Source: Oscillospiraceae bacterium (GTDB lineage: Bacteria; Bacillota; Clostridia; Oscillospirales; CAG-272). From it: DNA of 64,000 bases. Made by a program: the position numbers and the translations under genes. The number at the start of each line of letters is the position of its first letter. Position 1 is the stretch's first letter. The stretch is taken from assembly GCA_015065365.1 (NCBI GenBank), contig SVQL01000001.1, positions 2,355-66,354 of the forward strand, given 5' to 3'. Positions 1-64,000 of the stretch are shown here, piece after piece. The notes under the pieces were generated by a model that saw only the letters and a program-made list of their open reading frames with translations, searched no databases and was not told where the DNA came from.

Positions 1-40
1 GATCCAATTTCAAGAGATTTTAAAAAACCAATATATATTT

Positions 41-1350
41 TTAATATATTACGATATCCGCTACTACGGGCATATGGTCGGAAAGGTATCTTCCGTTGAG
101 CTTGCTTTCATTGTTGAGAGTAGTAAAATATTCGGTATCGATTCTGTCGCTCGTTACAAAAATATGGTCGAAAATGTAATTTTGGCGTTTAGTTCCTTGC
201 GTTCCGTTGATTGTTCCGCCCAAGTCGCCCTTATTCTTTGCAACTGTTGCCGTTCTGTCGAAGCGATCAAGATTTTCAACGGATTTCAAGGTTTGACTCG
301 TGGGCACCGAGTTAAAGTCACCGACGAGAATAACGGGCAGCCCCTCGCATTTCTTTCCCTCAAGGAACTTATTAAGGTACTGTACCTGCTTGTATCTTCG
401 CCATCGTCGTTGGTCTCGCCTGCTGCGTTTCTGTACGTTACGTGAACGTTAACGAACATAAACTGCTTATGCGTAGCAAGGCTTTCGAGAACTACGTAAG
501 AAAATCCTCTGTAAGAATTAGACTCCTCAATCTTCGACTCAACGAACGGAGTGCTCGTCAAATATTGGAAACCGGAGGAGACCTTCTTGTATTTATCGGC
601 GTTCCAGAATATCATATTCGCCATACCGGTGCCCTTTAAAGCGATACCCTCGTAGCATTCGTAATTAGTCATTGCCGAGAGTATTTTTTCCTTATGCGTA
701 CTCATAGTTTCCTGCGTTCCGAAAACGTCAGGAGCCTGCTCCTTTATAAAGTTTGCAAGTGCCGTAATATCTCTCGGGAGTTCTCCGTTGTCGTCGTAAT
801 ACATATCGTAAAGCACGTTGTACGACATAACCTTAAGACTGTCCTTGGCAAACGCGACCTTTTCATTCTGTTCGACCTTAATTACGGTATCAGCACCTTC
901 GGTAGTAGCCTTAGCGAAAAATGCATCTATTACGCTGCAAAGTCCAACTTTATCCTTAGCCAGAATATATACGTTCTTTCCGTCATAGCCGATCATTCCC
1001 TCATCGCAGGACTCAAAGAACGAATAAATACTTGCGTCGCTACCCTTTTTGTCGATAAATATCTGGTATCCGTCGCCTGCGCTCTTAGTCGTCTCAAGCT
1101 CTATTTCATATATCTCATCCAATTTGATATTAAAATACTCAACGGCATACTCGCTTGCTTGTCCGCTGTAAACCAAGGTATAATCAGTCATCTTGATGCC
1201 GTTAAGCCTAAAGGTCGGCTCTCCCGACTGCGTCATCTGCGCTTCGGTATCGCTCGTTTGCGCGCCGTCTTGATTATTACAAGCAAACAACGAAGGCAAG
1301 AGCATAAGAAACGCCAACACTAAGCTTAAAAATCTAAATTTCCTTTTCAT
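41..1350 (-). pseudogene. EEP (endonuclease/exonuclease/phosphatase) family lipoprotein, interrupted by a -1 frame break
   Basis: Lipobox signal MKRKFRFLSLVLAFLMLLPSLFAC. EEP motifs VMSYNVL, FGTQET and VNVHVTY lie in ORF 286..1350. The remaining motifs GLPVILVGDFNS, FDHIFVT and LSDHMPVV continue only in the -1 frame (ORF 41..307 plus its upstream extension). Collinear with the intact paralogue 29539..30810. Confidence 0.6.
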
Positions 1351-1427
1351 TGAATTTCTCCCCTTTTGATTTAAAAACTATATGATAATCAGCCGCCGTT
1401 TTTCGTATGGCTGATGAATTTTCAATT

Positions 1428-2513
1428 TTATTCCTCGTAGCCGAATCTTTTAACAACGAAATTTTCCGCGCCCAATACGGGAAATACCTTCTCACCCCAC
1501 GGCTTATGCCAATAAAGCGAGCCGCGAAGTCTGTTTTCCGTGTCGCGTACTCCGTACTGAAGCTGGGAAATGGCAGGCTTAAAGCCCACTCCGCATTCAA
1601 AATTCAGTGTGCCCACGAAAACGTTGCACTTTCCTTTTTTGTTTCCGTAAAGCTCTACGTCGGTGGTAGACAAAATTACGGTATTATGCTGGGCTACTAT
1701 ATGATTTATGGTTGATACGTGAGAGCAATCGTGGAAGGTAATTCCTTCCTCACAGTTGTGGATATAAAGGTAATCCGCAACGACGTGCTCTCCCATAACG
1801 AAACCGTACTTAAAGCCCTGTACGGCTACGTTTCGCAAAACGTTATTGTCGTTTTGGTCCTGCGAGGTGATAAGTCCTGCAACGTGGCAGGGATTTTTCT
1901 GAAGCTCCTTACCGATAAAGGTATCTCCGATTTCTTCGTTCAGACAAAACTGAGAATCGCATATATTTATTCGAGATACGTTACCAAGGTTGACAGCTCC
2001 TTGCGTCGGATACATTTTTTCCTTGTCAAGCGCGACCGCAAACTCAAGATTATGTATAGAAAATGATCTCACGCTGAATTTTCCAGCGCAGGAATCTCCT
2101 ATCGGTGCGGACAGAATAGACCAAGGACGCGCCGTGGGGTCGTGCTCCTCGGGGGGATTCCAGTCGGAAAATATTCTCGTATTTGTACATTTTCTGCCAA
2201 ACGTAGTGGGAGAGTAATTTCCGTCGTCAGGTCTTACCTGATAGGGATACAGCATCGTGCAGGGCATTTCCCCCTCAAGTATGATGTTGTGTCTGCCTCG
2301 AGGTATGTACAGCTGAGAGCGCAACGGCTGCCCGTCAAGCTCCTCGATTCCCGGAGATGCTATCCTATATCCACCTTTTGTAAACGGGAATAAAAGCTTG
2401 CCGCCTCCACGCTTTGCAAGAAAATTTATTCCCTCCTGAATAGCGGCGGTATCGTCGGCAACACCGTCACCAACCGCTCCGAAATCTAACACCGAATAAC
2501 CGAATACAGACAT
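1428..2513 (-). CDS. Right-handed beta-helix protein, pectate-lyase-superfamily (Pectate_lyase_3-like) glycosidase/lyase
   Basis: The N-terminus SVLDFGAVGDGVADDTAAIQEGINFLAKRGGGKL matches the characteristic start of this superfamily. No signal peptide. Last-but-one gene of the locus-A operon. Confidence 0.5.
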   Translation of the reverse strand: MSVFGYSVLDFGAVGDGVADDTAAIQEGINFLAKRGGGKLLFPFTKGGYRIASPGIEELDGQPLRSQLYIPRGRHNIILEGEMPCTMLYPYQVRPDDGNYSPTTFGRKCTNTRIFSDWNPPEEHDPTARPWSILSAPIGDSCAGKFSVRSFSIHNLEFAVALDKEKMYPTQGAVNLGNVSRINICDSQFCLNEEIGDTFIGKELQKNPCHVAGLITSQDQNDNNVLRNVAVQGFKYGFVMGEHVVADYLYIHNCEEGITFHDCSHVSTINHIVAQHNTVILSTTDVELYGNKKGKCNVFVGTLNFECGVGFKPAISQLQYGVRDTENRLRGSLYWHKPWGEKVFPVLGAENFVVKRFGYEE

Positions 2514-2615
2514 AGCTCCTCCATTTTAGCCTTCATTTTAGGCTGTTAATAAACTTTGCCAAACAAAAATTTCAACCGTAATCGCCGTCTGCGTTTGGCA
2601 TTTTTAACGACGATA

Positions 2616-2648
2616 CTGCACAAGTCCATCAACGACGGACTTGTGCAG
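2616..2648 (-). terminator. Hairpin CTGCACAAGTCC(9 nt)GGACTTGTGCAG, 14 nt downstream of the SBP stop; weak U-tract
   Basis: 12-bp perfect stem read directly. Near-identical hairpin at 31005..31037. The trailing sequence is not U-rich, so it may be an intercistronic stabiliser rather than a full terminator. Confidence 0.35.
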
Positions 2649-2662
2649 CTGTATAATTTTAA

Positions 2663-4111
2663 TTAGTCTAATGCTTCGATAGAATTAAACAGATTTTCAA
2701 TCTTGTTTTCGGTAGGCGTCTTAACGCCGTTGTACAATCCGGATATATCCTTAGTAGTATTAATGCTTTCAAGCAAAATCTTAGTCTTAAGATTTATCTG
2801 GCTTCCGTATACAAGACCGAAATCGAACACAAGGCTATTGATAACGACGTCTACCATTTCAGCGCAAACCTCGTCGTAGCTGCTCTTTACCTTACAAACG
2901 GTGTTGTAGTAGGTAGTCAGCGTAGTGTCCGAGGACTTCCACGACAAAACCTCTACCATAAACGCGGAGAAGTCAGCGTCTGCCGCGCAGGTAGGAATAC
3001 CGAAGGTCGCGCCGTAGGTATTGTCGTTAGTCGTATAATAGCGTCCCTGCTCTACGTCGTACATAGGATAAGGCAAGGGCGTATAAGAGAACTGTGCGTT
3101 CTCGCCCAAGCTTTCAATGGACGACAGCGAGGAAGCGTAGAAGAACGCTCTGCCGTCAAGGAAGGTATCGTGCGGGTCGTCGTAAGTACCAAACTTATTT
3201 CCACAGAAGGAAAGATCCTCGCTAAAGAGCTTTCTGAGCTCGGCGATACTGTTCATGGAATGCTCGTTAGCAACCTCAACTGACCAATTTTCTTCCTCGT
3301 CGAACGCAACTATCTTATTGTTAAGTCCGCTCCAGAAGGAGATCGGGAATTCCTTACCTCCCGCGACGAGTCCCCAGCTGTCGTCAAGGTCCATCTTGCC
3401 ATCTCCGCCGGGATCGCTCTTCGTATAGATAAGCATCTGCTCTATGGTCCACTGCTTGTCGCGAACCATCTGAACGATATCGGGATGCTGATTTTCAGAA
3501 CCGAGATCTCGGTTGTAGTACAAGGTGTTGATTCTTGCCTTGTCAACGAGTGAGAAGTCACTTACCATGTGGAACAGTCTGCCGCCGACTCTCATCGTCT
3601 CAAGAGTATCGGAGTCGTACCACTCGTTTGAAAAGTCTATATACGATACTGCGTCAAGGTCGTTCATATATCCGCTGGTAATTGCTGTTCCCATATAGTT
3701 GCGCGCCAAGAACGCCAAATCGTAGTCGTAATCGTCAGCGAGTATAACGTTTTTAAGCGCCTCCAGACCGTCGGCATCCTCCGTGTGGCTATCATCAACC
3801 GTAATAGTTACGTTGTAATACTCCTCGATCCAGTTGTTTCTGTGGTAAACGGTATCTGACATTATATCTCCGCCGAGCTCGCCAACAAGCTCAAAATTAG
3901 GCTCGTAGGGGTTGTTCAGAGCGAGAATATTAAAGTTTCTTCCGCCCCAGTCGTAGTGAGGAACGGGATCGGTAGCCGCTTCTTCGACGAGTCCCTGGGT
4001 TTCCGTTTCCTCGGGCTCGTCAACCGTACACGAAACGAAGGTCGTAAGTAAAAGCAACAGTGCAAGAAGCAAGCTGCCTATCTTTAAAAGCTTACTTTTT
4101 AAATTAGTCAT
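2663..4111 (-). CDS. Extracellular solute-binding lipoprotein (sugar-type ABC SBP), orphan
   Basis: Lipobox LLLLLTTFVSC. ~480-aa architecture and motifs (VGGRLFHMVSDFSL...LYYNRDL) typical of Firmicute family-1 SBPs. Its start overlaps the upstream stop by 8 nt (ATGACTAA). No permease or ATPase genes anywhere in the locus. Confidence 0.55.
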   Translation of the reverse strand: MTNLKSKLLKIGSLLLALLLLLTTFVSCTVDEPEETETQGLVEEAATDPVPHYDWGGRNFNILALNNPYEPNFELVGELGGDIMSDTVYHRNNWIEEYYNVTITVDDSHTEDADGLEALKNVILADDYDYDLAFLARNYMGTAITSGYMNDLDAVSYIDFSNEWYDSDTLETMRVGGRLFHMVSDFSLVDKARINTLYYNRDLGSENQHPDIVQMVRDKQWTIEQMLIYTKSDPGGDGKMDLDDSWGLVAGGKEFPISFWSGLNNKIVAFDEEENWSVEVANEHSMNSIAELRKLFSEDLSFCGNKFGTYDDPHDTFLDGRAFFYASSLSSIESLGENAQFSYTPLPYPMYDVEQGRYYTTNDNTYGATFGIPTCAADADFSAFMVEVLSWKSSDTTLTTYYNTVCKVKSSYDEVCAEMVDVVINSLVFDFGLVYGSQINLKTKILLESINTTKDISGLYNGVKTPTENKIENLFNSIEALD

Positions 4112-5879
4112 CTTTTCTTCTCCTTGAGGTTAAACCAACGACGCCTATTGCAGAAGCCATAACCATAGCCGCGCCGCACAGTCCGATAGAGCTGCCGCAG
4201 CCGCCCTTAGGCGCCTCGGTCTCGGGAGCGGGAGCAGCCTCGGTGTCCTTATTATCCTCTACCAATACGGGAGGCTTGTTTTGGGGCTTGGAGGATCCGC
4301 CGTCATCATTTTCGTTCTCGTTGCCGTCGTCCTCGGGAATGTCCATAGGAGGAGCCGCTTCATTTTCAGCAGCTATGAGAGCAACACCCTTGTATACGTT
4401 AAGGTCACTTACGGTTACTTCGGTCACGAAATACGAATAGAAGTAAATTCCAAGATAATCTCTAAAGAATACGGAAGGATCTTCAACAGGGCTGTACTGC
4501 TCGATAAGAAGCCATCTGCCCTCGGAGTCCTTTACGTACAAAGCGATCGTGGTATTATCGCCGTTGATCTCCATAGCGTACTCCTGAACGGAAGGATAGT
4601 TCTCCGTTCCGCCGTCGTATCCGGGAACGTAATCGCTAGTAAGCGTAGAGTAATCAACGTGAGAGTATCCGCTTACCGCGTTACCGTTTCTCTGCGGTCT
4701 TCCCTTGTTAGCATAGAAGTATCCGCCGTAGACACCGTCGATGAGCAATCCAAGCGGAACGTTGCTCGTACGGGTCATAGTAAACTTAACGGTGTAAGAA
4801 TATCCTGCGCCGAGAGGAAGTCCCTCGATGTCTGCGCCCCAAGCGGCGTTTTTCTTTTCGGTAACGCCTTCCTCGCCCGTAGGTCTTTCAGTAACCCTAA
4901 TGGTTACCTTGCCTGCGTCCTCGGAATCAACGTTTGCGGTGATATTATCGCAAGGCCACTCCCAACCTGCGTTTGCAGCAGCGGCTGCGTTGCTGGGCTT
5001 GAAGCAATCGTCAGCTCCGCTGAAGTCAGCAGAGTAAAGAAGTCCGCCCTCTTCAACTCCGTCCCACAAAGCCGTTGAGATTTCGGGTTCTTCGCCTTCA
5101 CCCTCGCCTTCACCCTCGCCACCTGCGGGAGGAGTAACGGCAGCATTTTCATTAGCTACAACCGATATGCCCTTGTATACGCATACGTCGCTAACGGTTG
5201 CTTCAGTTACGTAATACGAATAGAAATATAATCCAAGACGGTCTCTGAAAAATTCGGGCGGATCCTCCTTGGGAGTACCATCGTCTATCTTGCTCCATTT
5301 GCCGTCCTCGCCCTTTACGTACAAAGCAAACGTCGTATCGTCACCGTTTATCTCAATAACGTACTCCTGCTCTGTCTTTTCGGTATAATTAACCCAGCTA
5401 TGTCCTGTCAATGCGCTACCGTTTCTTTGAATTCGAGCCTTGTGTGCGTAGAAATAACCGCCGTGAGTGCCGTCAAACAGCAATCCGATAGGTTTTGCGT
5501 TATCTGCGCAGGAAACCTTGAACTTAATCGTATAGGAATATCCCTCGCCAAGAGGAAGATCGTCTACGTCCGCGCCCCAAGCAGTATTGTTCTGCGGTGT
5601 AACCTTAAAAGTCACTTTGCCGGAGTCCTCAGGATCAACCGTTGCGGTTATATTATCGCAAGCCCAGTTGTAGCCTGCGTTTGCGGCAGCAGTTTCGTTG
5701 CTGGGCTTGTAGCAGTCACCAGCGCCGCTAAAGTCAGCCTCGTAGAGAAGCGCTCCGTCCGCAGCAGCAGCGTAAATATCGTTCGTAGCCACGTCTGCAA
5801 ACGTCGCGATTGCCATGAAGGGTACGGTCATCATCAAGACCAATACCAATGCCAAAATTTTTTTCATTGTATTTTTCAT
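4104..5879 (-). CDS. Secreted protein with two lectin-like repeats and a C-terminal GGCG-helix-RRRKDD anchor/sorting signal
   Basis: Signal peptide MKNTMKKILALVLVLMMTVPFMAIATFA. Two ~230-aa internal repeats (LLYEADFSGAGDCYKPSN... and LLYSADFSGADDCFKPSN...), each ending VSDxxVYKG, joined by a (GE)n linker. The tail is KGGCGSSIGLCGAAMVMASAIGVVGLTSRRRKDD. Confidence 0.75.
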   Translation of the reverse strand: MKNTMKKILALVLVLMMTVPFMAIATFADVATNDIYAAAADGALLYEADFSGAGDCYKPSNETAAANAGYNWACDNITATVDPEDSGKVTFKVTPQNNTAWGADVDDLPLGEGYSYTIKFKVSCADNAKPIGLLFDGTHGGYFYAHKARIQRNGSALTGHSWVNYTEKTEQEYVIEINGDDTTFALYVKGEDGKWSKIDDGTPKEDPPEFFRDRLGLYFYSYYVTEATVSDVCVYKGISVVANENAAVTPPAGGEGEGEGEGEEPEISTALWDGVEEGGLLYSADFSGADDCFKPSNAAAAANAGWEWPCDNITANVDSEDAGKVTIRVTERPTGEEGVTEKKNAAWGADIEGLPLGAGYSYTVKFTMTRTSNVPLGLLIDGVYGGYFYANKGRPQRNGNAVSGYSHVDYSTLTSDYVPGYDGGTENYPSVQEYAMEINGDNTTIALYVKDSEGRWLLIEQYSPVEDPSVFFRDYLGIYFYSYFVTEVTVSDLNVYKGVALIAAENEAAPPMDIPEDDGNENENDDGGSSKPQNKPPVLVEDNKDTEAAPAPETEAPKGGCGSSIGLCGAAMVMASAIGVVGLTSRRRKDD

Positions 5880-5921
5880 AAAAAGCCTCCTTGTTTTTTT
5901 GAAAAAAATTTTTAATGCTTT

Positions 5922-6047
5922 TTAGAATGGGTCTTCCGCCCAGTTATCGAGAGTGTCGCTTCCGAATATGACAGAAAATACCATGATGTCCTTCGTGTCA
6001 AGATTTACGACGCTGAGCTCGGGAACGACGTATTTTTTATTTTTCAT
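5922..6047 (-). CDS. Conserved 41-aa micro-protein (MKNKKYVVPELSVVNLDTKDIMVFSVIFGSDTLDNWAEDPF), unknown function
   Basis: ATG at 6047 with AGGAGG 9 nt upstream; TAA at 5922-5924. The paralogue at 32321..32449 has 33/41 identical residues, and half of the codon differences are synonymous. Too short for the supplied ORF track. Confidence 0.6.
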   Translation of the reverse strand: MKNKKYVVPELSVVNLDTKDIMVFSVIFGSDTLDNWAEDPF

Positions 6048-6065
6048 AATACTGTTCCTCCTTAA

Positions 6066-9000
6066 TTAGTAAACGAATTTTGCATAAACGGGCAGATGGT
6101 CGGAGGGATATCTCATTACTCCGTCAACCTCATCCACCTTGTTGTTGATTACGGTATACTCGAGAGCCTCAGCGTTTCTGTATATGACGTGGTCGAAGAC
6201 ATACTTATTACGAACTGTGTAATCGGTTCCGTCAAGCGTACCGCCGGTGTCACCTGCAATGAGCGCCTCGTCTCTTGCGAAGGAGAGTCCGCTGTCGGAG
6301 TATCCGTTGAGAACGACCTTACCTTTAGCCGAGCTAACGTCTGCATTCATGTCACCGGTAAGTATCTGCGTAGGATACTGTGCTGCCTTTTCCGCAAGCC
6401 ATGCAGCGAGAAGTCTCGACTGATATTCACGCAAGAGATGGTCGTCATCACACTCCGAATCAGAGGAGCTGGTACCGTCACCGTAATGGAGGTGAGTATT
6501 TACGAAGAGTATTACCTCGCCGGTCGTCTTGTCTTTGAGAACTGCGTAGCTAAAGGTTCTTCCGATGTCCTCGTCAGAGAACCAGCCCTCGGCATCTCCC
6601 TGAACGTCGATAGACATATCTGTGCCCTCGTAGCCCTCAATGGTATAGTCGTCAGCAAGATTCTTGAAGGAATCCCAACCGGAGCTCACAAGAGTGAACT
6701 TCTCAGTCTTGTAGTATATATCGTTGAATGCCCAGCCGTTGCCGAACTTGTTAGTATATTTGTTGTACTGTCTGTTGCCGGCAAGATTTGCATAGCCATT
6801 GTTCTTGAGAACAGCGAGATAATCGTTCCAATCCTCGGTGTCCTCCTGGATTCCGACAACGTCGGGGTTAGCATCAAGGATCGTCTGAACTGCGTTTGCG
6901 GGGTTTCTTCCCTCCCAAACGTCGTCTCCCTTATACTCAAGGTTGTAGGACAATACGTTAATATAGGATTGCTTCTCTTCATTTTCTCCGTCTGCAGGAG
7001 TGAAGAAGCCTGTAAGTGTCTTCAATTCGTCTGCATCGTAGGGGCTGTAAACGGTAGTGCCTGCAATAACTACGGAGTTATTGTACTTCTCGTTGCTCTC
7101 AGTGCTAACATCGCCGTATGCAGCTCTTGCAACCTCGTCGATAGATCTGGAGTTGCTCTCCAAATCGAAATCAGCGTATTTATAGATCTCTCCGTTTACT
7201 TCAATAAATGCTCTTGCGGAGAACTCGCGGTTGTAGTTGCCCGCCTTAACGTTAACGAGCGCGCAGTTGATGGTATAGGAAGCAGGGTCTTCGTCTTCGT
7301 GAATAGTCGTTGCGTCTATCCTTACGTACTTAGCACCCGTAATAGCACCGCATGCGTCCAGAGCCGCCATTTCAAAGTCTACACCGTTATTAGTAAGATA
7401 GTCGGTAGGAGTAATGATCATACCGAGCTTAACATTATCCTCGCCGTAGGTCTCTCTCAAGGAGTCGATCACGGGCTTTGAGAATTCACTCTTGAAGCGG
7501 ATACCCGTAGGAACGCTAAGACGAACGGATGCGCCGGATACGTTCAATACCTTTCCAAACTTAAGTCCCTTGTATATCTTTACGTCGGAAACCTCAGTCC
7601 AAGAATCCGCGTCAGAAGTGCCGCTCAATTTTCTTGTATAAATTCTGCATTTCAATGTATCTTTAAGCGCTGAACCCTCATAGGTCATCGCTCTTACCTT
7701 GTTGAACGAACCGTCGGCATCCATGACGTAAAGAGTCAACGTATTGTACTCGGGATCAACCTCAACAGCAAACGTATGCTTCTCAGCCTTAGCCACGTCG
7801 GTACTGTAATTCCATTTGTCTTCGCCCTCATCCGACTTTTCTACCTTTTGAGTATTCCATTCCCACAGAGAGTTACAACCGAAGCCGTCAATAACAAGCG
7901 TCTGATTGCCATCCACCTGAATACCGAGTCCGTACTTGTTATATGCTGTGTTTCCGAACTCCAGATCAAACACGAGGGTGTAATTGTTGTTCTTGTATAC
8001 GGGAGCTGCGCCTGCTTCAACCTCATCGGGATTCAGAACCTCTCTGAGAGGATATCCGCTGTCAAGTCCGCCCCATATAGCGCGGTTATATGCCTTGCCA
8101 TCAATAAGGGTAATTCTTGCAGAGCTTCCGTCCTCGGAAATAACAGCTTCTGCGCCATTATTATTACTGTCGTAGAATCCCTGATGCCAATTAAAGCGAT
8201 CAGCGAAGTTGACGGTATGCAATAGATCGCCCTCGTTTGCGTTTGCGTACTCAGCAGCTCTGTCTTCCTTAACGGATATAGGCAAGCCCTTGTATATCTG
8301 CACGTTAGAAACATAAGTCCAAACGTCGCTGCCAGTCGTGTAGCTGCGCGTGTAAATTCTGCAACTCAATTCAGTGCCAAAGGACAATTCTTCGTATCTG
8401 GCAACCTCGTTAAACGTGCCGTCAAGGTCTACGATATAGAGGCTCATTACTCCGTTTTCAGGATCGACCTCAACCGCGAACTTCTGAGTTCCTTCCTTAG
8501 GACTCCACAAACCGTCGTAGTCCCACTGCTCGGTGGGATATTTTTCTGCGTCTGAACTACTGAGCTCGGTATTCCAATCCCACAGCTTAGTGTTTCCGTT
8601 TCCGTCAACGGTAATAGTGTAGCTTCCGTCCACCTGAATACCAACCAGCGTTTTACCTCCGGTCGTGCTTCCGAAATCCGCATCGAATATAACCGTATAT
8701 TTTCTGTAATTGCCGTATACGTCTATCGTTGCGCTGGGATCATCAGGATCCTCTGCCGTACCTACAACCTCCATAAGGGGATACGCACTCTTCAATCCGC
8801 CCCACATAGCGCGCTTCGAGCTTGAGCCCAATACGGCAAGTCTTGCGGAGCTTCCGTCCTTGGAAACGACTACGTCCGCGCCTCTGTTGGAGTCAGTTGC
8901 AAAATAACCGAGCCACTCAAGCGAGTTGAAATCGACGGTATTCAGAAGATCGCCAACCTCTGCGTTATCATACTCAGCAGCTCTGTCTACCGTTCCCGTT

Positions 9001-10433
9001 TCAATATCATTAACCAATCCCTTGTATATCAGTATATCCGAAATCTCATTCCAGGAAACGCCGCTTACTTTTCTAGCATAAACTCTGCAACTCAATTCAT
9101 CATTAAAAGATATGCCGCTATAGGTTTCTACCTCTACGTACGTGCCTTCGGCATTCTTAACGTAAAGAGTCATCGTTCCGGTAACGGTTCCGTCTTCAGG
9201 GTCAGTTCCGGTATCAGGGTCAATCTCAACGGCAAATGAATTCATCTCGTCATAACCGTTCGCTGCCTTATCTATCCAGTTGACCGTTCCCGTAGTGTTT
9301 TTGGTATTCCAACTGTACAAATAGGTAAGGCCATCGCTGGCGACAAGAACCGTTTTACTGTTATCCACCTGGATGCCTACTCCGGTTTTTCCGTCTTCGA
9401 ATCTCGCGTCAAAGGTGACCGTGTACGTTTCTCCGTTCGCGAGAGAAAAGCGTTCCGCAGATACAAGTCCGCCCCACATAGCACGACCATTTTTGGCACC
9501 AAAAACAGATTTAGACGTGTTATGTATCTCCTGCTTTAGCGATCTTCCGCTTGCGGAAACGTATACATAGGAATTCCAGTTGTTGTGGTCAGCATAATCG
9601 TCGCTCCAGGACGTATCGTTGAAGTTGATAGCCTTAAGCAGTTCTCCGTTCTCTGCCTCTGCGTACAGCTCAGAAGGAGTCATTTCAACAGCGTCGGGAG
9701 TAACGACCGTTCCGTTTACGGTAACCTCACCGATATCGATGCAGCCGTCCTTGCTGGGTGCGGTTACGGCGATAGCGAAATACTTTGCCGTGACACCCTG
9801 ACCTTCACCGTCACGAAGATCTATCTTATGACCAACTCTGAGGAAGCCGTCAACGGTCTTGGAAGCGTATGCGTCGTCACCCTCAGCGGGGAAGTTCGCG
9901 CCCGCGTTCGTTCCGTCTCCGCACATTTCGCTGAACTCCTTCAAAGCAGTCCAGGTCTCGCCGTCCGTGCTCACGAGGATTTCATATCCGTCGTTTATAC
10001 CCCAGCTTGAAGCAGGATTGCTCCATCTTGCAGCCTGATCGGCAGTATATCCGTTTCCGGCAATCCAAATAGTTACGTCGTCAAGCTCACTCGTGCCGTT
10101 AAGCTCGAATACGGCGTATCCGTAGTACAAGCACATTTCCGAATCTACGAAAAGACGCGTATTTGCAGCGGATATCGCATCCGACTCGTAGTACGGACGA
10201 GCGCTCCTTCCGTCGGCACTCTCATCGTAAGGGTCTCCGTCAATCATTCCCGCAACGGAGCCGTACGAAACGTGCAAATCCCAGTCGTCGTCGTATTTTG
10301 CAAACATCTTCACGTGCTTAATGCTCGCGGGAGTAATTTCAGCATCCTCCGCACTTGCGGGCAAAACTATGATTGGCATTGCCATCATCAAGACCAATAC
10401 CAAGCATAAAAGCTTCTTTGCAATCTTTTTCAT
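6066..10433 (-). CDS. Secreted 1455-aa multidomain protein: F5/8-type-C-like domain, 3 lectin-like repeats, beta-sandwich domain, C-terminal EEP phosphoesterase
   Basis: Start at MKKIAKKLLCLVLVLMMAMPIIVLPASA, with AGGAG 6 nt upstream (ORF-track start 10508 rejected). YEILVSTDGETWTAL is a discoidin-like motif. Three repeats each end xIYKGL. GASVRLSVPTGIRF marks the beta-sandwich domain. EEP motifs: VLSYNLE, VGIQED, VNTHLHYG, TGDMNAD, FDHVIY, PSDHLPV. Confidence 0.85.
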   Translation of the reverse strand: MKKIAKKLLCLVLVLMMAMPIIVLPASAEDAEITPASIKHVKMFAKYDDDWDLHVSYGSVAGMIDGDPYDESADGRSARPYYESDAISAANTRLFVDSEMCLYYGYAVFELNGTSELDDVTIWIAGNGYTADQAARWSNPASSWGINDGYEILVSTDGETWTALKEFSEMCGDGTNAGANFPAEGDDAYASKTVDGFLRVGHKIDLRDGEGQGVTAKYFAIAVTAPSKDGCIDIGEVTVNGTVVTPDAVEMTPSELYAEAENGELLKAINFNDTSWSDDYADHNNWNSYVYVSASGRSLKQEIHNTSKSVFGAKNGRAMWGGLVSAERFSLANGETYTVTFDARFEDGKTGVGIQVDNSKTVLVASDGLTYLYSWNTKNTTGTVNWIDKAANGYDEMNSFAVEIDPDTGTDPEDGTVTGTMTLYVKNAEGTYVEVETYSGISFNDELSCRVYARKVSGVSWNEISDILIYKGLVNDIETGTVDRAAEYDNAEVGDLLNTVDFNSLEWLGYFATDSNRGADVVVSKDGSSARLAVLGSSSKRAMWGGLKSAYPLMEVVGTAEDPDDPSATIDVYGNYRKYTVIFDADFGSTTGGKTLVGIQVDGSYTITVDGNGNTKLWDWNTELSSSDAEKYPTEQWDYDGLWSPKEGTQKFAVEVDPENGVMSLYIVDLDGTFNEVARYEELSFGTELSCRIYTRSYTTGSDVWTYVSNVQIYKGLPISVKEDRAAEYANANEGDLLHTVNFADRFNWHQGFYDSNNNGAEAVISEDGSSARITLIDGKAYNRAIWGGLDSGYPLREVLNPDEVEAGAAPVYKNNNYTLVFDLEFGNTAYNKYGLGIQVDGNQTLVIDGFGCNSLWEWNTQKVEKSDEGEDKWNYSTDVAKAEKHTFAVEVDPEYNTLTLYVMDADGSFNKVRAMTYEGSALKDTLKCRIYTRKLSGTSDADSWTEVSDVKIYKGLKFGKVLNVSGASVRLSVPTGIRFKSEFSKPVIDSLRETYGEDNVKLGMIITPTDYLTNNGVDFEMAALDACGAITGAKYVRIDATTIHEDEDPASYTINCALVNVKAGNYNREFSARAFIEVNGEIYKYADFDLESNSRSIDEVARAAYGDVSTESNEKYNNSVVIAGTTVYSPYDADELKTLTGFFTPADGENEEKQSYINVLSYNLEYKGDDVWEGRNPANAVQTILDANPDVVGIQEDTEDWNDYLAVLKNNGYANLAGNRQYNKYTNKFGNGWAFNDIYYKTEKFTLVSSGWDSFKNLADDYTIEGYEGTDMSIDVQGDAEGWFSDEDIGRTFSYAVLKDKTTGEVILFVNTHLHYGDGTSSSDSECDDDHLLREYQSRLLAAWLAEKAAQYPTQILTGDMNADVSSAKGKVVLNGYSDSGLSFARDEALIAGDTGGTLDGTDYTVRNKYVFDHVIYRNAEALEYTVINNKVDEVDGVMRYPSDHLPVYAKFVY

Positions 10434-10531
10434 GTTTTTCTCCTTTTTTGTTTTGTTTTTATTTTTAATAGCGTATATTTTTACGCCAATTAAATTAAAT
10501 ATAATCACTTAATATCGTTATTACCAAATAT

Positions 10532-11170
10532 TTACTCGTCTACGGTAATAGTACAGTACAACGCATAGTGGTCTGAAAGATCTGTTCCCGCAAGCGTAAA
10601 ATCGGTTACGGTAACACCCTTATATACGATATTATCGAGAGAGGAACCACTCTCGTACGTTGGCATTTTATCATCAGTGTTTCCGAGAGTGTAGCCCGCG
10701 TCGGTAAAGAGTTCAAACTCAGAGAATGAGTTAATGTTCCAGTCACCGAGAAGAACAACGTGCTCATATTGCTCACAATACTCAATAAGCTCTTTTAACT
10801 GATTGTTTATAATGTTCTTCGAGCCAAATGCCAGATGCGTGCTGACAAGCTTAACCGTCGTGCCGTTTATCACAAGGTCGGTGGTAACAAAATAATAATC
10901 GGCACCCTCAGGGGAATATTTTCCGAGCTTACCCAAATCCTTATTACACTCAAACTCGTGAACTTCAGGCTCGGATATCTCTATTCTGGAATATACCGCG
11001 TTACAGCTGTAATTGCGCTGAGGTCCCTCGTAAACGGTATCGTATCCCTTAAAAATTGTATCCTTTGCAAGATAGTTATTCTTTGTGAACTTTTTGCTGT
11101 ACTCGTTCAAGAACATAATATCTGCATCAATGGCATTATTGATATAGTCGCTGAAATCGGCGTTCTTCAT
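10532..11170 (-). CDS. EEP catalytic core lacking its first strand (downstream half of a split EEP lipoprotein gene)
   Basis: Motifs DADIMFLNEY, VSTHLAFG, LGDWNI, LDNIVY and LSDHYAL. The ATG overlaps the upstream TGA (ATGA at 11167-11170). The N-terminal WN strand is encoded by the preceding ORF in another frame. Confidence 0.6.
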   Translation of the reverse strand: MKNADFSDYINNAIDADIMFLNEYSKKFTKNNYLAKDTIFKGYDTVYEGPQRNYSCNAVYSRIEISEPEVHEFECNKDLGKLGKYSPEGADYYFVTTDLVINGTTVKLVSTHLAFGSKNIINNQLKELIEYCEQYEHVVLLGDWNINSFSEFELFTDAGYTLGNTDDKMPTYESGSSLDNIVYKGVTVTDFTLAGTDLSDHYALYCTITVDE

Positions 11171-12219
11171 TGCAAACTGAGTGTCCTGATCGTGGAATAA
11201 TCCTTATGCCCGATCGAAAAGTGACCGATGTTCCACGTAGCTATCCTTACGGAATTGGGATTTTCAGGTCCGTACGACGCCTTGGTAAACTTGATTTCAG
11301 AGGGAAGATACGTTGTTGCGGAATTATTGTTGTAAACATAGAGGTATCTTGCATTATCGGGAATTCTTACGGTAATACTATCCTCGTTTACACTTACCAC
11401 GTTAGTATATCCCGCGGCATAGCAGGGAGTAAGATCATAGCAAAGCTCGTCACCCATAAATGCATAGGTAATAGCCTTACCATTCGCATTTTTCTTCATG
11501 GTAACAGTATTGAAAGTAGTACCCTCAAGCTCGATTATCGCGCCTTTCATCGACGATGATTTGGCGTAAACGTTTGAGCTTGTAACGTAACCGTCAAGAA
11601 CCTCTATTTGTTCAAGCGGGTATACGCACTCCGCAGCGCTTTCGTTTATGAGCGGATTGACATAGCCGTCAATGAAGGTTACGGACTTAGGAATATGAAT
11701 ATCCTTTTTGCTGCTATAGTAAACATAGAGATACTTTGCGTCATCGGGGATCTTTAGCGTTGCTTTTGTGGAAATATCCCATACGCAATGGGTATATCCG
11801 GTTGCATACTTGGGAGTCGTATTCAGGGCAAGCTCACCCGCAAGAAACGTATAGCCAAGCGAAAATCCGCTGTCGTTTTTCTCAAGCTGAACGTGAGAAT
11901 AGTCGATCCCGTCAAGGTCGATCACGGCACCGTAATAGCCGTCTGCCTTTTTGTACTTATTTTCCTTATCGGCAATCGTGCCCGGAAGCTTAACAATATC
12001 CTCAACAGAATAAGAAAACGTTCTGATATAATCCATCTCGGATTCATCCTTATCGTCTTTAGGAGCGGTATCTGAACTGTTGGTATCCGTGTCACCGCTT
12101 CCGCTTTCACCTATGTTAGGTGTAGGGGTTTCGTTTTCCGTGTTTCTACATGAGCTTAGACAGGCAAGTGTCGAAATCAAAATAACAGCCACTAAAATTT
12201 TTGCAATAAGGTTTTTCAT
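11167..12219 (-). CDS. Lipoprotein with two ~120-aa internal repeats, ending in the first EEP strand (VRIATWNIGHFS)
   Basis: Lipobox ISTLACLSSC. Internal duplication (…IPDDAKYLYVYYSS… and …IPDNARYLYVYNNN…). The C-terminus IATWNIGHF is the EEP N-terminal Mg-binding strand, and the rest of the domain is in 10532..11170. Confidence 0.6.
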   Translation of the reverse strand: MKNLIAKILVAVILISTLACLSSCRNTENETPTPNIGESGSGDTDTNSSDTAPKDDKDESEMDYIRTFSYSVEDIVKLPGTIADKENKYKKADGYYGAVIDLDGIDYSHVQLEKNDSGFSLGYTFLAGELALNTTPKYATGYTHCVWDISTKATLKIPDDAKYLYVYYSSKKDIHIPKSVTFIDGYVNPLINESAAECVYPLEQIEVLDGYVTSSNVYAKSSSMKGAIIELEGTTFNTVTMKKNANGKAITYAFMGDELCYDLTPCYAAGYTNVVSVNEDSITVRIPDNARYLYVYNNNSATTYLPSEIKFTKASYGPENPNSVRIATWNIGHFSIGHKDYSTIRTLSLQ

Positions 12220-12342
12220 AATCTCTCCTTCGAACTTTAAGTATACGGATTATAGATATAAAGTCTAAGCTTCCGTCAAAAGTAAAAACATATTTGAAGG
12301 ATTTATCAAAGACGGAGTGCACTATGTCCGCTATTATAATTC

Positions 12343-12371
12343 ATTATACCATGGTTCGGTTTTGCTTTCAA
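12343..12371 (-). promoter_or_regulatory. Candidate sigma-A promoter of the locus-A operon (TTGAAA-17-TATAAT, TG-extended -10)
   Basis: On the minus strand, TTGAAA is at 12371-12366, followed by a 17-nt spacer and TGGTATAAT with -10 at 12348-12343. About 120 nt upstream of ATG 12219. Confidence 0.5.
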
Positions 12372-12465
12372 TAAACGCAGGTTAAATGTAGGCAACAAAA
12401 AGTGATATTTGCCATAGAAATTATTTCCTTCTATTTGTTTATATTCACCATTTTATACTATGCTA

Positions 12466-12494
12466 TTGACAAATAGCGAATAGGGTTGTATAAT
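12466..12494 (+). promoter_or_regulatory. Candidate sigma-A promoter of the AraC-type regulator (TTGACA-17-TATAAT)
   Basis: Perfect consensus hexamers with a 17-nt spacer, 67 nt before ATG 12561. Same arrangement as 38553..38581. Confidence 0.6.
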
Positions 12495-12560
12495 TAACTA
12501 CGGTAATATAGTACAATTTACCAAAAAAACACATTTTTAGAAAAGCGGGGATAATGCAAA

Positions 12561-13514
12561 ATGAAGTTTACTCATTGCGATTATAAGTATAAAAGCGCAT
12601 CCACAAACGCCACTAAGGGCAATATACATTCCCGAAAGATGCGAGTCGCAAGCAGCCGCGCCGACTTAAAGCAGGATACCGAATACTACGCATCCTGGAT
12701 ATGCATTTACGCAACGGACAAGGATATAACCGAGTTTAATCTCGGAATTGACTATTCTTATCCCAATCAAACGATAAGAGACAGATGCGAGGGCAGACTT
12801 TTCCTTAATTTTATCGTAAAGGGTAAAGGAACTATTAACGGCGAGCCGTTTTCCGCGGGGCAATTCTTTTATACACGTCCTCTGCAAAAGCATACTATAC
12901 AGTCCGATCCCGACGATCCTTACGTCTCCGTTTGGATATACGTCCAGGGTGAGTACGCCAATTACGTAGAAAACGAATTGATTAAAAAAAGCAACAGTAC
13001 GACTATGACGTTAAACAATTATACCGACGTATTGGAGCTTACGAAAACCTTTCTTTTTACAATCAATCTCGCCGAAACGTCAACCTCTTATCTCAAGCAC
13101 CTGATAAATATCTACCTTTCTTATATATCTCCCAATAACGAGCTGGATTATCCCGAGATATTTGCTACTCAAAAAATAACGCGCCTCGTTTACGCCGCAA
13201 AAACGTATATCAGCAAAAACCTAAAAACAGTTACCGTTGCCGATCTCGCGGCTAATCAGCGCTATAACGTAAAATATTTTTCAAGGCTCTTCGCCTCTGC
13301 CACGGGCATGAAGCCCGCCGAGTATATAACCGACTGCAGAATTGAATGGGCGAAAAACTCGCTTGAGCACTCCGATCTCTCCGTCTCGGAAATATCCGAA
13401 GCAATCGGCTACGAGCACAGAAACGGCTTTGCCACCGCTTTCAAAAAAAAATACGGCTGCTCCCCTACTGAATACAGAAGAAAAACTAAAGGAAGCAACA
13501 AGGTTAGCGAATAA
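12561..13514 (+). CDS. AraC/XylS-family transcriptional regulator (cupin-like sensor + HTH)
   Basis: C-terminal HTH region YFSRLFASATGMKPAEYITDCRIEWAKNSLEHSDLSVSEISEAIGYEHRNGFATAFKKKYGCSPTEYRR. Divergent from the operon. Paralogue at 38648..39592. Confidence 0.85.
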   Translation: MKFTHCDYKYKSASTNATKGNIHSRKMRVASSRADLKQDTEYYASWICIYATDKDITEFNLGIDYSYPNQTIRDRCEGRLFLNFIVKGKGTINGEPFSAGQFFYTRPLQKHTIQSDPDDPYVSVWIYVQGEYANYVENELIKKSNSTTMTLNNYTDVLELTKTFLFTINLAETSTSYLKHLINIYLSYISPNNELDYPEIFATQKITRLVYAAKTYISKNLKTVTVADLAANQRYNVKYFSRLFASATGMKPAEYITDCRIEWAKNSLEHSDLSVSEISEAIGYEHRNGFATAFKKKYGCSPTEYRRKTKGSNKVSE

Positions 13515-13579
13515 CTCTACCTTGACTTATACCACCTCGCACAAGCAATGTACATTGGTTTTAAAAAAGCCGAAAGCAC

Positions 13580-13608
13580 TTGAAAATCGTTGCGCTCTGT
13601 GATATAAT
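13580..13608 (+). promoter_or_regulatory. Candidate promoter TTGAAA-17-TATAAT for the leaderless EEP gene
   Basis: Hexamers read directly at 13580-13585 and 13603-13608. AGGAGGAG RBS precedes ATG 13650. Confidence 0.45.
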
Positions 13609-13649
13609 TAATGTCGTTGTCATATACACCGTCAGGAGGAGCTTATAAA

Positions 13650-14459
13650 ATGAAAAACCAGTCGACAGCTACCAAAATCGATTGCTTAAAGATAATGTCC
13701 TACAATGTCTTGCTTGACTTTTACAAGGAAGGACGCGATCCCAGCTTTATCGTGGAGCTTCCCGCAAGCATCAGAGAGCAGGCGCCCGATATCCTCGGCA
13801 CGCAAGAGACCGTCACCGATATGCACGACCAATGCTTAAGCCTCTTAGAAGGATACTCCTGCTTCAAGGGCGAGGCATATACGGAAAACAACGGCCGCGG
13901 CAACTACGTTTACTGGCGAGCAGATAAATTCAATGTGCTTGAAGCAGGACATCGCTATATGAGCGATACTCCGACCGTGCGCTCAAAGTATGAAAAATCA
14001 AGAGAGTACCGCGGTTTTAACTACCTGTTTTTAGAAAGCTGCGAAACGGGAAACCGTTTTCTGTTTCTCAATCTCCACGCGGATTACCGTGCCGACGAGG
14101 ACACCCGAGTTCTTCAGCTTAAGACCGTAAACGCCTTTTTGAATGAAGAAAGATGGCAGGGGCTCCCGGCAATTATCGTGGGAGATTTCAACTCTACTGC
14201 GCATCAGGCAAGTATTTCCACCTTCTTGGCTGACAACCCGCGCCTTGCCATAACCTCCGAGGTTGCCGAGGTAACGGGCGACACCGGCGCTACTCTCGTA
14301 GGCGGATTTACAAGTAAGATCCCCTACGTGTTCGATTATATTTTCGTCACCAAGGACAAGATCAACACAAAGTATTATTCCGACATCGATAATATAAAGA
14401 ACGGTAAATATCCCTCCGATCATCTTCCCATAGTCGCGGAAATAGAATTATTCAACTGA
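13650..14459 (+). CDS. EEP family protein without signal peptide
   Basis: Start chosen at MKNQSTATK after the AGGAGG RBS. Motifs IMSYNVL, LGTQET, LNLHADY, VGDFNST, FDYIFVT and PSDHLPIV. Confidence 0.8.
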   Translation: MKNQSTATKIDCLKIMSYNVLLDFYKEGRDPSFIVELPASIREQAPDILGTQETVTDMHDQCLSLLEGYSCFKGEAYTENNGRGNYVYWRADKFNVLEAGHRYMSDTPTVRSKYEKSREYRGFNYLFLESCETGNRFLFLNLHADYRADEDTRVLQLKTVNAFLNEERWQGLPAIIVGDFNSTAHQASISTFLADNPRLAITSEVAEVTGDTGATLVGGFTSKIPYVFDYIFVTKDKINTKYYSDIDNIKNGKYPSDHLPIVAEIELFN

Positions 14460-14473
14460 TCAAATGATAAAAC

Positions 14474-14512
14474 AAAAATCCATCGGGGCGCTATGCGCCC
14501 GATGGATTTTTT
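14474..14512. terminator. Bidirectional rho-independent terminator between convergent genes
   Basis: AAAAATCCATCGGGGCGC tat GCGCCCGATGGATTTTT. GC-rich stem with one bulge, flanked by A-run and T-run. Confidence 0.7.
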
Positions 14513-14545
14513 CTTATTGGGTTTTGGAAATAATACCGCAAGTTA

Positions 14546-15025
14546 TTACCTTTGTGTCTTGCGAGAATTGTTTTTCAATCCGAAAATGAACCTCATTATA
14601 ACGGATACTACAACCGTTCCGCAGACTATTCCCAAGGCTATATAGCAGGTGCTCTTAAATGAAGCCGCGAAATTTTCAAAATCACGCAGCAGCAAATATC
14701 TCACGCTGTAATACAGAGCGCTTCCCGGAACGATAGGTACGACACCCGGGAGAGTAAATATTACGGTCGGTGTTTTTAATATTCTTGCCAATATTTCCGC
14801 CATCACCGCAACAAACATTGTGGCGACCGTAGCCGCTAAAAATTCCGACCAATTAAAAAATATGGCTACCATATATATAGCATAATTAAAAAATCCGCAA
14901 ATGGAAATGTATATCAAATATTTGCCTTTGAGCTTGAATATTATTGCAAAGCCAAGAGTTCCGAAAAAGGCAGCTATCAGCGCAGGCAATAAGTCAAACA
15001 GATATAACATCAGCTCCTTCATCAT
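14546..15025 (-). CDS. Threonine/serine exporter family protein (ThrE C-terminal-type, DUF3815-like)
   Basis: Small polytopic membrane protein. ATGA overlap with the upstream ThrE-family gene, the usual two-gene arrangement. Confidence 0.65.
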   Translation of the reverse strand: MMKELMLYLFDLLPALIAAFFGTLGFAIIFKLKGKYLIYISICGFFNYAIYMVAIFFNWSEFLAATVATMFVAVMAEILARILKTPTVIFTLPGVVPIVPGSALYYSVRYLLLRDFENFAASFKSTCYIALGIVCGTVVVSVIMRFIFGLKNNSRKTQR

Positions 15026-15831
15026 AGCAATACCCCCGCAGTAAATATTGCAAGTCCGAAAGCAACAGCTATAAGAACTGCTTTGATAAGCGATTGCACC
15101 AATCTTGATACACCCGCCAAAATATCACCGTACACAAGATCCGACAGCGAGTTGCCAAAGGCAATTCCCGGTATCAATAGCATTATCGTTCCGATCATTA
15201 TTATATTTTGATCGTGCCCAATACCAAAATTAACGAAAACGCAAGTTAAAAGTCCGCATATAAAAGACGTTACTACGCATTTAACCGTAGAGTCCAGATT
15301 TTTTACGGGCAGGTTATCAATAAAAATAACTATCATGCCCATGAGTGCCGCAACCAACGCATCCAAGATACTTCCGCCAAACAGTATAGCAAAGCTGCCT
15401 GCCACAAGCACTCCGCCCAGATATTGCAAAATCCAATGACTTTGCGTTTCTTTTTTGGCGTTTAATATCATTTTTTCAAACTCGTCGAGCGACGGTAGAT
15501 TTTTACAAACGGTTCTTGAAATATCGTTTAATTTTTCCACCCTCATCAGATTATTCGACGAATTATACACACGTCGCATTTGCAAAGACATATCCCCATT
15601 GGAGAGTCTTACTGATGCAACTATGAGAGAGGTTATTGCGAAAACCTCAACGTGAGCAACACCGTAAGCCAAGCATATTCTGCGAATACATTCCTCAACT
15701 CTATGTATTTCCGCGCCACTCTTCAGCATTCCTTCTCCCATATCCAATGAAAGACGCAAAAGCCTGTCTGAATCTATATGATTTAATTCATCAGTCGATT
15801 CCAAGTTATCATTCATAGCTGTTCTCTCCAA
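15022..15831 (-). CDS. Threonine/serine exporter family protein (ThrE / DUF1212-type)
   Basis: N-terminal soluble region LRLSLDMGEGMLKSGAEIHRVEECIRRI followed by TM helices, typical of the family. Confidence 0.7.
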   Translation of the reverse strand: MERTAMNDNLESTDELNHIDSDRLLRLSLDMGEGMLKSGAEIHRVEECIRRICLAYGVAHVEVFAITSLIVASVRLSNGDMSLQMRRVYNSSNNLMRVEKLNDISRTVCKNLPSLDEFEKMILNAKKETQSHWILQYLGGVLVAGSFAILFGGSILDALVAALMGMIVIFIDNLPVKNLDSTVKCVVTSFICGLLTCVFVNFGIGHDQNIIMIGTIMLLIPGIAFGNSLSDLVYGDILAGVSRLVQSLIKAVLIAVAFGLAIFTAGVLL

Positions 15832-16004
15832 AAACGTTTAGAAATCCGTTGAATTTTTCTCAAAAAACCGCTTTTCATTTTAAAAAGCCTTCTATTACCA
15901 CATTAGACATTGACGGGAATAAAATTCTTCGCCAATGTCTAATGCAACGTTGATATCAAATCCCTTACAGTGATGCGATATCTATATTTTTTTTGCAGTT
16001 TATT

Positions 16005-16625
16005 TTATCTCATCTGCTGGAGATCGAAGTGGATATCGTATTCCTTCTCCTCTTCGGTGAATCTGCGGCGGGTGTTGATAACCTCTCCGCCGTTGATCTT
16101 TCTGTCCTCAACGTCCTCGGTGGTTCCCATAACGGTTACGTTTACCTGACGGCGACGAGCGATAACGTGGTCCCAGTCGATGAAGTAGATATGTGCGAAC
16201 AGACCGAGGTCAAGCTTACCGTCCTTGATGGTAAGAGTCTCGCTTCTGCCGAAGAATACGGAACGGAGGTGTCCGTCGGTATTCATGCTGGAGTAGTCAC
16301 CGGGCTCATTTACGTATCTGCCGTACTGAGCGTGGATAGGACCGGGATGACGGTACTGATGCTCCTCAGCAAAGTCGGGGATCATCTTTCTCATAATGTC
16401 GAGAAGATCGTGCTGTAAGTATTCGAGGTCGAAGCTGTCGATATCGTGTGAGCACTCCTGAACCATAACGGAGCAGGTGGTGTGGTGAGATACGATAGCA
16501 ACAGTTCCGTTCTTAACGCCGGATGCCTCAACTATGTCGAGTATCTCCTTTCTGATGTCGTGGAAGGTGGGGATCCAGCCTCTGGACTGGAGCTCGATTT
16601 CCTTTTGTACTACTTTGAATTCCAT
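16005..16625 (-). CDS. YjbQ/UPF0047 family protein (secondary thiamine-phosphate synthase-like) with C-terminal extension
   Basis: SHHTTCSVMVQE...NTDGHLRSVFFGRSETLTIKDGKLDLGLFAHIYFIDWDH matches the YjbQ family pattern. Confidence 0.65.
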   Translation of the reverse strand: MEFKVVQKEIELQSRGWIPTFHDIRKEILDIVEASGVKNGTVAIVSHHTTCSVMVQECSHDIDSFDLEYLQHDLLDIMRKMIPDFAEEHQYRHPGPIHAQYGRYVNEPGDYSSMNTDGHLRSVFFGRSETLTIKDGKLDLGLFAHIYFIDWDHVIARRRQVNVTVMGTTEDVEDRKINGGEVINTRRRFTEEEKEYDIHFDLQQMR

Positions 16626-16674
16626 AATAAAATTCTCCTTTTTTATAAAATAATTTTTATTTTTTATTAAAATT

Positions 16675-17214
16675 TTATTGAAGCTCTATTTCGTCTTTAC
16701 GCTTCTTATCCAATCTCACCATTGCTATGATAATTGATATTATCGTAAATGCATCACTGAAGATTCCTGCAAGTGAGAATACTATAATATCGTATATCAA
16801 CCACAAGGGATTGATTATAAGATTAAATATTCGGAGTGTTTTGGGATTAGAATTTCCGTTAGCGACGGTGGACAGTATTTTAGCGGCAATAACCAATAAG
16901 CTAACCGGACCGTGCCAGCTCAAAATACCGATAACTGCGAACAAAATACCAAAAGCGATTTGAAATCCAAGTGTCTTTTTGCCTCTCTTTATTCGCTCAC
17001 GGTAAATACTGTTTGTCACACAGCTCGTGAGATTTGTCGCCATGCCCGTGTATGCGCCCAGGAGAAAGTATTGCACCGCAAAAACGAATTCACTTGCCAC
17101 GCGTATCCAAATTATTTTCTGATACGATTTGCTTTGAAAGGAAATTATAGACAAAAACATTCCAATAAAGCCTATAATTTGAATTACGATGTCGTTAGTA
17201 AAAAAATCTACCAT
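16675..17214 (-). CDS. YgjV-family inner membrane protein
   Basis: ~180-aa polytopic protein. IIGFIGMFLSIISFQSKSYQKIIWIRVASEFVFAVQYFLLGAYTG resembles YgjV. Confidence 0.5.
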   Translation of the reverse strand: MVDFFTNDIVIQIIGFIGMFLSIISFQSKSYQKIIWIRVASEFVFAVQYFLLGAYTGMATNLTSCVTNSIYRERIKRGKKTLGFQIAFGILFAVIGILSWHGPVSLLVIAAKILSTVANGNSNPKTLRIFNLIINPLWLIYDIIVFSLAGIFSDAFTIISIIIAMVRLDKKRKDEIELQ

Positions 17215-17247
17215 TTAAATCTCCTATATAACTACACTCATTCTCCA

Positions 17248-17853
17248 TCAATTATTTGAGCTTTTATTAAGTCTTTCTCCAACAGCTCCGCCGGGGTGAA
17301 TAAGAGCAAACTGCTCGTTTTGGTAGTCGGTCTCCTCAATGAGAGCCGTCTGCAACGAGTGGAATATCATACAGAGTGCCGTTGACGAGGTAGTTCCCTG
17401 CGCGTTGTACTTGTCCGTCTCTCTGTTAACGTACTGCTTTAGCACAACGTCAGCGCCGAGAGCCAAGGGAGATTCAAGATTTTCGGTAACGGTGATTATC
17501 TTTACTCCCTTTTTCTTGCATATCTCCATTATGGGTAAAAGCTCTGCGGTCTTGCCGCCACGGGAAGCAAACACCATAACGTCCCCTTCTTTTAGAAATC
17601 CCGTTCCGCCGTGTACGGCTTCTGCGGGAGAGATAAACTTTGCAGGCTGTTCTATGCAATTTAAGAGATGCACGAAGTGCTGACATATAATTCCCGAATG
17701 ACCGCAACCCGATGCGCCTATGCGCTCTGCGTTCTTCAGAAGTTCAACTGCTTTTGAAAATGAATCTTCGTCAAAGTATTCAAGCATTTCCTTTATACAC
17801 TCATACTCTATCTCATAGGCTGCCTTTGCCGCTTCAAGACTTTCTTTTCTCAT
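17248..17853 (-). CDS. SIS-domain sugar-phosphate isomerase (KpsF/GutQ-like, no CBS pair)
   Basis: GASGCGHSGIICQHF, VMVFASRGGKT and LIHPGGAVGERL. Start moved to MRKESLE to remove overlap with the upstream gene. Confidence 0.65.
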   Translation of the reverse strand: MRKESLEAAKAAYEIEYECIKEMLEYFDEDSFSKAVELLKNAERIGASGCGHSGIICQHFVHLLNCIEQPAKFISPAEAVHGGTGFLKEGDVMVFASRGGKTAELLPIMEICKKKGVKIITVTENLESPLALGADVVLKQYVNRETDKYNAQGTTSSTALCMIFHSLQTALIEETDYQNEQFALIHPGGAVGERLNKSSNN

Positions 17854-17867
17854 AGTCTCTCCTTGTC

Positions 17868-18569
17868 TTACGGGTGAAGCTCGTCCCAAGCACGGCGGAG
17901 ATTGTATATCATCTCCTCGACCATTGCGTAAGGATCTGCCGCCTTAAGTATTCCGCTCGTTGAGCCCGTTGCCTGAGCGCCCAGCTTTATGGTGTTGTAA
18001 ACGTCCTGACCGTTGGAGATACCTGCGCCCTGAAGCACCATAATATCGGGATTTATCTCGTTTACGGTCTTTATCGTTTCAATTACGTAATTGGAATCAC
18101 TCGTCGTTCCCGTACCGATAAGGTCGGTGGGCTCTGCAACGATAAGGTTTGGTGCCATGTGAGCTATTCTCTTTACGTCCTCAACGGTATCTGCGCAAAC
18201 GATGGTTGCAAGTCCTACCTCGTCGGCGCGTCTTATGGTCTTTTCAAGCGTTTCCATATCGAGGGGCTTCTCTGCGTGGTTGAGCATAACGCCCTTCGCT
18301 CCCGCCGCCTTTACTGCCTCGGGGAGAACGCTTCCAAGTCCGCGTCCGGGAACGAGCGCGTCCATATGCTGTGCAAACACGAGTATTCTCTCGGTGTTGT
18401 CAGCGAGGAGCTTTATGTCCGTGTACTGAGGCGTGACTATAATATCCACGTCGTACTTCATTGCCGTTTTGTCTATGACCTTGGCAAGCGCGAGCATCTC
18501 CTCGCCCCAAATTATTGCCTTAGGTCCTACCTCAAAGAACGGCGGTTTAATGTCGAAATTTTTTAGCAT
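17868..18569 (-). CDS. Triose-phosphate-isomerase-family protein (archaeal-type TIM-like)
   Basis: ~230-aa TIM-barrel protein with GAKGVMLNHAEKPL (NH[AS]E motif) and a QGAGISNGQDV phosphate loop. Confidence 0.55.
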   Translation of the reverse strand: MLKNFDIKPPFFEVGPKAIIWGEEMLALAKVIDKTAMKYDVDIIVTPQYTDIKLLADNTERILVFAQHMDALVPGRGLGSVLPEAVKAAGAKGVMLNHAEKPLDMETLEKTIRRADEVGLATIVCADTVEDVKRIAHMAPNLIVAEPTDLIGTGTTSDSNYVIETIKTVNEINPDIMVLQGAGISNGQDVYNTIKLGAQATGSTSGILKAADPYAMVEEMIYNLRRAWDELHP

Positions 18570-18602
18570 TTCTTTTCTCCTTTAGTATAATAAACAAATT
18601 TA

Positions 18603-19739
18603 TTATTCTTTATTTTTTGAAGCATTTAACGCAAACGTACGCGCCATACTGTAAAGATACTTGTCGGCGTTCTTCATCGCATCATCAGAAGAATCCGCCA
18701 ACGACAAGATATCAAATATATCGGCAATTCCCATTGCTTTAAGCTTATTTGGATCATCTCCGATGCATCCGACAAAGCAATACACGGGCGTTTTTGCAGC
18801 ATTAGCTCTTTTTGCCACGCCGCTTATCGCCTTACCGTAAAGGCTCTGGCTGTCGATCTTGCCCTCGCCTGTTATAACCGCATCGGCGCCAAGCAAGGCA
18901 GAATCAAAATCAGTTATATCGAGAACGGTATCAATTCCCGACTGTATGCGCGCATTGAAAAACGCTAAAAGGGGCGCGGATAGTCCTCCGCCTGCTCCAC
19001 AGCCGTTTATTTCGGCCACGTCTCTTCCGGAAAGTGACTTCAATAGCTCCGCGTAGTGCTTCATTCCCGCTTCCATTTTGGGAAGCTCCTCAGCCTGCGC
19101 ACCCTTTTGAGTCGCATAAACGTACGTAGCTCCGCTATTTCCGAGCAAGGGATTTTTTACGTCCGTGGCGATTATAAACTCACAGTCCAAAATTTCCTTA
19201 AAAACTCCTGACAGGTCTATCGCAGAAATATTATTCAAGGTATATCCCGTAGGAATAAACTCCTTGCCGTTTACGTCGGTAAAACGCGCTCCGAGCGCCG
19301 CAAGCATGCCGCAGCCTCCGTCGTTCGTTGCGCTTCCGCCAACGGTAAGCATTATTTTTTTATATCCCTTACTTACCGCGTCACGTATTATTTCACCTAC
19401 TCCGTATGTCGTTGCCGCTCCTGCTTTTTTCTCGGACTCGGATACCAGCATAAGTCCAGCCGCAGATGCCATCTCTATTATCGCTATGTCACCGATATTT
19501 CCATACCGTGCTGTCACGGGCTTAAAGGACGGTCCCGTTACGGAAAGCCATATTTGCTGATCGGACGGCATCAACGCATCGAGCGTTCCCTCCCCGCCAT
19601 CGGCTATCGGCTTACATATAACGTTTGCCGCAGGCATTACTTCCAGAATACCTCGCTTTATAGCCTCACACGCGCCGTACGCCGAAATACTTTCCTTAAA
19701 TGAATCGGGCGCTATAACTAATTTCATTTTGTTATTCAT
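18603..19739 (-). CDS. Glycerate kinase
   Basis: MKLVIAPDSFKESISA..., IADGGEGT and ITGEGKIDSQSLYGK are canonical glycerate kinase (GlxK/GarK family) motifs. Confidence 0.85.
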   Translation of the reverse strand: MNNKMKLVIAPDSFKESISAYGACEAIKRGILEVMPAANVICKPIADGGEGTLDALMPSDQQIWLSVTGPSFKPVTARYGNIGDIAIIEMASAAGLMLVSESEKKAGAATTYGVGEIIRDAVSKGYKKIMLTVGGSATNDGGCGMLAALGARFTDVNGKEFIPTGYTLNNISAIDLSGVFKEILDCEFIIATDVKNPLLGNSGATYVYATQKGAQAEELPKMEAGMKHYAELLKSLSGRDVAEINGCGAGGGLSAPLLAFFNARIQSGIDTVLDITDFDSALLGADAVITGEGKIDSQSLYGKAISGVAKRANAAKTPVYCFVGCIGDDPNKLKAMGIADIFDILSLADSSDDAMKNADKYLYSMARTFALNASKNKE

Positions 19740-19742
19740 TTA

Positions 19743-21095
19743 TTAAAGATACTTAACTTCTATTCCAAGTATTGAGCAGAGGTTTGCTATTATTTCTCTG
19801 TTGTCACCGTAGGATATAATATAGTGCTGGCATGCAACGTTGTCTGCAAAGTTCTCTACGCTGGGCATCTCAATCTCAAGAGCTGAGAGCTGAGGCGCGG
19901 GCTGATCCCAACCGCATTCTTCCCACTTGGGAGGATTCTTTCCGTTGCCGAGGACTACGTGCATTATATACTTGCCGTCCTTGTAAACAAGTCTTGACAT
20001 GGTAAGCACACCCGTCTTTACCTTGGATACGTTGAGTATTCCTTGACTTAACATTCCGAATGCCGCGGGGAGTACCGTGTAGGTATCTCCGTCTATCATA
20101 TCACTTGCTATGAAGTCGGGAACACCCGCAAGCACGCTGTTCTCAAAGAACTCATAGAACTCAAGGTAGCCTCCAAGCTGTCCCGTGAGTCCCTTTATCA
20201 TAAGCTGAGTTACAGCTCCGAGAGAATCGTTCTCGGGAACGGTGGTGTATCCGTCCTCGGAGAGAAGCATAAAGATAGGAGCGGGAGGGAAACCGCAGAG
20301 CTTCTTCATTCCGTCAACGTCCTTAAGAGAAATAGACTTATAATTTCTCTCGTCTGCTATTGCCTTAACAGCAAGGTAGTAGCCTGCCGCCTTCATCATA
20401 GCGTCGTCGTTTGCGGGCTTTAAGAAATTCCACTTGAGAATTCTGTTGTTGACGATATCTCTCTTTGCATCCTCGGAAAGATTATCGTATCTCTGCTGTA
20501 TCTCAAGCATCTCGAAGGTCTCTATCTCAACACCCGTGGTCTTCTTAAGTGACATTCCGTCGTAGAGTGTGCCGTAAAGGTTCATATCGCGGTAGCCCGC
20601 CATACCTACCTTATCAACAAGCAACTGCTTTGCCGTAATAGCCGCACGGCAGTATTTTGCAACAACGTCGCTTCTGGTCTTCTTGCCGATGATATCGTAT
20701 ACGTACTTAAACTTGTAACCAAGTCCCTCGAACGTGCCGCGAAGTCCCGTTGTTCCTGCCTGATCAGCGGTAGTTACGAGTCTATCTCCCTCATACCAGC
20801 CGCAAAGTCCCCAAAGAACCATGGGAAGATGTCTGTAATGCTCTGTTACTTTAAGTACTGCGTGGGTGGGGATCCAACCTGCAACACATACAACGAGTGC
20901 GTCGAAGCTATCCTTGGAAAGAGCCTCAACCGCACTTTTTACCTGAGTTTCCTCATAGTCGTCCGCTACGGGATATACGGACACGAGATCAAGTCCCTCA
21001 GCCTTGAGAGCCTCCTCTGCCGCCTTGCATTTTCTGACGATCACGTCAACGGGAGTATTTACCTCACCAAATCCTACAAATCCTATCTTTGCCAT
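19743..21095 (-). CDS. L-fucose/L-arabinose isomerase-family sugar isomerase
   Basis: The 450-aa length, the N-terminal MAKIGFVGFGEVNTP Rossmann-like start and the position next to an FGGY kinase fit this family. Specific substrate unknown. Confidence 0.5.
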   Translation of the reverse strand: MAKIGFVGFGEVNTPVDVIVRKCKAAEEALKAEGLDLVSVYPVADDYEETQVKSAVEALSKDSFDALVVCVAGWIPTHAVLKVTEHYRHLPMVLWGLCGWYEGDRLVTTADQAGTTGLRGTFEGLGYKFKYVYDIIGKKTRSDVVAKYCRAAITAKQLLVDKVGMAGYRDMNLYGTLYDGMSLKKTTGVEIETFEMLEIQQRYDNLSEDAKRDIVNNRILKWNFLKPANDDAMMKAAGYYLAVKAIADERNYKSISLKDVDGMKKLCGFPPAPIFMLLSEDGYTTVPENDSLGAVTQLMIKGLTGQLGGYLEFYEFFENSVLAGVPDFIASDMIDGDTYTVLPAAFGMLSQGILNVSKVKTGVLTMSRLVYKDGKYIMHVVLGNGKNPPKWEECGWDQPAPQLSALEIEMPSVENFADNVACQHYIISYGDNREIIANLCSILGIEVKYL

Positions 21096-21100
21096 AATTC

Positions 21101-22507
21101 TTAGTCCTTTCTTGTATTTAATATATTGTCGTAATATTTATATCTTTCATAGCACTCGGTATAGTCCGTGCCAAGCGTTTTGAATGCTCTGTCAAGCTCT
21201 ATTGCCCTTGCCGCAGCTTCTACGGACTCAAATGCGCCGATGCCTACTCCTGCAAGTATTGCAGTACCGAGGCAAGCGGTTTCCTTATTCTTAAGAGTTA
21301 CGAGCCTCTTATCCGTCATATCCGCCATCATCTGACACCAAAGGGGGCTGTTAGCTCCGCCGCCCATGGCTCTTATCTCGTCCACGTCAAGTCCAAGGTA
21401 TTCAAGGTTTGCCTTAAGCATACAAGCCACCGACTCCATAACACTGCGAATGAAATGACCTCTCGTATGCTCTGCGGTAAGTCCCGTAAAGCTTCCTCTT
21501 GCATCGGGGTTATACTTAGGCATAGTCGAGCCACAGAGATAGGGCAAGAACGTAAGACCGTCGCTGCCAGCGTTTACGTTCTCAGCAAGTCCGTCAAGCT
21601 CGGCAAAGCTGAAGTTCTCGCAAAGTGCGTTTCTGAACCACTTAAGTGCCATACCCGCAGTAGGTGTCCAAGAGAGTAAGCAATACTTATCGTCGTAATT
21701 GTAGTGACAAGGAACAATACTCTTTTCATCGTATTCAGGGACTGTTTCCGAGGGCATAAATATGACCATCGTCGTTCCCGTCATAACGCTGACGATTCCC
21801 TGCTTTACCACACCCGCGCCGATAGCGCCCGCTATCTGGTCGATAGCTCCCGTGACTACCTTTATGCCGTCATACTCTCCCACAAGCGTTGCGCTTGAAT
21901 GGAGCGCGGGGAGCATATTTTCTTTTACGCCGATAAAGTCAAGCATCTCGCTCCACCACTGACCTTTATGTATGTCAAAGTAGATGGTAGAGGATTGAAG
22001 CGTTTTTTCGGTTATAAACTTACCAGTGAGCTTATAGAGTATCCAATCTTCAAGAAGAAATACTCTTTCTGTTCTCTCCCATATCTCAGGTCTGTTTCTC
22101 TTTACCCACAAGAGCTTACAAGCGGGCCACGTTGCCGTGATCTCAGGCTGTCCCGTCACCTCGTACACTCTTTTGTGTCCGAAATATTCCGCTATTATCT
22201 CGGCTTCCGCAGTTGCTCTGTTGTCAAGCCAGACGATAGCGGGGCAAAGAGGATTGCCCTCTTTGTCCGCCAAAATTAGCGTTTCGCACTGCGTGTCAAC
22301 GGCAAGGGCATCTATCTTGCATACTGCCTTTGCCTTTTCTATCTCGGATTTGACTATGCTCCAATAGCTTTCTGCATCGAACTCAACTATATCTCCGTGT
22401 GTGTCGAGAGTATAGTCTGCCGTGGAGCTATGTAAGCATTTCAGCTTATCGTCAAACGCCGCCGACTTTACAGACGTCGTGCCTATATCGATTCCTAACA
22501 GATTCAT
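21101..22507 (-). CDS. FGGY-family carbohydrate kinase (xylulokinase-like)
   Basis: MNLLGIDIGTTSVKSA..., GAIDQIAGAIGAG and GGGANSPLWCQMMADM. Confidence 0.85.
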   Translation of the reverse strand: MNLLGIDIGTTSVKSAAFDDKLKCLHSSTADYTLDTHGDIVEFDAESYWSIVKSEIEKAKAVCKIDALAVDTQCETLILADKEGNPLCPAIVWLDNRATAEAEIIAEYFGHKRVYEVTGQPEITATWPACKLLWVKRNRPEIWERTERVFLLEDWILYKLTGKFITEKTLQSSTIYFDIHKGQWWSEMLDFIGVKENMLPALHSSATLVGEYDGIKVVTGAIDQIAGAIGAGVVKQGIVSVMTGTTMVIFMPSETVPEYDEKSIVPCHYNYDDKYCLLSWTPTAGMALKWFRNALCENFSFAELDGLAENVNAGSDGLTFLPYLCGSTMPKYNPDARGSFTGLTAEHTRGHFIRSVMESVACMLKANLEYLGLDVDEIRAMGGGANSPLWCQMMADMTDKRLVTLKNKETACLGTAILAGVGIGAFESVEAAARAIELDRAFKTLGTDYTECYERYKYYDNILNTRKD

Positions 22508-24003
22508 TCTGCACCTCTATCAAACATCTTGTTGATTTCCTCAACGGTTTTTCTGACGAGAATATCTCCGCCCTCGTGTCCCGTTACACCGCTAGAAACG
22601 TATGCGGAATAGTGACCGCCTCGCTCTGCCTTCTCTGTGGGAAGATATCCGTGAGCACCGCAAGCAAGCTGAATGAGGAAGGTCTGTTGAGCCTTGCTTC
22701 TCGCTCTTATCTGATTACCGAAGTCAAGGAAAAGCTCAAAGGAGCTGGTTGCAAAGGCAATGTCTCCAAGTCTGGCGATATGCACCTCCACAGGATACAG
22801 GTCGTGATTTTCCTGCGCCGTGTATCTTGCAATAGTTCCCGCATAAACGTGCATAGCCGCATTGTCAGCAAAGCTTATTTCTTCCGCCTTTACGGCAAAT
22901 TCCTCAATTCTGCGCTTTGCCGCCTCGTACTCCGCGGGAGTTACTCTGCGCACAGGCATATCAAGCATCATAACCTTATGGCAGAACAAGCCTTCGGATT
23001 GCAATTCCTCTTTGTTTATATCGTCGTATACGTCAATTATCTCTCGGGAAATTCTCTTTCCGATTCTCCACGTTCCCTTAATATCGTACATAGAGGGATC
23101 GGCTTTTCTCAAAATTACGTTTTCTCTTATAACGTTAGGATCCTTGATGGGAGTTTCGGGGTCAACCCATCTGATAAGATCACGGGGACACTGGTCGCCT
23201 GCGGGCGAGCAAAGTCCGAGCACATAGAGATTTTCTCCAAATCTCTCGCGGAGCAGTATCTTCACCTTACCCCAGTAATCCGAGGAAATAAAGCTTCTCT
23301 GCTCAAGCACCTGCGAGGGGCATGCGACGTTCGCGACTATACCCGTAAGCTCCTTATTTTCGTCAAAGGTATATATAAGCTCTATTCCGGAATCGTTGCC
23401 GCCCTCAAGCTCGGTAAAAGTCGCCGTGTTTGTGTCTCCCCACATCTTTGCGCTTCCGTCGCTGTAACAAACTCTGCGATTCATTCCAACTGCGACTCTG
23501 CCAAAATCATTGGTATAATACGCGGGCTTTCTCTGCTCCCACGCGCTCTTTGCCGCTTCGGAAATCTTATCAGCAAGCCAATACAGCGCATCGCGATCGT
23601 CCATAACGTCGGGATCAGACTGAGCGGGTGCCTCATTCTGCTTACCGCACGCCTCTGACAAAAGCTGCGCCAAAATACCGAGCGACGTACCGAGGTCTAT
23701 TTTCCTTTTACTGTAATAGTCTATTGAGGTATGCGAATGGGTTGCGTGAATTATAACGTTGTTCGCGTCAAGACCGTCAACGTCTGCAAGTCTTGCACGA
23801 GTCTCTGCTACGAGATTGTCGCCTATTCCCTCAAGGTCGCACGAGCAAATAACCATCTGCGAGCCACTCGCTTCAATAGCCATAGCCGTAACGGTTATCT
23901 CCGTTTCAACGTATTCGGAAATTCTTTCGTAAAACTGTCCCGCAAGATAAACCTTTTTCTCGGGAGTTATACTTACCTCTGACCAACCTAATTTCAAGCT
24001 CAT
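22504..24003 (-). CDS. Conserved hypothetical hydrolase-like protein (possibly neutral-ceramidase-N-like fold); paralogue of 43210..44682
   Basis: The N-terminus LKLGWSEVSITPEKKVYLAGQF...VTAMAIEA...CSCDL resembles ceramidase_alk-type N-domains, a weak call from memory. Long blocks are shared with the paralogue (GGNDSGIE, GDQCPRDLIRWV.PETPIKDPNVIR). Confidence 0.35.
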   Translation of the reverse strand: MSLKLGWSEVSITPEKKVYLAGQFYERISEYVETEITVTAMAIEASGSQMVICSCDLEGIGDNLVAETRARLADVDGLDANNVIIHATHSHTSIDYYSKRKIDLGTSLGILAQLLSEACGKQNEAPAQSDPDVMDDRDALYWLADKISEAAKSAWEQRKPAYYTNDFGRVAVGMNRRVCYSDGSAKMWGDTNTATFTELEGGNDSGIELIYTFDENKELTGIVANVACPSQVLEQRSFISSDYWGKVKILLRERFGENLYVLGLCSPAGDQCPRDLIRWVDPETPIKDPNVIRENVILRKADPSMYDIKGTWRIGKRISREIIDVYDDINKEELQSEGLFCHKVMMLDMPVRRVTPAEYEAAKRRIEEFAVKAEEISFADNAAMHVYAGTIARYTAQENHDLYPVEVHIARLGDIAFATSSFELFLDFGNQIRARSKAQQTFLIQLACGAHGYLPTEKAERGGHYSAYVSSGVTGHEGGDILVRKTVEEINKMFDRGAE

Positions 24004-24017
24004 AACTTCTCCTTATA

Positions 24018-25166
24018 TTACCACTCTGCAACAGAGCCGTCAGCATGATGCCATACGGGGTTCTTCCAATTGTGAGGAGTCTTATTCTCCTCTATGACAA
24101 GCTCCTTGTTCACCTCAACGCCAAGTCCGGGCAATTTGGGAAGCTCAACGAAGCCGTCAACAAAATCAAAGTCTGCTTTGTTCTCAACGTAGTCAAGCAC
24201 AGTCTTTCCGACGTTATAGTGAATACCGATGCTCTGCTCCTGAATTACTGCGTTATAGCTGGTTGCGTCAACATTCAGACAAGCGGCAAGAGCGATAGGT
24301 CCGAGAGGACAGTGAGGCGCGAGAGCAACGTCGTAAGCTTCTGCCATAGACGCTATCTTCTTGACCTCGGTAATTCCACCCGCGTGTGAGAGGTCGGGCT
24401 GAATTATATCAACGCCACCGCAAGCAAGAAGACGCTTAAAGTCGTATTTTGAGAAAAGTCGCTCGCCCGTTGCAATCGGAATGTTGCAGGCTGCCGCTAT
24501 CTCCTTAAAGCTCTCCATGCTCTCGCAAAGCACGGGCTCTTCTATAAACATGGGATCAAATTCCTCGAGCTTCTTTGCAAGTACCTTTGCCATAGGCTTG
24601 TGAACTCTGCCGTGGAAATCGATAGCGATACCGAAATACTTTCCGCAGGACTCTCTTATCGCCGCAACTCGCTCAAGTACTGCGTCGATCTTATCGTAGG
24701 AATCTATCATTTGAAGCTCTTCCGTTGCGTTCATTTTGATAGCCTTGAAGCCTGCGTCCATCTTTTCCTTTGCAGCCGCTCCAACGTCGGACGGTCTGTC
24801 GCCGCCAACCCATGAATATACCTTCATTTTATCGCGGCATCTGCCTCCCATAAGCTCGTATACGGGCGCTCCGAAAAACTTTCCCTTAATGTCCCACAGT
24901 GCTTGGTCAATACCGGAGATCGCGCTCATAAGAACTCCGCCTCCGCGGTAGAAGCCTGCTCTGTACATGGTTTCCCAAAGGTCTTCGATGCGAGAGGGAT
25001 CAGCACCTATCAGATAATCCTTCATTTCCTGAACGCAAGCAAGAACTGCCGATGCGTGTCCTTCAAGAACAGCCTCGCCCCAGCCCGTCAAGCCGTTATC
25101 CGTTACTATCTCAACAAATCCCCAACGGGGTCTGACAAAATATGTATTTACCTGTGCGATTTTCAT
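24018..25166 (-). CDS. dgoD: D-galactonate dehydratase (enolase superfamily)
   Basis: [31 protein letters not shown]...[41 protein letters not shown] closely tracks E. coli DgoD. Confidence 0.85.
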
Positions 25167-25182
25167 TTTCTTACTCCTTTTA

Positions 25183-26238
25183 TTACTTCTTTAAGTAATT
25201 TTTTACGTTTGACGCGCTTGGCAAAGACGTCTCAAACTCGTCTCTCCAATATGCGCGGGTATTCGCCGTTCTGCCGAACTCGTCCTCAACGGTAAAGCGA
25301 ACAAATACGTCAATATCCTGTATGGGAAATTCCGCAACCGTTATATCTGCCTTTTCCGATATTTTGAGCGATTTGCTTTGTGCACGGCGGCAACTATTTG
25401 AAACGCGAATCTTAACCGCAGGCGAGCATTCGATATGGAAAATTCCGTTCTCATACCAAAGCTCCTTTATAATAGGTCCTCTCGATGCGTAATAATCTCC
25501 GTTTTCGAGAGCCCCGATAACCGCGCTATGCTCAAGCGTACCCGAATATATCATTGTAAAGCCGCCGAACATATCTATATCCCCGTGGGTGTCGTCCGTA
25601 GCAACACAACCTATTCTCTGACCGCTTATAAGCATTTCATCGTATATGCTCGGAGCATAGGCATCGTGTGTAGTTGACGTTCCGTGATTGTATATCTCCA
25701 TAGCGTATATACCCGTAAGACCGGTATATATATCCGACGTCTCTCTTGACCAGATAGGATGATTGTAGCTTACGATAAATCCTGCCTCTTTCGCCTTGGA
25801 GATAAGTCTGTTCAAGCCGTCTGCCGAATACTCCTTCGGCTCTTTTCCGTCGCCTACGTAAACAGCCTTGGATACGTCGGGAATCTTGCTGAGAGCCATC
25901 ACATCCGCCTCGTTATAAAAAGGCATAACGTTATTCCCCGCATCTTTAGGATAGAGATTTAAGTGACATACACGTCGCAAGGGCTTTGGAAGCTCCATAT
26001 CTCCGTATATTTGTATCTCATATCCCGGCATTGCCAAAAACTCACCGTCGTTCAAATCATCGTGAAGCACCAAAACCTCATGGTCGGTATACGCAACAAT
26101 CTGATATCCCTCTGCCTTGTAAAGATCCTTTATCTCCTTGGGCGTTTTTTCTCCGTCAGATACCGTAGTATGACAGTGCAGATTTGCCTTATAGCAATTT
26201 TTCCTACCGTCTATAAGATACACACGGTTATTTTCCAT
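25183..26238 (-). CDS. PHP-domain metal-dependent phosphoesterase
   Basis: [21 protein letters not shown]...VAYTDHE. Start set at [11 protein letters not shown] to avoid overlapping kdgK. Confidence 0.65.
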
Positions 26239-26254
26239 AAAACGCGTCTCCCCG

Positions 26255-27277
26255 TTATCTCTGAACTCGTCCCGATGCGTTGCCGCCCGCAAGCGCCTCT
26301 ACCTCAGCTACGGATACGAGGTTAAAGTCGTGCTCGATGCTGTGCTTGAGACAGGATGCCGCAACCGCAAAGTTTATTGCCTTCTGGTCGTCGTAACCCG
26401 AAAGAAGTGAATAGATAAGTCCACCGCCGAAGCTGTCTCCGCCGCCTACTCTGTCTACAATGCGTACGTTGTACTTGGGGGAGAAATACGCCTTACCGTC
26501 GCTGTAAAGCATAGCTGCCCACTCGTTATCCGATGCGGAAATGCTTCCGCGAAGTGTAATAGCGACCTTCTCAAAGCCAAATCTTTCGGCAAGCTGACGG
26601 GCAACGCTTATATATCCCTCGTGATTTACCTTACCTGCATTGAGGTCGGTGTCCTCTGCCTCTATACCGAAAACGTCCTTCGCGTCCTCCTCGTTAGCGA
26701 TGCAAACGTCAACGTAAGGCATAAGAGTTGACATAACCTCGTTTGCCTTTTCATTAGACCAAAGCTTCTTTCTGTAATTGAGGTCACAGGAGATCTTTAC
26801 ACCAAGCGACTTTGCCGCCTTACATGCTTCAAGGCATATTTCGGGGAGCTCTCCGCCAAGCGCGGGCGTAATTCCCGTAAAGTGGAACCAATCCGCTCCG
26901 TCAAAGATTTTATTCCAATCGAAATCAGAAGCAGATGCTTTAGCAATTGCAGAGCCTGCTCTGTCGTATATGACCTTCGACGCTCTTTGTGACGCGCCCT
27001 TTTCCACAAAATAAAGTCCGAGTCTGTCTCCGCCGCGAACCATCATACGGGTATCCACGCCAAAGTGTCTGAGCTCGTTGACAGCGCACTGTCCTATCTC
27101 GTGAGCGGGGACCTTTGATACGAACGCCGCGTCCATTCCGTAATTGGAAAGAGACACCGCTACGTTTGCCTCTCCGCCCGCATAGCTTGCCTCGAATTTA
27201 CCTGCCTGAACAAAGCGGCAGTATCCCTCGGGATTGAGGCGCATCATTATCTCACCGAACGTAATTATTCTTTTCAT
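26255..27277 (-). CDS. kdgK: 2-dehydro-3-deoxygluconokinase (PfkB family)
   Basis: MKRIITFGEIMMRLNPEGY...YAGGEANVAVSL...DRVGGGDSFGGGLIY. Confidence 0.8.
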   Translation of the reverse strand: MKRIITFGEIMMRLNPEGYCRFVQAGKFEASYAGGEANVAVSLSNYGMDAAFVSKVPAHEIGQCAVNELRHFGVDTRMMVRGGDRLGLYFVEKGASQRASKVIYDRAGSAIAKASASDFDWNKIFDGADWFHFTGITPALGGELPEICLEACKAAKSLGVKISCDLNYRKKLWSNEKANEVMSTLMPYVDVCIANEEDAKDVFGIEAEDTDLNAGKVNHEGYISVARQLAERFGFEKVAITLRGSISASDNEWAAMLYSDGKAYFSPKYNVRIVDRVGGGDSFGGGLIYSLLSGYDDQKAINFAVAASCLKHSIEHDFNLVSVAEVEALAGGNASGRVQR

Positions 27278-27290
27278 TGTTTTTCTCCTC

Positions 27291-27944
27291 TTACAGTGAA
27301 TTTATATTTGTAACGTATTTTTTAGCTTCTGCCGTAATCTTGTCAAACTCGCCGTTCTTTATCCATTCCTTATTAACGAGGTTTCCGCCGACACCTACGC
27401 CCACGGCTCCCGCCTTTAAGAAGTCTGCAGCATTGTCGGCATTTACACCGCCAACAGCCAAAAATCTTATGTGGTTAAATGGAGCGCACACCGCCTTAAC
27501 GTATGCGGGGGCGTTTCCAACGCAGGGGAACAGCTTTACAAAATCCGCTCCCGCATTATACGCCTGCTTTGCCTCGGTAGGAGTATACGCGCCGGGCAAG
27601 GATACCAAGCCAAGCTCTCTCGTCGTCTTTATGACCTCTACGTCCGTATCGGGAGAGATTATGTACAGTGCTCCCGCCTCTGCCGCAAGTCTTACAAGCT
27701 CGGAACTCGTGACCGTTCCCGCGCCTACAAACATCTTGTCACCCATCTCTGCCTTGATAGCCTTGATAGCTTCGGCTGTATCAACAAAGGTTTCAGGCTG
27801 CTTTTGGTTAAAGGTCACCTCAACCAAGGTTATTCCTCCCTCATAAAGAGCCTTTGCCGTATCTACTGCCTGCTCTTTATTAAGACCTCGCATTATTGCT
27901 ATTATCTTTTGCTTGCTTATTTCGCTTATTACTGCTTCGCGCAT
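27291..27944 (-). CDS. eda: KDPG / KHG aldolase
   Basis: KIIAIMRGL...GGITLVEVTFN...GAGTV...ISP...KLFP. Start uncertain (Met13 of the ORF chosen). Confidence 0.8.
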   Translation of the reverse strand: MREAVISEISKQKIIAIMRGLNKEQAVDTAKALYEGGITLVEVTFNQKQPETFVDTAEAIKAIKAEMGDKMFVGAGTVTSSELVRLAAEAGALYIISPDTDVEVIKTTRELGLVSLPGAYTPTEAKQAYNAGADFVKLFPCVGNAPAYVKAVCAPFNHIRFLAVGGVNADNAADFLKAGAVGVGVGGNLVNKEWIKNGEFDKITAEAKKYVTNINSL

Positions 27945-28020
27945 GTTACCTCCCATTACTTTTTCATTAGATTTTGTCAATATAGTATTCTTTTAATATT
28001 AAACCCATTTTCACACTATT

Positions 28021-28049
28021 ATTTTACCACAATCGCCCAAATATGTCAA
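28021..28049 (-). promoter_or_regulatory. Candidate promoter TTGACA-17-TGgTAAAAT upstream of eda
   Basis: On the minus strand, TTGACA is at 28049-28044, followed by a 17-nt spacer and an extended -10 TAAAAT at 28026-28021. Confidence 0.45.
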
Positions 28050-28185
28050 CAAGCCGAAGTACACAAAAATGCCACAAAAACATACTTTTTGTTGTACATT
28101 TTTTATGTGCATCTCTGTGACCCTTCGGCATAGTTCAATATTACATATAAAATTGATAAAAAGGCTTGCTCGCTGATAAATATTC

Positions 28186-29520
28186 TTACTCTATCGGCGC
28201 TATATCAACGTAGCAAACGTCGTACAGCTTGAGCGTTGCGTGCCATTCGGCAGACTCCGCTCCATTCACTATCATTTCAGTTATCACCGCCGCATCATTT
28301 CCCGCATCGGTTCTGTATACGGTTATCTTATACTTGCCCTTCATTTCGTTCCATGAAAGCTCTACCTTCTTCGGCTCGGCAGCATCGTCGTCATTGTAGT
28401 GAGTCAGCAAAATTCCGTGGTGCGCTCCGTCGGTAGCCGCTACACAGTAAACATTCTCGCACGACTCAACACTTACCGCATTTCCAAGATCGGCAAGATT
28501 TGCAAACCAATAAAGCGAATAATAGGTTTTAAGAGGCTCTTGGGAAAGAAGCTCAAATACGCCGTTAAAAATGGCTCCCGGACTCAGATCGTAATACATC
28601 AGCATATCAAGCGGCGCATATTGACAAGCCGCCATAACGCCGGTTACGTAGGATGCTCCCTTTATTCCGTTGATTGCTCTGAGGCTGTACACGAAGCTCT
28701 TGCCCCAGCCCTTTATATACGCCCACTCGTTCAGTATGCTTTCGGTCTTTTCATATCCTGCTTCGTCGAGCATGCTTCTGACGAAGTTAACGCGGTCAAC
28801 AACTGTTTCAACCTTGCAGTTATACTCATGCCACGAAAAGAAATCGAGCGGAACGTTTCTCTTTTTCATCTCGTTTATAAATTCCATCATGTACTGTCTG
28901 GCGCCAACGGCAGCAGGTCCGCCTATTTTGAGATTCGGGAAAAGTCCCTTTAAGTGGTTTGCGGTAATTTCATAGAGATCAAAAAACTGCTCCTTCGTAC
29001 CGCTCCACGTAGGTGAGTTGTTGTCCTGCTGAAGGTCGGGCTCGTTCCATATTTCCCAATATTCAATATTATGATGGAAGCCGTCAGCCCAGCCCTCGTT
29101 GTAGTGACGAATAATATGCTCGCAGATAACAGCCCACTTTTTAAAATCCTTAGGCGGGTGAATATAATATTTTTTGGGAGCGTGCTCTATTGTCTGTCCA
29201 AGACGGTAAAACACCTTTGTGCCCGCGTCCATTATATTTTGCAAGTATCTGTCAGTCAAAAAGAAATCATAAGACTCGGGAAGCTCGGGATCTGCGTCAA
29301 AATCAGGGAAAACCCTATATATATCAACTACGTGAGGGCCTCCATACGCAGTGGAATCATCGGAATCGTGAGTTCTTGCGTACGGAAATCTCGCTTCCTT
29401 ATAGCTCTCGAAATTTCCGCGTGTCTGTACTGCAGCCTTGCTTTTGGGGCCGTTGTTTACGGCGTTCATAGGCTTTATCGCGCCAACGGTATTTGAAAAA
29501 TCAACCTTAATCGTGTTCAT
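28186..29520 (-). CDS. Clan GH-A glycoside hydrolase (GH39-like), cytoplasmic
   Basis: NIEYWEIWNEPDL contains the NEP acid/base motif. ~445-aa length and no signal peptide. Start at MNTIKVDF. Confidence 0.5.
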   Translation of the reverse strand: MNTIKVDFSNTVGAIKPMNAVNNGPKSKAAVQTRGNFESYKEARFPYARTHDSDDSTAYGGPHVVDIYRVFPDFDADPELPESYDFFLTDRYLQNIMDAGTKVFYRLGQTIEHAPKKYYIHPPKDFKKWAVICEHIIRHYNEGWADGFHHNIEYWEIWNEPDLQQDNNSPTWSGTKEQFFDLYEITANHLKGLFPNLKIGGPAAVGARQYMMEFINEMKKRNVPLDFFSWHEYNCKVETVVDRVNFVRSMLDEAGYEKTESILNEWAYIKGWGKSFVYSLRAINGIKGASYVTGVMAACQYAPLDMLMYYDLSPGAIFNGVFELLSQEPLKTYYSLYWFANLADLGNAVSVESCENVYCVAATDGAHHGILLTHYNDDDAAEPKKVELSWNEMKGKYKITVYRTDAGNDAAVITEMIVNGAESAEWHATLKLYDVCYVDIAPIE

Positions 29521-29538
29521 AATACATCTCCAAAACAA

Positions 29539-30810
29539 TCAATATATATCGACTTTAGCGAGAACGGGTAGATGGTCTGAGGGATATTTGCCGTTTTTAA
29601 TATTATTTACGACGGTATAATATCTGGTGTATACTGTATCGGTTGTAACGAAAATATAATCGAAAACGTAGGGGTGTCTTTTAGTAAAATTGCCTTCTAT
29701 CAAGGTAGGTCCCGTATCTCCTTTGACCTTCGCAACCTTTGAGGTCATGCCAAAATTCGGATTATCCCCCATAAAGTCGAGAAGAGCACTGCCGCTCACG
29801 GTCGTAGTAGTATTAAAGTCACCGAGAACTATAACGGGAAGATCGTCCTTGTTAACCTTCTTGATAAGCGCCGCAAGCGCGTCTATCTGCTTAACTCTGA
29901 CTTCCTCAGTTGCCCGATAATCGAGGTGTGTATTGATGAAAAGGAATTGCTTTCCCGTTTTATTTTCTTCAAGAACGACGTAAGTCATGGTACGGTATTG
30001 GTTTGAGCCCTCGTATTTTGATTTCCTCTCGGGAGTATCGCTGAGGAAATAGTATCCCTTTCGCTTAACGGTAAATCTATCCTTTTTCCAATAGATATGG
30101 TTGCCCTCGTCAATGTCTCCCTTATAAAGGTCGTAGGTTTTGAGGTTTTCAATAAAGTATTTGCTATGCCCCGTACCGTCCTCCTGAGTTCCGAGAACGT
30201 CTACGTCATTCTCAAGAATAGTTGTAACCATTCTAAGTCTGCAATTTGACTCTCTGCCCTCTTTATTCATATCAAAGAGAATATTATAGGTCATCACGTT
30301 CAAGGAAGGACTGTTCAGATCTTGAATTTCATATCCCGATATTGAAATTTCCTTGCTTTCCTCGTCTCCCGTTGCTTTTGCAAGAAATGCGTCGATAACC
30401 TGACAAAGAGCGCTGTAATTCGCGCCCAACAAAACTATCTTTTTGCCGGTAACGCCGATCAAGCCGCTTTGATTTTGCGCGTACGCCGCCGCAATAGCCT
30501 CGTCGTCCCCATCAAGACCTATCAAAATCTCAGGGCGGTCTTCATTTGAGAGCTCCACCTCAAGGGTAGTGCCATAAAGCGCCTCCAGCTTTTTGTTCAA
30601 ATATACGAACGCCCTTCCTGATCCGGTAATGGCGCTGTTTGAGCATACGACCGTATAGTCCTTCAAGGCAACGCCGTTGATAATCAGCGGACCAGTCACC
30701 GTCGGCGCCTGAGTTTCGGTTTCCTCCGTATTGCCGTTGTTACAGCCAAGAACTGCGGGCAAAAGCATAATCAATGCCAACAAAAAGCTTAAAAATCTTA
30801 TTTTTCTCAT
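29539..30810 (-). CDS. EEP family lipoprotein (intact paralogue of 41..1350)
   Basis: Lipobox LLPAVLGC. ~170-aa N-terminal domain shared with 41..1350 (…LCQVIDAFLAKAT). EEP motifs VMTYNIL, LGTQED, INTHLDY, LGDFNT, FDYIFVT and PSDHLPVL. Confidence 0.85.
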   Translation of the reverse strand: MRKIRFLSFLLALIMLLPAVLGCNNGNTEETETQAPTVTGPLIINGVALKDYTVVCSNSAITGSGRAFVYLNKKLEALYGTTLEVELSNEDRPEILIGLDGDDEAIAAAYAQNQSGLIGVTGKKIVLLGANYSALCQVIDAFLAKATGDEESKEISISGYEIQDLNSPSLNVMTYNILFDMNKEGRESNCRLRMVTTILENDVDVLGTQEDGTGHSKYFIENLKTYDLYKGDIDEGNHIYWKKDRFTVKRKGYYFLSDTPERKSKYEGSNQYRTMTYVVLEENKTGKQFLFINTHLDYRATEEVRVKQIDALAALIKKVNKDDLPVIVLGDFNTTTTVSGSALLDFMGDNPNFGMTSKVAKVKGDTGPTLIEGNFTKRHPYVFDYIFVTTDTVYTRYYTVVNNIKNGKYPSDHLPVLAKVDIY

Positions 30811-30837
30811 TTTTTTCTCCTGTTTTGTATTTTAGAT

Positions 30838-30866
30838 ATATTACAATCATCCGTCAGAACTTTCAA
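30838..30866 (-). promoter_or_regulatory. Candidate promoter TTGAAA-17-TAATAT for the EEP lipoprotein gene
   Basis: Hexamers read on the minus strand at 30866-30861 and 30843-30838. Confidence 0.35.
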
Positions 30867-31004
30867 CGTCCGTTCCTGCGGCTGAATAATTTTCGAATTT
30901 TAACTTAAGCGGTATTTTCAATTCAAGGTTATAAATAAAATAATCGTTCTGTATTCATTACGGTATATTGGGGTGTTGTTCTAACGTTAAGTAAAATTAA
31001 ACAA

Positions 31005-31037
31005 CTGCACAAGCCCGTCAAAGACGGACTTGTGCAG
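31005..31037 (-). terminator. Rho-independent terminator after the GGCG-tail gene; copy of hairpin 2616..2648
   Basis: CTGCACAAGCCCGTC aaa GACGGACTTGTGCAG (15-bp stem, one mismatch). On the minus strand it is followed by TTGTTTAATTTT. Confidence 0.55.
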
Positions 31038-31131
31038 CATTCTGTAGCTATTAGTCTAATAGCATATCACACGTCACGAACTGTTGACATGTTTTAAAAC
31101 GTATTCAAAATATATTGCGAAGTTTTTTTAA

Positions 31132-32274
31132 TCAGTCTTCTTTTCTCTTGATTACGAGAGCCGCGCCGGAAGCGAGTGCTATCATAGCAACGCCTGCAAT
31201 TCCGATAGAGCCGCCGCATCCGCCTGCAGCTGCCTCAGTCTCGGGAGCAGGAGCAGCATCGGTGTTAGCCTCAGTATTTGCGTCGGTTTCGGGAGTCGTG
31301 TTGGTGTTGTTATTCTCGTTGTTATTCTCGTTGTTATTCTCGTTGTTCTCGCCGTTGTTCTCATTGCCGTTCTCCTCGCCGCCTTCTTCGCCGGCAGAGG
31401 GTACGTCTAATTCGGGAGCAGCAAGCTCGTGCTCGGTAACTGCAAGTCCCTTGTATACACTAACGTTGTGAACCTCCATAGTAAGGAACTGCTCGGGGGT
31501 AACGTTGTCGCGTCCGAAACGGATAACGTATTCCCAGTTATCGTAAGCCCAACCGTGGCTCTCCTTAATCATCTGTGCGTCAACAGGCTCATCTTCCATC
31601 GAGAAGATCAATTCCCATGCGCCGTCCTTAACGACGTAAACATTATAAACGGTAATGTTATATACGAATCCAGCAGTGGTTTCGGTATTCATAGCGCCTT
31701 CGGGATGCTCACCGGTACCCTCGTCCTTGATTTCGATAGCGTAGGTCTGGGTCAAAGCAGCGTCACCGGTAGGTCCGTCGTATTCAACCGTAAACTTGGT
31801 GCTATCGTATTTTCCGCCCGCGTTTACAACGTAGGACAGGGTGTTCTTACCGGGAGTAAAGAAGAAGCCGGTTCTCCAGTCGGGATAGTATCCTATCGCC
31901 TGATTTTCATCCTCAGCGCTGAGAGTGAATACGGTGGTATAAGCGCTCTGGTGCATAGTGAATCCACTACCGGGCAAACGTCCGCCGTAACCACTTGTGT
32001 GACCCTCGTTTTTGACATCAGTCTGGGGAATGTAGGTAAAGGACATTCCGTCCTCTGAGACCTCAACGTTAGCGCCTGCCCAAGTAGCCGTAACGCCGAA
32101 GTATTCCTTGTTGTTGAAGTCTACGTTAGCGATAAGCTCGCCGTCTTCAACTGCGCCGTAGTTTTCGGGGAGCGACACCTCGCTGTTCTCTGCGAATGCC
32201 GCGATTGCCATGAAGGGCACGGTCATAAGAGTAACCAATGCCAAAGCCAAAATTTTTTTCATTGTGTTTTTCAT
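31132..32274 (-). CDS. Secreted single-repeat lectin-like protein with N/E-rich linker and C-terminal GGCG-helix-KRKED signal
   Basis: Start at MKNTMKKILALALVTLMTVPFMAIAAFA (AGGAGG RBS; ORF-track start 32358 rejected). Repeat motifs YTTVFTLSAEDENQAIGYYPDWRTGFFF, QTYAIEIKDEG and VSVYKGLAV. The tail is AAGGCGGSIGIAGVAMIALASGAALVIKRKED. Confidence 0.8.
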   Translation of the reverse strand: MKNTMKKILALALVTLMTVPFMAIAAFAENSEVSLPENYGAVEDGELIANVDFNNKEYFGVTATWAGANVEVSEDGMSFTYIPQTDVKNEGHTSGYGGRLPGSGFTMHQSAYTTVFTLSAEDENQAIGYYPDWRTGFFFTPGKNTLSYVVNAGGKYDSTKFTVEYDGPTGDAALTQTYAIEIKDEGTGEHPEGAMNTETTAGFVYNITVYNVYVVKDGAWELIFSMEDEPVDAQMIKESHGWAYDNWEYVIRFGRDNVTPEQFLTMEVHNVSVYKGLAVTEHELAAPELDVPSAGEEGGEENGNENNGENNENNNENNNENNNTNTTPETDANTEANTDAAPAPETEAAAGGCGGSIGIAGVAMIALASGAALVIKRKED

Positions 32275-32320
32275 AAAAAACCTCCTTAAAATTTTATTGA
32301 AAAAAATTTGTTTACTGTTT

Positions 32321-32449
32321 TTAGAATGGGTCTTCCGCCCAGTTATCGAGACTGTCATTTCCGAATATTACGGAAAATATCATAATATCCTTCGTATCAA
32401 CAGTAACGACTCTCATTTCGGGAGAAACGTATTTTTTATTGCTTTTCAT
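32321..32449 (-). CDS. Conserved 42-aa micro-protein (MKSNKKYVSPEMRVVTVDTKDIMIFSVIFGNDSLDNWAEDPF), paralogue of 5922..6047
   Basis: ATG at 32449 with AGGAGG 9 nt upstream; TAA at 32321-32323. Same position between the EEP gene and the GGCG-tail gene as in locus A. Confidence 0.6.
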   Translation of the reverse strand: MKSNKKYVSPEMRVVTVDTKDIMIFSVIFGNDSLDNWAEDPF

Positions 32450-32463
32450 TTTTTCATTCCTCC

Positions 32464-33300
32464 TTATCTGTAATAAATTAACTTTGCTATAACCGGAAGG
32501 TGGTCTGACGGATACGGTGTGTAATCAGCATCGTCGTACTCATTGTTTATTACCGAGTATTCAACAGCTTGCATATTTTCATCGGTGTAAAGGATATAAT
32601 CAAATATCCATTCTTCACGCTTTTCGTGCTCCGTTATAAGCGTACCGCCCATATCATGCTTGATAATTGCACTATCCTCAGACGTAAGTAGGCCGCTGTT
32701 ACCAGTAAGCTCAGCAATAGTCTGCTTTCCGGGAGTAGCATTCATATCTCCCATAACTATCTGATTGGAATAGTCAGCTGACATATTGTCAAGCCATCTG
32801 CGCAGAAGTCTCGTCTGATAGTCACGAAGAAGCTCATCATCGGGGTAATTAGAGCCTGTACCCTTTCCATAATGCAAATGAGTGTTTACGACGAGATACT
32901 GTACACCCTTATCATCTTCCAAAACCACGTATCGGAAGAATCTGCCTATTTCGTCAAAGACGGATATGTCAAAGTTACCCTTAGTATCCAAGGTTAAATC
33001 CGCGCCTTTAGCGTCTACGTCCTTATACTCCTTTGCAAGCTTTTTGTAGTACCCTATGCCGCTGGTGACAAGCGTAAATTTATCGCTCTTGTAGTAGATT
33101 GCAAGATTCTCATTTCCGTTTCCGCCGGACTTGTAGCAAGAATATCCTTTAAGCGCCGACAAATAACTGTCCCAATCACTGTCGTCCTCTTGCAATCCGA
33201 GCACATCGGGATTGAACGTCATAATAGTATCTACAACCTTGGAAGGATCTCTGCCCTCCCAACCGTTATCATCGTCCTTGCCCTCGATATTATAGGTCAT
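32464..33300 (-). CDS. EEP phosphoesterase domain ORF, probably the C-terminal part of a lectin-EEP fusion reached by a -1 shift from 33306..36830
   Basis: Motifs MTYNIE, LGLQED, VNTHLHYG, MGDMNAT, FDYILYT and PSDHLPVI. No RBS or signal peptide of its own. The frame is open upstream back to the T7 run and aligns with the A-locus giant (…FF…SLTAMTYNIEGKDDD vs …FF…YINVLSYNLEYKGDD). Confidence 0.75.
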   Translation of the reverse strand: MTYNIEGKDDDNGWEGRDPSKVVDTIMTFNPDVLGLQEDDSDWDSYLSALKGYSCYKSGGNGNENLAIYYKSDKFTLVTSGIGYYKKLAKEYKDVDAKGADLTLDTKGNFDISVFDEIGRFFRYVVLEDDKGVQYLVVNTHLHYGKGTGSNYPDDELLRDYQTRLLRRWLDNMSADYSNQIVMGDMNATPGKQTIAELTGNSGLLTSEDSAIIKHDMGGTLITEHEKREEWIFDYILYTDENMQAVEYSVINNEYDDADYTPYPSDHLPVIAKLIYYR

Positions 33301-33305
33301 CGCTG

Positions 33306-36300
33306 TCAGGGAACAAGTGTATTCACCTGTTCCCTTTGTTGAAAAAAATTCAAAAGGTTATCTCTTTTTTCGTATGGGCTGTATTTCTTTCCGTCAACCG
33401 TTTCTACCTCATACTGATACGTCAAGCCATTCTTAACAGTTCCGCGGACGTCGCTCAAGTCGTTATATGCAGCCATAGCGATGTCGGCTACCGTTCTTGA
33501 ATTGTTCTCCGAATCGTAATCGGAATAAATATATTCCACGTTTTCCCCGTTCACAATCTTTACGTAAAGAATTGCCGAGAAGGCTCTCTCGTAGTTTTGA
33601 GATTTTATATTAGTAATAGCGCAATTTATCTTGTAATAATCGCCATCCTCCAAAACTGTCAGCGCGTCGATTTCAAGATACTTAACGCCTTCTCTGTCGG
33701 AAGCATCAAGTGCCGCCTTAGTAAACTCAACGTCGGTAAGATAATCGGTAGGAGTGATCAACATTCCCATAATAACGTTATCCTCGCCGTATTTTGCCTT
33801 AAAGGTGTCGATATAGCTCTTGTAGATAAGACCTGTAAAGCGAAGTCCCGTAGGCTCGTCTATACGAATAGACGCTCCGTTTATAAGGTCTACCACGGAA
33901 GGAAGATTTCCGCTTCCCTTATAGACCTTTAGATCGCTAACGGTTACGACACCGTCCTGATTTCCAACGTTAGAATTACGGTAGAAACGCAATGCAAGCT
34001 CGGGATCCGTCGTACTCCAGTTCAGTGCAGTCGCAGGATCATTAATCAATTCATCGGGGTTAAGTGCGCGCACCAATACCCACTTGTTGTCCTGCAATAC
34101 CCAAAGATTGTATATAGTACAGTCAAAATCACTCGTAGACGTGCCGTTATCAGATATCTGAATTGCATACGTCTGAGTAAGAGCCTTAGTTCCGCCGTAG
34201 GTTCCCTCTACACCGGCAACAACTGCGTTGTTTTTGCCTTCGTTCGTACTCTTGTTAAATCTGTATGCGTTCTGACCGGGAGTCAAAATAAAGCCTGAAT
34301 TCCAGTCGGGGTAAAATCCTATCTCTTGATTTGCATCCGAAGCCTCCAAGGTAAATACAACGGTATACGAGCTCTTGAGTATCGGATAACGGTTGACAGC
34401 CATATCCTTACCCCATGCGCCCGATTTGCCATCTTCTATTCTCATCTCGATCGTGTGCTTATTCAAGATGGTCTCGTTTATTCCAGCCCAGCTGTCACCG
34501 GTGTTCCATATACCGGGCGTACCGTTGAAGTCAGCATAATAGAGCAGCTCGCCGTCATTAGCATCGGAATAAGACTTGGGCATGGGCACGCTTATCTTTC
34601 CGGCAGTAACTCCAAGTCCCTTATAAACGTCCAAATTACTGAGAGTTACGTACTTGCCCTCTTGTGATTTATCCAAGCCGTTACGGTAGAATCTAAGCAC
34701 GTATTCGTAATTATCTGCCGTATCGGTGTTCCACTTCAAATTTTCTTCAATCGCAGCAGCTGCCGCTTCGTTTCCGGGAGAGCTGAACTTAAATATAAGA
34801 ACCCACTTACCGTCAATCGCCACGTAAAGATTATACTCGGTAATATCGTATTCGAAGTTGGCTACATTGCCGTCGTTCTCGTTTCCGCTATCCATGATCT
34901 CAATAGCGTAGGTTTGCTTCAAGGCCTTCGTTCCGTTGTAGCTTCCCTTTATCTCGCTTCCGTTTTTATCAACGAGAGTTTCACCCAATTTACCAACACC
35001 GTATCTAAAGCTGTCAGCACCCGGCTTCAAAATAAATCCGGTGTTCCAATCGGGATAAAATCCTATCTCCTGATCCGCATTTTCAGCCTCTACCGTAAAT
35101 ATCGCGGTATAGGAGCTTTGAAGCATTCTATAAGTAGGATAATGCAGCTCAGCGCCCCAAGCAGCGCCCTCCGTAACGATTGCACCGTTCGCATCATAGG
35201 TAGTGGGCACCAAATTAATAGAGCGGTCCGTCACATTATAACGGTTCTCATTCATTCCCGCCCAAGCCTTTTGGGGAGTCCACAATCCACCGTTATCGTT
35301 TGTGAAGCTTGCGTTTATAATACACTCAACATCCTGACCGTAGGAACCGAACGCGCTAACAAATCCTTCACTTACCGAAAGTCCGGTATAAACGCTCAAA
35401 TCGCTAACGGTCATACCCAAATTTTGAGTTGTATCCTGTCCGTTACGGAACAAACGAAGCACGAATTCGTAATTGCTTGAATTCCACGTCAAAGCATTTT
35501 TGATAGCAGCTGCGTGCTCGGAATCCTTAAGGCTGAACAGCTTAACCCATTCGCCATCCTGAGCCACCCAAAGGTTATATTCGGTGATATTGTACTTAAA
35601 ATTCTCTTTTGCTCCGCCGTTTTCATCGCCTTCATCCTTGACTTCGATCGCGTAAGTCTGCTTCAATGCCTGCGTTCCGGCATATCTTCCCGAAAAGATA
35701 GTACTTCCGGTCGATCCACCGGCGTATTTACCGTATCTGTAGCTATCCTGACCGGGCTTCAAAATAAATCCGGTGTTCCAATCGGGGAATAGACCGAGCT
35801 CTTGATTTGCGTCTTCAGCCTCCAAGGTAAATACTACCGTATAAGCACTCTGGAGCATACGGTAATCGGGATACGGTAAGTCATCGCCCCAAACTGCGCC
35901 CTGTGTAACAAGATCACCGTTTGAATCATACATGGTAGGTATCAACATAACCGAGCTTCCGTCAGAGGAAGGACGCTTTGTCTTCATACCCGCCCAACTT
36001 TCTCCCGGGCTCCAAAAATCTCCTGTGCCCTTAAAATTTGCAGTATAGATAAGCTCACCGGTAGGGGGAGCCACCTTTCTGTTCGTAACAGCAAGACCAC
36101 TGTAAACGTTACAGTTGCTGACTATCAGCGACTTTTTTACTTGAGACTCGTCAGTTCCGTTACGCCAGAAGCGAAGCACGTATTCATAGTCACCGCTTGA
36201 CCAATTCAACGCAGAGTCAGGGTTGCAAGTCAATTCACTGCCTGAAAGCGAATACAAGAGCGTCCACTTGCCGTCAAGAATTACCCAAAGCTTATAAGCG

Positions 36301-36830
36301 GTAATCTTATAGTTTCCTCTGCCGGTTCCGCTGTCCTCAACCTCAATAGCATAGGTCTGCTTCAAGGATTTCGTTCCGTCATACGTTCCTTCTATACCCG
36401 CGTAGGTAGTACCTGCTCTATCTCTGCCGAACCTGAAGCTATCCTGACCGGGCTTTACGATAAAGCCTGTTTTCCAATCAAGGAATAGACCTACCTCCTG
36501 GTTCGCATCTTCAGCTTCCACGGTAAACACTGTGGTATAAGCGCTTTTAGACATCTCATATTTTGAAGTATCCAGTGCGCCGCCCCAAACGGATCCTTCT
36601 TCTCTTTTGAAAGTAAACTTCAAATCTATGGAGCGTCCGTCTTCGGAAATCTGGGGATCTATGCCTCCCCAACCACCTATGGGAGCATCGGAATTCCACG
36701 CTCCGCCGCCGTTAAAGTTGATCTCATCAATCAAATCTCCGACTTCCGCACTCGCGGGCAAAATTATCATCGGCATTGCCATCATCAAGACTAGCGCAAA
36801 GCATAAAAGCTTTTTTGCAATCTTTTTCAT
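33306..36830 (-). CDS. Secreted protein with four ~220-aa lectin-like repeats plus beta-sandwich domain (zero-frame product 1174 aa)
   Basis: Signal peptide MKKIAKKLLCFALVLMMAMPMIILPASA. Four repeats carry AxWG, YTxVFTxEAEDANQExGxxPDWNTGFIxKPG, QTYAIE and xVY[KST]G. GASIRIDEPTGLRF marks the domain also found in 6066..10433. Confidence 0.85.
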   Translation of the reverse strand: MKKIAKKLLCFALVLMMAMPMIILPASAEVGDLIDEINFNGGGAWNSDAPIGGWGGIDPQISEDGRSIDLKFTFKREEGSVWGGALDTSKYEMSKSAYTTVFTVEAEDANQEVGLFLDWKTGFIVKPGQDSFRFGRDRAGTTYAGIEGTYDGTKSLKQTYAIEVEDSGTGRGNYKITAYKLWVILDGKWTLLYSLSGSELTCNPDSALNWSSGDYEYVLRFWRNGTDESQVKKSLIVSNCNVYSGLAVTNRKVAPPTGELIYTANFKGTGDFWSPGESWAGMKTKRPSSDGSSVMLIPTMYDSNGDLVTQGAVWGDDLPYPDYRMLQSAYTVVFTLEAEDANQELGLFPDWNTGFILKPGQDSYRYGKYAGGSTGSTIFSGRYAGTQALKQTYAIEVKDEGDENGGAKENFKYNITEYNLWVAQDGEWVKLFSLKDSEHAAAIKNALTWNSSNYEFVLRLFRNGQDTTQNLGMTVSDLSVYTGLSVSEGFVSAFGSYGQDVECIINASFTNDNGGLWTPQKAWAGMNENRYNVTDRSINLVPTTYDANGAIVTEGAAWGAELHYPTYRMLQSSYTAIFTVEAENADQEIGFYPDWNTGFILKPGADSFRYGVGKLGETLVDKNGSEIKGSYNGTKALKQTYAIEIMDSGNENDGNVANFEYDITEYNLYVAIDGKWVLIFKFSSPGNEAAAAAIEENLKWNTDTADNYEYVLRFYRNGLDKSQEGKYVTLSNLDVYKGLGVTAGKISVPMPKSYSDANDGELLYYADFNGTPGIWNTGDSWAGINETILNKHTIEMRIEDGKSGAWGKDMAVNRYPILKSSYTVVFTLEASDANQEIGFYPDWNSGFILTPGQNAYRFNKSTNEGKNNAVVAGVEGTYGGTKALTQTYAIQISDNGTSTSDFDCTIYNLWVLQDNKWVLVRALNPDELINDPATALNWSTTDPELALRFYRNSNVGNQDGVVTVSDLKVYKGSGNLPSVVDLINGASIRIDEPTGLRFTGLIYKSYIDTFKAKYGEDNVIMGMLITPTDYLTDVEFTKAALDASDREGVKYLEIDALTVLEDGDYYKINCAITNIKSQNYERAFSAILYVKIVNGENVEYIYSDYDSENNSRTVADIAMAAYNDLSDVRGTVKNGLTYQYEVETVDGKKYSPYEKRDNLLNFFQQREQVNTLVP
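33309..33348 (-). promoter_or_regulatory. Candidate -1 recoding cassette: slippery U UUU UUU, 7-nt spacer, 11-bp hairpin
   Basis: mRNA sense: AAU UUU UUU CAACAAA GGGAACAGGUG AAUA CACUUGUUCCC UGA. T7 run = 33342-33348 (A7 on the + strand). Hairpin = 33309-33334. The zero-frame stop is at 33306-33308. Confidence 0.45.
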
Positions 36831-36866
36831 GTTTTTCTCCTTTCAAATAAAATTACTATTTGGGAG

Positions 36867-38342
36867 TTAACCTAAATTGTTTATTACTTTGAGTTCCTTG
36901 TTAATAGTGTTTCTGTTCATAACAAGGTAGATTTGCATGTTCTGATTTCTCTCCATTATCATTTTACGAGGAATCGTATATGCAGTAGTATCGAATACGA
37001 TGCCTATGTCAGTCGTTCTCGAATCGTATATCAAGTCAACGAGCTTGGTATCTCCCTCGTCGTCAAGATATCTGAGCTTCAATACGCTTTCATAATAGAA
37101 AGGTACGAGCGTTTGCTTACCAAGACTTGCCATTACCTCGAACGCCGCCCCCGTCTGATCGTACTTCGCAGTATTCGTGTTGGGGATTGCGTACAGAATA
37201 GCAATGTTGTGGACGTAAGAATAATATTCCTTCTGATCCACGTCGTACTTAGGATAAGGCAACGGAGCAAAGCCGTCGGTCATGTCAGTAAAGTTTCTCG
37301 CGGTATAGAAGTAACCGATGGAGAACAGCATCTCGCCGTCAGCAAACTTCTGCACGAGTATGGAAGAGTGCTTACTGTTATAAAGCTGAGTGTCTCCCGC
37401 ATTGTTTCCGTATTCCCCTGCGCCCTCAATGTGCATAAGGTTATACAGGCGTCCCATAACATCTATTGAACGCTCGTCGCCAATGGCAAGAACTGCCTTA
37501 CCCTCGTTATCTCGCTGGATAATAGTTCCGCCTGCTCCCACATACCAGCCAACTGTATTAGCGTCGGTGCAAAGGAAGCCGAACTGGTCTTCAATATCTA
37601 CCGCCTGGCTATTGTTCAAATCCTTCCACATATTCTTTGAAAGCGTTGCCGCTTCATCGATAGTCCACTTGCCCTCAAGAACCATCGTTCTGAGGTTTAC
37701 GTACGCATCGTCGCCGTAGTTTTCTGCAAGAAGCTTCTTATTTACGAATATGGAGCCCGTGTTGCTTACCATATCTATACCAACGTCACCCGCCATTACG
37801 TAGTTATGTCCGTTTAGTTTAGCGGCGTTCATGTAATCCTGCGCCCACCAGTCGCCCGTAAAGTCAAGGTACTTGGAGTCGTCAAGGCTCTTAAACCAGC
37901 CTTCAAGAACGAGAGCCATTCCGTTCCACTGAACGAGCTGATATGCGTCAAACTCCGTGGACTCCGCCTGAAGAAGAGGACGGATATCCGTTGCCGCATT
38001 ACTCGATTCCGAGCCGGTGTCGATAAAGTTTATCTGAAGATTGAGATAATCCTCTGCCTTTACGTTTCTCTTATAAAGCTCGAGAGAAATAAAATCTCCG
38101 TCCTCCATAGAGCCGTTCATGTCGTAGAAGTATTCAGCAGCATTCGACGCGGTCGTAGTCTGCCAAACGTTAATTTCTTCTCCCTCGAATTTGACGCCCT
38201 TAACCTTGTCACTCAGCAAAAGACCGTCGTCCGCTTCGGTAGTAACCGCAGCCTCGGTCTCATTCACAGAGCCACCGACGCAAGATACGATAAGCGGGCA
38301 CAACATCAAGATTGCCAATAAAAGCACCATTATTTTTTTCAT
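36867..38342 (-). CDS. Extracellular solute-binding lipoprotein (sugar-type), orphan; first gene of the locus-B operon
   Basis: Lipobox LCPLIVSC. ~490-aa family-1 SBP-like sequence. No cognate permease or ATPase genes nearby. Confidence 0.55.
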   Translation of the reverse strand: MKKIMVLLLAILMLCPLIVSCVGGSVNETEAAVTTEADDGLLLSDKVKGVKFEGEEINVWQTTTASNAAEYFYDMNGSMEDGDFISLELYKRNVKAEDYLNLQINFIDTGSESSNAATDIRPLLQAESTEFDAYQLVQWNGMALVLEGWFKSLDDSKYLDFTGDWWAQDYMNAAKLNGHNYVMAGDVGIDMVSNTGSIFVNKKLLAENYGDDAYVNLRTMVLEGKWTIDEAATLSKNMWKDLNNSQAVDIEDQFGFLCTDANTVGWYVGAGGTIIQRDNEGKAVLAIGDERSIDVMGRLYNLMHIEGAGEYGNNAGDTQLYNSKHSSILVQKFADGEMLFSIGYFYTARNFTDMTDGFAPLPYPKYDVDQKEYYSYVHNIAILYAIPNTNTAKYDQTGAAFEVMASLGKQTLVPFYYESVLKLRYLDDEGDTKLVDLIYDSRTTDIGIVFDTTAYTIPRKMIMERNQNMQIYLVMNRNTINKELKVINNLG

Positions 38343-38427
38343 AAATACCTCCTGAATTTACTTTGTTTTTTACGGTGAAGCGTGTTGCGCCACAGTCAAA
38401 ACGCAGCTCGCTGATATTCACGATACC

Positions 38428-38456
38428 ATTATACCGCGATTACCCGTCTTTTTCAA
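38428..38456 (-). promoter_or_regulatory. Candidate promoter of the locus-B operon (TTGAAA-17-TATAAT)
   Basis: On the minus strand, TTGAAA is at 38456-38451 and TATAAT at 38433-38428. Same hexamers and spacing as 12343..12371. Confidence 0.5.
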
Positions 38457-38552
38457 CAAGCATAAGTTTCCAATTATACACTAAAAAGTAATATTGGGTG
38501 CACAAAACTTGTGGCTTTTTTTTGTAAATTTTCACTATTATAGTTTTTTCTA

Positions 38553-38581
38553 TTGACAAACTGAAACCAATACTGTATAAT
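38553..38581 (+). promoter_or_regulatory. Candidate promoter of the second AraC-type regulator (TTGACA-17-TATAAT)
   Basis: Perfect consensus, 67 nt before ATG 38648, identical in geometry to 12466..12494. Confidence 0.6.
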
Positions 38582-38647
38582 CTACTTGTGCAAACAAGCC
38601 ATATTTACACAAATTTATTTATTTTGAAGATGGAAGTAAAATACAAA

Positions 38648-39592
38648 ATGAAGTTCACTCATTACGACTACAAGTGCATATATTACGCGCCGTCAAATAA
38701 TCCCAAGAAAAAATATGACTCAAAGTTTTTTATTGCCAGTAACCGAGCCGAAATAAATCTCGGTCTTGAATATCATACGTCCTCTATATCCATCTATACC
38801 GAGGACAAGGAATTTGAGCACTTCAAGCTCGGAGTCGACTTTTCCCCTCCCGGCTCTCTTCTTAATGGCAGATGCGAGGACAGACTATTTCTCAACTTTA
38901 TACTGAAAGGAAAAGGGCGAGTAAACGGCGTGCCTTTTTCCGCAGGTCAGTTTTATTATACTATCCCCCTACAAACGCATACAGTAGAAACCGATCAAGA
39001 CGATCCGTTCGTTTCCGCATGGATAGCCATTAACGGAACGTACGCGCAGCATGTCGTTAACGAGCTTAATAAAAAAAGCTCACAAAGACTTATGTCCTTG
39101 GAGCACCGAGCAGATATACTTAAATTAACCAAAATCTTCATATATGAGATCAATTTAGGAGAAACGTCCATCTCATACCTCAAGTCTATCATAGACATTT
39201 ATCTTTCGTACATAGTACCAAACAGCAGTCCGCAGCCCCCCGAATGGGTTGGAACGGAGAAAGCCGCTCAATTAATAAGAGAGTCAAGAAATTACGTAAG
39301 AAAAAATCTTAAATCCGTTACGGTCGCAGATCTTGCCGAGGTGCAGCACTACAACGTAAAATATTTTTCCCGCGTATTTACCGAGGCTATGGGCATGAAA
39401 CCGCTTGAATATATCACGAATTGCAGAATGGAATGGGCAAAAAACTCCCTTACACACTCAAATCTTTCCATTCCGGAAATAATGGAAGCGATAGGCTACG
39501 ATCACAGAAACGGCTTTACTACCGCCTTTAAGAAAAAATACGGCTGTCCGCCTGCGGAGTACAGAAGAAAAACGAAGCGCACCTCCTCCTGA
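38648..39592 (+). CDS. AraC/XylS-family transcriptional regulator, paralogue of 12561..13514
   Basis: Start at MKFTHYDYK (aligned with MKFTHCDYK of the paralogue; the ORF-track start 38588 would lie at the predicted TSS). HTH region YFSRVFTEAMGMKPLEYITNCRMEWAKNSLTHSNLSIPEIMEAIGYDHRNGFTTAFKKKYGCPPAEYRR. Confidence 0.85.
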   Translation: MKFTHYDYKCIYYAPSNNPKKKYDSKFFIASNRAEINLGLEYHTSSISIYTEDKEFEHFKLGVDFSPPGSLLNGRCEDRLFLNFILKGKGRVNGVPFSAGQFYYTIPLQTHTVETDQDDPFVSAWIAINGTYAQHVVNELNKKSSQRLMSLEHRADILKLTKIFIYEINLGETSISYLKSIIDIYLSYIVPNSSPQPPEWVGTEKAAQLIRESRNYVRKNLKSVTVADLAEVQHYNVKYFSRVFTEAMGMKPLEYITNCRMEWAKNSLTHSNLSIPEIMEAIGYDHRNGFTTAFKKKYGCPPAEYRRKTKRTSS

Positions 39593-39646
39593 GTTGACCG
39601 CCACGCATAACGAACAATCGCAAAATTACAAGTTTTGAAATATCGC

Positions 39647-39713
39647 AAGAAGTGCGGTCTCGCCCGACTCATAGACAAAACGCAACTATGAGTCGGGCGA
39701 GACCGCACTTCTT
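39647..39713. terminator. Very long perfect hairpin (28-bp stem, 11-nt loop) between convergent genes
   Basis: AAGAAGTGCGGTCTCGCCCGACTCATAG acaaaacgcaa CTATGAGTCGGGCGAGACCGCACTTCTT, followed by TATTTAT. Confidence 0.65.
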
Positions 39714-39727
39714 TATTTATCACTGAA

Positions 39728-40708
39728 TTATTTTACCTTAACGTCGGTATCGATGCTTGGACCTTCCTTGAGCTTCTTTCTGTCCCTAATTATATCGATC
39801 ACGCAAACGCCTATCATTCTTGCAAGAATAAACGGGAATCCAATGTAATGGAAATACATCAGCTTCTCTCCTGCAAATATCACGCCTATCAAAACGGTTA
39901 CTATTGTAGAAACCCCACCAAAGGCGGAAAACGTAGAAATCTTTATCTTGGACAGCGCGTAGTTACTCATCATCGTCGCAAATATCGTAGAGCATACGCC
40001 CAGCACCGCAAACCCGAGAAGATTTTCGAGGTCGAAGTATGGATCAAAATAGTGAAGGATATCTCCCTTTACGATATGTCTCACAACGTTGACCGAATTG
40101 AAGCACACAGCGCCCAGCATCGAGGAAACGAAGGTTATCTCAAGCGGGGTAAAATGCGCCGAGGATTTTCTGGAGAAAACGCAGAAAAGCGCGCCCACCG
40201 TCAGGGCGAGAATAAGAAACAGTATTCCGAAGAAGCTCGATTTGCCTCCCTCGGTAGACGTACAAACGGCAATATAAGCCGCGCCCGCCATTCCCAAGGT
40301 CAAAAATACACCTTGCAAGAAGCTTGGGTACTGTCTGAAGAAAATAAATTCTCCCACACAGTAGAAAATAGGCGCAAGCGAAAGCAAAACTGCCGTCGTA
40401 ACTCCATTGGTCATGGAAATTCCGAGTGTTTCAAAGAGCATATACAAAACAGGCTCGAAAAGCGCCGTGAAAATCAAATTTTTTATATGCGGCGTTCGTG
40501 GGTTTTTCTTAAAGATATCCTTGATCTTTAGCTCAATCTTTATAATTTTAAATGTTTTCAGTATCAAAAACACAACGAAGCTCAACAAAAAGCGAAGTGC
40601 GAGCAGATCAAGGACGTCTATCTTTTCCGAAAGCGCGCCTGTAAAAAAGGGGGTAGCACCGTAGATAATACATTTACCTACGGCTGCAAGATAAGCCAAA
40701 ATATTCAT
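39728..40708 (-). CDS. DMT-superfamily (EamA-like) transporter
   Basis: ~10-TM, 326-aa protein with two EamA-like halves. Confidence 0.65.
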   Translation of the reverse strand: MNILAYLAAVGKCIIYGATPFFTGALSEKIDVLDLLALRFLLSFVVFLILKTFKIIKIELKIKDIFKKNPRTPHIKNLIFTALFEPVLYMLFETLGISMTNGVTTAVLLSLAPIFYCVGEFIFFRQYPSFLQGVFLTLGMAGAAYIAVCTSTEGGKSSFFGILFLILALTVGALFCVFSRKSSAHFTPLEITFVSSMLGAVCFNSVNVVRHIVKGDILHYFDPYFDLENLLGFAVLGVCSTIFATMMSNYALSKIKISTFSAFGGVSTIVTVLIGVIFAGEKLMYFHYIGFPFILARMIGVCVIDIIRDRKKLKEGPSIDTDVKVK

Positions 40709-40726
40709 TAACCAGCTCCTTGGATT

Positions 40727-42022
40727 TTACCACTTACAGGTAACTGTACCGTCATTTTCAACCGTCATTCGCACGCCACAAGGAGCGCTCATTGCCGCAA
40801 GACGTTCAACAAGCTCATAGTCTCTTGCCTTGCGGGGAAGTCCCTCGTCGCTCTTGGTACAATCCGCACGCATAAGCTCAACGGGCATAAGACGCAAGGA
40901 CGTAAGATTTCCGTCCTTTGTTTCCCAATAAGGAATAACTGTCTCCATCATCTTTCTGTCAGCCATAAGACCGACGGTGAAATTCTGAGAGCGCTTTTTC
41001 AAAAGCTCGTGTACGGTATCGTTTGCGTCAAGTCCGTTCTTCTCAAAGAACTCTGCCGGCGCGAACTCAATACTGTAAAGCTGGAGTATAAAGTCACCGA
41101 GCGAATAGAAAATAGGCTTATCGTTATATACCTCAACGGGCTGCAAAAGGTGCGGTCCGTGTCCGACAATCGCGTCAGCGCCCATATCTATACATCTATG
41201 GCAGATCTCCTTTAAGAAGTGAGGAATATCCTCTTTTGTCTGTCCGTCTATATCGTGAGCGTGCACGGAAACCATTACGTAATCGGATTGCAACTTTGCT
41301 TCGAATATGGCAGTAGCAATTCTCTGCATATCCTCCTCATTGGGAACAAAGCTTCTCTTGGTCTTCTCTCCGAGTATAAACTTAAGCTTACCAAGCTCTG
41401 CCTCGGTATCGGCAAGGGGCGGATAATATCCCTCTTTACGGAAAATATCTCGGTCAATATTTATGCCGAGTCGGTCGCCAAGTCCGCGAAGAAAAGCAAG
41501 CTCCTCGCGAGTGACCTCAAGCTTTTCGGTCATACGTATGCCGTTGATGCCGGGGCGTCCGGGAACTCTCTCACTCTGTCTGCCCGCCATACAGCAGGGT
41601 TCAAAGCTGGTGTTGACCGAAATAAGAGCTACTCTGCCGTTTACCGTGTCAAGATATCTCGGTGCGGAAGCCGCGGCAAGATTTCTGCCCACGCCTGCGT
41701 GAACGAAGTCGCTCTTTTCTACGTAATCAAGTGTCTTCATCATTCCGTCAAAGCCAAAATCCATTATGTGATTATTGTTAAAGGTAAGCATATTAAAGCC
41801 AAGACGTCTCATATCGATAAGTGCCTCGGGATTGGTGCGTATGTAAGTGCCCCCACTGAACTGGTTGCCGTAGCACTCACCCTCGTAGTTCAGCGTTGTT
41901 TCAAGATTAAAGAAACGCGCGTCACCTTGGTTTATAAAGGGAGTAAGCTCGGAAAAGCCGACGTATCCCTCCTGTATTCTGCGCTGAATAATGGCGTCTC
42001 CCGCCGCAGTAAATTTCATCAT
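40727..42022 (-). CDS. CapA-family metallophosphatase-like protein
   Basis: FNLETTL...NNHIMDFGFDG...ISVN...VSVHAHD, the motif order typical of CapA/PGA_cap. Confidence 0.65.
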   Translation of the reverse strand: MMKFTAAGDAIIQRRIQEGYVGFSELTPFINQGDARFFNLETTLNYEGECYGNQFSGGTYIRTNPEALIDMRRLGFNMLTFNNNHIMDFGFDGMMKTLDYVEKSDFVHAGVGRNLAAASAPRYLDTVNGRVALISVNTSFEPCCMAGRQSERVPGRPGINGIRMTEKLEVTREELAFLRGLGDRLGINIDRDIFRKEGYYPPLADTEAELGKLKFILGEKTKRSFVPNEEDMQRIATAIFEAKLQSDYVMVSVHAHDIDGQTKEDIPHFLKEICHRCIDMGADAIVGHGPHLLQPVEVYNDKPIFYSLGDFILQLYSIEFAPAEFFEKNGLDANDTVHELLKKRSQNFTVGLMADRKMMETVIPYWETKDGNLTSLRLMPVELMRADCTKSDEGLPRKARDYELVERLAAMSAPCGVRMTVENDGTVTCKW

Positions 42023-42037
42023 AATATTTTTTCCTTT

Positions 42038-43168
42038 TTATTCTTCTATAAGAGAATGAATTACGCGAATAAAAATATTAAGTCCGTCGGGAACAGAGCT
42101 CTTATCAAGCCATTCCTCGCGAGTATGAGATCCGTTGTTTCGGAACACACCCATGTCTACAGCTACAATTCCGAGTGACATCGGAACGTTTGCGTCGGTA
42201 GATGCGCAAACAAGAGATATCTCCTGCCCCGTCACCTCGGCTACCGCGCGGCGGTATATCTCCACCAAGCGCTCCTCGGTCGTAACGTCTACGTCTCCCT
42301 TGCAAGGGCGATCGCCGACCAAAGTAACGTTCAAACGAACCTCGTCGCTGTTGGCTTTTGCAAAAATATTTTCAAATGCCGATTGCATAACGGCAAGGCA
42401 CTCTCTGTCGTCGGAACGGTATTCGCAAAGCATTTCTGCGTTTTGAGCAATCGTATTTACGCTCGTTCCGCCTGAGATCACGCCTACGTTATACGTAGTT
42501 GTCGTGCCTTCCTTCTTGGGAACCTCGAGCTTATATATTTCCGTAACTATTTCGGAGAGCGCGGCAATAGCATTCTTCTTGCCGAAAGCCGAAAAAGAAT
42601 GTCCGCCCTCAGTCAGAGCCTCTACCTTGTATCGGTGAGAGCCGACCGCCGCATTTACACAGTATCCGATATCCTCGTCAAGCGTGACAAATTGCTTGAT
42701 GCGTCCCTCAAAGTCCTTCATAATCTGTCTTGTTCCGACCAGATTACCAAGCCCTTCCTCGCAGGCGTTGCAAACGAACAGAAATCCTTTTGGGGGTACA
42801 ATTCCGTTTTCAAGCATATATTTTATGCCGTACAGCATAACCGCCACGCTTGCCGTATCGTCACCCACTCCGGGACAGTATATCTTCTCGTTGTCCTCGT
42901 GAAACTCGGGATAAAATTCGGTATCGGGGAAAACAGTGTCAATGTGCGCGGCGATTACCGTAAGCTCATTACTTCCCTCGCAGTTCATAGGGAAAATACA
43001 GTTATTAACACTGTCGATATACACGCCTTTTGCGCCTACACTCTCAAGCCATGCTTTGCAGTATTCCGCGCGCCGTCTCTCTCCGAAGGACGGCGCTGGT
43101 ATGTGACAAAGCTCGCGAAGTGTTTCCAATACATTCTCTCTGTTTTTCTCAACGTATTCTCTAATCAT
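42038..43168 (-). CDS. M20-family metallopeptidase / deacylase
   Basis: AHIDTVF, GVGDDTASVA, NACEEGLGNLVG and GGHSFSAFG motifs. Confidence 0.75.
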   Translation of the reverse strand: MIREYVEKNRENVLETLRELCHIPAPSFGERRRAEYCKAWLESVGAKGVYIDSVNNCIFPMNCEGSNELTVIAAHIDTVFPDTEFYPEFHEDNEKIYCPGVGDDTASVAVMLYGIKYMLENGIVPPKGFLFVCNACEEGLGNLVGTRQIMKDFEGRIKQFVTLDEDIGYCVNAAVGSHRYKVEALTEGGHSFSAFGKKNAIAALSEIVTEIYKLEVPKKEGTTTTYNVGVISGGTSVNTIAQNAEMLCEYRSDDRECLAVMQSAFENIFAKANSDEVRLNVTLVGDRPCKGDVDVTTEERLVEIYRRAVAEVTGQEISLVCASTDANVPMSLGIVAVDMGVFRNNGSHTREEWLDKSSVPDGLNIFIRVIHSLIEE

Positions 43169-43209
43169 AGCAGCTCTCTGTTCTTTTTATCAAAATATGC
43201 GTTTATTCC

Positions 43210-44682
43210 TTAATCAAATAAACCGTTTATCATGTCAAGCGTTGCGCTTACAAGATGCTCTCCGCTCTCATATCCGACGTAACCCGATGATACGTACGCG
43301 CTGTAATGTCCTGCATCCTGCGCCTCCTTCGTAGGAAGGTAAGCAAGAGCTCCGTTAGTCAGCTGAGCAATAAACGTCTGCGCAGCGGCGCTTCTCGCTC
43401 TTATCTGGTTTCCGTAATCGAGGAACAGCTCAAAGGGATTGGTTACGAACACTACGTCTCCAAGTCTTACGGCGTGTATTTCCATCTCAACGGTATTGCA
43501 GTATTCCTGTACCTCGTAACGCTGAAGCGTTCCCGTATGCACGTAAAGCTCTGCGCTATCCATATAGTTAAGAACCTTTCTTCCCTTGAAAAACTCGCGT
43601 ATTCTGTTCTCCGCGACAGCCTTTTCAGTGTCTGTAACACGGCGCAAGGGTAAAGAAAGATTTCTTGCGCTATGCTTAAATTCGGCATCCAGCGTTATCT
43701 CGTCTATTTCCTCTATCGCCATCTCTATCTCGTTGAATATTCTTCTGCCTATCTTCCAAGTTCCCTTTACGTCAAACATCGAAGGATCTGCTCTTCTGAA
43801 TTTGGGATTATTTCTGATTACGTTAGGATCTTTTATGGGTGTTTCCGGCTCTACCCATCTTACAAGGTCACGGGGGCACTGATCTCCCGCCGCAGCGCAA
43901 ATGGGAAGGAGCATAATATCGTTTCCGTACTTTTCTCTCAAAAGTATCTTTACTTTACCCCAATAGTCCGAGGATATAACGCTTCTCTGCTCCATTACCT
44001 GAGCGGGACAAGCTATATTCGCCACGACTCCCGTCATTTTCTGATTTTCGTCGTATATGAACAGCATCTCAATTCCGCTGTCGTTACCGCCCTCAAGCGC
44101 GGTAAAGGTTGCCGTATCAACGTCGCCCCACATTTTTGCCGTTCCGTCCGTATAGCACACTCTGCGGCTCATTCCGACAGCTGCCCGTCCAAATGCCGCC
44201 GCATATCCTCCGAGTGCTCTGTTCTCCCAAGCTGCATCCGCCGCATTGGCAATGGCATCTGCAAGAAATTCAAACGCATCGTCAGGACTCATTACGTCGG
44301 TTGATTCAACCTCCGGGATATACTCGCAGTCCTCGGGCATAAATGCGCCCAGCATGTGAAATGCTCCCGAAGGGGATTTTTTCAGCGGGCTCTTTCTTCT
44401 GTACGTATAAGAGTTATGTATATGAACACTCGATATTATAATGTTACTTTTGTTTATATCCGCGCTCTTGATTCGCTCTCGTACGCACTTAACAAGCTCC
44501 TCTGTAATAACGACTATATCGCAAGAGCAAAATATTGCCTGCTCGCCGTTTGCTTCTATTGCTAACGCCGTAACCGTTATAGGCGTTTCCACCTCATCTG
44601 TCGCACGCTCGAAAAACTCTCCGTCAAGAGCTATTTTCTGCTTTGGCGTTATATCCGTTTCTGCCCAACCGAATTTTATCAT
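43210..44682 (-). CDS. Conserved hypothetical hydrolase-like protein, paralogue of 22504..24003
   Basis: Start at MIKFGWAETDITPKQK (AGGAG RBS). Long identical blocks with the paralogue (ATFTALEGGNDSGIE, SSDYWGKVKILLRE, GDQCPRDLVRWVEPETPIKDPNVIR, GHYSAYVSSG). Confidence 0.4.
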   Translation of the reverse strand: MIKFGWAETDITPKQKIALDGEFFERATDEVETPITVTALAIEANGEQAIFCSCDIVVITEELVKCVRERIKSADINKSNIIISSVHIHNSYTYRRKSPLKKSPSGAFHMLGAFMPEDCEYIPEVESTDVMSPDDAFEFLADAIANAADAAWENRALGGYAAAFGRAAVGMSRRVCYTDGTAKMWGDVDTATFTALEGGNDSGIEMLFIYDENQKMTGVVANIACPAQVMEQRSVISSDYWGKVKILLREKYGNDIMLLPICAAAGDQCPRDLVRWVEPETPIKDPNVIRNNPKFRRADPSMFDVKGTWKIGRRIFNEIEMAIEEIDEITLDAEFKHSARNLSLPLRRVTDTEKAVAENRIREFFKGRKVLNYMDSAELYVHTGTLQRYEVQEYCNTVEMEIHAVRLGDVVFVTNPFELFLDYGNQIRARSAAAQTFIAQLTNGALAYLPTKEAQDAGHYSAYVSSGYVGYESGEHLVSATLDMINGLFD

Positions 44683-44906
44683 ATCTTCTCCTTTAAGCTT
44701 TAAGATTTTTACTGAATTATAGCACACTCATACCGCTTTTTCAATACTTTTGAAAGAAAAAGTTACTTTTTTTAATATGCGTTATTCACAGATATATTTT
44801 ATTCTTAAACTAATTCTTCAAAGCGAATTTATATTAAAACCCGTACATACGGAATATCGTCTCCACCATCAAGAAAATTGAAAACTTCAAACGGTTCAGC
44901 CGCTTG

Positions 44907-45902
44907 TTATTCGCTTATACTGCCTTTTATCGCGGATATAACTCCGTCTGCATAAAACGAAAATCCGAGAAAATTCGGATGCAAAGCATCAGGACTGTAC
45001 ATCTTTGACTCGTGCGGAATAAAATCCATACAGTCTATCACCGTAACGTTTGACAAGTCTGCCGCTGCCTGCTTTATAGTTTCTCCAACCGTATCAAACG
45101 TCCCAACTCGCGTTATCCTTTTACAATTTCCGCGCCAAACGGGAGTCAATGCAAAAATCTTCGCATAGGGATAAAGACTCGAGAGATTGCCGAAAAAGCC
45201 CTTGCACTCTCTCTCAAGCTCATCAAGACTTCTTCCCGCCCAGTCGTTCGTACCGTATGCCACGGTAATTATGTCGGGCGCAAGGTCGTCCTCTAAGGTC
45301 GCAAGCTCCGCGCGGAAAAACTCTCCCGCAACGCCCTTGTTTATCGCATCCGCATCAAGCGCGTCCACAAGCAGGGATGCGTAAGACATAGATGGATTTG
45401 CCGCATCGTATCCGTGAGTAATAGAATCACCAAAGCACATCATTTTAATGCCGTGCTCCAAAGGCTCAAGCGTTGCTCCGTCGTCAAGCTCAAGGCAAAC
45501 AAGCCTTGAGTTTACCGACCACGGCATATAAATCTTCACCGTCTTTTCTCCATCTCCAAGCTCATATTCTCCCCTGACGGTCACCTGCTTGTCAGGCGAA
45601 TTGTCCACGTCGTCACCAAGCGTATACAGATGCTCTCCGTCAACGTAAATATCGTGGTTAAAATAAGTTCTCGACGAGGTATGTGAAGCATTCGCCTCTA
45701 AAGTTAGCGTTTTAGAATTTGTAACAAACTCAAGGCGCACTCCCGCGGTAGAAAATGCTCTCAAATAGGACTCCGATCTTATATTCTCATACATTTTGAA
45801 CTGTTCATCGGTAAAGCGGTAAAAGCATATTTTACCGTCCTCCTCAGTTATTCTGACAGCTCCCTTGGTTATTTTCTTTATCTGTTCATACGTAAGCTTC
45901 AT
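44907..45902 (-). CDS. SGNH/GDSL-family hydrolase with N-terminal beta-sandwich domain
   Basis: MCFGDSITHGYDA (block I), AYGTNDW (block III) and PDALHPN (block V). Start at MKLTYEQIKK. Confidence 0.7.
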   Translation of the reverse strand: MKLTYEQIKKITKGAVRITEEDGKICFYRFTDEQFKMYENIRSESYLRAFSTAGVRLEFVTNSKTLTLEANASHTSSRTYFNHDIYVDGEHLYTLGDDVDNSPDKQVTVRGEYELGDGEKTVKIYMPWSVNSRLVCLELDDGATLEPLEHGIKMMCFGDSITHGYDAANPSMSYASLLVDALDADAINKGVAGEFFRAELATLEDDLAPDIITVAYGTNDWAGRSLDELERECKGFFGNLSSLYPYAKIFALTPVWRGNCKRITRVGTFDTVGETIKQAAADLSNVTVIDCMDFIPHESKMYSPDALHPNFLGFSFYADGVISAIKGSISE

Positions 45903-45913
45903 ATTAATGTCCT

Positions 45914-48115
45914 TTAATTTACTGAAATAAAATGATACATTCTTGACTCGTAATCTCTGAGTCTTTCCTGAATACAAATGCCCGCATTCATAAGAGCCTT
46001 ACCCGAAAGCACCTGCCCTGTCTGTACGTTGCGATAATACCTGTTTTCGTCAAGTCCGTTCAGGCGAACGTAATGTCTGTCGTAGATTCCGCCTCTGATA
46101 ACCACGTACGTTAATAGCACCTCGTTCTTGTCCTCAGATACGAAGCTCCACGCGCATCTCGTTCTGTCCTTCCACGGAGATATAAGTCTGTACAAATCAC
46201 CCTTGTTTATGAGGTCGTAATACTTTCTGTACTCATCACACTGCCCCTTAACAATCTCCTTTTCCTCGTCGGTAAGCTTAGTAAGATCAAGCTCGTATCC
46301 GAACGTTCCCGACATAGCAACGTGTCCTCTTGTCGTAAGAGGTGTCGTTCTGTTTGTCTGGTGGTTGGGGCAGGCTGATACGTGCGAGCCCATCGAGGAC
46401 ACGGGATAACACATAGACGTACCGTACTGTATATCAAGACGCTCGATTGCGTCGGTATCATCGCTCGTCCAGCTTTGAGGAGCGTAATAGAGCCACGCGG
46501 GATCAAACCTTCCGCCGCCGCTGGAGCACCCCTCAATAATCAGATGGGGATATTTATTAAGTATTCTTTCAAGCAGCTCGTAAAGTCCGAGAACGTATCT
46601 GTGGAATACCTCACCCTGTCTGTCGGCATCAAGCAATGCGCTTCCTACCTCGGTAAGATTTCTGTTAAAGTCCCACTTTATGTAAGCGATATTCGCGTTA
46701 TCAAGAACTTGGCTTATGCAATCAAACAAATAATCCCTTACGTCAGCGCGGCTCATATCGAGCACGTACTGGGCTCTCGCTATGCTCATAGGTCTATTTG
46801 GAGTCTGCAACGCCCATTCGGGATGCGCGCGGAACAAATTACTGTCCTTGGATACCATTTCGGGCTCAAACCATATACCGAACTTCATACCGAGATCATT
46901 CACTCTGTCTACAAGCTTACCAAGTCCGCCCTTTAGCTTGCTCTCATTGACAAACCAATCACCGAGTCCCGATTTATCTGTGTTTCTATCTCCAAACCAA
47001 CCGTCGTCCATAACGAACATCTCAATACCAAGCTCGGATGCGGTCTTTGCTATATCGTAAAGCTTTTCTTCGTCAAAGTTAAAATACGTGGCTTCCCAAT
47101 TATTTATAAGTATAGGACGGCGAGTATTCTTCCACTCACCACGGCAGAGATTATTTCGGTAAAGCCTATGATAAATACGGCTCATTCCGCCAATGCCCTC
47201 GTTTGAGTATACCATTACCGCCTCGGGAGTCGTAAAGCTCTCGCCTGCTTCAAGCTTCCAGTTAAAGCCCTCGGGATTTATACCCATAAGCACCCTCGCG
47301 CCACCGTCGGTATCCATCTCTGCGGATGCAACAAAATTACCGCTATAAACGAGGTTGAAGCCGTAAGCGTCACCGTATTCCTCGGTTGCGTCGTGTGAGC
47401 AAACAGCTATAAAGGGATTATGCATAGCCGATGATGCGCCGCGCTTGCTTGAAATGACCTGCGTTCCGTGCATAAGCGGAATTCTCTCGAATTTTCTTTC
47501 CATAGCCCAGCTTCCGTAAAGATGGATAAGGTCCATATCTCTCGCATCGTGGAAATCAACGCAGGTGCTGAATATCCGCTGAATATTCATCATCTTATCA
47601 GAGGTGTTTTTTACACTTACGTGACGAGTCATAGCCCCCAGAGCTTCAAACACGGTATAATAAAGAGTTACCTCTGCTCCGCTTGCCTCGTCAATACAAA
47701 GTATTTCAAGCGTCGTTGCCTCATCCGCAGCTGCATACGTTGCGGGCAGACCTACTATTTGGGGCTTGCCTGCATATATCTTATGTGACACGTATCTTAT
47801 ATCTGTATCAGCCGTTCCCGTGGAGCGAATTATTGACAGCGCGCTTCCACGAAAGTCTCCGCAGCCGTTGCAGGAATATTCCATACGGCTTACGTCCTTA
47901 CTGAAATAGGGTTCTCCATTTTTCCAACAAGGGACACCGGGGCTAAAGGAGCTATGGCCTACCGTATAGCCGAGATAATCCATCTCACTATCGGGAATAT
48001 ACGCTCCGTAGTAATGATGCAACAGGTATCCGTATCCATTTACCTGAAGTATATAGCTTGTTTTATTTGTATCTAATTTAAAAATTTTTGTTGCCGATAT
48101 AAACTGAATAGCCAT
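45914..48115 (-). CDS. Alpha-galactosidase, GH36
   Basis: Start at MAIQFISATKIFKLDT (GGAGG RBS). YIKWDFNR and EGCSSGGGRFD are GH36 signature motifs. Confidence 0.85.
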   Translation of the reverse strand: MAIQFISATKIFKLDTNKTSYILQVNGYGYLLHHYYGAYIPDSEMDYLGYTVGHSSFSPGVPCWKNGEPYFSKDVSRMEYSCNGCGDFRGSALSIIRSTGTADTDIRYVSHKIYAGKPQIVGLPATYAAADEATTLEILCIDEASGAEVTLYYTVFEALGAMTRHVSVKNTSDKMMNIQRIFSTCVDFHDARDMDLIHLYGSWAMERKFERIPLMHGTQVISSKRGASSAMHNPFIAVCSHDATEEYGDAYGFNLVYSGNFVASAEMDTDGGARVLMGINPEGFNWKLEAGESFTTPEAVMVYSNEGIGGMSRIYHRLYRNNLCRGEWKNTRRPILINNWEATYFNFDEEKLYDIAKTASELGIEMFVMDDGWFGDRNTDKSGLGDWFVNESKLKGGLGKLVDRVNDLGMKFGIWFEPEMVSKDSNLFRAHPEWALQTPNRPMSIARAQYVLDMSRADVRDYLFDCISQVLDNANIAYIKWDFNRNLTEVGSALLDADRQGEVFHRYVLGLYELLERILNKYPHLIIEGCSSGGGRFDPAWLYYAPQSWTSDDTDAIERLDIQYGTSMCYPVSSMGSHVSACPNHQTNRTTPLTTRGHVAMSGTFGYELDLTKLTDEEKEIVKGQCDEYRKYYDLINKGDLYRLISPWKDRTRCAWSFVSEDKNEVLLTYVVIRGGIYDRHYVRLNGLDENRYYRNVQTGQVLSGKALMNAGICIQERLRDYESRMYHFISVN

Positions 48116-48382
48116 AAAATTCCTCCAAATGCTTTTATATGCGCTTATTATATCACATCGTTCAAAAAAAGCAATAAACATTTTGTAAATCTTTATTATC
48201 TGACACTTATTATAACAAAAATGTGCAGAGTAATTTAGACAACAGATTACGAAGAAAAATGAAAACCGAGAAATTTATCTCGAAAATTTCTATATAAAAA
48301 ACCGCTTTCACTATCGTTTTGATAGCAAAAGCGGATTTTATATTGGTTTATATTCGTGCTCTTTTGTTATACACTAAATAAA

Positions 48383-49189
48383 TCAGCCTCGGGTCTTTCC
48401 GCCTGCAACGTTAAGAGTTACACCGTCAACGTAACCTGCCTTCTCGCTTGCCATGAACGCAACTGCGCTTGCAACCTCGGAGAGCTTGCCCGAACGTCCC
48501 ATGGGAGTCGTTCCGGTCTTGCTATATCCAGCGCGAAGCTGCTCAACAGTAATTCCGCGGGTGTATGCCAAAGCGGTTTCGTAAGAAATCGTACGGAGTC
48601 CCGTAGCCTCAAGAATACCGGGGGCGATGCCGACGACGCGAACGCCGAATCTGCCAAGCTCCTTAGCCCAAGATCTCGTCAGCGCGTTAACCGCTGCCTT
48701 GGAAGCCGCGTAAACGCTCTGTCCCTCAGAGCCCTCGAGTCCGCACTCGGACGACATGTTAACGATAACGCCGCTCTTCTTTGCCTTCATAATTCTCGCG
48801 GTTGCCTGAGAGCAGTAGAAGAGTCCTTTGAGGTTTACGTTCATAACCTTATCCCAAACGTTGTCGTCAAGCTCAAACTGTCCTGCCTCGTCTACGAGAA
48901 GTCTCGGGATATTTATTCCCGCATTATTGACCATTACGTCAACCGTGCCGAAGGTCTCAACAGCCTTAGCGACCATTGCGTCAACCTGCTCCTTTGAGGT
49001 AACGTCAGTCTTAACGTATATCATATTATCCGCGGTAGCTCCCTTGAATTCGGGAACGTTATCGCTTATATCACAAACCACTACCTTTGCGCCGTCAGCA
49101 AGAAATTCCTCAACTACTGCGTAGCCGATTCCGCACGCGCCACCGGTAACTATAACTACTTTTCCTTCAAGTCCAAGCCAATTATTCAT
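48383..49189 (-). CDS. Short-chain dehydrogenase/reductase (SDR)
   Basis: VTGGACGIGYA (TGxxxGxG), NNAG and YAASKAAV (YxxxK). Start set at ATG 49189, 8 nt after the GGAGG. Confidence 0.8.
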   Translation of the reverse strand: MNNWLGLEGKVVIVTGGACGIGYAVVEEFLADGAKVVVCDISDNVPEFKGATADNMIYVKTDVTSKEQVDAMVAKAVETFGTVDVMVNNAGINIPRLLVDEAGQFELDDNVWDKVMNVNLKGLFYCSQATARIMKAKKSGVIVNMSSECGLEGSEGQSVYAASKAAVNALTRSWAKELGRFGVRVVGIAPGILEATGLRTISYETALAYTRGITVEQLRAGYSKTGTTPMGRSGKLSEVASAVAFMASEKAGYVDGVTLNVAGGKTRG

Positions 49190-49206
49190 TTTCATATCCT
49201 CCAAAA

Positions 49207-50352
49207 TCAGTCTTCAAGCTTTATTTTCATCTGCGCGGTTTGACCTGCCTTATGCTTTTCAACAAGGCTGTGAATTCTCTTAACGGGGTTAAGAAGCTCG
49301 CTGAGAGTGTAATCGTGATTGAGGGTATCAACGATGTAGGAAACGTATTTGCACATATTAACCTCAACGTACCATTCTCTGCTTGCAAGCTCGGGACGGC
49401 GGTAAACGAGGTTGGTGGTAAATATTCTGCTGATAACTCCGTCAGCGTAAGCCTTGTCAAACTTTGCAAGACCGTCTGTAAAGAGACCGAAGGTAGCAAA
49501 AGCGAAAATTCTCTTTGCTCCCTTTTCCTTGAGCTGTGCAGCTACGTCTATAAGAGATTCGCCCGAGGAGATCATATCGTCAACGATGATAACGTCCTTG
49601 CCCGTAAGGTCGCGTCCGAGATACTCGTGTGCCTCGATGGGGTTACGTCCGTTAACCACTACCGAGTAGTTTCTTCTCTTGTAGAACATACCGATATCAA
49701 GACCGAGCACGGATGAGAAGTACATGCATCTTCCCATAGCGCCCTCGTCGGGAGAAATTATAACCAGCTCGTCCTTGTCGATAACAACGTCAGGAACGTT
49801 GCGAACGAGTGCCTTTATCATCTGGTAAGAGGGTCTTACGTCGTCAAAGCCCGAGAGCGGAATTGCATTCTGCACTCTGGGGTCGTGAGCGTCAAAGGTA
49901 ATAATGTTGGTAACGCCCATGTTTACGAGCTCCTGAAGCATGTAAGCGCAGTCAAGCGACTCTCTGCCGCTTCTCTTGTGCTGTCTGCCCTCGTAGAGCA
50001 TCGGCATAATTACCGTAATTCTTCTTGCCTTACCTGCATTGGCCGCGATAATACGCTTAAGGTCTGCGTAGTGGTCGTCGGGGCTCATGGGAACCTCCTG
50101 ACCGTACATCTTATAGGTAACGCTGTAATTGAAAACGTCGCAGATTATGTAAAGGTCGTGACCTCTCAAGGACTCGTGAATAAGTCCCTTTGCCTCACCC
50201 GTACCGAAACGGGGACAATCCGCGTGAACGAGAAAGGTCTCATCCCCACCGTGACGGCGCCATTCCTTCAAATAATAATCCACCTGCGCCGCAAACTGCT
50301 CGCAGCCTCTCATGCCTATTACGCTAAGCTCTGCATACTGTGATTCCTTCAT
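49207..50352 (-). CDS. prs: Ribose-phosphate pyrophosphokinase-family protein (long variant)
   Basis: ITVIMPMLYEGRQHKR, FDAHDPRVQNAIP and IIVDDMISSGESL (PRPP-binding loop). Start at MKESQY after the GGAGGG RBS. Confidence 0.7.
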   Translation of the reverse strand: MKESQYAELSVIGMRGCEQFAAQVDYYLKEWRRHGGDETFLVHADCPRFGTGEAKGLIHESLRGHDLYIICDVFNYSVTYKMYGQEVPMSPDDHYADLKRIIAANAGKARRITVIMPMLYEGRQHKRSGRESLDCAYMLQELVNMGVTNIITFDAHDPRVQNAIPLSGFDDVRPSYQMIKALVRNVPDVVIDKDELVIISPDEGAMGRCMYFSSVLGLDIGMFYKRRNYSVVVNGRNPIEAHEYLGRDLTGKDVIIVDDMISSGESLIDVAAQLKEKGAKRIFAFATFGLFTDGLAKFDKAYADGVISRIFTTNLVYRRPELASREWYVEVNMCKYVSYIVDTLNHDYTLSELLNPVKRIHSLVEKHKAGQTAQMKIKLED

Positions 50353-50389
50353 TTTAACACCCTCCAAGTTAAATATCAACTTTAACTAA

Positions 50390-50418
50390 ATTATAACACA
50401 TTTTCTTTCTTTTAACAA
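50390..50418 (-). promoter_or_regulatory. Candidate prs promoter TTGTTA-17-TGtTATAAT
   Basis: Minus-strand hexamers at 50418-50413 and 50395-50390, with an extended -10 TG. Confidence 0.4.
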
Positions 50419-50554
50419 GGGTGTTCAAACTTTTTTTACACAAAAATGTCAAAACGTGACTTTTACTAAAAATAAATTCAAAAAATCCCCAAATATTGGG
50501 GATTTTAGGTATGTGCATAACATACTTTGAATTTGCAAGTAATTTTAAACAAAA

Positions 50555-50588
50555 CCGCATTGGCAACGGAAATCCATCACCAATGCGG
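50555..50588 (-). terminator. Rho-independent terminator (9-bp stem CCGCATTGG/CCAATGCGG) followed by TTTTGTTT on the minus strand
   Basis: Read directly. It lies downstream of the 50821..51396 gene together with two further hairpins (50744..50807, 50482..50506). Confidence 0.5.
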
Positions 50589-50820
50589 GAAAACTTATTT
50601 GATTTTGATTAACATAGAAACGTGTAAATTAGTGTTCTAGTTATCTATCATCAAAATTAGCTTGAATTTTATTCTTGGTAAGTTTATAAATTATAAGCTT
50701 TTGAACACATTTTTGTAGAATTTGCAAGATTTAAAATGAAAAACAACCGCACCCCAAAGTTAATGCCATTAGATTAACTTAATGACATTGACCCGAAAGT
50801 GCGGTTGAGCAGTCTTGCTT

Positions 50821-51396
50821 TTAAATTATTCCATTATCAATCAAAATTTTTAGAAATTCATCCGATGGTGTCCAAATTTGAAAATCCGGCAATGCGATAT
50901 AGCATTGATTATCAACATATATAATATCGATGTTGGATTTTATGCGAGGATGTTTCTTGGAATGTAATGTTACATCAATATTTGATGTGGTGTTTGAGAT
51001 GTTTTGTTTATCGCCGAAAATATTTTTCCAAACGATCTCATCATCGGTATTTTCTAATACAAAGGTATCTGCTTGATAGTTATAATCTTGTTTTAAATAC
51101 AAATTTGAATCACTACCAAGTGTATAAATGAATAATGGATTTTCCGATGTGTCAGAATAGGCATTAGTTGAAAAAGGAAAACTGTAGTATGAACCCAATT
51201 GGATATCATTCGTGTTTTCTGAATTATAACGTTCGGTAACGAAAAACACAGAGGATTGATAATATCTTTCGTCATTGTAAAGCAAATACCATTCTTTATT
51301 ATCTTCTATAAAATTTATATTTTTGGAATAATTACATGAGCTTAATAAAAGCACTACGATGCATATTAGAATTATAATAGCAATTGTTTTTTTCAT
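50821..51396 (-). CDS. Hypothetical lipoprotein in an AT-rich islet
   Basis: Start at MKKTIAIIILICIVVLLLSSC (lipobox; GGAGAA RBS). N/Y/S/D-rich mature part. No recognisable family. Confidence 0.55.
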   Translation of the reverse strand: MKKTIAIIILICIVVLLLSSCNYSKNINFIEDNKEWYLLYNDERYYQSSVFFVTERYNSENTNDIQLGSYYSFPFSTNAYSDTSENPLFIYTLGSDSNLYLKQDYNYQADTFVLENTDDEIVWKNIFGDKQNISNTTSNIDVTLHSKKHPRIKSNIDIIYVDNQCYIALPDFQIWTPSDEFLKILIDNGII

Positions 51397-51550
51397 TTTT
51401 CGTTCTCCGCAAACTATTTGAAACACAGGGGGACACAAGAAACCGTCCTCTGTGTTCATTTGTCAAGCAATATACTTTTTAAGAGTTTTTGCCGCGCTTT
51501 TTACAAAAAGCGCGAAAATCGCATCCTCGCGTCCTCGCATCCTCGCGTAC

Positions 51551-53929
51551 TCACTTAAGCTCAACTACCGTAACGCCGCCGTCGCCCTCGCCGAACTGCC
51601 CTATGCGGAAGCCTGCCACGCGCGAATCCTTCTTAAGATATGCCCAAAGAGCGTTTTTCAGCGCGCCCGTTCCCTTGCCGTGAATGAGTCTGACACTATG
51701 GAAGCCTGCGATTGCCGCATCGTCAAAATACTTATCAACCACGCTCCAAGCCTCATCTCCCGTCTTTCCGCGCAAATCGACCTCTCCGCGGAAATCACGA
51801 TTGACGGTAACCTTAAGAGGTGCGCTCTTTTTCTCGGCTTTCTTCTTTTCGGGCGTATCCTCGATAAGCTGAAGGTCGCTTACCGCAACCTTGGTCTTGA
51901 TAATTCCTATCTGTATGCCGACCTTACCGTTCTTTTCGGGATCGTCCGTAAGCACTCCCGTCTTGTCAAGGCTTACGACGTAAACCTCGTCACCCTTTCT
52001 TAAGGCTCTGGGCAGCTTGTAGTTATCAAGCTTTCTGTGCACCACGGGATCGAAGCTATCACTGTGAGTTCTCAAATGCTCTCTTATTTCACGGCGAGCG
52101 TCTGCCAGCTCCTTGCCGAGTCTTTCGGACTCGCGCTGCTTCTGCACTCTGTCGAGCTGCTCCATAATAAAGTCGCTTGAAAGCTTGGCGCTGTCAACCA
52201 TATTCTGCGCCTTTGCGCGCGCATTTTCAAGGGCTTTTTCGGAGTCTGCAAGGCGCTTTGCAATATCTGCCTCTGCCGCTTTTTTGTAGCTCTCGTATTC
52301 TACTCTCTGCTTTTCGGCTTCGTATAGCTGCTTTTCCGTCTGCTGACGCAAAAGCTCAAGCTCTCCAAGTACACTCTCAAGCTTCTTGTTCTCGCTTCCG
52401 ACGAGCGACTCTGCGCGCTTTACTATTTTTTCGGGAAGTCCGAGCTTTGAGGAAATGGCAAACGCATTGGATTTACCCGGTGTTCCTATTATCAATTTGT
52501 ATGTCGGTCGAAGCGTTTCAACGTCAAATTCGCAAGAAGCATTGCACACTCCGTCCGTGTCAAGCGCATACGTTTTAAGCTCGGTATAGTGAGTCGTAGC
52601 CATACACATAGCACCTGCCGCGCGCACGTCCTCAATGACCGCAATAGCCAAAGCCGCGCCCTCAACGGGGTCTGTTCCTGCGCCAAGCTCGTCGAAAAGC
52701 ACGAGGGTTCTTGAATCCTTTTCCTTTAAAATACTTACGATATTCACCATGTGCGAGGAGAAGGTAGAAAGAGACTGCTCTATGCTCTGCTCGTCACCGA
52801 GGTCAACAAGCACGCTCTCAAAGATACACGTCGTGCTTCCCTCGTCGCAGGGCAGATGCAGTCCCGCCTGCGCCATAAGCGAAAAGAGACCGAGAGTTTT
52901 GAGGGTTACTGTCTTACCGCCCGTGTTAGGGCCTGTAATTATGAGTGTGTCGTACTCGCCGCCTATCGAAAGTGTTACGGGAACGACGCTTTTTTTATCT
53001 ATAAGCGGATGTCGAGCACGCAAAAGTCGGCAAGCGCGCTCCTCGGTAAGTATCGGCTCGCAAGCGTCCATTCTTCTTGACAGCTCCGCGCAGCCGAAGG
53101 TAAAGGCAAGCTGCGTGACGTTTCTGTAATTGAGGTTTAACGACGGAGATATCCCCGCTACCGCCGCAGACAGCTCGGAGAGTACCCTCTCTATCTCGTG
53201 CGCCTCGCGTGACTCAAGCATAGCAAGCTCGTTATTAGCCTCAACCACCGCCATCGGCTCAATAAATATCGTCGCGCCCGACGAGGACGTGTCGTGTATA
53301 AGTCCCTTTATCTCATTTCTATGCTCTGCCTTGACAGGGATAACGAACCGTCCGTTTCTCTGCGTAACTATGTTCTCCTGCAAATACTTGGAATAGCTGC
53401 CGCCCGTGTACCTTGCAAGCGTTTCTCTTACCTTTACGTTAGCCGCTCTTATCTTGCGCCTTACGTCCGCAAGCGCGGGGCTTGCCTCGTCGGCAATCAG
53501 CTCCTCGGAGATAATAGAGCGGGCTATTCTGTCCTCAAGCGTACGGTTTGGTATGAGTCTTTCAAAAACCTCGTCGAGCGAGGTGTCAAACAGCCTGTTT
53601 GAGCGTATATAGTCAAGAAGCTGTCTTGAGGATCGCAAAAGCACGGCAACGTCAAGTAGCTCGCGAGGTGTCAGCACAGCTCCCTTGAGCGCTCTTTCGC
53701 ACACGTCCGAAATATCCACGACTCCGCCGAACGAGGGCATGCCCTTTGCATCAGAAAGTCGCTTCGCATCGGTTGTAGCCGTCTGCCTTGCTTTAGCCGC
53801 CTCGATATAAGTTGCGGGATATAAAGCTCTTGCCGCCTCCGCCGCGCCCTTTGTCGGACAGCTGTCGGCAAGCATCTGTCTTATTTTATCAAATTCAAGA
53901 GTTACCAGTGTTTTTTCAGTTATACTCAT
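51551..53929 (-). CDS. mutS2: Endonuclease MutS2 (MutS domain + C-terminal Smr)
   Basis: Walker A ITGPNTGGKTV, DELGAGTDP and Smr tail VDLRGKTGDEA...LIHGKGTGALK. Confidence 0.9.
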   Translation of the reverse strand: MSITEKTLVTLEFDKIRQMLADSCPTKGAAEAARALYPATYIEAAKARQTATTDAKRLSDAKGMPSFGGVVDISDVCERALKGAVLTPRELLDVAVLLRSSRQLLDYIRSNRLFDTSLDEVFERLIPNRTLEDRIARSIISEELIADEASPALADVRRKIRAANVKVRETLARYTGGSYSKYLQENIVTQRNGRFVIPVKAEHRNEIKGLIHDTSSSGATIFIEPMAVVEANNELAMLESREAHEIERVLSELSAAVAGISPSLNLNYRNVTQLAFTFGCAELSRRMDACEPILTEERACRLLRARHPLIDKKSVVPVTLSIGGEYDTLIITGPNTGGKTVTLKTLGLFSLMAQAGLHLPCDEGSTTCIFESVLVDLGDEQSIEQSLSTFSSHMVNIVSILKEKDSRTLVLFDELGAGTDPVEGAALAIAVIEDVRAAGAMCMATTHYTELKTYALDTDGVCNASCEFDVETLRPTYKLIIGTPGKSNAFAISSKLGLPEKIVKRAESLVGSENKKLESVLGELELLRQQTEKQLYEAEKQRVEYESYKKAAEADIAKRLADSEKALENARAKAQNMVDSAKLSSDFIMEQLDRVQKQRESERLGKELADARREIREHLRTHSDSFDPVVHRKLDNYKLPRALRKGDEVYVVSLDKTGVLTDDPEKNGKVGIQIGIIKTKVAVSDLQLIEDTPEKKKAEKKSAPLKVTVNRDFRGEVDLRGKTGDEAWSVVDKYFDDAAIAGFHSVRLIHGKGTGALKNALWAYLKKDSRVAGFRIGQFGEGDGGVTVVELK

Positions 53930-53930
53930 G

Positions 53931-54722
53931 CTACTCCTTTATGGAATGATAAAACTCAAGAGTTTCAAAATTTCTTTCAAGATGGTTTATGATGTAGGTT
54001 TCACTTGCTCGGGCAAGCGTTGAGAGCTCCTCGCCCTCTACCTTAAAGGCAAATATGCGTTTGAGCGGCGCACCCGATACGTATTTCCACGCCGCGATAG
54101 CAGGCGCGCTCATAGGCACGAGCACGGTACTCGTCATAGTGGCATCAACTCCCTCTGCCGCTACGCGTTCCGCGCCTCCTTTAGCCCTCATGCAATCCTC
54201 GCAAACGAGTCCGCCGTTCATAACGTCAAGCCACGAGGACTCCACTCTTTCCGAGTTACAACGCAAGCACTCCGAGAGATCGGGGGAAAATCCCGACTCC
54301 TCTGCGGCAAAAATCTCGTATGCGCTTTTAATTTGCTCAAACGGCTTCAAATTGTTTTCAATAGCATATAGGGAGTTGAGCGTCATGCGGAGCGTGCGAC
54401 TTGCGTCAACCTCCTCGCCCGTTATTTCCCCGGCAAGCTGAACGATATACGACGCGAGCGCAAAGCCGCGTATATCGGCATTCAGCCCGAAAAAGCTATC
54501 ATTCACAGAACCTCCCGACAGCCACTTCATTCCGTTGCGCTCGTAGTATTCAAAGTTGGCATAGGTAAACAGACGGCAAACGCCCATAACCTTGCTTTTC
54601 AATGACCTCGCTCCCTTGGCAATCATAACCGACTGCCCTTTTTCCGTAAGCACGGTCACGAGTCTGTCATTCTCACCGTAAGCGCACTCGCGTATAACCA
54701 GCCCGTCACAGGTATCTCTCAT
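53931..54722 (-). CDS. recO: DNA repair protein RecO
   Basis: DGLVIRECAYGENDRLVTVLTEKGQSVMIAKGARSLKSK plus a Cys-pair zinc motif (CLRC...CEDC). Confidence 0.85.
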   Translation of the reverse strand: MRDTCDGLVIRECAYGENDRLVTVLTEKGQSVMIAKGARSLKSKVMGVCRLFTYANFEYYERNGMKWLSGGSVNDSFFGLNADIRGFALASYIVQLAGEITGEEVDASRTLRMTLNSLYAIENNLKPFEQIKSAYEIFAAEESGFSPDLSECLRCNSERVESSWLDVMNGGLVCEDCMRAKGGAERVAAEGVDATMTSTVLVPMSAPAIAAWKYVSGAPLKRIFAFKVEGEELSTLARASETYIINHLERNFETLEFYHSIKE

Positions 54723-54746
54723 GACCGCACCTCCAATTCTAATAAT

Positions 54747-55634
54747 TTATTCCTCGTCTCTGTATCCGAAGTTTCCGACAGTTCTCGCACTCTCGCGCCA
54801 GTTTTCCTTAACCTTTACCCAAAGATTAAGATATACCTTCGTACCGAAAAGCTTTTCGAGGTCGTCTCTTGCGTAGCTTCCTATAAGCTTGAGCGCCGCG
54901 CCGTTCTTACCTACGATAATTCCCTTGTGCGATACCTTCTCGCAGAATATCTCCGCGCGAATGCTTATAAGGCTTCCCTCGTCCTTGAACTCCTCGATTA
55001 CGACGGCAGTTCCGTGGGGGATCTCCTTGTTGAGCGTTCTGAGTATCTTTTCGCGGATTATCTCTGCCGCAATCTGTCGCTCGGGCTGATCCGTCACCAT
55101 ATCGTCGGGAAAAAACCACTCCGACTCGCTAAGGAATTTCGAGCACTCGTCAAGAAGCTCGCCTACGTTCTTGCCGCTTCTTGCGCTTATCGGAACAAAC
55201 GCCTCAAAGCTATGCTTGTCCGCATATTTCTTTATAGTTTCAGCTATCTGCTCACGGTTGCAGGTATCTATTTTGTTGATCGCGATGAGCGCGGGAATAC
55301 CGCTCTTTTTGAGATACGAGATTACGTTTTCCTCAACCGTGCTTATATCCTTCGTCACGTCAACGACGAGCACTACGGCATCAGCATCGCGCATTGTGCT
55401 ATCCGCCTCCTTGACCATATACTCGCCAAGCGTATTCTTGGGGCTGTGCATACCCGGCGTATCAAGGAACACAAATTGCTCCTCGCCGCGTGTGTGTATT
55501 CCCGTAATTCTGTTTCTCGTCGTCTGTGGCTTGCTTGAAACTATTGCCACCTTCTCTCCGAGAATTGAGTTCATAAGCGTTGATTTTCCAACGTTCGGTC
55601 TGCCTACTATTGCTATAAATCCCGTCTTTTTCAT
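54747..55634 (-). CDS. era: GTPase Era
   Basis: GRPNVGKSTLMN (G1), DTPG (G3), NKID (G4) and a C-terminal KH domain. Confidence 0.9.
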   Translation of the reverse strand: MKKTGFIAIVGRPNVGKSTLMNSILGEKVAIVSSKPQTTRNRITGIHTRGEEQFVFLDTPGMHSPKNTLGEYMVKEADSTMRDADAVVLVVDVTKDISTVEENVISYLKKSGIPALIAINKIDTCNREQIAETIKKYADKHSFEAFVPISARSGKNVGELLDECSKFLSESEWFFPDDMVTDQPERQIAAEIIREKILRTLNKEIPHGTAVVIEEFKDEGSLISIRAEIFCEKVSHKGIIVGKNGAALKLIGSYARDDLEKLFGTKVYLNLWVKVKENWRESARTVGNFGYRDEE

Positions 55635-56116
55635 TACTTTACTCCAAGTCCCATTTTTTCAAGTATTTCACTCTGTCGCGCTCTCATTTCCCTGTCGTCC
55701 TCCTCGGAGTCAACGTGGTCGTAGCCGAGAAGGTGAAGCATTGAGTGTACCGTCAGAAACGCGATTTCTCTGTCAAAGGAATGTCCGAATTCCTCCGCCT
55801 GCGCTCTTGCTCTCTCAAGAGAGATCACAATGTCGCCAAGCGCTATCTCAGGCTCGTCCGTAGGCGGCTCCTCACTTCTCTCAAAATCGGTAAGCGGAAA
55901 GGACAGCACGTCCGTCGCTTTATCTATATTTCGGTAGCTGTTGTTTATCGCGCGTATTCCCTCGTCGTCTACGAAGGTCACCGAAATCTGTACGTCATTC
56001 TGAAATCCCTCGTAGTCAAGCGTCGCCTTTACCGCCTCGCGTAGCAGCATCTTCTGCTTGTAGGTAACGTCCTCTCCCGATTCGTTCATAAAGTATATCA
56101 TAAGTCCCGTTTTCAT
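55634..56116 (-). CDS. ybeY: rRNA maturation RNase YbeY
   Basis: HSMLHLLGYDH zinc-binding motif. Confidence 0.9.
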   Translation of the reverse strand: MKTGLMIYFMNESGEDVTYKQKMLLREAVKATLDYEGFQNDVQISVTFVDDEGIRAINNSYRNIDKATDVLSFPLTDFERSEEPPTDEPEIALGDIVISLERARAQAEEFGHSFDREIAFLTVHSMLHLLGYDHVDSEEDDREMRARQSEILEKMGLGVK

Positions 56117-57141
56117 TTTTTCTCTCCCTGCCTTTTGTTATTTCTTGATGCCGCGCCTCGCTCGGCAGCCGCTTTTTCGTATTTTTCGTAAGCCCTTATA
56201 ATCTGCTGTACGAGCTTGTGGCGCACCACGTCCTTGTCCGTAAATGCGTGTATTTTGATGTCCTCGATGTCGTCGAGTATCTTGACTGCCACCGCAAGTC
56301 CGCTTTTTTGCCCTGACGGAAGGTCGGTCTGCGTAAGGTCGCCCGTAATGACCGCCTTTGAATTAAATCCGAGACGCGTCAAAAACATCTTCATCTGCTC
56401 CGGAGTTGCGTTCTGCGCCTCGTCGAGTATGATAAAGCAATCGTCAAGCGTTCTTCCGCGCATATAAGCCAGCGGTGCTATCTCGATAATTCCCTTTTCA
56501 AGCTGACGCGCGTAGTTTTCAGCGCCCATCATCTCGTACATCGCGTCGTATAGCGGACGAAGATAGGGGTCTATTTTGCTTTGCAGGTCACCCGGTAAAA
56601 ATCCGAGCTTTTCGCCCGCCTCGATAGCGGGGCGCGTAAGAATTATTCTTGAAACCTGCTTTTCGCGAAGTGCCTTTACTGCCATCGCAACTGCGAGAAA
56701 GGTCTTTCCCGTTCCTGCAGGGCCTATACCGAATACCACCGTATTCTTTTCAATGGCCTCGACGTATCTGCGCTGTCCGACGGTCTTTGCCTTTATGGGC
56801 TTGCCGCGCGTGGTAATACAGATGCACGCGCCCTCCATATCGGCAAGCTCCGCCGTATTTCCTTCCTTCACCATCTCCATGACGTAGCCAACCTGCTGCT
56901 CCGTGAGCGTTTCGTTGTACTTCGCCATGTTTTTAAGATATCTGACGGCATCCGCCGCCATATCTACGTTTTCCTTGCTCTCGCCCGTGATTATCACCGC
57001 GTCTGTGTCCTCACCCGCGCGATTGTGGATACTCACGTCAAAGCATTTTTCAAGCATTCGCACGTTAATATCAAAGCTTCCGAAAAGGCGCGCCGTTATT
57101 TCCGAGGAATCAATCTTTACCGTCCTTGCGTATTTTTCCAT
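56113..57141 (-). CDS. phoH: PhoH-family ATPase
   Basis: GPAGTGKTFLAVAMAV Walker A and ILDEAQN Walker B. Conserved position upstream of ybeY. Confidence 0.85.
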   Translation of the reverse strand: MEKYARTVKIDSSEITARLFGSFDINVRMLEKCFDVSIHNRAGEDTDAVIITGESKENVDMAADAVRYLKNMAKYNETLTEQQVGYVMEMVKEGNTAELADMEGACICITTRGKPIKAKTVGQRRYVEAIEKNTVVFGIGPAGTGKTFLAVAMAVKALREKQVSRIILTRPAIEAGEKLGFLPGDLQSKIDPYLRPLYDAMYEMMGAENYARQLEKGIIEIAPLAYMRGRTLDDCFIILDEAQNATPEQMKMFLTRLGFNSKAVITGDLTQTDLPSGQKSGLAVAVKILDDIEDIKIHAFTDKDVVRHKLVQQIIRAYEKYEKAAAERGAASRNNKRQGEKK

Positions 57142-57144
57142 TCT

Positions 57145-58380
57145 TTATCCGCCCCTCTCTTGTTTTTTATAATCCTTTATTGCCGTAAGCTCGACCTCAA
57201 TAACTCTCTCCCGCGCCACGTTCTCGACAGTCTGTATCAAAGCGTCAAGCACGTACACCTCCCCCTCAAGATGTCCGAAAATCTTTTTTGATTCAAGCGT
57301 TGCATCGGGTATTTCCCGATAAACCTTTTGCCACAAAAGAAAATTCGCCTCGGCGAGAGCCTCGGCTTCGCTTCTCACGCAGGTGCTTTCGGTATACTCC
57401 GCGTACTCAACCGTCCGTATCCCCAAAGGCAATTTTCCAAGTCCAAAGGGATTAAAATATTCTTCCCTCATTATTGTATCATAACTTGTATACAAATTTC
57501 CACTATTTTGAAAAAATTTTACTTCTTTTTCAAAGAAAATAAGTGTTTTTTTAACCTTTTTCTTTCCCGTATACGTTTTTTTAGTGTAAGAGAGCGGAAC
57601 TTTTATCTCGTAGACGTTATCGCACAGCGCAAAAACCTTCCCCCTTGAGCGCGTTAAGCGGAGCGGAGTGTCCGCAGTTCCGTAAACTCCTCCGACGAGC
57701 AAATCTCCCTCGCTCACCGCATCACCGATAGCAACGGCTATGTTTCCCCTTACCTCCTCAAAGCCGACTATTACGCCGTTTTTGCCACAAACGAGATTTG
57801 ACGCAATAACTCCGTCATCAACCTCAGGCACAACCGGCTCAACCTCTCTTACCTCCACGTCGGCAACCGTACCCGTAATATTTATTGCCATCCACGATAT
57901 TTTGTCCGAAGCAATCAAAAACCGCGTTTCCGTTCCGTCAACATCAATATCTTCCTTTTTGCTGCCTACGCCCATGCCACTCTCTTTTAATATCTCTATT
58001 ATCTCGGAGTCACTCACGCGCTCGTTTCCCTCAATCCTTATATCCCAAATAATGCTCCCCGATGTAAGAGTAAGAAAGCAGAAAACGGCAAGCCCCAACA
58101 GAAGCCCCGGGCGCTTCAAAACACCGAGCGCAAGAAACGGAATACCGTGTGCGCTATGGGTTTTCAGGTCAATGCCGTGTCTTGTTCTTAAAAGCCGCGC
58201 GCGAGATGCGGAGATAATATGCATACGAAAAAACAGCCGCTCTCCGTCGTCCACTTGCCGCTTACCCATGCTGTGATAGCGGCAGCTGTTCTGCGCGCAG
58301 AAATTGACGAAATCAACTCCGTTTTTTTCGGGAACAGAGATTATTTCGTAGCCGACCAAAAACAAAAGCGGATGTATCAT
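57145..58380 (-). CDS. yqfD: Sporulation protein YqfD
   Basis: ~400-aa protein with a central TM segment, located between yqfC and phoH as in other endospore formers. Confidence 0.7.
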   Translation of the reverse strand: MIHPLLFLVGYEIISVPEKNGVDFVNFCAQNSCRYHSMGKRQVDDGERLFFRMHIISASRARLLRTRHGIDLKTHSAHGIPFLALGVLKRPGLLLGLAVFCFLTLTSGSIIWDIRIEGNERVSDSEIIEILKESGMGVGSKKEDIDVDGTETRFLIASDKISWMAINITGTVADVEVREVEPVVPEVDDGVIASNLVCGKNGVIVGFEEVRGNIAVAIGDAVSEGDLLVGGVYGTADTPLRLTRSRGKVFALCDNVYEIKVPLSYTKKTYTGKKKVKKTLIFFEKEVKFFQNSGNLYTSYDTIMREEYFNPFGLGKLPLGIRTVEYAEYTESTCVRSEAEALAEANFLLWQKVYREIPDATLESKKIFGHLEGEVYVLDALIQTVENVARERVIEVELTAIKDYKKQERGG

Positions 58381-58682
58381 GCGTCCTCCTCAAAGCTCAC
58401 GGAAAAAATATTGCCGTCAACCACCGCCGCGCCCTTTTCAAACGACGCGCACGCAAGCCGTTCTCCCTTTACAGACAGCTCACCCTCTCTTAGCTTAAAT
58501 CTTATTTCCTTATCTCCATAAGCGGTAATACCGCCCCCGCCACGGACGGTAAGAGAGTTTCTTCCGCGCAGCTCAATGAGAGTTTCTCCGAGAAAAATAT
58601 CGGGCTTTATATCGAACTCATGGCACAGCCGTTCTCGCATACGCACAGAGTCCGTGCCCGCTTTTGTGTTTTTCTTTGTCAT
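58377..58682 (-). CDS. yqfC: Sporulation protein YqfC (YabP/YqfC family)
   Basis: ~100-aa protein; LIELRGRNSLTVRGGGGITAYGDKEIRFKL is a YabP-like motif. ATGA overlap with yqfD. Confidence 0.7.
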   Translation of the reverse strand: MTKKNTKAGTDSVRMRERLCHEFDIKPDIFLGETLIELRGRNSLTVRGGGGITAYGDKEIRFKLREGELSVKGERLACASFEKGAAVVDGNIFSVSFEEDA

Positions 58683-58785
58683 ATATCCTCCGCAAGTGTC
58701 CTATAAGTCATATTCCTGACCGTTTGACAGTAATATTTACCGAACGGATTTATTCAAAATATTTTATGCCCACGGAGACACTTAA

Positions 58786-59769
58786 ATGACTCTTATCGGA
58801 ACGAGAAAACGGCAAGGCTCACGCCAAGCGATAATAAATCGGCGATATGCCTTTGCCTTCATGAGCCTTTTCGTGATTATTCTGTTTTTTAAAAACGCGC
58901 AAGCCGCCTCACTTTGGGTACAGAACGGACTTTATCTGTGCGGCACACGGCTCATTCCCGCGCTTTTCCCTTTTATGGTGCTGTCGTCTATCGCAATCGA
59001 AAGCGGAGCGTTAAGGGCACTGTGTAAGCTACCCGCAAGACTCTTTCTACGCGCCTTCAAAATAAGCGAGGACGCAACAAGCGCTGTAATTATCGGCTGG
59101 CTTTGCGGTTTTCCCGTCGGCGCACGCTCGCTTTGCGAGCTTTATGCGAGCGAGCGTATAAGCTTTTCGGAATATAAGCGGGGTGTATGCATAGCGAGCA
59201 CGCCAAGTCCCGCGTTTCTTATAGGTGCTGTCGGCAAGGAAACCTTTGGCTCACCCCTTGTAGGAGTGGTTTTGTACGTCTTGTCTATCTTAATTTCCGC
59301 ACTTATAGGTGCAGTAATGGCTCTTGGGGATAAATCTGTGCCTCTCCCCTCGCCTCGGACACCCAAAAAGAAAACGGTTCGAGGCTTTGCGGGCGTTTTC
59401 ACAAACGCCGTCACAAGCTCAGCCGCGGGTATGGTATCCGTCTGCGCCTTCGTAGTTTTCTTTTGCGCGTTTCTCGGAGTAATTGAGGGCACACTTGATC
59501 TTTTTGAGCTTTCCGACACCGCTGCCGCCCTTATATTCTCCTTTTTCGAGCTTACGTCGGGCGTTGCGCGCATAGGGGAGATGAGTGCCGAATGGAGTCT
59601 TGCGCTGTGTGGAATTGCCGTTGGCTGGTCGGGACTCTCCGTCCATTTTCAGACGGTTTCCATGTGCTCCGACGCGCCGTTTGAACTAAAGCCGTACGTC
59701 CTCTGCCACCTTGTAAAGGCTTTGCTTATGGGAGCAGCCTGCCTTGCTTTATCAAGCTGTTTCAGATAA
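58786..59769 (+). CDS. ylbJ: Nucleoside-recognition-domain membrane protein, YlbJ-like sporulation protein
   Basis: Polytopic protein; ASLWVQNGLYLCGTRLIPALFPFMVLSSI resembles the YlbJ N-terminal gate domain. Shorter than typical YlbJ. Confidence 0.45.
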   Translation: MTLIGTRKRQGSRQAIINRRYAFAFMSLFVIILFFKNAQAASLWVQNGLYLCGTRLIPALFPFMVLSSIAIESGALRALCKLPARLFLRAFKISEDATSAVIIGWLCGFPVGARSLCELYASERISFSEYKRGVCIASTPSPAFLIGAVGKETFGSPLVGVVLYVLSILISALIGAVMALGDKSVPLPSPRTPKKKTVRGFAGVFTNAVTSSAAGMVSVCAFVVFFCAFLGVIEGTLDLFELSDTAAALIFSFFELTSGVARIGEMSAEWSLALCGIAVGWSGLSVHFQTVSMCSDAPFELKPYVLCHLVKALLMGAACLALSSCFR

Positions 59770-59891
59770 TTTTTAGAAAAGGGCTGAGTTATTCAGCATG
59801 AGAATCTAACGAAAGGCTTCCCCACGAGGGAAGACTATTTGTAAACCGAGCCTTAGATTACAAAATTTTATTCACAAGTACCAATATTTTT

Positions 59892-60031
59892 CGGGTCGCC
59901 GAGGACGTCGACCCCTACAGTTTATTAAAAGAAACAAGCTCTGATATTTTTGTCTGTTTTTACATTCAAAAGGCTATAAAAGCTGTATTTCGTTTTTACT
60001 TGTTGTAGGGGTCGACGTCCTCGGCGACCCG
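59892..60031. repeat. Perfect 28-bp inverted repeat (CGGGTCGCCGAGGACGTCGACCCCTACA) separated by 84 nt; REP/MITE-like element or bidirectional terminator
   Basis: The arms are at 59892-59919 and 60004-60031 and are exact reverse complements. Each arm also self-folds (GGGTCG...CGACCC). The spacer is AT-rich. Confidence 0.7.
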
Positions 60032-60060
60032 TTCTAATTAAATTCTATCTTAAATTCTCC

Positions 60061-60495
60061 TCAAAACGTATCCGCAAACGCGGTGGCAAGGGCGTCACAG
60101 CGCTCGTTATAGTGATGCCCCGCGTGTCCGTGTACCCACACAAAAGTCACCTTATGAACACTTATCAGCTCGTCTATTCTCTGCCAAAGCTCCACGTTGA
60201 GCACGGGAGATTTATCCGCCTTTCTCCAGCCGCGCTTTTTCCACGACTCAAGCCACCCTTGATTTATCGCGTCGGTAAGATATTTTGAGTCCGACGTGAG
60301 CGTTATCTCGCAGGGCTCTTTAAGCGCTTCCATGGCGCGGATTGCCCCAAGCAGCTCCATTCTGTTGTTGGTCGTCATACTCTCGCCGCCCGAAAGCTCC
60401 TTTTCGACAGAGCCGAAAACGAGTATCGCGCCCCAGCCGCCCTTTCCGGGATTTCCGCGGCATGCGCCGTCCGTATATATGTCAACGTGCTTCAT
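60061..60495 (-). CDS. rnhA: Ribonuclease HI
   Basis: [22 protein letters not shown]...TNNRMEL...LTSDSKYL...[18 protein letters not shown]. Confidence 0.9.
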
Positions 60496-60636
60496 AAAAA
60501 ACGTCCTTTCAAGTTTCTACGAATACATTTTACCATATTCCCTCGCAATATTCAAGTTAAATTTGCAATATCTCTATTGATTTTGGGTAAAAATTGTTGT
60601 ATAATTATTTATTATACACTTACGCGGAGGGTACGT

Positions 60637-61245
60637 ATGCTCAACACTAACGATATTTACAAAAAAGCTGACGAGGAATTTATTGAAACGGAAAAATCGT
60701 CCGAGCTTATCTTCGACGGCAAGGTGCTTCACCTCTACCGAGACGAAATATATCTTCCGAACGGCAAAGAGAGCTTCCGCGAATACTGCCGCCATATTGG
60801 TGCTGTATGCGTGGTTCCGGTCACTGACGAAGGGGAAATAATCTGCGTCCGTCAGTACCGCTACGCCGTAGGCAGGACGGTGCTTGAGATACCTGCGGGC
60901 AAGCTTGATTCGCGGGACGAGATACCGATTGACGCCGCCGTGCGCGAGCTTCGCGAGGAAACGGGAGCGGCAGCCCAAAAAATCACCTATATGGGAGAAT
61001 ATTTTTCTTCTCCCGCCATACTCGACGAGCGCATATATATGTTTTTGGCCGAGGGACTTGAATTCGGAGAGACCGACTTCGACGAGGACGAATTTATAGA
61101 AATAGTAAAAATTCCCGTTGACGAGCTTGTCGGCATGATAATGCGCGGCGAGATAATCGATGGAAAAACGCAGGCGGCTGTCATGAGAGCCGCGCTTGCG
61201 ATAAATAAAGAGCTTCAATACACAGCTCAAGCTGAAAGGAATTAA
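60637..61245 (+). CDS. NUDIX hydrolase (ADP-ribose pyrophosphatase-like)
   Basis: Start at ATG 60637 after GGAGG (ORF-track start 60487 rejected). Nudix box GKLDSRDEIPIDAAVRELREETG. Confidence 0.8.
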   Translation: MLNTNDIYKKADEEFIETEKSSELIFDGKVLHLYRDEIYLPNGKESFREYCRHIGAVCVVPVTDEGEIICVRQYRYAVGRTVLEIPAGKLDSRDEIPIDAAVRELREETGAAAQKITYMGEYFSSPAILDERIYMFLAEGLEFGETDFDEDEFIEIVKIPVDELVGMIMRGEIIDGKTQAAVMRAALAINKELQYTAQAERN

Positions 61246-61248
61246 AAA

Positions 61249-62508
61249 ATGAAAAGATGCTTTAGAGCGGCAGACGTTCTTCTGCCCGACATGACCAAAA
61301 CGGATGCAAAAAAATGGGCTGTCGTTGCCTGCGACCAATTCACAAGCGAGCCCGAATACTGGGAGAGCGCAGAGCGCGAGGTTGGCGACGCTCCCTCTAC
61401 GCTTCGCCTCATTCTCCCTGAGGTATATCTTAGCGAAACCGAATCTCGCATATCCAAAATAAACGCAACTATGAATGAGTACCTTGGCGGCGTTCTCGTC
61501 GAGCACAAGGACTCCATGATATACGTTGAAAGAACTCAGTCTGACGGAGACGTGCGCCGTGGCGTCGTGCTTGCGGTCGACCTTGAGGAGTACGACTACA
61601 AAAAGGGCGCAAACGCACTCATACGCGCAACAGAAGCGACTGTCGTTGAGAGAATACCTCCACGCGTTGCCATAAGACGCGGAGCGGCTATCGAGCTTCC
61701 TCACGTAATGATGCTCATTGACGACCCCGACTGTTCTGTTATCGAGCCGCTTACGGACAAGGACGGAGAGATAACTTACGACACCGAGCTTATGCTCGGC
61801 GGCGGACACATCAAGGGACGCTTCCTCTCGTGCGAGGAGAAAAAGTCGCTTGCAAAAGCACTTGACGACCTCGTTTCTCCCGAAAGCATGTCTGCGCGCT
61901 ACGGCGAGGAAAACCTCGCTCCACTGCTCTTTGCTGTCGGTGACGGCAACCACTCCCTTGCGTCCGCAAAGGCGGCGTACGAGGAGATAAAGGCAAAGAT
62001 AGGCGCGGACGCAGCAAGCACGCATCCTGCAAGATACGCGCTCGTAGAGGTCGTAAACGTACACGACGCTTCTCTCAAATTTGAGCCTATATACAGAGTT
62101 ATGTTTGGTGTTGACCCCACCGACGTGCTTGCAGAGCTTAAAAAGTACGCAAGCTCTCTCTGCGGATCTGCAAGCGCGCAGACCGTGCGCTACGTAAGCG
62201 CCGACGGTGAGGGCACGCTTACGGTAGACGCGCCCGTGCGCCAGCTTACCGTCGGAACACTTCAGGACTTTATTGACGAATACATAAAAAGTCACGAAGG
62301 CGCGGAGGTTGACTACATTCACGGAATAAATTCCACCGAAACGCTCGCTCGCCGCGAGGGAGCTATCGGATTTATATTCGACGGAATGGGCAAGTCCGAC
62401 CTCTTTAAGACGGTTATTTTCGACGGTGCGCTTCCCCGCAAGACCTTTTCAATGGGACACGCCGAGGACAAGAGATATTATCTCGAGGCAAGAAAAATAA
62501 CGCTTTGA
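61249..62508 (+). CDS. DUF1015-family protein
   Basis: The 419-aa length and VVACDQFTSEPEYW plus ...AVGDGNHSLASAKA are motifs I associate with DUF1015. Confidence 0.55.
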   Translation: MKRCFRAADVLLPDMTKTDAKKWAVVACDQFTSEPEYWESAEREVGDAPSTLRLILPEVYLSETESRISKINATMNEYLGGVLVEHKDSMIYVERTQSDGDVRRGVVLAVDLEEYDYKKGANALIRATEATVVERIPPRVAIRRGAAIELPHVMMLIDDPDCSVIEPLTDKDGEITYDTELMLGGGHIKGRFLSCEEKKSLAKALDDLVSPESMSARYGEENLAPLLFAVGDGNHSLASAKAAYEEIKAKIGADAASTHPARYALVEVVNVHDASLKFEPIYRVMFGVDPTDVLAELKKYASSLCGSASAQTVRYVSADGEGTLTVDAPVRQLTVGTLQDFIDEYIKSHEGAEVDYIHGINSTETLARREGAIGFIFDGMGKSDLFKTVIFDGALPRKTFSMGHAEDKRYYLEARKITL

Positions 62509-62535
62509 GCTTTATGAAATTGAAAGGATAACAAA

Positions 62536-63093
62536 ATGAGTGATTCATGGGAAAAGCTGCGCGCAGACTGCGAAAGCTGTACTGCCTGCGAGCTTTGTAA
62601 AACTCGAACAAATTGCGTTTTCGGCGTAGGAAACGAGAACGCCGACGTACTTTTCGTCGGTGAAGCTCCCGGCGACAACGAGGATAAGACTGGTATTCCC
62701 TTTGTGGGCAGAGCAGGCAAGCTGCTCGACCAATACCTGTTTGCCGTTGACATTCCGCGCGAAAACGTATATATTGCAAATATTCTCAAATGCCGCCCGC
62801 CTAAAAACCGCGATCCCCTACCCGCCGAGGAGGATGCCTGCATTGAATTCTTGCGCAGGCAGGTAAGGCTTATAAATCCCAAGGTCATCGTCTGCCTTGG
62901 CAGAATATCCGCCATGCGATTAATAAAGCCCGACTTCAAAATTACCAAGGAGCACGGCGTTTGGTTTAAGAAGGGCAACTTCTACGTAACCGCAGTCTAT
63001 CACCCTGCGCTTCTTTTGCGTGACCCTCACAAAAAGGAAGAAATGCTTGCCGATATGAAGGCAATCAAGGAAAAAATAGATTCCGTAATTTAA
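62536..63093 (+). CDS. Uracil-DNA glycosylase, family 4
   Basis: CTACELCKTRTNCVFGVGNENADVLFVGEAPGDNEDKTGIPFVGRAGKLL, the family-4 UDG Fe-S and active-site motifs. Confidence 0.85.
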   Translation: MSDSWEKLRADCESCTACELCKTRTNCVFGVGNENADVLFVGEAPGDNEDKTGIPFVGRAGKLLDQYLFAVDIPRENVYIANILKCRPPKNRDPLPAEEDACIEFLRRQVRLINPKVIVCLGRISAMRLIKPDFKITKEHGVWFKKGNFYVTAVYHPALLLRDPHKKEEMLADMKAIKEKIDSVI

Positions 63094-63114
63094 AAGTCGC
63101 AAGAAGGATCAAAA

Positions 63115-64000
63115 ATGGATTTTAAATCGTTTCTCATTACAATAGCAACCCTCTTTATACTGCTCATCATCGGATACGTTGCGGGCAAGAGGGGCATTAT
63201 CGACTCGGTTGCCTCTAAAAAGCTTTCGTCGCTCATAATAAATATCGGTCAGCCCGCGCTTATAATTTACTCCATAACCTCACAGCCGTATACTAAAGAA
63301 AATCTTTTGCTCGGTCTAAAAACACTCCTGCTCGGCTTTGGAGTACATCTGTTTATGGGCGCTATCGCTTACGTCGTATGCATAAAAATAAAGCACATGG
63401 ACGAGCGAAAGATACTTGAGTTTTCAATGGTGTTCGGAAACACGGGCTTTATTGGAATTCCTATTCTCGGTGCGCTTTTCAAGGAAACAGGCGCGTTTCA
63501 GGCATCGTTTATAATGATAAGCTTTAATATTCTTCTCTGGACGCTCGGCATGAGCATTCTCGGAAGACACAGAGATGACATTAAGGTGACACCCAAAAAG
63601 GCTCTTATTAACAAGGGCACGGTTCCAAGCCTCATTGGAATTGCAATATTCCTGCTCCCCGCCATACCCGCGCTTCGCGATTTTAGCCTTAATGTGACTC
63701 TGCCGTTTGCATCTGATACCCTGATGTACGTTTCGGGACTCTGCACCCCTATTTCGATGCTTATTATAGGTGCACTTCTGTCCACGGTAAGTCTGCGAAA
63801 GGTCTTCGTTTCGGGCAAGCTTTACTACCTTTGCCTTTTCAAGCTCTGTGTGATTCCACTTTTGGTTTGCGGTATTATGAAGGTCGGATCTCTGTTTTTA
63901 CCGTTCAGCACAGATTGGATTCTTTTCGCTACGGCACTTACCTGTATGCCCTCGGCAACGTCGGTTTCCATGCTAGCGGAAATTTACGACATCTCGCCTC
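63115..64000 (+). CDS. AEC-family (auxin efflux carrier-like) permease, 3' end outside the window
   Basis: Open frame from ATG 63115 to the window edge (MDFKSFLITIATLFILLIIGYVAGKRGII...FGNTGFIGIPIL). Not in the ORF track because no stop is reached. Confidence 0.65.
   Translation, partial: MDFKSFLITIATLFILLIIGYVAGKRGIIDSVASKKLSSLIINIGQPALIIYSITSQPYTKENLLLGLKTLLLGFGVHLFMGAIAYVVCIKIKHMDERKILEFSMVFGNTGFIGIPILGALFKETGAFQASFIMISFNILLWTLGMSILGRHRDDIKVTPKKALINKGTVPSLIGIAIFLLPAIPALRDFSLNVTLPFASDTLMYVSGLCTPISMLIIGALLSTVSLRKVFVSGKLYYLCLFKLCVIPLLVCGIMKVGSLFLPFSTDWILFATALTCMPSATSVSMLAEIYDISP

What the first reader, a model, noticed from the sequence alone, without database searches (positions are those of the whole stretch)
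33306..33348. Canonical-looking -1 frameshift cassette splitting the locus-B lectin giant from its EEP domain
In locus A the giant is one ORF ending in an EEP domain. In locus B the same architecture is split into 33306..36830 and 32464..33300. The EEP frame is -1 relative to the repeat frame and is open only from just upstream of a T7 run. On the mRNA the junction reads AAU UUU UUU (an X XXY YYZ heptamer in the zero frame), then a 7-nt spacer CAACAAA, then an 11-bp hairpin GGGAACAGGUG-AAUA-CACUUGUUCCC with one G.U pair, then the zero-frame stop UGA. A -1 slip on the heptamer, or addition of one U by RNA polymerase slippage, yields ...LLNFFSTKGTGEYTCSLTAMTYNIEGKDDD.... This aligns with locus A (...LTGFFTPADGENEEKQSYINVLSYNLEYKGDD...). 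The fusion would be 1455 aa, the same length I count for the locus-A protein. The cell could therefore make both a lectin-only protein and a lectin-EEP fusion. A trivial T7/T8 homopolymer miscall is the competing explanation.
Basis: partly seen in the sequence, partly recalled or inferred. Interest (0 to 1): 0.8.

Follow-up and report, generated by a model that had tools for sequence, protein, structure and literature searches.

The report
Conserved -1 ribosomal frameshift signal
A secreted multi-domain protein gene of an uncultured ruminant-gut Clostridia bacterium is split from its C-terminal phosphoesterase domain by a slippery U-run plus RNA hairpin that is kept in many distant relatives, so the cell most likely makes a short protein and, by ribosomes slipping back one base, a longer enzyme-bearing fusion.

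Summary
On the minus strand the sequence reads AAU UUU UUU (33348..33342), spacer CAACAAA, an 11-12 bp hairpin (33334..33309; -19.4 kcal/mol, z -5.85) and the zero-frame stop UGA (33308..33306). The EEP-domain frame is -1 and opens only at 33357.

It is not a homopolymer miscall. The identical T7 split state appears in 15 contigs examined (23 carry the EEP ORF), from JGI, ENA and Logan.

The whole cassette recurs in 10 lineages whose EEP domains are only about 45-55% identical and whose upstream proteins range from 433 to 1174 aa. Each has an in-phase U_UUU_UUY heptamer, a 7-nt spacer and a GGGAACNGG/CUUGUUCCC stem. Synonymous sites in the heptamer and stem are frozen (5/5 codons, against 10/57 in the EEP body). 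Indels in the loop are multiples of three. The EEP ATG has no Shine-Dalgarno sequence and the EEP ORF has no signal peptide. No in-frame allele was found. Fused relatives, including locus A, have neither a T-run nor a hairpin.

Best explanation: a conserved programmed -1 ribosomal frameshift, confidence about 0.75. The mechanism is known; this gene family is a new case.

Weak points are the absence of compensatory covariation in the stem and the lack of expression data. The "lectin" label could not be verified.

The parts
33306..36830 (-). Zero-frame ORF (1174 aa). It has a signal peptide (MKKIAKKLLCFALVLMMAMPMIILPASA), repeat modules without family assignment, and a C-terminal ~190-aa 'domain X' ending ...KKYSPYEKRDNLLNFF. 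Standard decoding gives this short product, ending ...NFFQQREQVNTLVP.
   Evidence: No Pfam, NCBIfam or PDB hit. dN/dS 0.17 against L024.
33342..33348 (-). Slippery heptamer U_UUU_UUU, read AAU UUU UUU in the zero frame (X_XXY_YYZ).
   Evidence: It is in phase in all 10 lineages: 8 have T7, L150 has T6C (U_UUU_UUC), and L152 has T8 with the last seven T in phase. H_HH.U_UU.Y is among the most efficient -1 motifs in E. coli (PMC4066793).
33335..33341 (-). 7-nt spacer CAACAAA. RNAfold pairs its last A, which would make the spacer 6 nt.
   Evidence: The spacer to GGGAAC is 7 nt in every lineage. This lies within the 5-9 nt range usual for -1 PRF (PMC5009743).
33309..33334 (-). Stem-loop: GGGAACAGGUG (33334..33324), loop AAUA (33323..33320), CACUUGUUCCC (33319..33309). 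It is the proposed 3' stimulator. Read in the -1 frame the same bases encode the inter-domain linker G-T-G-E-Y-T-C-S-L.
   Evidence: -19.4 kcal/mol, z -5.85. The core GGGAACNGG/CUUGUUCCC is conserved in 10 lineages and 98.9% of cells are paired. The synonymous sites of GGA, TGT and TCC are invariant.
33306..33308 (-). Zero-frame stop UGA, directly after the hairpin.
   Evidence: In relatives the zero-frame stop lies 2-11 codons after the heptamer, often as CAG UAA.
33358..33360 (-). Last stop (UAA) in the -1 frame upstream of the slip site. Together with the zero-frame stop it limits productive shifting to a 50-nt window that contains the heptamer.
32464..33357 (-). -1 frame ORF: the linker plus the EEP (endonuclease/exonuclease/phosphatase) domain. 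Gene callers annotate it from the ATG at 33300 (278 aa). It has no signal peptide and no Shine-Dalgarno sequence of its own.
   Evidence: PF03372, E 3.7e-16; no SD; dN/dS 0.24. Its fold neighbours are gut Bacteroides EEP proteins, including the mannosyl-6-phosphatase BT3783 (measured on the fused homologue P0027).
6066..10508 (-). Locus A, a paralogue in which domain X and EEP are fused in one ORF. The junction is GGC TTC TTC ACT CCT..., with no T-run and no hairpin. It serves as the internal control.

Best explanation
This is a programmed -1 ribosomal frameshift site in a chromosomal gene for a secreted multi-domain protein.

Ribosomes translating the 1174-aa frame reach AAU UUU UUU with the two Phe codons in the P and A sites. 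The GC-rich stem-loop 6-7 nt downstream then sits at the mRNA entrance and resists unwinding. A fraction of ribosomes slip one base back; tRNA-Phe re-pairs perfectly with UUU/UUU. Those ribosomes continue in the -1 frame through the hairpin, which then encodes the linker STKGTGEYTCSLTA, and into the EEP phosphoesterase domain. The result is a 1455-aa fusion. The remaining ribosomes terminate at the UGA just after the hairpin and give the 1174-aa protein without the enzyme domain.

The cassette would therefore set a fixed ratio of scaffold-only protein to scaffold-plus-enzyme protein from one mRNA. Both products carry the same signal peptide.

What is shown: the sequence anatomy; its conservation and phase in 10 lineages; purifying selection on both halves; and the absence of in-frame alleles, of an SD and of a signal peptide for the EEP ORF. 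What is inferred: that slippage actually occurs, how efficient it is, and what the two products are for.
For: 1. The split is real. The identical T7 state occurs in 15 loci from JGI, ENA and Logan.

2. The cassette is conserved far beyond the strain. It occurs in window/L024/L016, L018, L020, L022, L147, L148, L149, L150, L152 and L153. Apart from the close relative L024/L016 (84-86%), these are about 45-55% identical to the window in EEP amino-acid sequence, and their upstream ORFs are 433, 635, 682, 688, 834, 1095 and 1174 aa. All have NNU UUU UUY in phase, a 7-nt spacer, GGGAACNGG...CUUGUUCCC, a nearby zero-frame stop and the EEP frame at -1.

3. Selection acts at the nucleotide level. Among amino-acid-invariant degenerate codons, 5 of 5 in the heptamer and stem keep a single codon (TTT, TTT, GGA, TGT, TCC), against 10 of 57 in the EEP body. 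The base before GGAAC is always G although its codon encodes K, M, R, T, G or E. The codon before TGT is always NCT although it encodes T, A or S. The base before the run is always T although that codon encodes N, S, G, D, A or V. The Leu codon just outside the stem varies freely.

4. The heptamer variants seen (U_UUU_UUU and U_UUU_UUC) are exactly the H_HH.U_UU.Y class, rated among the most efficient in E. coli (PMC4066793). A 5-9 nt spacer is the norm (PMC5009743).

5. The hairpin folds in every lineage, at -15 to -26 kcal/mol.

6. Loop lengths are 5 or 8 nt, so the distance from the heptamer to the ATG is 38 or 41 nt. The frame is therefore kept from the slip site into EEP.

7. The EEP ORF is under purifying selection (dN/dS 0.24 at dS 0.38 against L024). 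Yet its ATG has no SD, whereas 19 of 29 genes in the window have a core match of 5 nt or more. It also has no signal peptide, whereas fused homologues are secreted proteins or lipoproteins.

8. The Met of VMTYNI is conserved in fused forms too, so it is not evidence for a separate start.

9. Fused relatives and locus A encode the FF as TTC TTT or TTC TTC and have no hairpin.

10. No in-frame allele exists in the searches. With two junction-spanning queries, every hit above 45% identity covers only one half. No protein carries the cassette-encoded linker in frame.

11. The split form is a large clade. Of the best 150 cluster representatives found with domain X, 24 end at ...FF plus at most 8 aa: 11 end FFQ*, and others end FFGQREQ or FFGQGEQE, where R/G-E-Q is the 5' arm read in the zero frame.

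12. In the AlphaFold model of a fused homologue the site lies exactly at the boundary between domain X and EEP.
Against: No compensatory double substitutions were found in the stem. Seven of nine pairs never vary and two vary on one side only, with one C.U mismatch in L022. Structure is therefore supported by invariance and thermodynamics, not by covariation. The same bases are also constrained by coding in the -1 frame.

Hairpin z-scores are modest in some lineages (-1.6 to -2.6).

The lineages share ancestry, so phase conservation is partly inherited.

One MAG contig (L025) shows T7 where an independent assembly of the same strain (L152, 99.93% identical) shows T8. Homopolymer length is therefore not perfectly reliable or stable in these data.

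There is no RNA or protein evidence, and frameshift efficiency in these uncultured Clostridia is unknown. DNA was inspected for only 10 lineages; the remaining 24 or so are inferred from protein C-termini alone.
Confidence: 0.75

Rival explanations
1. Transcriptional slippage. RNA polymerase stutters on the T7 template run and adds one U to a fraction of transcripts. Standard translation of those U8 mRNAs then gives the fusion, and the hairpin is incidental or serves another purpose.
For: A homopolymeric T-run is the core of the site in every lineage. UUUUUUU is under-represented in genes, partly because of slippage (PMC4066793). dnaX uses ribosomal or transcriptional slippage in different species (PMC3711429).
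Against: Bacterial slippage is documented on runs of about 9 A or T (PMC5009743). Here the run is 7, and only 6 in L150, which still keeps a perfect X_XXY_YYZ heptamer. The conserved stimulator lies 3' of the run, where it is not yet transcribed when the polymerase is on the run. The strict 7-nt spacing and the frozen synonymous sites of the stem have no role in this model.
Confidence: 0.07
2. No recoding takes place. These are two adjacent genes, and the EEP protein is made separately from the ATG at 33300 by coupling or re-initiation after termination of the upstream ORF.
For: An ATG (MTYNI...) is present in every split lineage, 2-35 nt downstream of the zero-frame stop. Gene callers annotate two ORFs everywhere.
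Against: The Met is equally conserved inside fused proteins (VMTYNI/VMSYNI), so it is a domain residue. There is no SD before the ATG, in a genome where most genes have one, and the hairpin ends 8 nt before it. A free EEP would lack the signal peptide that all fused homologues provide. This model does not explain the in-phase slippery heptamer, the T at the X position in codons for six different amino acids, or the multiple-of-three indels between heptamer and ATG.
Confidence: 0.09
3. DNA-level phase variation. The T-run changes length by slipped-strand mispairing, which switches the EEP fusion on (T8) and off (T7) in subpopulations.
For: A homopolymer sits in a gene for a secreted or surface protein, which is a typical setting (PMC3711429). 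Two assemblies of one strain differ in run length, T7 in L025 and T8 in L152.
Against: No in-frame length is seen anywhere. All 15 contigs of the window strain are T7. All other lineages are in the -1 state. In the L025/L152 pair neither length is in frame. No in-frame protein was found in searches of a 5.8-billion-protein collection. L150 has an interrupted run, T6C. A conserved hairpin is not needed for mispairing.
Confidence: 0.04
4. The split is a dead end: a fixed frameshift mutation (pseudogenised C-terminus), or an assembly or homopolymer error.
For: A one-base deficit in a homopolymer is the commonest sequencing and mutational artefact. Locus A shows that the ancestral state was one ORF.
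Against: The state is reproduced in independent assemblies from three sources. The downstream ORF stays intact and is under purifying selection (dN/dS 0.24). It remains intact in 10 lineages down to about 45% identity, with all EEP catalytic motifs invariant.
Confidence: 0.02

Closest known systems
Bacterial dnaX -1 programmed frameshift (E. coli tau/gamma), especially the 'reversed' dnaX arrangement
   Same: It is a chromosomal bacterial gene. It has an X_XXY_YYZ heptamer followed about 6 nt later by a simple stem-loop. Two N-terminally identical products differ by C-terminal domains. In the reversed arrangement the zero-frame stop lies directly after the shift site and the long product needs the shift (PMC5009743). 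Related lineages reach the same outcome by other means, as here with fused paralogues.
   Different: The heptamer is U_UUU_UUY (tRNA-Phe), not A_AAA_AAG (tRNA-Lys). No consistent upstream Shine-Dalgarno-like stimulator was seen. The gene is a secreted multi-domain protein with an EEP domain, not a replication factor. The efficiency is unknown.
Sulfolobus solfataricus fucA1 alpha-L-fucosidase (-1 PRF joining two ORFs)
   Same: A carbohydrate-related enzyme gene is split into two ORFs, and its full-length product is made by -1 frameshifting at a heptamer (PMC1616953, listed).
   Different: That case is archaeal, with an A-rich heptamer. There the frameshift restores one catalytic domain. Here it appends a whole separate domain at a domain boundary, and the short product is a complete protein.
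IS3/IS911-type orfA-orfB and carboxysome csoS2 -1 PRF
   Same: They are conserved bacterial -1 PRF sites with a heptamer plus a 3' stem-loop or more complex structure. U_UU.U_UU.C is among the heptamers used by IS elements (PMC4066793). csoS2 makes long and short isoforms (PMC5009743).
   Different: This is not a mobile element. In csoS2 the shift truncates the protein; here it extends it. The stimulator is a plain 9-12 bp hairpin.
Gut-bacterial EEP phosphoesterases such as Bacteroides thetaiotaomicron BT3783 (mannosyl-6-phosphatase) and BT EEP 3mpr
   Same: These are the best structural matches of the EEP domain of the fused homologue P0027 (Foldseek E 2e-18 to 7e-17, TM about 0.75). The glycan-utilisation neighbourhood is also similar: GH39, AraC regulator, PfkB kinase.
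   Different: Sequence identity is only about 21%. The substrate was not tested. The Bacteroides enzymes are single-domain and are not expressed by frameshifting.

Membership tests
-1 programmed ribosomal frameshift cassette (heptamer + spacer + 3' structure) | X_XXY_YYZ slippery heptamer in phase with the upstream (zero) frame | tested here: met
   The window reads AAU UUU UUU. The heptamer is in phase in all 10 lineages, with Z = U or C. The motif class is efficient in E. coli (PMC4066793).
-1 programmed ribosomal frameshift cassette (heptamer + spacer + 3' structure) | Stable RNA structure starting 5-9 nt 3' of the heptamer | tested here: met
   The spacer is 6-7 nt. The hairpin is -19.4 kcal/mol (z -5.85) in the window and -15 to -26 kcal/mol in relatives. 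The spacing to GGGAAC is 7 nt in all lineages.
-1 programmed ribosomal frameshift cassette (heptamer + spacer + 3' structure) | -1 frame open across the site and encoding a conserved, selected polypeptide that lacks its own initiation signals | tested here: met
   The EEP frame is open from 33357. It matches PF03372. dN/dS is 0.24. There is no SD and no signal peptide.
-1 programmed ribosomal frameshift cassette (heptamer + spacer + 3' structure) | Signals conserved across diverged orthologues beyond what coding requires (suppressed synonymous variation) | tested here: met
   5 of 5 invariant codons in the heptamer and stem keep a single codon, against 10 of 57 in the EEP body. Invariant wobble bases occur in codons of varying amino acid.
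-1 programmed ribosomal frameshift cassette (heptamer + spacer + 3' structure) | Compensatory base-pair covariation supporting the stimulatory structure | tested here: inconclusive
   There are 0 pairs with changes on both sides. Seven of nine pairs are invariant and two show A-U/G.U changes, with one mismatch. Lower-stem extensions are lineage-specific: GGUCAG/CUGACC in L147, L148 and L153; GUAA/UUGC or UUAC in L018, L020 and L022.
-1 programmed ribosomal frameshift cassette (heptamer + spacer + 3' structure) | Trans-frame protein product demonstrated | not testable with these tools
   No transcriptome, proteome or reporter data are available. The organism is uncultured.
Programmed transcriptional slippage site | Long homopolymer (typically 9 or more A/T in bacteria) whose length, not codon phase, determines the effect; no need for a 3' RNA structure | tested here: not met
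   Runs are T7, with T6C in L150 and T8 in L152. Codon phase and the 3' hairpin are conserved. The run-length norm is from PMC5009743.
Phase-variable homopolymer (slipped-strand mispairing) | Length polymorphism among strains or reads that includes the in-frame ON allele | tested here: not met
   All 15 contigs of the strain are T7. No in-frame allele was found in any lineage or in the protein searches. The single T7/T8 discrepancy (L025/L152) involves two out-of-frame lengths. Raw read-level data were not available.
Endonuclease/exonuclease/phosphatase (EEP) superfamily, PF03372 | Significant match to the family profile, with catalytic motifs and the EEP fold | tested here: met
   PF03372 E 3.7e-16. 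Invariant N, E, D, H and SDHLP motifs. The AF2 model of the homologue matches EEP structures at E 1e-18.
   No Pfam hit even at E<=10, and no NCBIfam or PDB sequence hit. The fold of the repeat region was not modelled.

The most novel reading that the evidence does not exclude
This would be a previously undescribed, evolutionarily maintained -1 programmed ribosomal frameshift family in chromosomal, non-mobile genes of ruminant-gut Clostridia. A U_UUU_UUY heptamer plus hairpin sits exactly at a domain boundary and sets the proportion of a secreted scaffold protein that carries a C-terminal EEP phosphoesterase. The cassette has been lost or replaced by in-frame fusion repeatedly among paralogues, even within one genome (locus A against locus B). 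The family would then be a natural experiment on when frameshift-set stoichiometry is preferred to a fixed fusion.
Probability: 0.7. Interest if true: 0.7.

Novelty: new member of a known kind. Interest (0 to 1): 0.65.

Why it matters
Few conserved -1 frameshift sites are known in bacterial cellular genes outside phages and insertion sequences; dnaX, csoS2, copA and cdd are examples. This one would add a new gene family and a new biological use: dosing a catalytic domain onto a secreted multi-domain protein.

It comes with an unusually clean comparative series. At least 10 lineages are confirmed at the DNA level, and about 24 clusters at 50% identity are inferred from protein C-termini. Fused paralogues serve as built-in controls.

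It also matters for annotation. Hundreds of metagenomic 'EEP family protein' ORFs of about 280-300 aa starting MTYNI..., and 'hypothetical proteins' ending ...FFQ, are probably two halves of one recoded gene. No paper in the searchable library links EEP proteins with frameshifting, and Rfam has no model for the element.

Tried and rejected
1. A DNA-pattern scan of metagenome contigs for TTTTTT-N(6-9)-GGGAAC-N(6-24)-CTTGTTCCC gave 43 hits. None lies next to an EEP gene, so all are chance matches. That collection lacks the relevant ruminant contigs; even the window's own JGI contigs were absent.

2. A word-indexed protein search with the upstream C-terminal 203 aa returned only 2 hits. It was replaced by the exhaustive phmmer search.

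3. The covariation test on the stem found no compensatory changes. It cannot be used as proof.

4. Rfam gave no match at E<=1.

5. An attempt to name the 1174-aa protein with Pfam at E<=10, NCBIfam and PDB sequences found nothing, so 'lectin' was dropped.

6. L025 at first looked like a +1 or -2 variant of the cassette. This was rejected after L152, an independent assembly of the same strain, showed T8 and the canonical -1 arrangement.

7. I considered the hairpin as an intrinsic terminator. No U-tract follows it, and it lies inside a conserved -1 frame coding region.

8. I considered the conserved Met as proof of a separate start. This was rejected because fused homologues keep the same Met.

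9. I looked for extra cassette copies in the flanks of all fetched loci and found none.
Full report
**1. The observation**

Reading the minus strand gives ...CTT TTG AAT TTT TTT CAA CAA AGG GAA CAG GTG AAT ACA CTT GTT CCC TGA CAG CG ATG ACC.... The parts are:
- T7 run: 33348..33342
- spacer CAACAAA: 33341..33335
- 5' arm GGGAACAGGTG: 33334..33324
- loop AATA: 33323..33320
- 3' arm CACTTGTTCCC: 33319..33309
- stop TGA: 33308..33306

The ORF list gives 33306..36830(-), 1174 aa, and 32464..33300(-), 278 aa. The downstream frame is -1 relative to the upstream one. It is closed by a TAA at 33360..33358, only four codons before the run.

Inserting one T gives a single 1455-aa ORF with the junction ...LLNFFSTKGTGEYTCSLTAMTYNIEGK. 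That fusion aligns with locus A (6066..10508, minus strand) at 36% identity from residue 730 to the end, straight across the junction. Locus A counted from its ATG is also 1455 aa.

The downstream ORF is an EEP domain (PF03372, E 3.7e-16), 44% identical to the C-terminus of locus A.

As RNA the hairpin folds at -19.4 kcal/mol, and none of 200 shuffles does as well. GGGAAC..GTTCCC occurs once in the window, whereas T>=7 runs are frequent (26). The run alone is therefore not remarkable; the combination is.

Only the word 'lectin' is unsupported: the 1174-aa protein matches nothing in Pfam, NCBIfam or the PDB sequences.

**2. Not an assembly error**

The exact 278-aa and 1174-aa proteins are on record on 23 and 18 contigs respectively, from JGI, ENA and Logan assemblies. 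In all 15 loci fetched the junction is T7. The 4367-bp gene pair is 100% identical in 14 of them and has one mismatch in the fifteenth. Some of these assemblies may share reads. The decisive evidence is therefore the next point.

**3. The cassette is conserved in distant relatives**

A junction-spanning protein query returned dozens of EEP-only ORFs of 278-301 aa, all starting at or just before MTYNI. One is 86% identical to the query and the rest are about 42-54% identical. It also returned about 500-aa fused proteins at 35-42% identity.

I fetched the DNA of representatives. In every EEP-only case an ORF without Pfam hits ends just upstream. Where the contig holds it whole, this ORF is 433, 635, 682, 688, 834, 1095 or 1174 aa long. 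The EEP frame is -1, and the junctions read as follows:

| Locus | Junction |
|---|---|
| L018 | AGT TTT TTT CAG TAA T GGGAACAAG...CTTGTTCCC |
| L020 | GGT TTT TTT CAG TAA G GGGAACGGG...CTTGTTCCC |
| L022 | GAT TTT TTT CAG TAA C GGGAACCGG...CTTGTTCCC |
| L149 | GCT TTT TTT CAG TAA C GGGAACGGG...CTTGTTCCC |
| L147, L148 | GGT TTT TTT GGTCAGG GGGAACAGG...CTTGTTCCC |
| L153 | GGT TTT TTT GGTCAGA GGGAACAGG...CTTGTTCCC |
| L150 | GAT TTT TTC GCATAAC GGGAACAGG...CTTGTTCCC |
| L152 | GTT TTT TTT GGGCAAG GGGAACAGG...CTTGTTCCC |

L024 (GTDB MAG 'Eubacteriales bacterium', 84% identical) has the window's own cassette.

Four features are therefore kept at about 45-55% protein identity: the heptamer in phase, the 7-nt spacer, the stem and a nearby zero-frame stop.

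One apparent exception was L025, a roe-deer colon MAG in which the EEP frame is +1. An independent assembly of the same strain (L152, 99.93% identical) has one more T and the canonical -1 arrangement. Neither length is in frame.

**4. Nucleotide-level selection**

I built a codon alignment of nine lineages. Of 57 amino-acid-invariant degenerate columns in the EEP body, 10 keep a single codon. In the heptamer and stem core, 5 of 5 do (TTT, TTT, GGA, TGT, TCC).

Three further positions are fixed although the amino acid changes:
- The base before GGAAC is always G, while its codon encodes K, M, R, T, G or E.
- The codon before TGT is always NCT, while it encodes T, A or S.
- The base before the run is always T, while that codon encodes N, S, G, D, A or V.

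By contrast the Leu codon immediately 3' of the stem uses CTG, CTT and CTC.

Stem position 7 is a Thr wobble base. It is A or G in nine of the ten lineages, and either pairs with the opposing U.

A formal pair count gives 98.9% of cells paired, against 38-68% for slid controls. It finds no compensatory double change. The stem is supported by invariance and energy, not by covariation. The overlapping -1-frame coding may explain why it cannot drift.

All lineages fold the hairpin, at -15 to -26 kcal/mol. Some extend it downwards: GGUCAG/CUGACC in L147, L148 and L153, and GUAA/UUGC or UUAC in L018, L020 and L022.

**5. The stretch between slip site and EEP is kept in frame**

Loop lengths are 5 or 8 nt. 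The distance from heptamer end to the ATG is 38 or 41 nt in all lineages. Indels are therefore multiples of three, as expected if ribosomes read from the heptamer into EEP.

**6. Arguments against two independent genes**

- The Met of MTYNI is equally conserved inside fused proteins (VMTYNI/VMSYNI).
- The ATG has no Shine-Dalgarno match, while 19 of 29 genes in the window have a core of 5 nt or more.
- The EEP ORF has no signal peptide, whereas the upstream ORF and all fused homologues start with a signal or lipoprotein peptide.
- Both halves are under purifying selection. Against L024, dN/dS is 0.17 for the upstream ORF and 0.24 for EEP, at dS about 0.35.

**7. Arguments against phase variation or a dead gene**

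Two junction-spanning queries gave no hit above 45% identity that covers both sides. Nor does any retrieved protein carry the cassette-encoded linker GT(G/S)..CSL in frame.

Fused relatives (L026-L032, locus A) encode the FF as TTC TTT or TTC TTC and have no hairpin.

**8. Size of the family**

I ran an exhaustive phmmer search with the last 220 aa of the upstream ORF against 1.84 billion cluster representatives. It found 1375 proteins at E<=1e-3.

Among the best 150, 24 end at ...FF plus at most 8 residues:
- 11 end FFQ*.
- Others end FFA, FFS, FFN or FFG.
- Others end FFGQREQ, FFGQGEQE or FFELGEQ. Here R/G-E-Q is (A/G)GG GAA CAG, the 5' arm read in the zero frame.

At least 28 continue into an EEP domain.

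A rough neighbour-joining tree of EEP domains (no support values) places fused forms, including locus A, L026, L027 and L030, among split forms. This suggests a single origin of the cassette followed by repeated replacement with in-frame fusion.

**9. What the protein is**

An AlphaFold model of the fused homologue P0027 (pLDDT 86.7) shows a beta-rich 'domain X'. It ends in the helix PYTAEQRTLLD, followed by a short linker and then the first EEP strand FTVMSYN. The slip site therefore lies exactly at the domain boundary, and the hairpin encodes the linker.

Foldseek places the EEP domain nearest to gut Bacteroides EEP proteins: 3mpr, 3g6s and the mannosyl-6-phosphatase BT3783 (4c1r).

The neighbourhood holds a GH39 enzyme, another EEP protein, an AraC regulator and a PfkB kinase, with a KDPG-type aldolase (PF01081) in the fetched copy of the locus. 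A glycan-phosphate-directed secreted enzyme is a reasonable lead, but it is untested.

**10. Mechanism**

The variants seen, U_UUU_UUU and U_UUU_UUC, are exactly the H_HH.U_UU.Y class. Sharma et al. rate it among the most efficient -1 heptamers in E. coli, and U_UU.U_UU.C is used by IS elements (PMC4066793). A spacer of 5-9 nt to a 3' structure is the standard geometry (PMC5009743).

A 3' hairpin cannot act on RNA polymerase while it is on the run. Bacterial transcriptional slippage is documented on runs of about nine (PMC5009743). L150 has only T6C.

I therefore favour ribosomal -1 frameshifting (0.75) over:
- transcriptional slippage (0.07)
- separate initiation (0.09)
- phase variation (0.04)
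- pseudogene or error (0.02)

The closest known analogue is dnaX, particularly the 'reversed' form in which the long product needs the shift and the zero-frame stop follows the site (PMC5009743). The archaeal fucA1 fucosidase (PMC1616953) is another split enzyme gene joined by -1 PRF.

**11. Novelty and verdict**

The mechanism is known and the cassette is textbook. It is, however, a new member of that kind. The full-text paper library returned no paper that mentions both ribosomal frameshifting and EEP proteins, and Rfam has no model. The organisms are uncultured ruminant-gut Clostridia.

Interest is 0.65. It is a well-supported, probably new conserved cellular recoding site with a clear comparative series and annotation consequences. 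It is not a new principle, and it still lacks any expression evidence.

Noticed in passing
window 32321..32449 (-) and 5922..6047 (-); also L016, L018, L022, L147, L148, L150, L152, L153: A small ORF of 40-53 aa with a strong Shine-Dalgarno sequence directly follows the EEP domain. It is found in every split lineage where that stretch was read, and after the fused locus A. In the window it reads MKSNKKYVSPEMRVVTVDTKDIMIFSVIFGNDSLDNWAEDPF. The consensus is MK.NKKYV.P.L.V....T.D[IV][IM]..S......DNW..D.F. It has no Pfam or NCBIfam match and looks like a conserved partner peptide of unknown role.
   Followed up: partly
L025 5007..5013 versus L152 1095..1102: Two assemblies of the same strain (99.93% identical over 2893 bp) differ by one T in the slippery run, T7 against T8. 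Neither length puts EEP in frame. This is either a homopolymer error in the MAG or real length heterogeneity.
   Followed up: yes
L147 581..616, L148 4963..4998, L153 3144..3179; L018, L020 and L022 junctions: Lineage-specific extensions of the lower stem shorten the effective spacer to 1-3 nt. They are GGUCAG/CUGACC in L147, L148 and L153, and GUAA/UUGC or UUAC in L018, L020 and L022. The window has none. These are possibly the only place where the structure co-varies.
   Followed up: partly
window 4104..10508 (-) versus 31132..36830 (-): Locus A and locus B are a multi-gene duplication. The signal peptides are nearly identical (86% over 29 aa). Both have the small ORF, and both are followed by a paralogous gene starting MKNTMKKI with the same AAGGAGG leader (T-run motifs at 5858/5908 and 32253/32306). 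One copy is fused and the other carries the frameshift cassette.
   Followed up: partly
window 33309..33968 (-), 'domain X': The ~190-aa domain before the slip site (GASxRxxxPxGLRFTG...KYSPYTxxQRxxLxxFF) has no Pfam model but 1375 relatives at E<=1e-3. It sits before various C-terminal modules, not only EEP. Examples are P0117 with an SGNH-like GDSYFAGYG motif and P0143 or P0195 with other EEP-like tails. It may be an undescribed widespread domain of Clostridia surface proteins.
   Followed up: partly
window 28186..30810 (-): Just downstream lie a second, 423-aa EEP protein (PF03372 at residues 173-413) and a GH39 glycoside hydrolase. This pair recurs next to the cassette gene in several relatives (L001-L004, L147, L150). 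The locus may be a glycan-utilisation cluster.
   Followed up: no
EEP tree, proteins P0001-P0247 and loci L026-L032: In a rough NJ tree, fused EEP proteins (locus A, L026, L027, L030, P0122, P0126) nest among cassette-bearing ones. This suggests repeated switches between frameshift-dependent and fused architectures. The tree has no support values.
   Followed up: partly

Follow-up and report, generated by a model that had tools for sequence, protein, structure and literature searches.

What is the ~220-aa unit that recurs in four proteins of this genome, and what does it do beside EEP-fold enzymes? The first-pass annotation of the 64,000-nt stretch analysed here (the window) had reported ten copies in four proteins, termed pA, pB, pC and pD. 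All four ORFs were present on the minus strand with translations matching that description, and the starts proposed for pB (10433) and pD (32274) proved better than those of the longest ORFs, each being preceded by a Shine-Dalgarno sequence. Searching the 211 window ORFs of at least 80 aa with three subtype HMMs, filters off, recovered the same ten copies, and no further copy was significant. The repeat extents proposed earlier, 33915-36743 and ~7563-9674, matched the domain boundaries drawn here within a few codons. Coordinates are given in Table 1.

Table 1 Features of the repeat loci in the window
Feature	Position	Strand	Remarks
Lipoprotein, 482 aa, downstream of pC	2663..4111	-	Paralogue of 36867-38342
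pC, 591 aa: signal peptide, two C-type repeats, acidic linker	4104..5879	-	
pC repeats	5151..5768 and 4368..5060	-	HMM
Conserved small ORF, second copy, 41 aa, between pB and pC	5922..6047	-	
pB, 1455 aa: signal peptide, ~230-aa N-terminal region, three A-type repeats, linker, EEP	6066..10433	-	
pB EEP domain	6096..6953	-	In-frame fusion
pB linker module	6954..7550	-	
pB repeat 3 (ORF aa 756-985)	7554..8243	-	HMM; modelled
pB repeat 2 (ORF aa 515-745)	8274..8966	-	HMM
pB repeat 1 (ORF aa 284-500)	9009..9659	-	HMM
Lipoprotein with C-terminal EEP domain, downstream of pD	29539..30810	-	
pD, 380 aa from SD-preceded start: signal peptide, one B-type repeat, N/E/T-rich linker	31132..32274	-	
pD repeat (B-type)	31429..32154	-	HMM
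Conserved small ORF, 42 aa (MKxNKKYvxPE...DNWxxDxF), between EEP ORF and pD	32321..32449	-	
EEP ORF, 278 aa, -1 frame relative to pA	32464..33300	-	Frame open upstream to 33357
pA, 1174 aa: signal peptide, four B-type repeats, ~196-aa linker module	33306..36830	-	
Hairpin GGGAACAGGUG-AAUA-CACUUGUUCCC	33309..33334	-	7 nt past T-run
pA C-terminal ~196-aa linker module	33309..33896	-	44% identical to pB aa 987-1185
T7 run, candidate slippery heptamer	33342..33348	-	
pA repeat 4 (aa 756-977)	33900..34565	-	HMM
pA repeat 3 (aa 497-745)	34596..35342	-	HMM
pA repeat 2 (aa 254-490)	35361..36071	-	HMM; modelled
pA repeat 1 (aa 28-252)	36075..36749	-	HMM
Lipoprotein, 491 aa	36867..38342	-	Paralogue of 2663-4111

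The copies fell into three subtypes: A (the three pB copies), B (the four pA copies and the pD copy) and C (the two pC copies). When pA repeat 2 was used as a BLASTP query, the other three pA copies were 41-53% identical (E 1e-52 to 4e-78) and the pD copy 41% identical (E 4e-49); matches to the two pC copies were weak (E 6e-7 and 2e-5), and those to the pB copies were marginal (E 0.013-0.039). Homologues were then gathered separately for each subtype and the resulting profiles compared with hhalign. All three pairings aligned over the full length with a probability above 99% (B against A, E 1.2e-18; B against C, E 1.6e-22; A against C, E 2.9e-23), and by this profile comparison the three subtypes are mutually homologous over their full length. 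The landmark motifs that had been listed for the repeat were visible in the alignments (G[ED]L[LI]xxx[DN]F, xWG, YTxxF, GxxxD, Qx[YF]AxE, LYV and a terminal VS[DN]xxxYKG), with single exceptions: pA copy 3 opens with VECIINASF, and pD has YGG for WGG. The ~220-aa unit, in ten copies across the four proteins, thus represents a real domain family that has yet to be curated.

Failure to recognise a known family from the letters was repeated in curated databases, as no window copy reached threshold in Pfam or in NCBIfam. A lenient family scan of 29 copies gave no consistent match; CBM_4_9, at E 0.043 in two of the 29, was judged to be noise. An exhaustive profile search of 1.84 billion proteins (E<=1e-3) returned 241 representatives, and all of those with traceable provenance were gut-metagenome or MAG sequences. 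A word-indexed search of 5.8 billion clusters yielded 4, 19 and 12 matches for the three subtypes, all unnamed proteins from ENA, Logan or NCBI, and relatives in reference genomes were Eubacteriales/Clostridia MAGs. The repeat family is rare and, where provenance is traceable, comes from uncultured gut Clostridia.

Full copies numbered one in 78 of 171 family proteins, two in 58, three in 19 and four in six. The domain had been described as the common denominator of the locus and a partner of EEP domains; this is supported by the 25 of the 171 proteins that carry EEP in the same chain and by the EEP gene or domain that adjoins the repeat gene in most fetched loci with enough flank. A census of fusion partners, which the first-pass annotation had suggested, identified EEP as the main partner (24 of 50 scanned proteins), with MBL (two) and GDSL (one) as occasional partners. 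In fused relatives the repeats are joined to the EEP domain by the linker module, for which no Pfam family was found in the pA copy. The common layout is a Sec signal peptide and one to four diverged copies, followed either by a C-terminal membrane anchor, as in pC and pD, or by the linker module (~190 aa), which leads into a hydrolase that is usually EEP-fold and occasionally MBL-fold or GDSL. The C-termini of pC and pD consist of a GGCGSSIG or GGCGGSIG motif, respectively, a TM segment and a basic tail (RRRKDD or KRKED). The ~230-aa N-terminal region of pB has a weak F5/8-type-C match.

The lipoproteins at 36867-38342 and 2663-4111 are 25% identical (E 3e-37); the latter is faintly GanS-like (solute-binding-protein-like) and the former has no family. 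Relatives of the repeat loci carry a ~480-490-aa gene without a family match at the operon position of lipoprotein 36867-38342, to which it is likened by position. Searches of Pfam, NCBIfam and the PDB did not bear out a likeness of the two ~500-aa paralogues to ceramidases.

Two repeats were modelled with AlphaFold, and both gave an all-beta jelly roll (pA repeat 2, B-type: pLDDT 83.5, pTM 0.87; pB repeat 3, A-type: pLDDT 90.6, pTM 0.89). Foldseek matched these to GH131 (4le3, 3w9a), legume lectins (1dhk_B, 3uk9, 1fat), BoNT Hc, a PE-like toxin and the lectin-like C-terminal domains of GH43/GH32 enzymes. The nearest solved folds reached TM 0.42-0.60 at 6-15% (~10%) identity, a likeness at superfamily level only. 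As modelled, the repeat fold is a concanavalin-A-like (legume-lectin / GH131-like) beta-jelly roll, which bears out the ConA/LamG-like beta-sandwich guessed from the sequence. The best structural matches of the A-type model were legume lectins (1DHK_B, 3UK9, 1FAT, 1SBD; TM up to 0.60, E down to 2e-8), which share with the repeats their size, the two-sheet sandwich and the proposed role of non-catalytic recognition. This likeness is one of overall fold, at ~10% identity and with no Lectin_legB Pfam match. Legume lectins are single-domain oligomeric plant proteins, whereas the repeats are tandem modules on bacterial enzymes.

Among the top Foldseek matches for both models was the GH131 N-terminal catalytic domain (PF18271; 4LE3/4LE4 PaGluc131A, 3W9A CcGH131A), which like the repeats is a beta-jelly roll of ~230-250 aa. 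Of the Pfam families, GH131_N alone gave a signal at sequence level, a faint match falling inside the repeats of the relatives P0012 and P0037 (whole-protein E 1.6e-5 and 4.6e-4; single repeat, 0.01). The 25.2 bits of P0012 exceeded the cut-off of 23.1 only through the summing of sub-threshold stretches, and the window's own copies gave no GH131_N match even at E<=5. Since the one known family to which the repeats are linked at sequence level is catalytic, the repeats could themselves be distant bacterial GH131-like (or GH16/PL7-like) tandem glycanases or lyases, with EEP, GDSL and MBL as accessory de-decorating enzymes. GH131 is a fungal/oomycete beta-glucanase family that relies on a single, strictly conserved groove Glu (PMC12149522), so the absence of a carboxylate pair from the repeats is not decisive, and a Glu is frequent in the Q-x-[YF]-A-x-E strand of the family. 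However, no invariant acidic residue was found across 276 copies: the best acidic positions, D94 and E140, were conserved in 79% and 65%, and E140 is V, T or A in many copies. The conserved residues were mainly aromatic, hydrophobic or glycine (F10, Y74-T75, Y165, G227), together with K226. TM to GH131 was just 0.42-0.49. Tandem diverged modules before a separate catalytic domain are typical of binding modules rather than catalytic domains in CAZymes, and up to four such copies lie N-terminal to a separate catalytic domain in this bacterial family. We regard catalytic repeats as quite improbable. From their architecture, their fold and the absence of an invariant acidic residue, we infer that the repeats are non-catalytic glycan-binding (lectin/CBM-like) modules.

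Conservation concentrated in core residues would also suit repeats that serve mainly as a structural stalk, carrying the EEP out past the cell wall, or as a scaffold that adheres to or binds surface proteins of the host or of other microbes, without specific glycan recognition. Copy number varies from one to four, the anchored pC and pD have long low-complexity linkers, and the Foldseek matches include protein binders (the alpha-amylase inhibitor 1dhk_B and BoNT Hc complexed with SV2). Spacer domains, however, are usually small Ig/FN3-like units that are near-identical in sequence, whereas copies within one protein were 33-55% identical, the strong divergence noted from the start. Some copies had closer relatives at the same position in other proteins, and taken with the divergence this points to a distinct task for each copy. 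A mere stalk or scaffold, which we consider unlikely, also fits poorly with a genomic context of glycan catabolism and AraC regulators. For glycan-binding modules, substrate targeting and diversified specificities of the copies are plausible from the architecture, the fold and the absence of an invariant acidic residue.

In their occurrence as one to four copies on hydrolases, or alone on a membrane anchor, the repeats resemble CAZy-type CBMs and Gram-positive surface glycan-binding proteins, as do their loci in holding glycoside hydrolases, esterases, AraC regulators and sugar catabolism. GH39, GH36, a GDSL esterase, a pectate-lyase-fold gene, AraC regulators and the KDG/KDPG sugar-acid pathway are present in the window; locus L013 has the same KDG/KDPG genes, and L015 has GH39. 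The repeats differ from CBMs in that they match no described CBM family, their binding is putative, and their usual partner is an EEP-fold phosphatase/phosphodiesterase and not a glycoside hydrolase.

The best solved relative of the EEP partners was BT3783 (3MPR/4C1R), matched over nearly the full length at E 3e-17. BT3783 is a phosphatase of a Bacteroides yeast-mannan PUL, an EEP-fold enzyme in a glycan-utilisation locus beside GH92 mannosidases (PMC4978465); with BT2630 it represents the mannosyl-6-phosphatases of Bacteroides thetaiotaomicron yeast-mannan PULs. Similarly, L013 has GH92 next to its EEP/repeat genes. BT3783 is a stand-alone enzyme of ~300 aa without lectin-like repeats, whereas the Clostridia EEPs of the window are fused, or putatively frameshift-linked, to repeats and a linker module. 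The EEP profile also matched bacterial sphingomyelinase C and beta-hemolysin (E 1e-8 to 8e-5), as would be expected if the EEPs were phospholipase-C/sphingomyelinase-like phosphodiesterases and the ligand of the repeats were a membrane head-group or a glycolipid, such as the inositol-phosphoceramide-type sphingolipids found in plants or fungi. BoNT Hc structures, some with gangliosides bound, among the fold matches and the glucuronate/mannonate-type sugar-acid pathway and GH92 in the neighbourhood could be accommodated by a glycolipid ligand. It is nonetheless very unlikely, as the EEPs match the sugar phosphatase BT3783 far better than they match the sphingomyelinases, and no ceramidase, lipase or inositol-catabolism family was detected within the window. 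By analogy with BT3783, and from the one GH92 neighbour, our guess for the ligand is phosphorylated mannan or a similar glycan.

Sequence comparison shows the architecture of pB divided in two, between pA and the EEP ORF downstream of it, with a conserved cassette bridging the halves; the first-pass annotation had missed this relation. At the junction of the pA stop and the EEP ORF, a slippery T7 run is followed after 7 nt by a conserved hairpin, and pA ends 13 codons past the run. In the pA frame the run reads aaT TTT TTT, an X_XXY_YYZ register with codons N-F-F, and the 71 nt around the hairpin, which dominates the fold, have an MFE of -21.4 kcal/mol (z -5.4). The cassette was present in 11 split loci, and ten of these diverged loci shared the exact register, the fixed spacer and the same hairpin; neither run nor hairpin was found in four fused genes, and the pB Phe-Phe codons are TTC TTC. 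Hairpin arms were 88-97% identical, against 46-48% in the flanks, and pairing was 95.8%, against 44-61% with the partner slid, including two compensatory pairs. Upstream of the EEP ATG, the -1 frame encodes an SL-x-V-M-T-Y-N strand, which is the start of the EEP domain in fused and lipoprotein paralogues. No signal peptide or Shine-Dalgarno sequence was found for the EEP ORF, whereas a Shine-Dalgarno sequence precedes 24 of 30 window genes, and in L019 the EEP ATG is replaced by ATT. These features mark the cassette as a candidate site of programmed -1 frameshifting.

Transcriptional slippage is known to occur at T-runs, and the fusion could instead be restored by RNA-polymerase slippage. The run might also be a mutational hot spot at which a fused gene has been split time and again (decay or phase variation), or the EEP might be made separately by termination-reinitiation. 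Homopolymer length varies among close relatives (L004/P0103 have T7 in a +1 relation, L004 needing +1/-2 and not -1, and P0072 has one T more). In L016 and L017 an in-frame ATG of the -1 frame overlaps the stop codon (TAATG/TGATG), which would allow coupled re-initiation. Against these explanations stand the conservation of register, spacer and hairpin among split loci, their absence from fused genes, the opening EEP strand encoded before the ATG and the missing Shine-Dalgarno sequence; moreover, a cytoplasmic EEP would be separated from the secreted repeats. A junction that is not a programmed frameshift is possible but doubtful.

Programmed -1 frameshifting occurs in cellular genes such as E. 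coli dnaX. Elements of this kind are defined by a 0-frame slippery heptamer and a stem-loop that follows it after a short spacer (PMC8915115). The pA/EEP cassette has all of these, although its 7-nt spacer exceeds by one nucleotide the 5-6 nt that PMC8915115 gives for prokaryotes. In the Sulfolobus solfataricus alpha-L-fucosidase fucA1, two ORFs are joined by a -1 shift (PMC1616953), and in pA/EEP two ORFs of a carbohydrate-active enzyme would likewise be joined. Unlike dnaX and fucA1, the 0-frame product of pA would be a complete secreted binding protein to which the shift would add a catalytic domain, and the pA-type candidate heptamer is U_UUU_UUU/C with a 7-nt spacer. Given the slippery run, spacer and hairpin, most ribosomes would stop at the pA end and release a binding-only protein, while a fraction would shift to -1 and produce a pB-like binding-plus-EEP protein; the predicted trans-frame product would contain the peptide ...NLLNFFSTKGTGEYTCSLTAMTYNIEGK....

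Overall, we lean towards a reading in which lectin-like modules act with an EEP phosphatase/phosphodiesterase on a glycan, pA and its EEP being joined by a -1 shift. The ligand of the repeats would be a decorated glycan at the cell surface, probably a phosphorylated one. In binding it, the repeats would tether the phosphatase or phosphodiesterase to its substrate, and the membrane-anchored copies of pC and pD would keep the glycan on the cell. The probable task of the repeat domain is thus to keep enzymes that cleave sugar phosphates attached to a glycan; in pA, attachment of the enzyme seems to depend on a one-base backward slip of the ribosome at the conserved signal.

The ten copies of the ~220-aa repeat in the minus-strand proteins pA, pB, pC and pD had been taken in the first-pass annotation as members of one family. 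Read from the sequence, the N-terminus of each of the four proteins is a typical Sec signal peptide (MKK...LVLMM...ASA). BLASTP comparisons among the four proteins aligned repeat 2 of pA with the other three pA copies at 41-53% identity (E 1e-52 to 4e-78), with the pD copy at 41% identity (E 4e-49), with the two pC copies at E 6e-7 and 2e-5, and marginally with the pB copies (E 0.013-0.039). Because of this spread, the A-type (pB), the B-type (pA and pD) and a third C-type (pC) are clearly separate subtypes. Homologues in a 5.8-billion-cluster database numbered 4 for the B-type, 19 for the A-type and 12 for the C-type, all of them nameless proteins from metagenomes or MAGs. Profiles made from excised domain instances (9 B-type, 39 A-type, 24 C-type) matched one another over essentially the whole domain with a probability of >99% (B/A E 1.2e-18, B/C 1.6e-22, A/C 2.9e-23). 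When HMMs of the three subtypes were run with filters off against the 211 window ORFs of at least 80 aa, the ten copies were recovered in pA-pD, with no significant match in the other ORFs of this set. Both results confirm that the ten copies form one family, and the repeat boundaries first drawn lie within a few codons of the HMM-derived ones.

That the repeat belongs to no recognised family, as also claimed at first, was borne out by the database scans. Pfam and NCBIfam gave nothing for the repeats of the four window proteins, a lenient Pfam scan (E<=5) of 29 single repeats gave scattered noise only, and a profile of 29 copies found nothing significant among PDB sequences. P0012, a related protein of the repeat family, had no meaningful match to PDB sequences. 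Lectin_legB matched neither the four window proteins nor the 29 single repeats, and no described CBM family was matched, the only signal being CBM_4_9 in 2 of the 29 copies (E 0.043). The sole recurring Pfam signal was GH131_N (PF18271), located inside repeats of P0012 and a second relative, P0037. In P0012 it scored 25.2 bits against a whole-protein cut-off of 23.1 bits, reached only by adding sub-threshold stretches, and in P0037 it had an E of 4.6e-4. GH131_N did not match the four window proteins at E<=1 or the ten window copies at E<=5.

An exhaustive HMM search of 1.84 billion representative proteins returned 241 at E<=1e-3, 151 at <=1e-10 and 66 at <=1e-30; the family is real but small. 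Relatives found in reference genomes with the B-type alignment lie in Eubacteriales/Clostridia MAGs; one shares 86% identity with the query repeat, and a second comes from roe-deer colon. In JGI and ENA samples, 18 contigs encode the exact pA protein, and no family member carries a protein name in any source traced. The window itself is chromosome of a sporulating Firmicute and carries YqfD, PhoH, Era, RecO and MutS2.

Structural models of pA repeat 2 (B-type, 9-sequence alignment; pLDDT 83.5, pTM 0.87) and pB repeat 3 (A-type, 25-sequence alignment; pLDDT 90.6, pTM 0.89) were both all-beta. Foldseek against the PDB at E<=1e-3 matched 103 chains to the B-type model and 314 to the A-type model, and for both the top matches listed were mainly proteins of ConA-like fold. 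The B-type model matched GH131 catalytic domains, structures of the botulinum neurotoxin Hc receptor-binding domain, Pseudomonas-exotoxin-like toxins, the Emp47 lectin and GH43/GH32 enzymes with a C-terminal lectin-like beta-sandwich, the best of its matches having a TM of 0.42-0.45. The A-type model matched the legume-lectin family (1DHK_B alpha-amylase inhibitor, 3UK9, PHA-L, soybean agglutinin) with TM up to 0.60 and GH131 with TM 0.47-0.49. Sequence identity to all fold matches was 6-15%, and the likeness to legume lectins is structural only, with no sequence-family match. A two-sheet antiparallel beta-jelly roll of ~200-250 aa with matches to several families, which marks the ConA-like lectin/glucanase superfamily, was found. 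On these two predicted models and their Foldseek matches, the ConA/LamG-like beta-sandwich proposed in the first-pass annotation holds at superfamily level, and no closer assignment is justified. The repeat domain is a new, narrowly distributed family within the well-known ConA-like superfamily.

It is possible that the repeats are catalytic in the manner of GH131, to which both models and the Pfam signal in two relatives point. [quoted passage not shown] The most conserved positions in the same copies were F10 (94%), Y74-T75 (96-97%), Y165 (87%), G227 (95%), K226 (81%) and W58 (92% aromatic); G90 is conserved too. GH131 enzymes are beta-glucanases of fungi and oomycetes, whereas the repeat proteins come from Clostridia MAGs and metagenomes. 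One full copy was present in 78 of the 171 proteins, two in 58, three in 19 and four in 6, and copies nearly always lay directly after the signal peptide or an N-terminal ~250-aa region. Copies within one protein are 33-55% identical, and some are closer to same-position copies of other proteins than to their own neighbours; pB repeat 1 is nearest to first repeats of other proteins, and pB repeat 3 shares 70% identity with the second repeat of P0006. The layout is that of the CBM class, a discrete fold appended to or placed beside carbohydrate-active modules. Because the tandem copies are diverged, no acid is invariant and catalytic domains are appended, a non-catalytic recognition module is favoured, and we infer this role for the repeats; a purely structural role is possible.

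The first reading had also paired the repeat with Exo_endo_phos-type enzyme (EEP) domains, and the pairing extends to the wider family. Pfam found Exo_endo_phos in 24 of 50 longer family proteins scanned, a metallo-beta-lactamase fold in two and a GDSL esterase in one, and local HMMs found EEP in 25 of the 171 proteins and the ~190-aa module, the linker between repeats and EEP, in 39. The modules of pA and pB are 44% identical, and the module matches no Pfam family. The best-supported reading of the repeat is that of a putative substrate-targeting module of the EEP system. Seven EEP genes or domains are present in the window. A profile of 8 EEP domains had as its best solved relative BT3783 (3MPR/4C1R, 'mannosyl-6-phosphatase'; E 3e-17 over almost its full length, positions 4-264), a much better match than CCR4/nocturnin, sphingomyelinase C (1e-8) or ExoIII (9e-6); this 8-sequence profile was needed, the 278-aa EEP next to pA giving no PDB match as a single sequence. 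BT3783 serves as the phosphatase in the yeast-mannan PUL of B. thetaiotaomicron, where it acts beside GH92 mannosidases (PMC4978465).

Coordinates of features in the window
Feature	Positions	Strand	Length	Remarks
pA	33306-36830	-	1174 aa	
pB	6066-10508	-		start most likely 10433; three A-type repeats, module and EEP (6096-6953)
pC	4104-5879	-	591 aa	
pD	31132-32358	-		start most likely 32274
Module of pA	33309-33896	-		GAS[IV]R..PTG[IL]RF...ITPTDYL...KYSPY...FF; joins repeats to EEP
Module of pB	6954-7550	-		as for pA
pA/EEP junction	33350 to 33298	-		AAT TTT TTT CAA CAA A - GGGAACAGGTG AATA CACTTGTTCCC - TGA CAGCG ATG; bridged region 33298-33357, T-run 33342-33348
Sugar-acid catabolic block	17248-27980	-		between two repeat clusters
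Small ORF, two copies	32321-32449; 5922-6047	-	41-42 aa	
C-terminal ending of pC	4107-4202	-		
C-terminal ending of pD	31135-31236	-		
Lipoprotein ending in first EEP strand	10532-12219	-		
Lipoprotein EEP paralogue	286-1350	-		paralogue of 29539-30810
Cytoplasmic paralogues	22504-24003; 43210-44727	-	~500 aa	
Lipoprotein paralogues	2663-4111; 36867-38342	-	~485 aa	

Repeats, module and EEP of pB lie in a single frame; pA ends after the module, and the 278-aa EEP ORF (32464-33300) begins 5 nt past the pA stop in the -1 frame. Independent translation of this EEP is the less likely reading: the ORF has no signal peptide and no Shine-Dalgarno sequence before its ATG (24 of 30 window genes have one), and in locus L019 an ATT stands in place of the EEP ATG. 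At the junction, a U_UUU_UUU heptamer in the pA frame is followed by a 7-nt spacer and a strong hairpin, GGGAAC...GUUCCC, which dominates the 71-nt fold around the junction (MFE -21.4 kcal/mol, z -5.4). A -1 slip is predicted to read ...NLLNFF-STKGTGEYTCSLTAMTYNIEGK... directly into the EEP, and the predicted trans-frame peptide of pA-EEP is ...DNLLNFFSTKGTGEYTCSLTAMTYNIEGK. The -1-frame peptide before the ATG (CSL[TK][AV]M-TYN) fits SL-x-V-M-[TS]-Y-N, the strand with which the EEP of the fused paralogues and of the lipoprotein paralogues begins.

The junction was compared across eleven split loci, the window and ten fetched from relatives (L001, L003, L004, L015-L021), which cover A-, B- and C-type repeat proteins. 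A run of six or seven T, a spacer of exactly 7 nt and the hairpin seen in the window were present in 11 of 11, with an ATG 8 nt past the hairpin in most. U_UUU_UUU or U_UUU_UUC stood in the correct X_XXY_YYZ register in ten, L004 being off by one T, and the EEP ORF was in the -1 frame in the same proportion, again with L004 as the exception. Family proteins with the module and without EEP end at most 8 codons after the same Phe-Phe in 16 of 17 cases. The 63-nt junctions of the split loci align almost gap-free; cells of the hairpin helix are paired in 95.8%, against 44-61% with the partner slid, two pairs have changed in a compensatory way, and the observed values were reached in no more than 1 of 500 shuffles. 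The hairpin arms are 88-97% identical, against 46-48% for flanking coding sequence. Run and hairpin are absent from all four fused genes (pB, L006, L012, L013), and pB encodes its Phe-Phe as TTC TTC. In L004 itself (8408-8414, protein P0103), where the run is T7, the EEP lies in the +1 frame and the ORF continues across the hairpin. The sibling P0072, with an additional T, shows the usual -1 geometry, a difference reflecting either a homopolymer error in the MAG or natural run-length (phase) variation. Phase variation through T-run length is a possible alternative account of the junction, at which the other ten loci keep the run in register.

Defined by sequence (PMC8915115), a -1 PRF signal comprises a heptamer, a spacer with a structure, and a -1 ORF that is open from the slip site and has no initiation signals of its own, and all of these are present. 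The 7-nt spacer falls within the ~5-9 nt expected and at the long end compared with the 5-6 nt quoted for prokaryotes in that review. The junction resembles in its features the split gene of the archaeal fucosidase fucA1 (PMC1616953). Rfam gave no family on the whole window, and literature searches found no description of frameshifting in EEP genes. Motif scans of metagenome contigs for the hairpin or cassette gave 0 matches, a result that is uninformative because the window's own sequence, which fits both patterns, was not returned either, though pA had been traced to JGI samples. Assembly error was rejected as the cause of the split, the identical protein on those 18 contigs coming from different samples and assemblers and the split recurring in diverged lineages.

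In the proposed mechanism, the ribosome would slip at the T-run into the -1 frame and add the catalytic EEP in a fraction of translation events. One message would then give two products, a lectin-like binding-only protein and the same protein with a C-terminal EEP, and the balance between binding and catalytic proteins at the surface would depend on the frameshift. Slippage on the T-run could possibly be transcriptional instead. Coupled re-initiation at the pA stop is also possible and draws support from L016 and L017, in which an upstream in-frame ATG overlaps the stop (TAATG/TGATG).

Two lipoprotein genes of the window carry partial EEP domains. That at 10532-12219 encodes two internal repeats of ~120 aa and breaks off once it has entered the first EEP strand (VRIATWNIGHFS); the remainder of the domain (Pfam positions 23-225) lies in the following ORF with an ATGA stop/start overlap. 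This EEP gene, split or frameshifted, differs in type from the pA/EEP split. The gene at 286-1350 covers EEP profile positions 1-115 of 225 only. Its tail (…RYSTLISSLRERNARGCPLFSSVTLTRCPRVKP) is unrelated, and a frameshifted pseudogene is the probable reading.

Genes near the repeat genes encode GH39, a pectate-lyase-fold protein, GH36, a GDSL esterase and two AraC regulators, and in L015 a GH39 gene precedes the repeat gene. The sugar-acid catabolic block encodes a KDPG aldolase, PfkB kinase, enolase-superfamily dehydratase, PHP-like protein, FGGY kinase, fucose-isomerase-like protein, glycerate kinase, TIM-like protein and SIS-domain protein, and may hint at the monosaccharide released. The same aldolase/PfkB/dehydratase/YgjV/UPF0047 set as in the window recurs beside repeat/EEP genes in the independent locus L013 (100-5919), which also holds GH92, GDSL and EEP-repeat genes. 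The conserved gene order begins with signal peptide, repeats and module, with the EEP fused or as the next ORF, and continues with a 42-50-aa ORF, an anchored one- or two-repeat protein and a ~485-aa gene (a lipoprotein in the window, with no family match on record in relatives). Because of these partners, neighbours and gene order, the locus resembles the glycan-utilisation systems of Gram-positive bacteria; stripping of phosphate/phosphodiester or ester decorations from a glycan would come first. Phosphorylated mannan is our best guess at the target, and only a guess; literature searches on EEP with PUL or phosphodiester and on mannan phosphatases of Firmicutes returned nothing. We are evenly divided over the full proposal, in which a secreted family of gut Clostridia has its EEP attached by a conserved -1 frameshift and the repeats form a new lectin/CBM family that binds a phosphorylated glycan.

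Several further genes of the locus were recorded. The small ORF, with the consensus MKxNKKYVxPE[LM]sVV..DTKDIMxFSVIFG.D.LDNWAEDPF and a strong SD before each copy, follows the repeat-EEP gene and precedes that of the anchored repeat protein, as it does in 6 other loci, and matches no family; because ScmC- and PqqD-family genes come next in L012, there is a hint of a modified peptide. At their C-termini, pC and pD have a low-complexity acidic or N-rich linker and a conserved G-C-[GA]-[GS]-S-[IF]-G motif, followed by a hydrophobic helix and a tail of basic and acidic residues (RRRKDD in pC, KRKED in pD). This ending, shared by the homologues P0002-P0004, looks like a dedicated sorting signal and has no NCBIfam match.

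The two ~500-aa cytoplasmic paralogues are 52% identical, and one is embedded in the sugar-acid catabolic operon. They have no relative in Pfam, NCBIfam or the PDB (the last searched with the 499-aa enzyme), and a suspected likeness to ceramidases was dropped, as these searches gave it no support. L013 holds genes without a family match on record that resemble them in size. The two ~485-aa lipoprotein paralogues (25% identity, E 3e-37) match no family, with a faint GanS (ABC solute-binding protein) signal in one only, and the 491-aa lipoprotein found nothing in the PDB. L015, L016 and L018 have a gene without a family match that is alike in size and operon position, and no ABC permease genes lie near genes of this type.

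To our knowledge, few programmed frameshifts are known in non-mobile bacterial genes, and we know of no case in which one adds a catalytic domain to a carbohydrate-active protein that is exported, literature searches for such a case having returned nothing. If real, the junction would be a case of recoding that doses a catalytic domain onto a secreted binding scaffold, and gene callers would systematically mis-annotate such loci as a 'hypothetical protein' and a leaderless EEP. The repeat adds an uncurated, narrow branch to the ConA-like lectin/glucanase superfamily, and if the repeats bind defined glycans they may make up a new CBM family and could serve as glycan probes. An EEP, predicted to be a sugar phosphatase or phosphodiesterase, is an unusual partner in glycan degradation, standing in place of a glycosidase. 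Most of the locus has no family assignment (repeats, module, lipoproteins, small ORF and the two ~500-aa enzymes), and interest is raised by a largely unannotated locus that possibly acts on phosphorylated glycans. The findings point to a glycan-degrading pathway of uncultured gut Clostridia that is still dark and whose target is decorated and probably phosphorylated.
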